Numbered from the stretch's first letter, positions 1 through 33,528 are shown. The stretch is 33,528 nt of DNA from Nemertoderma westbladi (GCA_032718475.1 JAUCBJ010002936.1:1-33528), one strand, 5' to 3'. Notes: generated from the letters alone by a model not told the origin. A program made the numbers and translations.

Positions 1-262
1 CAAATCCAAGGGGAAGTGGGGACTGGACGCAATTCACAGCGGGGGGGGTCTGGACGCAAATGCAAGGGGCGGCTGGACGCAAATCCAAGGGGAGTAGGGG
101 AGGTGGGAACTGGACGCAAATCCAAGGGGGAGAAGGGACCTGGACGCAAATCCAAGGGGGGGGATCTGGACGCAAAGCCAAGGGGGAGGGGCGACTGGAC
201 GCAAATCCAAGGGGAGGAAGGGCTGGACGCAAATCCATGGGGGAGGGACTGTACGCAAATCT
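1..262. repeat. G-rich minisatellite, unit core CTGGACGCAAATCCAAGGGGG (~23-36 bp), ~9-10 copies, runs off the window start
   Basis: The core ctggacgcaaa recurs at about 23, 50, 73, 109, 140, 166, 194, 223 and 249, each followed by G-runs. Confidence 0.9.
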
Positions 263-360
263 AATCTGAGCGAATTAATATCTCGCCTCAATGTTAAATG
301 ATCAATTTAGGGAAAAGAGCAAGTTACAGTGAACGTTATTCTAACCAAAACATTAAACTA
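249..360 (+). repeat. Dispersed repeat, copy 1 (homologous to 16297..16408)
   Basis: gcgaattaatatctcgcctcaatgttaaatgatcaatttagggaaaagagca...taaacta aligns by eye with gcgaattaatatcccgcttcaatgttaaattctcaatttagggaaaggagca...taaacta at 16318..16408. Confidence 0.85.
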
Positions 361-769
361 AAATCAAAAGAACAGGTTACAGTTTTATTAGTATTATCAA
401 ATTTCCCCTGGAGAGGGATGAATTTTGTTTGCGTCGAAAGTCCCCCCTATATCTGCAACTGGAATAGTTTGACAGTAAAACGAAGACTCACATTTGGTCT
501 GGCTGCAGGCCTATATATAACTGACAAAACACTTTTGTTAAATTTCGATAATGTAGGGCTGCTGTAGGCCTACATTTTCACAACCAAACAATTATCTATC
601 AGTAGAGTCCTTAAGTCTTAATGGGGATATAAACTATAAACATATCGTATTATTAATACGATATCAATTAATATCATTATTCATACCCCAAAGAGTAGAA
701 GCGCTGACGTTACCATAACAACAAACATAAACAATAACAATACACATAAAAAAAGAAAGGGAATTTACT

Positions 770-2410
770 TAGTAGGCCAGGCTGTTAGCACCTATATAAA
801 CCGTGTACTGATGGCGTATGTTTATGGAGGGTTGACCTGGCATTCCCGCACCGTCTTCCAACCCGAGTCCACTTCTCCACTTCGTCCTCGATCCCCTGAG
901 ACAGTGGGAAGCCCCGCGGATGACTGCCAGTTGGATCCGGGTTCTAACCCACCCCATCACGACCCCGTAGGGCCTGCGGAGTTTGTTCGCTTGGGGGGCC
1001 AAGACCCCGTCACATGACACGACAAATGGCGAGAAATCGCCACGCCGAGCCCAGACTGCATCCGAGTAGAGCCGCTTCTTTTCATCTTCGGCCGACTCGA
1101 GGACGGAGCTTGCGGGGTGGCCCACATACGACCCGGCGTCAAGGTTAACCAACCTGATGTCAATCAATGCCTGGGTCTGTGGGTTGAAAGCCCCCCTGAA
1201 TACCCACGTTGCAACGAAGACCTGAAACTCCATAGACCACCTGCAGTTCCTGAACGACTGGCTCACAAGTGACATTTCTTGGCCCGAATGCCATTGCTGC
1301 TAGGTCGCCCACAACGTCCCTGAGCTCATTCTGCCGTTGGATAACGAGACCCCCTGTGCAGAAAACGGCGGCTCGTTGCATGGTTTGGTGACATACTTGA
1401 GGCATTGTACCTCTTTGAACTCGATTTCCTCCCGAGCCAACTGTTCCACACGCCCCGTTTTCCGTGCCTTCTGCAGACAGGCGATGTGGTCCACCAATGA
1501 GAATGTTTCTTCTCCAAGGATGGCCTCACTGAGGTAGCGGGTTCCTGCCTGGGAAGTCTTAAAGGAGGGAGTAGCCTCTATGACTGGATTGCGCAGCGCA
1601 AGCAAAGCAAAGCAAGCAAGCAAAGCAAACAGTCGGCCGAAGCCGGAGGCGACCCGAAGGCTCCTCTTTCGATAGCTGCTACCCGAGGGTAGGGGTGGGC
1701 GCTACTCCTATCCCAAGATTTGCTCCCAGTTATTTAACTGGTACTCATTTTATCGACCCCAGTGGATGAAAGGCTGAGTGGACCCTGGCGGGGCTGAACC
1801 TACAACCAATAGATTGCAGGCCCGGCGCTCAACCAACTGAGCTACCCCGCCTTTTACTTGCGCAGCGCAGGCAGGCCCAATCCACCAGAGCGTGGGGATA
1901 GGGCGAACAGTTTGCATTCCTTGGTGGATATTTCGCCTCCGAGTATTGCCGGAAGGAAACGTTGTGTGATTGCTTCCTCAAGGATAGGGAACTCGTGGCT
2001 GCAGTCCAATGTGACACGCTGGAGGTAAGCCCATTCCCTCTGCAGGGAGCAGGCCATGGCTGAAAACGCAGCTTGTGGCTGTTCGGCAGCCATCTATGTC
2101 AGTCTGTCGACGGCGTCAACCCAAGCCACCTTAACCCCCACAAATGCTGCCTTATCTGATGCCTGGCCCAGAAAACCACCGAGGAATTGGTACCCCGTGA
2201 CGACATTGATGGAGTGACCCGAAAAGATCCGCTTTGCCTCCTCCATATGTGCTGGTGATACCACGAGGTAGCTCTTGAATGGTTCAGGGAAGTATCAGAG
2301 GGCTGGTACTGCTGGAACCACTTCAATATATCTTTGAGTATCCCTGCTGTAGTGGAGTCGTTGGCAAAGCAGTTCTGTCGAGTTTCTGGGGACTGGACTG
2401 TCAGGGCCCT
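770..2410 (-). mobile_element. Degenerate CRE-clade non-LTR retrotransposon, 3' half (RT YADD region, thumb, CCHC knuckle, restriction-like endonuclease)
   Basis: Minus-strand fragments: RQNCFANDSTTAG..KWFQ (decayed YADD box, ~2330-2385); SLQREWAYLQR..LFALSPRSGGLGL; CTGGLVIQRQNELRDVVGDL (knuckle); IDIRLVNLDAGSY..AEDEKKRLY..FSPFVVSCDG..RTRIQLAVIRGASHCLRGSR (RLE). Several frameshifts. Confidence 0.85.
1601..1857 (-). mobile_element. tRNA-derived SINE with conserved central domain, RTE-like 3' end and (TTGC/TTTGC)n tail; 12-bp TSD
   Basis: Minus strand begins GGCGGGGTAGCTCAGTTGGTTGAGCGCC..GTAGGTTCAGCCCCGCC (A box, degenerate B box), then CACTCAGCCTTTCATCC..GGTCGATAAAATGAGTACCAG, ending in a microsatellite tail. 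TTGCGCAGCGCA flanks it at 1589..1600 and 1858..1869. Confidence 0.9.
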
Positions 2411-2849
2411 AAACCGATTAGGTTCTCTGTTCGCAGAACACCGAACACTATTCCGGCCACGGAACTAGTCCAGCAGAATGCCTTTATAGAATCCTGGAAT
2501 TTGTGGGACGAGAGGATCTCAGCAACTAAGCGAAAACGAACAATAGGATGTTCCTAGACCCCCCCCCCAAAATTTATCCAGAAGACTTTTCGCCATACAT
2601 AATGTGTTAAAAAAGTCTACGGTTCTCCAGCTAGGGCCAATTTGAGTCAAAAAGTCCGCTTCCCTAGCAACCACGTTGCTATGGAGATAAGTCCAGAACC
2701 GCTAATGCTACGGACTTGGGACCGGCGCCAATCGATAGGCAGCATATGGGTTTACATTCAAATGAAAAAGTTGAGAGTGATCCGATCATGATCTTGACCA
2801 TGATCAGCAAAGATCAGTTTTGATCAGCAATCGGACACTCAAGGCTTGC

Positions 2850-4030
2850 TCCAATCGAAAAACTTAACATTACAAAAAGATTCAGCGACCCCACATTAGT
2901 CATGATTCCCGTTAAAAGATTTTAAAAAAAGTGAATTCTTCCCGGTCAAAACGCAAGATCATGATCGCGCAAAGATCGGACTTCGTAAAATCGTAACTAA
3001 GCATTTTGGATATAAACAATTACTGTAGGAAACGTTCAGAACACCGCCCTGAGTCGATTAAAAAAAAAATTGGCCCGATCGGACAGCCGGTTCTCGAGAT
3101 CTGATACCTGATCATTAAAGATGATATTTTTCGGTTTTTTCAAATTTTCTCGAAAACTTTGTTTGAGACCCCCGATTTTTTTTTTACGAATCGACTTCTA
3201 TGATGAAGGGGCAACTTTTGAGCATTTCGAAATTTTCAAAAAGCGATTTGATCAGGCCGCGATCAGAAAAGATCGTGTTTTCGGTTTTATTTTGAAGACC
3301 AAGTCCTGGGAGTTCACCGTATGGAAAAACTTAACATCACAAAAAGATTCCTCGCCCTCGAATTATGGGGGGTAGCCAAAATTTGGGCATAAAAAAGTTC
3401 AAGTCTAGTGGGTCAAAACTCAAGATCATGATCGCGAAAAGATCAGTATATTTAAAATCGAATCTAAGCATTTTTCTAATAAACATTCATTGTAAGAAAT
3501 GTGCAATGGTCTATTCTGAGTTGATTAAAAAAAAATTGGCTCGATCGGGCAACCAGTTCTCGAGATCAGCTTCCTGATCATAAAAGATCGTGTTTTTCAG
3601 TTTTTCCCGATTTTCTCTAAAACTTTGTTTGAGACCCCCGATTTATTTTTTACTAATCGACTTCTATTAAGAAGGGGCAACTTTTGAGCATTTCAAAATT
3701 TTCAAAAAGCGATTTGATCAGGCCATGATCAGGAAAGATCATGTTTTCGGTTTTATTTCGAAGACCAAGTCCTGTGAGTTCACCGTATGAAAAAACTTAA
3801 CATTACAAAAAGATTCCTCACCCTCGAATTCGGGGGGGTAGCCAAAATTTGACCATAAAAAGTTCAATTCTAGGGGGTCAAAAGATCATGATCGCGAAAT
3901 GATCAGTTTTTTCGAAATTACTTCTGAGCATTTTGGGGCAAAACTTTCAAACTAAAAAACATTCACTGGAGTGTTCTAAGTAGATTAAAAAAATTTCGAC
4001 TCAATAGGCCTACCGGTACCGGAGATATGG
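2850..4030. repeat. ~467-bp tandem repeat (about 2.5 diverged copies), GATC-rich
   Basis: The anchor aacttaacat(t/c)acaaaaagatt occurs at 2861, 3328 and 3794 (spacing 467, 466). The blocks aaaactttgtttgagacccc and gaaggggcaacttttgagcattt repeat at similar spacing. Confidence 0.85.
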
Positions 4031-5789
4031 TCGTCCAAAGTCTGCTTCCGGTAATTCGAAAATATTTCGAAAACCCTTGATCGAATTTTTTCCTTGAAAA
4101 TATGTGAATGTACAGTTAGTGGACCCGCATCTAACGATATATCACAATCCATATTTCGGATGATAGGTACCAGTGAAATCAGACTTTACAAAAAAAATTC
4201 AAATTTTAGCTACTCATGTCTGACTATCTCGAAAACTATAATAGGTATGGAAATACTTTCACTGCAAGAAATGTTCGCCTATCCAATGCGCTTCTAACTC
4301 TGTGCTCGGATTTTGCATAGTGTCAAAGAGCGCCAGTACTATCTTTCATTATTATGAAGTAATAAGGGCGGTGGGTGGGGTAGGTGGTGAACACTATTTA
4401 TAGGGTGGAGGGTGGGTCTAGTATATTACTTTAGGATATTTGATTTCTTTGCAATATAGTTTAGCTGCCTCAGTCTTATTTGTAATATGTTATACATTAT
4501 ACCAAATTATATCAAGTTTTAACATACTACATTGTCTACCTGTAGGAGAAATATACAATGTAGGGCTCATAATATATTTATAAATAGATTTAGTATATTT
4601 ACATTGTATAACAGAGTTAATTGATACTATTACGGTATTATACTAAAGACGCCGCTTTGATATATCTGATCAAATGGCAATTTCTTGTATATTATCATCT
4701 ATTTCACTATCTTGGGTATATCATTCAATTTCTAAAACTATAATAATAAAAATTTACTTCACTTCTTGTTTACTCGCATGGATATATTGATATAAAACAC
4801 TTCAGTATAATATCTTATAGGGCCAAACGCAGATTAATCGGAATAATATGTTTAATTATTGTTACAATTGGCACATTGAAGTAAGTAGAACATGAGTTTG
4901 ATAAAATAATTATGAATCTGTATCTTATTCTACTTTGTCTATATGATTATGTTATATAATAATGTTACTTTATCACTTTGGTTTAAACCGATCTCCTTTA
5001 CTATTACTTACTACTTATACTACTACTACTACTACTATTATTACTACTGCTACTGACTACTACAGAGTTATATATTATAAGAGGATGGGGTTCGTGATTA
5101 TTAGTTATTATACAAGTGCCCCTCGGCTATAGAGAGTCCACCCTCGGTTGCTTACTGGATCCGCCGAATTAAAGGAAGACTCCCATTATTGCGTAAAGCA
5201 TTATGGCCAGTGGGTCCCCTGGGTGATTCTCACCGAAAGTGGCCAAATAGAACTGAAATATTCCTGAAATATTCCATTGAAATCATACAAAACTATATAT
5301 ATTCTGAAAGCATTTTTTAAGGAGAATTCAATGGTGACAATCTCCGAGATGTTAGATAAAATCTTAAAGAAATTATCAAGGTAAAGTATGTGTCCTGCCT
5401 GTAATGGTTTGTCCCTCCATGTAATACGAGTTTTTAGGCTGTAAATTGCCCCTGTAATGCAATGTCCCAGCCCTGTAACAATATATTCATATATCTCTAT
5501 TGGTAGGCCTACCGTGTAATGCGATGTCCCCACATTGTAACAATATAATAGTCATGTACGTATGTATTTAGTTAATTTTTCATACATAAATTTTTAGTAA
5601 GTTTTCCGAGAAAGATAAGTTTTGTCATAATTGTGTATTATTTTTAAAAATTAATATAATCGACCACAGAAAAGAAACCAAAAACAGACAATTCCAAACT
5701 ATTCGTAAGTTGCTACAATCGCCTAGAAACAAAATTAGTTCGGACAGAGTGCATTCGAAATTCAATAAACTTCGAAATTATATAAATTT

Positions 5790-7614
5790 TTCATTCAGAC
5801 ACAATTTGGAGAGAATCAATTGAGGGGTAAAGTTCAGCATCCGAATCAAACCCTGTAAAATCTAAAATCACGTAGTCTTTCACTGCACTTGAATGCTTCA
5901 TACATAATAGTTCGCATGGTGGAAGACAAGACAATTGCTTCATGTATAATACTCCATTAAGAAAAGCAACTCATGTGCCTTACCATACCTGGGATCGGTT
6001 GTGGGGACAGGTGTTAGTAAACATTGAGCTTCATCGATCTCTGCTGTTGTATAGGTAATAAATTTTATTGTTGATCTTTCTATTAACAACTGGACAATAG
6101 TATTGACATCGTGAGTAGGAGCTGTAACGTCCATGCCAATGACAGCATCTAAGGTTCTTTTAATAGCGCCGCCGATACCGTCAACTGGCCCTTTAGCATG
6201 TCCTGCCTTGGTATAGATCCATTTAAAATTATCAAGATTTTTCTCCCTTGCGTATTTGTTAAACAAATGAATGATAAAGCGGTTGCGATATTGACTGCTT
6301 GGTGAATCTGAAATTATGACTAAATGGTGTATGTAATCTGTAACTACAACCTCTAAGACCTTGAGTACGTTTGCATATACTGCGGCTGCCTGATGATTTG
6401 TGTCAGAACTCAATGCTGCATAGCTCTGGGATTCAGAGTTTCCCTTAGTTACATACATACACTGAATCGAAGGCTGTTCTTGGCTGTAGTATGCCGAATG
6501 AATTTCTCTAGGATGAGGAATACTGAAATTTTCGCTCCAATCTATTTGGATAACGACTGTATCATTGCTCAACTTCCCGATTCGTTTGGCTTCTTTAACA
6601 GCCGAATATTGAGTTCTAAGCCGATAAATATGATCTTTAAGGCTACATAGCTCCTCTTTCAGTATCGGTCTCAACCTAGCTAATTTAAGGGTCTTAGAGA
6701 CACAGCGCCATATTCGCTTTTTATTATCCTCACTTACAATATTCTCCCACATCATAACGTTCACATCTAAAGTTGAAGGCTTTAGCTTTGCCTCAATCCA
6801 ATCTGTATTTTCATCCAAGGCCAGTTCATCTGCTTTTGAACCTCTGGGAAGTAAATCAACTTTAACTAATGATTCTATCATTAATTGTGGGTTAAGACAG
6901 TTAATACACAGACAGGTCCCCCAATCGGAAGCCTTTGGTTGAACTACATTAGGCGGCCAATATTTACAGAAGAGACTGTAGGAAAAATCTATCCCACTTT
7001 CCATCATAAATTTTTGATGAAGAACCGCACCGTAATCTGTCTGATATCGAAGAGGGACTTTCTCCTTCACGGAACCAATCTTTTCGATTACAACATATTT
7101 ATCTTTGTCTGGACAAACCTTCGAAACGCTGTCATCATTAGCAAACTCTTCGACCAATTGCTTTAATTCACTTCTTTTGTTAGAACCAATAGCGCTACGT
7201 AGCTTAGATCGAATGCGACAGCCAAGTTTCCAAAGTTTATTTAGGGTCTGATTATCACCCACTGCAAATAATTTTCGCTTTGTCCGTGGGGTTAAATTTC
7301 AGAGAGCCTGAAGGGGCATTCAGCTTTTCTTGGGAGTTGAGAGTGACTTTTCATTCTGAGCAGATTCGCTTAGGAACTTCACCAAATTTTTAAGATTCTG
7401 ATTATCTCGCTGAAGGGTACGGTTTTCGATTTCCAAGTTTAGAATCTTCTGACTTTGGCGCCTATTTTCTGTTAATCTTGTTAATCTATTCTTCGCTCTT
7501 GTCTGCAATCCGGTGTTGGACTGCCACTTTGAAGTTGATTCCCCTGATGAGGTGGTTGAAGACATCGCGATCGTTCGGGTTTCAGCCAATTGTTTACACT
7601 TAGCCCTGTATGCT
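5790..7614 (-). pseudogene. Sola-like (probably Sola2) DDD transposase, inactivated; N-terminal part cut by an LTR insertion
   Basis: Motifs IQIDWSENF..EIHSAYY, IISDSPSSQYRN and GHAKGPVDGIGGAIKR, plus CLCINCLN. ORFs 7320..7589 and 5940..7262 share a frame separated by two TGA codons. The frame is open up to 7614 (AYRAKCKQLAETR). A frameshifted C-terminus KQLSCLPPCELLCMKH lies below 5940. The superfamily call is from recalled motifs. Confidence 0.75.
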
Positions 7615-8470
7615 TGTTAGTAGTAGAGGAAGCATGGCCCTCGGCGTAAGTCCTCCCTAGCTTGGGCTATGGGCATTCCATTCGGAGGGCTATTAAAAAT
7701 GCCAAATTCCGGAGCTAAATTGCGATGCGCGCCATATGTCACCATCGGCAGTTGCCATCAACCAATCGTAGCGTAGCCTAACCTCGCGATGCCCGCCTTA
7801 CTCGACTACTGACTAACTAACTAACCCTAATGTTATTCACCTTTTCGCCACGTTACCACCACCACTGTATACTGTATATGGTGACGACGTGGCCATCTAC
7901 ACGCATCATGCATGTGACGGGATCCAGGAAGGATTCCGGTTTATCCGGTTGTTTAGTTCACGCGTCCCCGCCGTGTGTATGAAAGGTAAAAAGAGTTCGT
8001 GTCGTTCGTCGTATATAATAATCGGTTGTACGGATATATAGATATAGGGTATATAGATATAGGTATATGGATAATGTTGTGGTATACGGAAGGCGGGATA
8101 CGGTAATTAAAGTCCCGGTCCTTCCCTAGCTAAACTAACTAACCTAACTAGCACCAATATGATACTGAGATAACTGAACTGAAATGATTACTGCCAACTG
8201 GCTATATTGCACGGTTGGCCTTATTACTCTACCTAATCGATGCCTTTCCCCCCTCTGATTGGTTGATACCCTTGTTGGCGCCCTTTGGAGTGTTCCCGTT
8301 CACTCCACCTGTTCTCTCTGGGTTAGGGGTTTGGCCCCTGACCCTCATTGTGTTTCTCCTTCCCATTTTGTTGGGGTGACACGAGTTGGTGATTACCCAA
8401 TCTCGTGGCCCCCAATATTGCTTATCGGCTTAACTTTTATGGGGTGTTAGCGGGATTGAATAAGCTAACA
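7615..8470 (-). repeat. Putative 3' LTR (~856 bp)
   Basis: Inverted termini TGTTAG (7615..7620) and CTAACA (8465..8470). It directly abuts a polypurine tract, and its left end coincides with the break in the Sola transposase frame. No second LTR is in the window. Confidence 0.75.
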
Positions 8471-8480
8471 CTCCCCCCCA
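8471..8480 (-). other. Polypurine tract
   Basis: The minus strand reads TGGGGGGGAG immediately followed by TGTTAGC. Confidence 0.75.
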
Positions 8481-9189
8481 TGCTATCTTCCCGGTGAGAA
8501 GATAACATCCACCTTAAAGTGCGCTACAATCCCGCTGGATCCCGATCTAGTATCGGGTGTGGGGTGGAATTCTTTTTCTCGGAGCCGGCTTTCCAGGCCG
8601 CTCCCTATGGGTATGATAACGCTACGCTGTATGCCTGGCGTCCCATGTCGGGCCGATCGCGCTCACCTCTCACGCGACTTTTGTTTCCCCAACACTTTCG
8701 CCCTATCTCTTCTCCACTCTCACCCTAACTCTCTCATACCCTCGGACCTCCTCGTCCCTCACTCAGCCTCTTATTCTCCCCCCCCCCCCCCACACTAGAA
8801 TTGCGTCCGCACTCTCTCCGCACTTCGCACCATTACTCCATCCCTCAACCCCACTTCGACTACCTCATCCCTTCTGACGAATCTCCCCCCCCCCCCTTGT
8901 GCCGTCGCACTCAAGAAGTGTGAAATCGTCTGGTGTCTCGTCCATAGTGCCATAGTCAGTTATCCCCCCAGTCCCAGTAGCTAATTGAGAAAGGTTGCAT
9001 GACTATAGTACTTACTCCGAACGTATATTTTATTGCTAAACTACTGATCACTACGTACGTACATATAATTGCACTTATTTTAATTATTTGCATCAGCTTA
9101 GTTTGTACTTAATAGTTCGTATGTCCCACGCGGCGCCTTCCAGGCGTACCACGTCCAAGTCTCAGTTTCTCTCCCCCAGCCCTGGGAAC

Positions 9190-11736
9190 CTATCTGTTCC
9201 TCTGGGGATAGTTCCCCCTGGCGTCCTCTTCCCTGGGTCGTTTCTTGGTTACCACCGCTCCTCTGGGATCCGCTTTCTGCTTTCGGACTTTCGCCGCCAC
9301 CTCCCTGCTGATTCCGGTTGTTGGCTCCTTGGGCGCTGGTGTTATTAGTGTCCGATATCGCTTCGCCGGTGGCCCCTCAGAGTGGCCCTGTTGTCTCCCT
9401 CTGGTGGCGTCCCATAGGATCATCTTCATTGCTCGCGGAACGGGCTCCGCCAAGAAATCCCTAAACTCCCCTCAGTTCTGTGGCGTCCACCTGTCCAAAT
9501 ATCTTTGTGTGTTCATCACTCCGGCATACGACGCCGCCGTTGCTACCTCTTGATAGGTAAACGGTAGCCTCCGCTTTATGATTTCCATGTGAGCCTCCTG
9601 ATTGATAAGGAAGAAACCCCACTTGAACTCCTGGGCCTTCATGCGCTGGCGCGTCATAGCCCCGACGTCAGCCCACTCCTCGAATCTTCTGAACTTCTCT
9701 TCGTCGTCCATCCAGTCGCACTGGCGCCCGTAGTGTCCCCGAAAGTTGCACTTCGGACATCGGTTATGCAACCGTGGACACGCCCCCATCCTGTGGCTCG
9801 ACTCTCGGCAATAGAGACAAAAGGTTCCCCGTTGGAACCGGTACAAGCAGCTCCTTTCCTGGTGGGTCTGTCTCCCACAGTGGTCGCAGCCGAGTACCAA
9901 TGTCTCCCGCCCCACGTCGTCTTTCGTCCCAAGCGATCTCCGCAGTCTGTGGAGTCGCTGGTAGGCGAACTTCTCCACGTTGGTGTCCCTGTCTACGTCG
10001 ATCTCTCCGCCCCTTTCGGGCATTGTCTCCCCGAATACTATCCGTGGTGCCGTCCCCAGTTGCTCGCCCAACCTGATAGTGCTCCCCGCGAAATCCATCG
10101 CCGGATCCTCGTGCACCCAGGTCCGCTTGCCGGATCTGTTCCAGAAGGCCCTCGCCCCACTGGCCGTCACCACCCTCCCGCCAACCCAGTCCGTGTCCGA
10201 GTGGCCAATCCTCTCGATGGGCGGCACCCCTCCGAACTCGTCGTCGTCCTCCTCCTCCTCTGGCAGTGGCTCCAACCCCGGTATCCCGATGGATCCACTA
10301 TGTCCCTTCCCGCCTTGGCTCTCGCCCGTAGCTCTCCATCCCTCTAGCTCCCTTAACTTCCTTGGCGGTTGGTCACCTTCGGCGCCCGCTGGTATGGGCA
10401 TCTCTTGCAACCCCGACGTCGACTGTTTCGGTGATCCCACCGTCCATCCCAGTTCTCGCCCTAGAGACTCCCCCAAACTCCCTGACGAAGTCCAATGAAG
10501 TTCGTCTAAGCCTGCCTGTTCCTCGAAGCCGTAACTCTGCGTCCTGGCCTCCTCTTCCCTCTCATCTGCTTCTATCCTCTCCCGTCTAGCGACTTCTTCC
10601 AGTCAATTTGCATCTCGTCTATCCGTTTCTAGCTGCTCCCATCTCTGATACGGCGTATCTGTCTCCCTGTCTACCAGATGCCGGCTGTTGTAGTACACCG
10701 ACTCGCCCTTCAGCCCCGGGTGGTCTACCAGACCGTCGAAGGCCATTTTAAAGGCTCTCCTGTAGCTTAGGGGTGATCCCGATAACAGAAATGCCGCTGG
10801 TTCCCTCTTGATAACCACGGTCATAAACAAGTTAAGCAAACTTATCATCATCCAGTCTTCCTGCAGGATATATCGCTTCTGATATACCTTTATCGCTCCT
10901 CTGCGGAATTGATATACCTCTTGCTTTCCCGGTCTCGCTCCCCACTTTAGCGAGTTCGCTAGTTCTGCTCCGAATTCTTCCCTGAACTTCCCCCAGTCCA
11001 TCGGTTTGTGGCACACGAGCCCCAATAGTTGGCCCATTGCCACCGCCCCGCATTGGCCTGTGTTTTCGACTACCCCCAACCCATCCGGTGCTGTCATAGC
11101 CATAAAGACCTTCTGCATATCCAGGAGGTTGGTGGCGTCCGGACCGATGATTCTCTCCGCATCCTCGCGAATCGCCGATCCTACTTTCGTCGTCGACTTC
11201 TCTCTTACCAAGACTTGTACCACTTTCGGCAACCGGTTTAATTTCGGCCCGTCCTTCTTCCCATACGTTCCTAGATCGAATAAGAAGATGTCCCCATTTG
11301 GCGCGGCCAAATGTAGGAGTATGGTCCTGGCCGACCCCGCCGATCCTCGTCTCGAACCCGCCTCGTCTTCCACGGTTCCCTCGTCGTCTAGGATCATATA
11401 TCCTCCCCTGTTGACGGACTCTATGAATCTCTTCCAGTCCTTCCTCGGTGATTCCCTCGGGTACTTCGGAATCCCGAACTTCGCCTCGTCCCCTTTCACC
11501 ACGTAGTGGAAGTGTTGGAAGATCGCGTTGTCCAGCGACGGCGTCCCGTAGGTCCCGACCAGCCGCTGTTCGTGCATCTCCCGGAAGTGATCCTGCAGCG
11601 CCCGTGCCGCGTGACCCCTTTCCAACCTCTCGTAGTATCCTCTCGTCTTCTCTTCCGGATGCCTCTCGGTGAAATCCACCAGTATCTCCTTTCCTCCTGA
11701 CTCCGCCTTTCTCTTTCTGATCAATTTGCTCGCCAT
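9190..11736 (-). pseudogene. Retrotransposon accessory ORF (~850 codons, two in-frame TGA): DEDD 3'-5' exonuclease + 3 CCHC zinc knuckles
   Basis: ORFs 10603..11745, 9472..10476 and 9190..9453 share one frame, with gaps of 42 and 6 sense codons. Exonuclease motifs: YMILDDEG; ILLHLAAPNGDIFLFDL; LPKVVQVLVREKSTTKVGSAIREDAERI; LLDMQ; QKRYILQED. Knuckles: CDHCGRQTHQERSC, CLYCRESSHRMGAC, CPKCNFRGHYGRQC. First ATG at 11736. Confidence 0.75.
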
Positions 11737-12249
11737 TCCGAACACTCACTCGCTCACCTGTAAGGTGGTGCCTTACCAAGGCGCAATACAGATGAGTGAT
11801 GTATCTAAGATGTTCTGTACGGTCCGATAATGGCCTATTCCTTACATAACTGCGCCCTTTTAGCCTAAATTATTACTAATTAATTCTGAAGCTAGTAAAT
11901 ACACCCTAATTTCGATTTCTGTCCGTTACTTTTATTATGTTCCAGAATAACTTTCCTAGTGTTGCCATAATTTGTAACTTTCAGCCCTATTCTATTTATT
12001 TTTATCTATCTATTTATTTTTAGTTTAATTTTAATTCTACTGTCCTACTACTTACTATTGCCTATGGATTATTCTATTCTCTAATCCACATTCTGGCCTA
12101 CTCTGTGGGCCTGTGCAGTACAACAGTATGCAGTATTACAACAGTACAACAGTAGTACAACAGTATTTACCCAGCTGTACTCATATGCCCCCCTCTCGCT
12201 ACTAACTGCTAACTAATATCTATATCTTATATATACCCTTCTACCTCTT

Positions 12250-12700
12250 ACTTTCTCTCTAACTAAAGGTACTACGTACCCTCTAACTCTTACTCTCTCT
12301 CTAACTAATGGTACTACGTACCCTCTAACTCTTACTCTCTCTCTAACTGACGGTGCTATGTACCCTCTAACTCTCTAACTAACTAGCGGTACTACGTACC
12401 CTCTAACTCTCTAACTAACGGTACTACGTACCCTCTAACTCTCTAACTAACTAGCGGTACTACGTACCCTCTAACTCTCTAACTAACGGTACTACGTACC
12501 CTCTAACTCTCTAACTAACGGTACTACGTACCCTCTAACTCTCTAACCAACTAGCGGTACTACGTACCCTCTAACTCTCTAACTAACGGTACTAGGTACC
12601 TCCTAACTAACTAACTAACTGACGGTACTACGTACCTCCTAACTAACTAACTCTAGGTACTACGTACCTCTTAACTAACTTCTGCCTACTAACTGCGTAC
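12250..12700. repeat. Tandem array of ~12 units (32-41 bp), each with the hairpin GGTAC-TAC-GTACC in CTAACT-rich spacers
   Basis: ggtactacgtacc or a close variant at about 12268, 12310, 12352, 12388, 12420, 12456, 12488, 12520, 12556, 12588, 12623 and 12656. Confidence 0.9.
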
Positions 12701-12817
12701 CTACTATGTACTATTATTTTTATTTTCTATTTTTTATTTGTGTGGGAAGGGCGTCTCGCCCTCAATCCCACCCCCCTCAGTCCAAAGCTTGGACGACTAA
12801 ACTATTCTCTAACTCCA

Positions 12818-13945
12818 CTAAGGTGCCCCTTCTAACAGACAGCATTTCCCTACAGCTCTCCTGTAGGTTTTTCTGTCCTTCGCACCTATCTTACCACCTA
12901 TCCGCACTTCTACCGATCGGACTCTTCCGTCCTCATCGGAGTAAGTGCCTACAACTCTCGCCAACCGCCACTGGTTGTTGATGATAGTATCATCCGTAAC
13001 GATTACGAGATCTCCTACTCTTAACTCCCTATTCGGCTTCCTCCACTTGCTTCTTTTATGGAGCGTGGGTAGGTATTCTTCTACCCACCTCCTCCAATAC
13101 TCTGCGCTTATTGCTTTAGCGACTTTCCAACTCTGGCGGGAGTGTATGTCATCTGGGTCTACACCCCGCATATCGATGGTCGCTGGCCTTTCCATCAGAA
13201 AATGGCTAGGCATCAGCACGTCTAGTGACTCAGGGTCATCATTCTCCGGATATAGCGGTCTGCTATTAATGATCCCCTCGCACTTCGCAAGCACTGTCCG
13301 TAAGACGTCCTCAGTGACCATGTGGGTACTCATTAGCTTCGTCATTAGACGCTTTGAACTGCCCACCAGTCTCTCGACGCATCCTAGTGTATGTGGTGCA
13401 TACGGCGTCCTTCTCTCCCACTTTACTTGTCGTCGTCTCATGGCCGCCCTGACTTCCTCCCCTTCCAAGATGTCCAAGGCCTCTGCCATCTCATTCTCTG
13501 CGCCCACAAAGTTGGTGCCATTGTCGCTGTATATCACTGCGATCGTCCCACCTTTGCGGTCTCTAAACCTTTCTAAGGCATTAATGAATGCTGATGCGGT
13601 TGCATCTTGGGCGAGTTCTATCCCTACCACCCGCGTGTTGTTACATACGAAGATGATACCGTAGCGTTTCTCCGTGTGCCGCATCACCTTGATCTTTATC
13701 GGCCCGAACATGTCCACACCGCAATGCGTAAATGGCGGGTCGTGCTGTCTTACTCTACTCGCTGGTAGTGGCGCCATCTCTTGTATGGCTCGCTCCTTCT
13801 TCGCTCGTCGGCAGGTCTGGCACTGCCCCACTACCGCTTTTACCTTCTTCCTCAACTGTTTGACCCAAAAGGTCCTCCTTATCTCCGTGAGAGTTCTGTT
13901 GGTGCCCCCGTGCAATATCGACTTGTGGGAGTCCCAGATAATCTG
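12818..13945 (-). CDS. BEL/Pao integrase (HHCC, DDE core, BEL-type C-terminal domain); remnant of pol
   Basis: HKSILHGG..FWV..CQTC; MAPLPASRV..PFTHCGVDMFGP; IYSDNGTNFVGA; APHTLGCVERLV; INSRPL; YWRRWVEEYLPTL..KW..VGDLVIV..WRLARV..DGRVRSVEV. The frame is uninterrupted. Confidence 0.92.
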   Translation of the reverse strand, partial: QIIWDSHKSILHGGTNRTLTEIRRTFWVKQLRKKVKAVVGQCQTCRRAKKERAIQEMAPLPASRVRQHDPPFTHCGVDMFGPIKIKVMRHTEKRYGIIFVCNNTRVVGIELAQDATASAFINALERFRDRKGGTIAVIYSDNGTNFVGAENEMAEALDILEGEEVRAAMRRRQVKWERRTPYAPHTLGCVERLVGSSKRLMTKLMSTHMVTEDVLRTVLAKCEGIINSRPLYPENDDPESLDVLMPSHFLMERPATIDMRGVDPDDIHSRQSWKVAKAISAEYWRRWVEEYLPTLHKRSKWRKPNRELRVGDLVIVTDDTIINNQWRLARVVGTYSDEDGRVRSVEVRIGGKIGAKDRKTYRRAVGKCCLLEGAP

Positions 13946-15430
13946 GAACAGGGAGCACCGTGGCCATAGTTGACGGATGTTCCACAATGCTGCTACCCTG
14001 TTCAGCGAGTAAAAGGCATTGGAAGCATCGACTAGGAGGACACCCCATCCATCATCAGCCCACTCCTGGAAAATATCTGCCATTGTGTGGACAGCTGCCT
14101 CGACTCCTGCTGATGTGCCGGCAGAGAGTTGTTCAGCGCCACATGTCATAGTCACATCGTCACCAGTTGCTTGTGCAATGGTGCGGGCCACGATCCAATG
14201 GATGCACTCGGATATCCCGATTGGTCATACCCTGGGACATTTATCGAGGGCAATGGGCTGACTGGACAAGAGAGCCCACATTGACTTCCATGGTAGAATG
14301 GTGTTCACCATGCTGCGAGTGATTCCAGCAATGCCCTCGTGGAGGTGCTCACTGTGAGCCCCAAATCTAAGCAGGTAATCCTGCCAGCGTGTGGAATCAG
14401 ATCCGGCAGGGCCTGCTCCTCCGTGGAGATGACGGATAGCAGATTCTATGTGGGCTCCAGTTATATCAACATTGATATGTACTGGAAAGTCGCCATCATG
14501 GTCCAACAAAGACTTTGCAGGGGCTGGTGCTGCTAAGGGGTGCTTGCTTCGTAGCACTTCAAGAACACTTACTTTGCAGCCACCTTTGTCAACTTCGTCA
14601 CTGGGATCCATGACACCACCTGACTCCCAGCCAATCACCTATCGAACCATACTCCGAACTTTGCCCTCAATCATAAGGTGAGTGAACACATAGATGGTGT
14701 GTTTTCGCTCATCAGCTGGCTGGCGTCAACCGACCCTGCCCTCTTCCCAGGGCCAAACTTCAGGGAGCAGCGTTCCGCCTCCTGGAGGAAGGCTTCCAGT
14801 TGCCTGATTCTGCGGGTGAGGATGCGGTGGATGTCGGCACCTTTAATTACCTTTGGGTCATGGTGGTGGAGAAGTGAGTCTGCAAGCAGGATTCTCTCAG
14901 ACCGCATTGTGTTGTAGTGCAGATACGAAGGTCGTCATTTCCAAAGCCAGCAGTGCGACAACATCACGCCCAACATCACGGCCACCCGGTAAACGGTATT
15001 TCAAACCATTCAACTGTGTACTGCATCTCCAATGGTGTAGAAGGATGTCTGGGGAGGCCCCTTTACCAACAAGTGGCCCCATAGGCTCTTGTCATTAAAT
15101 ACCTTCTCTGCATCCGTTGGCGTAGGTACCAATGTCTCACTTAGTGAGTTGAATGAAGTTTGGCTCTCTGGGAGCCTGGGATCCGTGATATTCATTGTGT
15201 CATTTGGGGAGGAAAAGTTTATTGGGATGGGCGGTTGGGACTGGGTTGATTGCGTACGGGTATTGGGACTCGGGCTTATTGTAAATTGGTTCTTGCATCC
15301 TCCTGCAAGGAACTGCGCGCAGCTAATACAGGGATGCCGCGCTTTGTTACACCCGCATCGTCCTGATGTGCAGCAACTATAGCGAGTAATGCCACATTGG
15401 CAGCACCACTGCGATCCCTGCTGCATTCCT
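13946..15430 (-). mobile_element. Degenerate CRE-clade element, 5' half (Cys-rich N-terminus to RT motif 3)
   Basis: CCQCGITRYSCCTSGRCGCNKARHPCISC; YRLPGGRDVGR; SVLEVLRSKHP; LHGGAGPAGSD..WQDYLLRFG; IALDKCPRV; QLSAGTSAGVEAAVH; LLVDASNAFYSLNR..WPRCS. Multiple frameshifts. Confidence 0.82.
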
Positions 15431-15629
15431 CTTTAAATTCCAATCAAACGTCAGTAACAGGCAATTAATACAATATAATACATAATAAGAACGCTAGGGG
15501 GTGTGTAAGTTACTCTGTTTCATTGGGGAGGGAGGGGGGTGTATGTAAGTCTGTTCCGTCAGGTGGGGGAGGAGGGGGGGGGGGGGGGGTGTGGTGGGGT
15601 ATTAGGGACCATGGACCAACTCGTAGAGT

Positions 15630-15998
15630 CCCTTGTTGTTAGGGGTCCACGGTCCCCATAATGGAGGCCGCATTGCCGACCAGGATGGCGATTGCCAGCC
15701 TTTGCAACAGGAGGAAGTGGTGAGATCAGAGCTCCTGGGTAACAATTGGAGTCTTGCCCCGATCTCCTTCAGGAACTCGGATGTTTCTGGGCCAGGGCGG
15801 CCAAAGGTCTCGGAGGCTACCGGGTGGAAGAGGTAGCCCCAGTCCATGAGTTCCTGGTACTTGCGCATCTTTAGAGTTTCCGCTTCCTCTGCAGTGCGTC
15901 CTCCAGCGGATAGCGTCTGGGCGAGGTGGCTGGGCGCCAGTGGGTCCGCCACCGTCGCATCCCACGTGAGGAACCTCCCGCAGCTCCATGGGACCAGT
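15630..15998 (-). mobile_element. 5'-truncated CRE-type RLE endonuclease fragment (different family from 770..2410)
   Basis: LVPWSCGRFLTWDATVADPLAPSHL..AEEAETLKMRKY..LFHPVASETFG, then a shifted frame LQRLAIAILVGNAASIMGT. Confidence 0.8.
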
Positions 15999-16296
15999 AA
16001 TTTAATACAGTACTTGGGAAAAATGTAGAACCTTTTGCCACTATTCTTGTGGTAATTTATTTACCAAGTGCCAGCGAGTTTAATATACACACTAGAGTCA
16101 AGAGAATATTGAACAAATTTGCTACTGTACTGTATGTTTCCTTCCCATGTAATACGTAATTTTATTCTTATATTGGATCTTCTTGCGGCTAAATTCTTTA
16201 ATAAAATATAGAACGAAATATTGAAACAAAAGTGAAAATAGTGATCTTCAGCAAATCATAATATTATGTATGTATTATTGAAAGACAGGGGGGAAA

Positions 16297-16408
16297 CTGG
16301 ACGCAAATCCCACATTGGCGAATTAATATCCCGCTTCAATGTTAAATTCTCAATTTAGGGAAAGGAGCAGGTTCCAGTGGCACATTATTTGAACCAAAAA
16401 ATAAACTA
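16297..16408 (+). repeat. Dispersed repeat, copy 2 (one CTGGACGCAAATCC unit plus the flank seen at 249..360)
   Basis: Direct similarity to 249..360. It abuts the truncated Gypsy integrase. Confidence 0.85.
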
Positions 16409-16419
16409 TGAACACAGCG

Positions 16420-17290
16420 GACACAACGGACACCCCAGTCGGACAGGAATGACTGGACGGCGTCGGACACCAGCTGGGGCCCGTTGTCTGGACGGATAAC
16501 GGTCGGTACCGCAGTGGCCAAGAAGAGGCGGCGGAGGCAGTCGATTATTACTGGGGAGGTTGAGTTCTGGCCGAGTTTATAAAGGGTGGGCCAGCCAGTG
16601 AATTCGTCAGTCACAACAAGGTAGTTGGTGCCATCTAGGACAAATATGTCGGTGTGTACTCTTTGGAACGGGCGGGTGGCGTCCGGGTTCCGTTGGAGTG
16701 GCTCGGGTGGGTGCGATGGGAGGGCTGCCTGACAGGGTTGGCAGCGCTCGACCATCTGTTTGATGTCGTTGGGTATGGAGGGCCACCAGACGGAGCGACA
16801 CGCACTCTCCCGAGTTTTAGTGAGTCCCTGGTTGGTGGCGTGGAGTAGCCGGAGCATCTCGGGACGGAGTTCGATGGGGATATAGAGCTGGGGCCCGCGG
16901 AGAATGACGCCATCGTGCACCATCAGCTCCGAGCGGAACTGGAAGTAGGGCCGCAGCTGGTCATCGGTGATGTTGTGTTTGGACGTCGGCCAGCCGTCCC
17001 GGATGGTGGCGAGGAGCGCGCGGTACACGGGGTCGCGCTGCCCAGCCTCCCGGATCTGGTCGAGCTGCGCGTCCCGAGATTCGACCGACGGGGTGGCGGC
17101 GGACGAGGCGACGGCCGCGGAGATGGTAAACTCCCGGTCTGCGTCGTCTTCCAGAGTGAGGAGGATGTCGTCGGAGGTTGGGGAGTTCCGGGGGGCGCGG
17201 GAGAAGGCGTCGGCGATTACGTGTTTACTGCCGCGTTGGTGGCGGGCGGTGAAGTTAAAGCGCGACATCAACGTCTTTAACTTCAGCAGC
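16420..17290 (-). pseudogene. Gypsy RNase H end and integrase (truncated)
   Basis: HVIADAFSR; GWP; LLHATNQG..WWP..CQPC; RPFQRVHTDIF; RPDNGPQL. The frame runs into unrelated repeat sequence before the catalytic Glu. Confidence 0.88.
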
Positions 17291-17296
17291 CAATCG

Positions 17297-18700
17297 TTAC
17301 CGGCGGTCGTTCAGGATGGGGATCAGGGGGCTGCTATCGGTTACGAGCTCGAAGTGGCGGAGCCCGTCGAAGAAGTAGCGGCACTTGTGGGCCGCCCACG
17401 CAGTGCCGAGGGCCTCCAGTTCCGCCATCCCCGACCAGTTGGCCTCGTGTGTGGTCAGGGTGCACGAGCCGCACTGGACGGTGCACCAACGGTTGGCGTC
17501 GGAGTCCCACTGGTGGAGGTGAAACCCGAGGCCGTTCAGTCGGGAGGCGTCCGTCAGCAGCTCGGTTCGGCGGTCCGGGTGGAACCTCGACAGGTAGTGC
17601 GGACTCGACAGGGTTGACCGGGTTGCCTCGAACGCAGCCTGGTGTTGGGGGAGCCAGACCCAGGAGTTGAGGTTCGAGTTTAGCGAACGGAGCGGGTCGA
17701 CGAGTCGGGTTATCTCCGCCGTCGAGTTCCCGAGCTCCTGGGTGAGTCCGAGGAACGAGTGGAGCTGACGGCGGTTCGTCGGGACTGGGAAGTAGCGGAA
17801 GTCGTCGGAGAGGGCCGGGTCAATCCGGTAGCGGCCAAGGGAGACCAGGTAGCCGCCGAACCGGACCTCGGCCTGTTTGAACTGGACCTTTGCCGTGTTT
17901 ATGGAGATCGACGAGGCGACGCAGGCGGCCAGGATGCGGGCCACCGCCTCGGAGTGCTTCTCCGCCGTGTCGGTGTAGATAATGATGTCTTCAACGATCC
18001 TCCCGATGTTTGGGATTCCTCGGAGGGCTTTATCCATCCGGGCGTTGAAGACATCAGAGCTACCATGCCAACCCATCGGCATCCGGCGGTAGCGGAACCA
18101 GCCTCGTGGCGTCACAAAGGTGGTCAGTCGGCGACTGGAGAAGTCCAACCCGACCTGGTGGAAGCCCTTGAGGCCGTCGAGCACCGAGAAGACGCGGGCG
18201 GATGTTGGGATCCGGGAGACGACCTCGAAGGGAGTGGCGGAGTAGTAGGTGGGACGCACGGTGGCCTTATTGAGTTCCCGGAGGTCTACCATGATCCGCA
18301 CCTTGGTGGCGTCCTTCTTTTTGGTGACCACCATGGGGCTGAGCCACTCGCCGGGGTTCCGCTCGTCTGCGGCGGGCTCGAGGATTCCCATGGCAACCTG
18401 CTCGTCCAGCTCGCGGTTGAAGGCGGCCTCGAGGTTGATGGGGATGGCGTGGTTTGCGTAGGAGTTGGTGGGCCGGGCGCCCGGGTGGAGTTTGATTGTA
18501 ATATCCCCCCCGGACATTACGTGGCATTTCCCCGATAGGGGGCGGGGGAAACGCTGTTGTAGGGCCGCCCAAGCCGCAGTGTTGGTGTTGGTTGGCACCG
18601 TGGATGGCGGCGTGGGTGGTTTCGCGGGCGGCGGGGTTGCCTCCTCCCTGGGCGCCGATAGCGGTGGCGCGATCATCTGGTAGGACTGCGGGGTGCGGCC
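17297..18700 (-). pseudogene. Gypsy reverse transcriptase and RNase H
   Basis: WLSPMVV..VRIMVDLRELN; SVLDGLKGFHQ; RMPMG; IVEDIII (altered xxDD); LLTDASRLNGLG; ELEALG; VTDSSPL. Confidence 0.9.
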
Positions 18701-20093
18701 GGGGGGCGGAGGTGGGCCGTCGGAGGATCGGGCTCTGGAGGATGGCCAGCAGTAAACAGGCCTTCCTCGACAGTAGCGGCTGCTGCAGCCCATCGATGAC
18801 CCACACATCCGTGGTGCAGGCGGTGTGGAGGGTGGGGCACTGGAGGGTCGCAGTGAAGATCCGGATCACTGTCCACCCAGAGCGGCACCCGTTGGCCAGT
18901 CGCAGCGCTTTGGGGGGCGTTTGGGTGGTCTGGAGGTTCTCCATCGTCCCGCCGAAGGAGCGGAAGATGGGGAGCGGGAGCGCGGTGATGTTCGCTCCGG
19001 AGTCGGGGAGGAACTGCGCCGCTGTAATCCCAAAGTTTGGGTTCTTCGTCACCTGGAACCCGACGGTGACGGTCTCCAGAGGCTCCAGGGACTCCATAGC
19101 CGAGACGATGGGGGCGTCTTCCAGTTCGGCGCCCGCCAGGATGGACCACACCTCGGCGCGGTTCGCTGTGGTGCATGAGTCGTCAGCGGGGCCGGTGGCA
19201 GCGTGGGCGCACGGTTCGCCGGAGTTGGTCGGGCACATCCGGTCGTAGTGCCCAGTCGTGCCGCAGTGGCGGCACGTTGCCTTTATTCCCGGGCACGTCT
19301 TTCCAGCCGGGTGCAGCGTGTATCCGCACTGATGGCAGAGGGTGGGCGGTTGAAGTTGGTTGCGGCGGTTGTGGGTGCGCCGGCCTCCCGGCGTCGGAGC
19401 AGGGTGGGTCGCCACGCTGTGGGATGCGGTGGCCTTGGGGGTGGTGGTGTTGAAGGAGGCGGCATCCTTCCGCGCCGTCCAAACGGATTGGGCCCGCCTG
19501 AGAGCGTCGGAGAGGGTCGCTCCATTCTCGAGGCGGAGGAGTTGCTCCGTCACCTCGCGGTCGTTGAACCCCGCCACGAACTGGTCGAGCAACCGGTCGT
19601 TGAGGTGCGCCTCCGCGGTGGGGAGGGCGACGAACCGGCACTTTGTGGCGAGGTCGCGGAGGTGGACGAGGAACGTCTCCGGGGTTTCCTCGGGGAGTCT
19701 TTGGCGATGGGAGAGTTCCTGGCGGTGGACGCGGACGTTCGTCCCGCCGTCGATGTGGACTTCCAGTCTATCGATGACGGTGGTGGCATTACAGTTCTCC
19801 TCCGGTGTGAGGGCGAGTCCCTTGACCACAGCGTTGGTGGCGCGCGTAAAGGCAGTCATGAGGGCGGCTCGCCGTTGTCGCTGGGCAGCGCGGAGGAGGA
19901 CTGCCAATAGAGCTGGGTCGGGTTGGGCGGCGGGGTCGGCTTCGTGGAGGTTCTCCAGGCCGGAGGTGACGAGGAAGGCCTCCCATTCTTCGCGCCATAA
20001 CGCCCAGGTGAGGCGCTCGGTTTCTATGTCGAACGGGGGCGGATTACCTCGAAGAATGAAGCTTCTCGGATCGCGGTGGTCCGACATCTTCAA
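18700..20093 (-). CDS. Gypsy gag (two zinc knuckles) and aspartic protease
   Basis: LRDLATKCRF..LLDQFVAG; CHQCGYTLHPAGKTC and CRHCGTTGHYDRMC; FLPDSGANIT..PLLSRKAC. Confidence 0.88.
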
Positions 20094-20150
20094 TAGTGTT
20101 GGCAGATTGGCATTGAGTGAGTTGGGTGGTGTTGGTAGGTCGAACCTAAA

Positions 20151-20159
20151 GCTGCGTCA
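20151..20159 (-). other. Primer binding site, tRNA-Ser-like (TGACGCAGC, one mismatch from TGGCGCAGC)
   Basis: It directly follows ..TAGTCA on the minus strand, ~60 bp upstream of gag. The tRNA identity is from recall. Confidence 0.6.
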
Positions 20160-20306
20160 TGACTAATCAGGAGGGCAGGGTGCAGCAATGCAGAAAGCCG
20201 TAGGACGTATGTACTACTGTATAATCAGGATGGATATAATAAAACATAACCAAGATAGCTACGCCATCTAGCGGGCCAAAGGCGTAGGACTTATGATGAT
20301 ACTACA
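20160..20306 (-). repeat. Putative short 5' LTR (~147 bp)
   Basis: The minus strand runs TGTAGTATC...GATTAGTCA and then the PBS. The outer boundary is uncertain because no partner LTR survives. Confidence 0.5.
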
Positions 20307-20744
20307 CATTCTGGAATAATATTTGTGATGAAACTAGAGAGCAGCTCAACTACATACAGTATACCAATATTGTATATTTGGCCTATTGTATGTTTGGCCA
20401 TGTACAGTCCCAATCCCAATAAACATTAACTTGGTCGTTTTGGCGGCCAAAATGACCAAAATCACCAAAAAAATGTAGTGTATTCCTATGGGCTACTTGG
20501 TCGTTTTGGCGAAGCGATTTAACTCGAATCAGCTCAATCCAGACAGTCTGTCTCCTTGGCCATCCATTTGGTGGATCTGACTAAATGTCGGCTCGCTTTC
20601 ATTTTTATTATTGACAGATTGTTAACTTACCCGGCGCTGAGCCTTGCAGTACTGGAGTCCGCCCACTGAGGCATTGATAGAGTACACAGTCTTATAAAAG
20701 GAGTTGAATGGGGCTTCGTTAAAGGAGGAGTATGTATAATAATC

Positions 20745-20965
20745 TGAACGTCCCAAAATTAATTTATGGACGTCCCGAAATTAATTTATGGACGTCCCGA
20801 AATTAACTATAGGGACGTCCCGAAATTAACTTATGGACGTCCCGAAATTAATTTATGGACGTCCCGAAATTCATTTATGGACGTCCCGAAATTAATCTAT
20901 CAACCAATCAGCATCGTAATGAAATAACTAATTAATGGACGTCCTTAAATTAATTTCGGGATGTT
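20745..20965. repeat. 21-22 bp minisatellite GGACGTCCCGAAATTAATTTAT (~7 copies) plus a partly inverted terminal copy
   Basis: Repeated acgtcccgaaattaa at 20748..20897; ttaatttcgggatgt near 20950. Confidence 0.9.
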
Positions 20966-21055
20966 AATTTCGGATATTAATTTCAATAATATTTTTTTTT
21001 ATAATAAAAATTTGTTTTAATATTTTTTTACAATGTATAATTCGCGGACACTGCG

Positions 21056-21446
21056 GGGTGACTACAAAACAAAGACCCAATTATAATGACCTCCATATTC
21101 TTGTTACATGTGTTAACTTTCGTTAATTGTTATGAATCCCCAGTCACGCCTCTGTAACTTGCTCCTTTACTAACCTGCTCCTTTGCTTTAAATAGCAATG
21201 GTACATAACGCTCATTGTGACCTGTACAAAACAAAGAGGTAAAGTCGCGTTAGGTCCCAAAGAGCTTTAGGTCCCATTGCCAGAGAGCGTGAGGTCACAT
21301 TGCCATTTAAAGGAGCAGGTTAGTAAAGAAGCAGGTTGCAGAGGCGTGTTGGGGAACCAAAACAATAAACGAAAGTTAACACATGTGTTTTGTATTTGTA
21401 CAGGTCTTTATTATTTGGGTCGTTGGTCTTTGTTTTGTAGTCACCC
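21056..21446. mobile_element. MITE, 391 bp, long imperfect TIRs, 9-bp TSD (Mutator-like)
   Basis: Termini GGGTGACTACAAAACAAAGACC / GGTCTTTGTTTTGTAGTCACCC. Inverted similarity extends ~150 bp. GACACTGCG occurs at 21047..21055 and 21447..21455. Confidence 0.9.
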
Positions 21447-23229
21447 GACACTGCGGTGTTGCGTGGGGGCCACCAATCCACCCACCCACACTCAACTCCC
21501 AACTTCCTGGACACTAGGATACTGAGTGAAAGCGTCTGAAACTACTACAGGAACTCCATGACAGACTATGGGCTAGCGACTAGGGACTGGCGCCCTTGAA
21601 CATGTAAACTGTAGTACCTACTGTACCACCTACCTTAAAGTGACCTGTGGGACCAGCCCATTATTAGTGAGGTCGGCATTTCTCTTTATCCTGCCGCTCT
21701 CTTTGTATTACAATAGCATACAGCTAACCAATGGCAATGGTCTACCCCCAGTGCGGGAAAGACAAGCTGGCTACCATTGAAATTAATAGCCGGGAAGGAT
21801 AATATGGTGTGTTCGTGTTCCCATCCTAATGTCTGTCGTCTTGGCTCAGCTAAGCTTAAACAGAGCCACAGCCTACAATAGAGCTTTACCTAAATACACT
21901 TCCAGTGAGCCAAGCAGTAGTGGCGGGTTAGCTCCAAAATGCCCATGTAGGATTTCTTCGAAAAAGGACCAATTGGTTGAGTTACGAGTTACAGTGAAAA
22001 AGTATTCATGATTAGATTTTGCTTTGAACAGGAGAAACACGTTCGTTGGGCCTTCGCGCATCACGAGGCCCAGTTATGAGATACAAATTAAAATTGAGCG
22101 ACTGTATCACAAAATCAGGTTTTGAGAAATTTACCCACACCACCAATCAATCAAAGAAAGGGGGACAGTACGTGTTCACCCCTTTTAATCTCTCCACCCC
22201 CCCACCCATCCCAACCACCAATACATAACCGCGACATCTACCACCCACGGAAGGGTAGAACGAACTTATTTCCAATCGCACGTTCAATATGCAAAGCCAG
22301 GTGGTGTATAGGAATATAATCAACGCCGTACTCGTCTTAATTATTATAAGCGTCGTTGCGCTCGTCCTGTTTTGTATTTAAATATATTTCCTAAACGCAG
22401 ACTGGCAATCTTTATAACTATGGATACGTGCAATATGCGAAACCAGGAATGGTTTATAGGAATATAATCAATGCAGAACGCAGTACTAAATTCAGTCGAT
22501 GCAGTAATGATATTCAAATAATTAATTTAATACCAGTACCCTCTGTTAATGCCTCAGTGTAAAAACTTAGACAATTCAACTACAAAGAAATCCCATCAAA
22601 AAATAATAAGCCCAATATTTATGAGGAAAAAACAAGTATGGATATAAATAAGTCTTCTGCAGTGGTAAAATGTTATTGACTGACATTTATTAAACGAGAT
22701 CTGTCTAACACGGCAATAACACAATAATAGACTGAATAGTAGGGAATTCAGATTTCCATCTCGTTAGCTAGCTATGGCCAATCTGTCTACCGGCCTGTAC
22801 ACATGTGGTTACTTACATTCGCATTCCCATTGAAGAGCAACTGGCTGTTCTACACACACCAAACATCCTTCCCATCCTTCCCATCCTATGTACCAGCACC
22901 GAGCCAACTTGGATGTTAACCAATAAATGAGCAGTATTTAATGAGAATCAATTTTTTATACCGTTTTAATTACTTTAGATCAATTAAAGACACAATTATT
23001 AAAGCAAATCACTTGAACTAATTAAAAACTATAATAGAATGGAGTATGTGGATTACATCTGTATAATTTTTAAGTATAATTATTTAAATCTTATACTGTA
23101 AAAGAATTAATTTCCTTTAAAAGGCAGGTTGAAAATGGTGTTTTCACCGTAATCAACTTAATTAACTAATTAACTGCTATTATCTTAGCTTCTCGAAGGC
23201 CACACTGAAATTCTACTTGGAAAATTTCT

Positions 23230-23400
23230 AAACTTTTGCCAAACAACATGTGTACCAAGTTTGGATAGATTTCATCAAAGATTGGCCTAGTTATTAACGT
23301 TTAAAATTGAACACGACAGAACGACAGAACGACAGAACGACAGGTTGATTAATGGTACCACTACGCTAAGGCTCACTCACTTCGTGGCTCGCCCCATAGA
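23230..23400. repeat. Short interspersed repeat with (GACAGAAC)n, possibly a non-autonomous Helitron/DINE-like element
   Basis: The layout ccaagtttgg..(acgacaga)x3-4..gctcactcacttcgtggctcgcc resembles invertebrate rolling-circle relics. Boundaries are unclear. Confidence 0.35.
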
Positions 23401-23544
23401 TGGAACATATAGGTCATCTAATTAATTGTTTAAAGATTAGCAAACAATACAGCGTAATTGAATTGACGCCACTAACTAAAAGACTAACGGAAACTAACTA
23501 AAAGGAATTCATATAAAATAAGCTAGAAATTTGAAACTTTTTTT

Positions 23545-24010
23545 AGCGGCGGGGTGCCAAATTTTGTGCCAGCCCCAAATTTTGAAATGTCAATTTTGTA
23601 AATTTATTGTTTGAAGCTGTTTTTTCCGCAATAGGGGTTTTAGGCGTTCTGGTCTCGTTCGAATATATACGAATTGCACCAGGCATATCAATCAACGTTG
23701 TATTTTTCGGTGCTGTGTGCAAAATTTGGTGCCAGCAAGAAATTTTGAAAATTCATTCAATAGTTCAATTGATTGTGACAACTCATATCTTACATTTTCG
23801 AGGTTTATTGGGGCTCTAAATTCAATGGAATAAATATTTATATAATAACTAGACATATCAAACTTGTATTTTTCGGAAGTATGGGTGCAAAATTTGGTGC
23901 TAGCACAAAATTTTGAAACCCATCAACAATATCAATTGATTGTGTCACCTTGTTTCTTGCGTTACACGGATTTGTGAGGGTTCTGAATTCAATGGAATAT
24001 GAAAAAATTG
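23545..24010. repeat. Diverged ~165-bp tandem repeat (~3 units)
   Basis: A gcaaaatttggtgc(c/t)agca..aaattttgaaa-like anchor occurs at about 23555, 23719 and 23887; aattcaatggaata occurs at ~23819 and ~23986. Confidence 0.7.
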
Positions 24011-25479
24011 CATAAGAATACTTTTCGAGAAAAATCAATTAGAAATCTTTAATCGCTAATTTCTAATTAATTAATAAACAGATTTTTGCCAAATATTTAT
24101 CTGCTGTGGGCGTTCGGATCATCTACAAGATAGTTCAAAAAGAAGTGTTTGAGCTTTTGCCGTTCTCCTGGAAAAAATCCTTTAAATATCGACCTAAAAA
24201 AGATCAAAGGAAAGTGCCTACTTCTGACCACTGCTAGATAGTGGTAGTACTGTATTATTAGGTTTTACTTTGGTGTTTATTTTAGTTTACTATTTTAATG
24301 GATAAAATAATACATCTAATGGAGCAAGCATGAAAAAGAACAAAAAATTATTTTGCCTATGGTAATACCTTACTCTGGATAACGATATACATAAAAATAA
24401 TAATAGACCTACTGTTTAATGATTCAAAAAATTTAATATTATGTAATATACATTCAATATCTTACCTTGATCACGGTTCATAATCCTGTTATCCGTGAAG
24501 GAGATTTGCGTTTTCGGGAGATAAATCAAATGTTAAAAGTTTCAGCTTCCGTTTTATTATAAAGTAAAATTAAATATTGTAATTCAGAACTGCTTCTCAA
24601 AAAAAACATAATTTATACAGAATTTCGTACTTGTTCTGTGTCTTAAATTGATTTAGAAACTCGTATGGTGAAGTCGGCAAATATACAGTACAAATTTTGT
24701 TATAGTGACCTACCTACATATATTCCTACTGAAGATACTTGTAAGACAATGTATTTCGTCTACTGGGGTTAGGAATCAAAACTAATAAGCAATTTGGTTT
24801 GAGCATGAGCAATTGTGGTTGACCTTTGATTGGCATTGTTATCCTTCTATTCCAATATAATGGTAATAATCCGCTTATTAACAGTTGTGGATTATGGAAA
24901 CAACTCTTCTTACATTACTGTATTAGCAATTGATTTCCAACTCAACAATCATAATAATGTGCTTGACCTTTGATTAGCAATGTGAATTAGAAATAACAGG
25001 TAGTTGTTGAACATTCCGGGCAAAACAACACTCTGCTAATGATAGTCTACTTAAAAAATGTGTTGTTTTGTCCTAGGACAAAACAGCAGGTGTTGTTTTT
25101 GACATTCTTTCAGTTTGTTGAAACCCTGTTGAGGTATAGTACCGGTACAGAGCAGACAGCTACCACAGTCTGACAGTAGTGCAATACTGCATTAGGCCCT
25201 AGTAGGTGAAGGCTGTACTGGTGGACTGTAGGGTGGGCCTAGTACCATAGCTTGTGTCAGAGTGTATCGGTACGGTACCGTACCGCAACTGTCATAATAG
25301 GCCTACAGATATGGGTAGGCTTCACACTATCACAGAAGTACTGAAGTAGGCCTAGCGAAAGCGAAGTAGGTAGGGCCTACTGCTATTGTACCGTATCTGT
25401 GTACCGTACCACTCTGCCACTGTACCACAGATAATGCACAATCTGACAATGCAGTAGGCCCAGGCTGCAAATTGAGTGC

Positions 25480-26060
25480 AAAAATCCTTGTGATTCCTTG
25501 TGGGCTTTTATTATATTCTGGTATATTGAATCGGTGGGCTGGTCTTCATCCATTGATTGAAGTGCTTCAAAGCGGTTTTGAACTTCTACTGCTGTACTGT
25601 GTAAGCATCCTTTACTGCATTGTCTGTTCTGAGATTCTCCCAGTCATAGTTGATTTGCTTGCTTGTCCTGGGTTTGCTGGCTCTCAACAGCTCAAACTGA
25701 GTCTGATCTCTGCAGTCACATTTCTGTGGTCCGAACCAATTACAGGATTAGGTTGAACAACTGAACAAGCTGTATACCTCACAGTTGATCATACATGTTG
25801 TTTCTCCCACTTTTTGTTTATAAGGATGTAATCAAGTTGTGCTTTGGTTCCATTAGGGTATTGAAAGTATAGGCCTACTGAAAGTATACATTAGGGTACT
25901 GAAATTGAAAACCTTCTCTCACTTTGTTTTTAGTTATCCATTTAAGCTGAAACTTCACACATGCTGTGTCGTAGACCAGTATACCATCATCCATAGGCTG
26001 CATCTTTGTTGGGACGGTAATCCCACATGCCACAGCAGTTCTCCAGTCTACCGCTAGTGG
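25480..26060 (-). pseudogene. RTE-clade LINE AP-endonuclease relic
   Basis: Hand translation gives QYPNGTKAQLDYILIT (~25815-25862), IGSDHRNVTAEIRLSL (~25693-25740) and EVQNRFEALQSMDED (~25540-25586). Not in the ORF track because of frameshifts. Confidence 0.75.
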
Positions 26061-28595
26061 GCTAAAATGAAAACATTTTAGAAATGTCTGACATGAAAAC
26101 CTTCAGCCATTTCATATTATTGTTTATAATTTTTTCTTCCTAATTGATACGAATGTGCCAGACATTCTAGACCTCAGATTAGATTTCGCGAAATCTTAAA
26201 TGCAGATACCCAGTCTGCAGGTGACGTGAAACAATTTTTTCTCATTCTGGTATAAGGTTATATTTCGGTTATAAGGTTATATTTAAAAAAAAATTTCTCG
26301 TCACTGCATGGTCAGCTTTACCCTTTGTATACTGTTCGCGCTTTCAGACCTTTGGCAGTTTAACCCGCCAAATTAAGATGTCTTCTAGATATTAAATCGC
26401 TTTTTAGCCTATGACAAGTATTTGATTCACTACACTAGTCGAAACCAATCCGTGCGCGACCATTCACCCGCTGGATATTCCCGGGAGATTGGGTTCGACG
26501 GTTTAATTTTGTTGCTATGTAAGCCTAATGTATTATTCGACTGACAGTATTATATAATCTCTGACAATATTATTTACCTTCGGGAATATTAACAGTTCCT
26601 TTAGGACGTGGCGCTTTATCTACATAAACAGAGTTATGACTTAAACTACTCACAACGACATGGCTTAATTATAATTCACATATATGGCGCATTCTTTAGG
26701 AATGCTTCTTTAACAGACTCACTCATACACAATGCTGCACAATACTGCACACTAATCTGCCAATCTTCACTGATTTTAGTCACATATAAAAGGAACACAG
26801 ACTGACTCATGTAGGGTCTATCAAATAACATTAGATTCACTTCAAACCACTTTAACATGAGTCACAATCGTTTATCTGTAACCCTTCTCTCTTACCTTCG
26901 GTATATCAAGAATATTGGGTTTCGGGGTTATTTCTCGTTATTCCAAATATAATAATTCATCAACCATATTATGAAGAACTGACAGTAAATAGCAGTATAA
27001 CAATATAAAAGTATGCACAGTATTACACAGTATGCAGTGTATGCAGTACTGCAGTATGCAGTGATTACGAAATTGCAGAGTGTTTGTTTCGTCAGTTAAA
27101 GGATATATGTCCTTGTAATTAAACCTACTAGTGTTGAGCTAAAAAGCAGAAAGCACAAAACACTAAAAAGCCGTTCTTTCGTGGCTTTGAAAAACTCGTG
27201 ACTACTGCTCTATACGAGTATACCAACCACTCTTATTCCACGAAGCTCCCGTTCAACACAGAGAAAGAGCAGTGAGATAGGAAATTTTCAGTTCAGTACT
27301 CTGTGATAGGTCAAAATCAAGGCTAGCTCAAAATTCTATTGGGAGATACAAAAACAAGGCTATGACGCAACCTCCCTAGGCTTGTTGGCCGATTAAACAG
27401 AGCCCAGATGCCTGCGTACAGCAAATCAGCCAATAAGCTGGTAACTTGCACTATTTTTAGCTGTAGATCACTTTGAGAGTATTCTTAGCGACTGGGGGGG
27501 AACTGGCCAACAAGGCAAACGAATCAGTTATCCCACAAAAGCTTTTACATATACAATGATAGCAACAGTGACAGGGGCACACACATACTTAAAGAATCAA
27601 AGCATTACATTCTTGCACTTTATATACAGTAGTTTACCAATTTTAGAGCGAAAAGGTTTATTTTTCAGATATAGGCCCCCTATAGGCCCCCAATGGTAGT
27701 AAATTCGACTGGTCAGATTTAATCGTGACTGATTTATATTAAAGTTAAATAAATACTGTTATTTGTTTAACCCCAAAAAGACCAAGCCCCATTTTCTATA
27801 CTGGACCCCCCAAACTAAACCCTCTTTAGAATCTGTTAATGCATTTAACAATTAGCTTTGTAATAAACATTGGTTTTGTTTTCCTAAGCACTGTGTTGTT
27901 TTGCCTGAACAACACAACAACAACACAATTGTTTCCCGGTTGTTTTGTTGTTTTTCCGGTTGTTTTAACCCTCGGAGTAGGAAAGCCTCGGAAACAATTG
28001 CATGATACTGTATTATCAATTTAGATAAAGAGTTTGTTTTGTTGGCTGGACCTACTGTATGTCTAATTATCAATTTAGCAACTTTGGAGTTGTAAAGTAG
28101 GAGTCGTCGCAGTACTTTTGAGCTATTATACAGTAGGATAACATTCCTTTGCTGCATTGGCTGCATACCAGTATGCCTGCACCGCTATGTCAGTATGTCA
28201 TATGATGATACTTACTGGTAACAGGGCAACGTGAAACGTGATCCCCTATTGGCTATTTACCTAACAGACATAAATATTATATCTCTTTCTCCTGATTGGT
28301 TATAGGATCAGATGCCGTCAGATCAGATAAGGACAGACGTTTTATTCTACCTCGCCATTCTGCCATTTCCTCTTCTGACAGACATCCTGTAAGAATTCCA
28401 GCTGTCCACCAGTGTTATTTGCCATGCTGATAACACAGTAACAGAATAAGCAGATACTGATATAAAGGCAGTAAGGGAATCGACCAATAAAATTCCGTTG
28501 TTGTACCTGACTCGCTTACTGCAGTACTGACAGTACAGTCTGAACGTCTCTCGAATTACTGAATCAGGCCTACCGGCAGCGGCAGACCGGTAGTT

Positions 28596-30554
28596 ATGGA
28601 TCAGTTACTTAGATGTTCAAACGCTTTACTTGGACGAGTTGGTAGCAGGAAAATTTGGCGAAATATAAATAGACTCGCCACAAGACAAATCACTGGAGTA
28701 AGTGGGAAACCCTCTGCCTATCCTTTCGTAGACCATGTGTTCGACGCGGTCGTTGTGGGGGCTGGTGGCGCCGGATTACGGGCCGGATTCGGGTTAGCCT
28801 CGGAAGGATTTCGCACTGCCATTGTATCTAAACTCTTCCCAACTAGAAGTCATACAGTAGCAGCTCAGGGGGGAATTAACGCGGCATTGGGAAACATGGA
28901 ACCGGACGATTGGAAGTGGCACATGTACGACACGGTGAAGGGTTCCGATTGGCTCGGCGACCAGGATGCCATACACTATATGTGTCGAGAGGCTCCGACG
29001 GCTGTAGTGGAGCTGGAGAACTACGGGATGCCGTTCAGTCGCACCCAGGACGGCCTCATTTACCAACGGGCCTTCGGGGGGCAGAGTTACGACTACGGTA
29101 AGGGCGGACAGGCCCATCGGTGCTGCTGTGTGGCTGACCGCACCGGCCACTCCATGCTACACACATTATACGGCCGCTCCCTGAAGTACGATACAACCTA
29201 CTTTACGGAATATTTCGCTCTCGATTTGTTGATGGTTAACGGTGAGTGTCGTGGAGTTATAGCTTTGTGTCTGGAAGACGGAACGATTCACAGGATTACA
29301 GCTAAGAACACAGTGGTGGCCACCGGGGGGTACGGACGGGCCTACTTCTCGTGCACCTCGGCCCACACCTGCACCGGTGACGGGAACGCGATGTTCTCAC
29401 GGGCGGGGTTCGCCAATCAGGATCTCGAGTTCGTCCAGTTCCATCCGACTGGTATCTACGGGGCCGGTTGTCTCATTACCGAGGGCTGCAGGGGGGAGGG
29501 CGGTTACCTTATAAACAGCGAAGGGGAGCGCTTTATGGAGCGATACGCACCCACCGCCAAGGATTTAGCCTCGAGGGATGTTGTGTCCAGGTCGATGACT
29601 ATCGAGATAAGGGAAGGTAGAGGGGTTGGACCGGATAAGGATCACGTCTTCCTTCAGCTGCATCACCTTCCTCCGGAGCAGCTGGCATCGCGTCTCCCTG
29701 GGATCTCCGAGACCGCGTCTATATTCGCTGGCGTTGATGTTACACGAGACCCGATTCCCGTTCTACCGACGGTTCACTACAACATGGGTGGCATTCCTAC
29801 CAACTTTAAGGGACAGGCGATCGCCCACAGTGGCGGCGTGGACCGGCCCATCCCTGGGCTGTACGCCGCCGGGGAATCGGCCAGCGCCAGCGTCCACGGG
29901 GCCAACAGACTCGGCGCCAACTCGTTGCTCGACCTCGTTGTGTTCGGTCGCGCGTGCGCGCACACTATAGCCAGCGAGAACAAACCGGGTGAGCGAGTTG
30001 GCGAGCTGCCCGCGGACTGCGGGGAGGAGTCGGTAGCGAATCTGGACGCAGTTCGTTACGCAGATGGGAGTAGGAGTGTGGCCTCGTTGAGGAACCAGAT
30101 GCAGCGAACGATGCAGACACACGCGGCAGTGTTCCGTACAGGGGAGGTACTTAAGGAAGGCTGCGACCAAATGGGAGAGCTTTACAAGGAAGTCGCTAGG
30201 GATATAAAGACTAGTGACCGGGGGTTGGTGTGGAACACCGATCTGGTCGAGGCCCTGGAGTTGCAAAATCTTATGATCGTGGCCTGTCAAACAATAGTTG
30301 GAGCGGAAGCCAGGAAGGAGAGCAGGGGAGCCCACGCGAGAGAGGATTACAGTGAGAGAATAGATGAATATGACTATACCAAACCCTTATCAGAGCAGGA
30401 AAAACTCCCTTTAACGAGCCACTGGCGGAAACACACGTTATCGAGTATATCAACAGCCACGGGATCGGTTGAGCTCAACTACAGACCCGTTATAGACGAA
30501 ACCTTAGATCAAACAGAGTGCGGTACAGTTCCACCGGCTATCCGATCCTACTGA
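28596..30554 (+). CDS. SDHA: Succinate dehydrogenase flavoprotein subunit, mitochondrial; intact and intronless
   Basis: 652-aa uninterrupted ORF with an Arg-rich transit-like N-terminus, [22 protein letters not shown] (covalent FAD His), [40 protein letters not shown] and the C-terminus VPPAIRSY. Confidence 0.98.
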
Positions 30555-31469
30555 GTTGTACGCCGCATAATGTACTCTTACTGCGGTTATGTTTTTATCA
30601 CATTAATTATTGTTTGGATTTTAGGATATAGTTTGTTTACCTTATTGCTCGGAGAGTGCTTAGTATATTAAATTTAAATGAATATTTAAAAGGATGAGAT
30701 ACCTAGACAGTGCTTATCATAAACTTTAACACCATAAAGTTTACCAACTTATCTCGAAAATGTTGTTTTTGAATAAAATATTTCCATATTTTTCTTTAGT
30801 AATATTATATGAAGATGTCAAACCTCTCGTTAAATACGTATAACATAATTCTGAGTTTTTCGTTTAGTACACCCAATCAGGGTTTTTTCTAAATGTTCAC
30901 TGTGAAAAGTTTCTAAACGGCTATGAAAAATTTAGAAAATCTAAATTTTGTTTAGGAAACCAAAATAATTTGCTCAATGGCGAATGAATTGAGAAATTAA
31001 AAGTAGGTACGCAATACTGAGCTGTATTGCTTGTTTTCAACAAAGTCTACAGCCTGTAATCATAAATATCGTCGAATTATTAAACTAATTAGGCCTACGA
31101 CTCTATTTAATACAGCTTTGGTAAACGGTAAGCTATTTATTAGGAAGGAATACTCCACCTCATTGGCGATGGCCACAGTAGAAAGGGCCAAAAAACAAAT
31201 TTTACTGCTATAACATTTTACTTCTGCAAAAAATTACTGCTGCGGTCGGGTCTGCTGCACTCTGCCAACTGAGCGGAAATTTCACACTTTCTATCACTAA
31301 CTTAGGCGTAGTCATTCTGACATCCAAAAGACATTCTGTAAATAATTTTGTGATAGAAAGTAACAATAGTGAGCGAAAGAAGTATTTTCTCGACTGTTTG
31401 CTATAAATTTTAATGATGAAAAAGTGGATTTTTCAGATAAAAAAAGTAATGTTCCAATTACAGTAGAAA

Positions 31470-31920
31470 ATTCGGACCCGGAGAATTCGGTCGCGGATAA
31501 TTCGGTCCTAAAATCACTAAATAAATGGGACCGAATTGTCCGGATGCTGACTAGGACAATTAATTTAATGGGACCGAATTGTCCGGGACCGAATTTGCCG
31601 AACTGCAAAGATTACCTTTATTTATAAAACTCAAAGCAATTTTATAAATAATGTTTGAAATCTAGGTACCGGGTTTGAGCCCCAATAGGGGCGGTTGATA
31701 TTTTTCGCCATGGAGAGCATCATCATATGTAATATAATGTACTATACCATAATATAGAATTATGTTTCAACCAGGAACCGGACAATTCGAACCTGGACAA
31801 TTCGATCCCGGACAATTCAATCCCAGACAATTCGATCCCGGACAATTCAGTCCCATTTATTTAGTGTTTTGGGACCAAATTGTCAAGGACCGAATTGTCC
31901 GAAACGGAATTGTCCTACAT
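31470..31920. repeat. Two foldback-type elements built of 15-bp GGACAATTCG(A/G)TCCC units, in opposite orientation
   Basis: 31470..31605 and 31775..31917 each have forward units followed by reverse-complement units. The cores cactaaataaatgggac and gtcccatttatttagtg are reverse complements. Confidence 0.8.
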
Positions 31921-32559
31921 CCAGAAAATTGCTCTTAGAAGTGGTGTATATATGTTGGAATCCCCACGGTAGGGTCTCGGGGTAGGGACACTGGGACCCT
32001 ACCCTCAATTCGCTAGTGTCCCTGGTTTATTAATCCTTTATGCTACTACAACAGTTTAATGCGCCAGAACATTCATTAAATTGGGTAAACCTTTTCGAAC
32101 ATTGGCCTTTTCGATTCTAGTTCGCAACATTGGGTCATACATCACCAGTTTCAGAGTTTTAACATTAACTACGCGTAGGTGCTACGCGTAGGTGCTACGT
32201 ATAACTACGCGTAGGTGCAACCCATAACTATGCCTATGAATAGAAGACTGTAATTTCCAAAACATTTGGAAGCATAATAAGTAAAAAATAAATACAATTT
32301 GTTTGCACCATGTAAAATATATAAATTAAAATTTACGTATTTTTACGTATTTACGTTAAATTTACATTTAATTTAATTAAATTTACATTAAATGTACGTA
32401 TTTACGTAAATTTACGTCTCCCCTTTGAAATATCAATATTAAAATATAGTAGAATGTTCTAGATCTTAAAAATAAGGTAACAGTTTTGAAATGGTATTAA
32501 TTGTTATGTCCTAGAGGGTGGTGAGGAATACTGCACGTCGAAGGTCCGATTTACATGGT

Positions 32560-33528
32560 CGGATGCCGGTGCAGGTTTTGTAGTGGAAATTGGATGCTGC
32601 TGAATACGAGTTATTTCATTAGGGAGATCATTCCAAAGCCGGGGGCCTCGAAATGAGAAAGCTTGTCGGCCGTATTCAGTTTTGCGACTCGGAATAACAG
32701 CGTATTGATTTGGTCCACGACGATTCTCTCTTACAGAGAATTTAACCATATCTGATAAGTATTCTGGGGCTAGTCCATTGGCTATTCTGAACATATGGGA
32801 TAGAGTAACAAACTTGGGTTCGCTCGCCTTTAAGGGTAGCCATCAATTCAACCGAATGAAGTGCTCTATACTAATGTGCGTGCGTGTCTCAAGGAAAAGG
32901 CAAAAACGAATGCATTTCCGCTGGAGGGATTCCAGTTCTAATCGCAGTGATTTGTGAGTTTTGTAAAGAACCAACATTGACCTGCATAGTCGATGTGAGG
33001 CTGGATTAAAACATTGCAAAGCAGTCTTCGTAACCCTCCGCTAAGAACCGCACTATTCCTGTGTAAAGAACTGCAGGCGACTGTTACCTTTCTTGATAAC
33101 TTTCCATGCCATGGCTTTGCCAGATAGAGTCGCATCCAGCTCACAACCCAGATAAATGGCAGAATCTTTGGGCGGTATGACTAAACCGTTACATGGTATT
33201 TGTAAGTCTGGCTCCGATAATAGGCGTTGGTGACTACCAAAAAGTATGGTATCTGTTTTATTCAGATTTAAACTGAGTCTGTTGTCAGTCAACCACATAG
33301 ATACTCTAGCCATGGTTGCTGTTAGTGTTCTCGAAATATCTGTTGAGTGGATCTGAGAGTTCAATAGACTAGTATCATCCGCGAACATTGGTGGTAATAC
33401 ATCTTCATTCAATGCCACAGTGCCAGGGTGGGTTGGTGGAATCGTTGGTGGGATTGTTGTTATGGTTGGAACTTCTTCAAAGTCATTAGTATATAGGAGG
33501 AAGAGGGGAGGGGGTAGTATGCCTGTTG
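32560..33528 (-). mobile_element. L2/CR1-group LINE ORF2 3' part (RT), degenerate, continues beyond the window
   Basis: ILPPPLFLLYTND; MFADDTSL; WLTDNRLSLNLNKT; YLGCELDATLS; LIQPHIDY; LAPEYLSDM; GRQAFSFRGPRLWNDLP. Confidence 0.88.

Follow-up and report, generated by a model that had tools for sequence, protein, structure and literature searches.

The locus analyzed here raises the question of what kind of gene occupies the env position of a Nemertoderma westbladi retrotransposon, and what such a gene does for the element that carries it. The window, i.e., the whole analyzed stretch of 33,528 nt (GCA_032718475.1 JAUCBJ010002936.1:1-33528), contains the element at 7615..13945 on the minus strand, and an initial annotation, made from the sequence alone, had described it as a BEL/Pao retrotransposon with an accessory gene encoding an exonuclease and three zinc knuckles. 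The assignment of the carrier was confirmed, as the frame upstream of the accessory gene (hereafter ORF3) ends in an integrase (12818..13945, minus strand; the 3' end of pol, with its stop at 12818) with Pfam matches to Integrase_H2C2, rve, and the C-terminal DUF5641 (E 1e-24) by which BEL/Pao integrases are recognized. At the other end, the 3' LTR (7615..8470, minus strand, 856 bp) has the termini TGTTAG...CTAACA and adjoins a polypurine tract (8471..8490, minus strand); both features of the annotated tract/LTR span 8480..7615 are present, with their limits revised to 8490-8471 and 8470-7615, respectively.

Of the element, the window contains no more than the 3'-terminal 6.3 kb. Gag, protease, RT, RNase H, the 5' LTR, and a target-site duplication are absent from this 5'-truncated copy, in which the 3' LTR and the tract are present, and the BEL/Pao gag-pol order (triple-knuckle gag, protease, RT, Peptidase_A17/RNase H, integrase) is found in relatives. 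Near 13945, the integrase frame abuts an RT fragment that is unrelated to it and, judging from its motifs, presumably belongs to a CRE-like non-LTR element. The read depth drops there: the summed contig depth is about 7,600-201,000 at 7857-13917 vs. 56-73 at 14469-15019 (three DNA runs from two studies). At the opposite edge, flanking-element contigs end at 7618 in three runs, and the depth climbs steeply inside the 3' LTR. This pile-up, which is high and multi-copy over ORF3 and the integrase alike, points to a family of very high abundance and defines the element at both edges, and is not to be read as a copy count. What the window contains of this high-copy BEL/Pao LTR retrotransposon is a copy that has decayed and lost its 5' part.

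The integrase is followed by a non-coding spacer of 1.08 kb (11737..12817, minus strand) with 32-42 bp tandem repeats at 12237-12674, in which an AG just before the ORF3 ATG (11759-11758, minus strand) is, in our reading, a candidate splice acceptor. ORF3 itself (9190..11736, minus strand) comprises 848 codons with two internal TGA codons, in agreement with the previously noted same-strand frame of about 850 codons and the motifs quoted from it. Frame reading, alignment, and modeling divide it into a DEDDy 3'-5' exonuclease domain (10747..11529; residues ~70-330), an acidic, low-complexity linker predicted to be disordered (9889..10602; pLDDT mostly <50 at residues 406-611), three CCHC zinc knuckles of the form CX2CX4HX4C (9718..9888; residues 617-630, 640-653, and 660-673), a conserved unnamed domain with the alignment motif F..AD.G..T..R...WGF (9490..9705), and a basic C-terminal tail of 93 codons (9193..9471), all on the minus strand. 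The annotated fusion of three knuckles to the exonuclease is indeed present, as are the acidic run and basic patches, and basic tails are common among relatives. An env protein carries a signal peptide and a transmembrane anchor; the highest 19-residue hydropathy of ORF3 is 1.33, so there is no transmembrane stretch, and as a nuclease fold is found instead, the gene at the env position is not env, as had been proposed.

In the alignment-based model, two parts are predicted with confidence, residues ~70-330 (blocks mostly at pLDDT 70-94) and ~610-750, with the disordered linker between them. The DEDD fold anticipated for this protein was found in the predicted model, which displays the DnaQ-like fold of the DEDDy superfamily (Z 13-15). 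It matches Nibbler (Z 14.9, rmsd 4.2, 209 aligned residues; a second Nibbler match at Z 14.7), WRN (Z 13.4), RNase D (Z 13.3, rmsd 3.5, 183 aligned), TbRND (Z 13.0), EXD1 (Z 12.6), Rrp6 (Z 12.5), and Egalitarian (Z 12.3), and these model-based scores single out no one DEDDy subfamily. TbRND (PDB 7c42, 7c45) was the top Foldseek match and also the top Atlas cluster (score 0.86, taken as a lead only). There was no Pfam HRDC match, and the structural matches to Rrp6 and RNase D stop at about residue 342.

Reading ORF3 with X at both stops yielded 79 cluster representatives, and 30 full-length ones (535-1025 aa) were aligned over the N-terminal domain and the knuckle region. The resulting full-family profile matched EXD2 (E 4e-13), TbRND (2e-7, over nuclease and knuckles), WRN (3e-7), Egalitarian (3e-4), and mut-7 (0.08), while an exonuclease-only profile (35 rows) gave EXD2 at E 3e-14 and WRN as the next nuclease at 0.12. 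The RNase D/Rrp6/WRN/MUT-7 assignment of the initial annotation holds at the level of the DEDDy fold; among cellular proteins, EXD2 rather than Rrp6 or MUT-7 is closest in sequence. The window's exonuclease domain scores E 3e-20 against a profile of 74 relatives built with its own row left out, so the match exceeds chance. Single-sequence approaches were uninformative: Pfam gave no match for the window exonuclease ORF, a PDB search none, and a single-sequence model reached pLDDT 32; DNA_pol_A_exo1 appeared below the Pfam cut-off in two of 41 relatives and in none of 35 trimmed domains. Word-index protein searches returned no relative of ORF3, a related-locus search in viral and metagenome contigs none, and a knuckle-motif scan of viral contigs no hit. 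A profile of the knuckles with the C-terminal domain had no PDB sequence match at E<=1, and in fold searches for this part the returned matches were filled by the nuclease domain.

The two in-frame TGA codons (10603..10605, codon 378, after the exonuclease domain and followed by C; 9472..9474, codon 755; both minus strand) could be taken as a sign that ORF3 is a mere passenger, i.e., either a piece of a host gene that was captured or an independent nested element, of no use to the retrotransposon in both cases. No indel in 9440-10640 reaches 15% among other copies. Of the 18 listed sites at which the window departs from the majority of copies, 16 have A/T in the window and G/C elsewhere, and six of the seven such sites listed in the knuckle region are synonymous; by this pattern, the window copy looks decayed. 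Behind the second TGA, a loose end of run X1 carries five changes in nine codons, all synonymous by eye, which argues that the tail is coding in the window's family. Run X6, whose RNA nature is a guess, contributed short low-depth pieces only. Neither stop is among the best 40 of 131 variants, although sites where nearly all copies differ are included there; hence, the stops may be common to some copies, through either recurrent decay or programmed readthrough. No stable RNA structure was found after either TGA (z +0.6 and +2.1) and most relatives are single ORFs, so decay is the probable cause of both stops. A variant genetic code was dropped, as the host SDHA frame ends in TGA. This SDHA marks the host as an animal; its identity to the animal proteins listed is 80% at most, and arthropods come first among the entries with a name.

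Related loci were found in metagenome contigs with a degenerate knuckle motif (at least 120 loci, at least 80 of them with flanks), and the family profile matches 118 of 120 among the matches listed. Knuckle conservation at these loci is given by construction, since they were picked by that motif, and their independent tests are the nuclease domain and the neighboring genes. The knuckle ligand columns are kept in 135-141 of 141 domains, with the exception of the first His (77 His, 50 Cys). Among the matches listed, a nuclease domain is present in 52 of the 57 loci with at least 1.8 kb upstream, in 42 of the 57 in one ORF with the knuckles, and a BEL pol lies upstream on the same strand in 35 of the 39 loci with at least 3.5 kb upstream; knuckles without a detectable nuclease were found at L047, L059, and L061. 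Peptidase_A17 or DUF5641 was identified in 25 of 29 long flanking ORFs scanned (26 rows if both L057 halves are counted). Two LTRs are visible in L023, L022, and partly L013, and in L023 the two LTRs (797 bp, 95% identical) flank pol and a decayed ORF3. Overlapping ends allow six contigs of 9-10 kb to be closed into circles. In the remaining four of the 39 long-upstream loci among the matches listed, BEL pol is lacking, and in L022 no pol was detectable beside the LTRs and ORF3, which, like the two stops, would suit a passenger. However, the gene holds a fixed position, and instead of forming a separate nested element, a possibility raised at the outset, it travels with BEL pol inside LTRs. 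All 15 gag-pol frames of relatives keep the gag knuckles and the RNase H DAS motif, so ORF3 replaces neither. Gag duplication as the source of the ORF3 knuckles is unsupported (they match gag knuckles in none of 15 cases by profile).

For the comparison of trees, 24 loci with integrase, nuclease, and knuckle domains were used, together with the window. ORF3 and integrase distances are strongly correlated (Mantel 0.823, reached in none of 2000 permutations). The ORF3 tree reproduces 11 of 13 supported integrase splits, and in the reverse direction the figure is 14 of 16, with one conflict. The dN/dS values are 0.03-0.21 for the exonuclease (16 pairs) and 0.02-0.25 for the knuckle region (18 pairs), where pairs share members. 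This is purifying selection on a multi-copy gene, as opposed to a neutrally decaying single-copy host fragment. Agreement of the trees and dN/dS of 0.02-0.25 indicate an old, inherited third gene and not a nested element or host fragment; with values far below 1 and the high multi-copy depth over ORF3 and integrase alike, the passenger reading is largely refuted and close to excluded. ORF3 represents a real and conserved family of accessory genes in a BEL/Pao lineage, which is under purifying selection and has been passed on together with the integrase. It should be stressed that this co-descent demonstrates a benefit to the element, and not which target is acted upon.

In the window, the catalytic set aligns as D117, E119, D192, Y289, and E293, i.e., the four acids and the ExoIII Tyr of a DEDDy nuclease, with the reservation that the last acid is Glu; the annotated DEDD motifs are thus present, with Glu rather than Asp at the last position, as in five others of 39 intact domains. 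Within 73 non-redundant nuclease domains, the catalytic set is kept in these 39, five have ExoI only, and 29 have lost ExoI, 22 of the latter forming one clade in a quick tree (SH-aLRT 89). The window stands on a long branch of that tree, belongs to no starred group, and has at most 23% identity to any relative. Five exonuclease pairs of the dead clade have dN/dS of 0.03-0.21, which, as far as sequence comparison can tell, means that 22 members devoid of catalytic residues remain under selection. Since a large clade has lost the catalytic acids and kept the domain, RNA binding is likely the core function and catalysis an add-on. The same observation bears on the idea that ORF3 is a DNA-directed helper, whose 3'-5' exonuclease would proofread the products of reverse transcription or trim the ends of the cDNA prior to integration, in the manner of WRN or EXD2 on DNA. 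Its best sequence matches are precisely EXD2 and WRN, and CCHC knuckles also bind single-stranded DNA. EXD2, furthermore, acts on both DNA and RNA, cutting one or the other depending on the metal (PMC6648332). A purely catalytic job, however, does not explain 29 of 73 domains without ExoI or dead pairs under selection. In addition, most BEL elements, to our knowledge, replicate without such a gene, and we consider the DNA-directed role improbable.

The way in which ORF3 is expressed may bear on its site of action. Among the matches listed, 13 of the 33 relatives with the pol end in view have a TGA-C pol stop, and ORF3 is open in frame behind pol at nine of these 13 loci vs. one of the 20 others. 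The open pol-ORF3 spacers are 414-795 nt long, each with a chance probability of at most 0.02, and their protein constraint is weak (pN/pS about 0.5-0.65). The in-frame cases fall into two groups, the dead clade and the pair of L029 and L076, and as there are only these two related groups, they are not independent. UGA followed by C is known to signal readthrough, and ORF3 of SIRE1 is expressed by stop suppression (PMC2194720). The pattern suggests that readthrough of the TGA-C pol stop expresses ORF3 in some relatives; the window's family has no pol-ORF3 fusion and possesses the long non-coding spacer instead.

We tentatively favor the explanation that the ORF3 protein binds RNA, trims 3' ends, and has the RNA or ribonucleoprotein of the element itself as its target, with binding as its core function. 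The long co-descent, the likely Gag-Pol fusion in some relatives, and the selection on a large clade of catalytically dead domains all argue for a factor of this kind. The knuckles would grip single-stranded RNA and the flexible linker would let them feed RNA 3' ends to the nuclease, similarly to the zinc-finger domain of TbRND. In some sub-lineages the protein would arise when ribosomes read through the pol stop, and in the window's family it would have a message of its own, probably a spliced one. Once part of the element ribonucleoprotein or particle, it could trim or shield RNA 3' ends, i.e., those of genomic RNA, primer tRNA, or small RNAs paired to element RNA. The choice of RNA as the substrate draws on the knuckles and on analogy: the zinc fingers of TbRND raise RNA binding and cleavage, and their deletion cripples both (PMC7797062).

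The main competitor of this self-directed role is trans-acting anti-silencing, in which ORF3 would degrade or mis-trim host piRNA/siRNA, with the dead versions serving as decoys of Nibbler, EXD1, or Egalitarian. These three are among the structural matches (Z 14.9 and 14.7, 12.6, and 12.3, respectively), although such values are common to the whole DEDDy group and not specific to silencing factors, and by sequence EXD2 is far ahead. Overexpressed TbRND, which has the same architecture, depletes small guide RNAs (PMC7797062), and a silencing role, along with the parallel of dead EXD1/Maelstrom, was raised by Rodriguez et al. (PMC5408684). The element family is very abundant in its host, and basic patches occur in 26 of 28 full-length relatives (a loose pattern, scored without a control). 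On the other hand, one would expect a factor of benefit to every element to be replaced or to disappear, yet ORF3 descends with the integrase, and the likely pol-ORF3 fusion points to the particle. We therefore rate trans-acting anti-silencing as rather unlikely. A bolder combination of both ideas, which we regard as doubtful, is a BEL/Pao counter-defence against small RNAs, in which a knuckle-guided exonuclease, packaged with Gag-Pol by readthrough in some branches, would strip or mis-trim piRNAs and tRNA fragments paired to element RNA, and the dead branch would act as an EXD1/Egalitarian-like decoy.

How animal retrotransposons escape from or tolerate small-RNA silencing is largely an open problem, and few element-encoded counter-factors are known. 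The papers searched revealed no BEL element with an EXD2-like exonuclease and triple-knuckle gene. RNase D-like ORFs have reportedly been noticed in some nematode BEL elements. The BEL/Pao ORF3 family is apparently undescribed, exonuclease ORF3s being already known from rotifer elements. It defines a protein family missed by Pfam, exemplifies that third genes of BEL elements need not be env, and, with dozens of intact, selected genes in natural active and dead versions, allows direct tests of what exonuclease ORF3s do, a question that the rotifer study did not answer.

Among known systems, the rotifer elements Juno, Vesta, and Athena are the closest retrotransposon precedent, and according to Rodriguez et al. 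(2017, PMC5408684) DEDDy ORF3s like theirs had not been described from retrotransposons before; PMC5718144 and PMC6338049 cite this case, while PMC554778, in the passages covered, lists env for Tas and Cer7 and does not mention an exonuclease. Juno/Vesta and Athena/Terminons share with the family described here an RNase D-like DEDDy exonuclease in a non-env ORF3 downstream of pol, with its function untested there (PMC5408684). The differences, drawn for the rotifer ORFs from their description only, are that BEL/Pao elements serve as the carrier and that the nuclease forms one protein with three CCHC knuckles and a further, new domain; the rotifer account, in its ORF3 passages, names no CCHC knuckles, and reports a Cys-His-Cys motif in Vesta2/5 and the motif DEED (PMC5408684). 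The intragenomic evolution of the rotifer ORF3s is described there as not departing significantly from neutrality (PMC5408684), whereas between-family selection is strong here. As for the arrangement of genes, soybean SIRE1 resembles 10 of the 33 relatives in having an ORF after pol behind one in-frame stop (PMC2194720), but it is a Copia-type plant element with an env-like ORF, and readthrough in the present family is presumed from the reading frames and does not extend to the window's own family.

Of the cellular proteins, EXD2 (PDB 6k17) matches the exonuclease profile far better by sequence than any other, over ExoI-ExoII only. It has an N-terminal membrane anchor and forms a domain-swapped dimer (PMC6648332); ORF3 has knuckles and no membrane stretch, and hence lacks the N-terminal transmembrane anchor of an EXD2 orthologue. 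Nibbler/MUT-7, EXD1, and Egalitarian share the fold (Z 12-15), and EXD1 is a catalytically dead, RNA-binding version (PMC5408684) like the dead ORF3 clade, but they are host genes without knuckles and with weak sequence matches. The most similar architecture is that of TbRND, with an N-terminal DEDDy domain and C-terminal CCHC zinc fingers that both match the family profile. TbRND is, however, a cellular enzyme of the mitochondrion that has four zinc-finger motifs and lacks a long linker, and its nuclease-finger fusion and that of ORF3 are likely a case of convergence.

Among the metagenome loci that carry relatives of ORF3, the accessory gene between pol and the 3' LTR of the BEL/Pao element, those in which pol ends in a TGA-C stop with ORF3 following in the same open frame were L007, L029, L031, L034, L065, L068, L069, L076, and L080. 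In L021, the pol-to-ORF3 frame is likewise open, but the stop is TGA-G. Judged from the sequences, the TGA-C stops with an in-frame ORF3 are candidate sites of programmed readthrough, which would yield a Gag-Pol-ORF3 product.

The architecture of ORF3 varies among the relatives. About 900 additional N-terminal residues are present in the ORF3s of L051 (5002-9657, minus strand), L005 (40-4815, minus strand), and L043 (1226-5476, plus strand), the first of which is followed downstream by a further ORF of 1589 codons (L051:1-4767, minus strand); neither these extended ORF3s nor the downstream ORF had any Pfam match. In protein P0001, the knuckle and C-terminal module is duplicated. The ORF3s of the BEL elements L047:3341-6529 and L059:6880-9648 contain the knuckle module but no detectable exonuclease domain. 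The LTR-bounded, 5.7-kb element of L022 (5187-10931) contains a 396-codon ORF and an ORF3 interrupted by one in-frame stop, with no detectable pol, and is possibly a non-autonomous derivative retaining ORF3.

The window also holds a separate, frameshifted LTR retrotransposon (16342-20156, minus strand; zf-CCHC, RVT_1, RNase H-like, and rve), which is gypsy-like by its domain order. The minus-strand non-LTR retrotransposon fragments at 13946-16060 and 769-1701, presumably CRE-like by their motifs, had no Pfam match, and neither had a 452-codon transposase-like ORF (5940-7298, minus strand); sequencing contigs of the latter element end at 7618, the start of the BEL LTR. Positions 21049-21453, 20715-20964, 31463-31902, and 2854-4026 are repetitive, comprising inverted repeats of MITE-like form, short tandem arrays, and a repeat of 467 bp. 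An intronless succinate dehydrogenase flavoprotein gene (28563-30554, plus strand) shows at most 80% identity to animal proteins among the matches listed.

Finally, in sequencing run X6, which derives from a second organism, low-depth pieces of the LTR, ORF3, and integrase aligned to window positions 8293-13785 with approximately 87-97% identity; a close family is thus present in another species.
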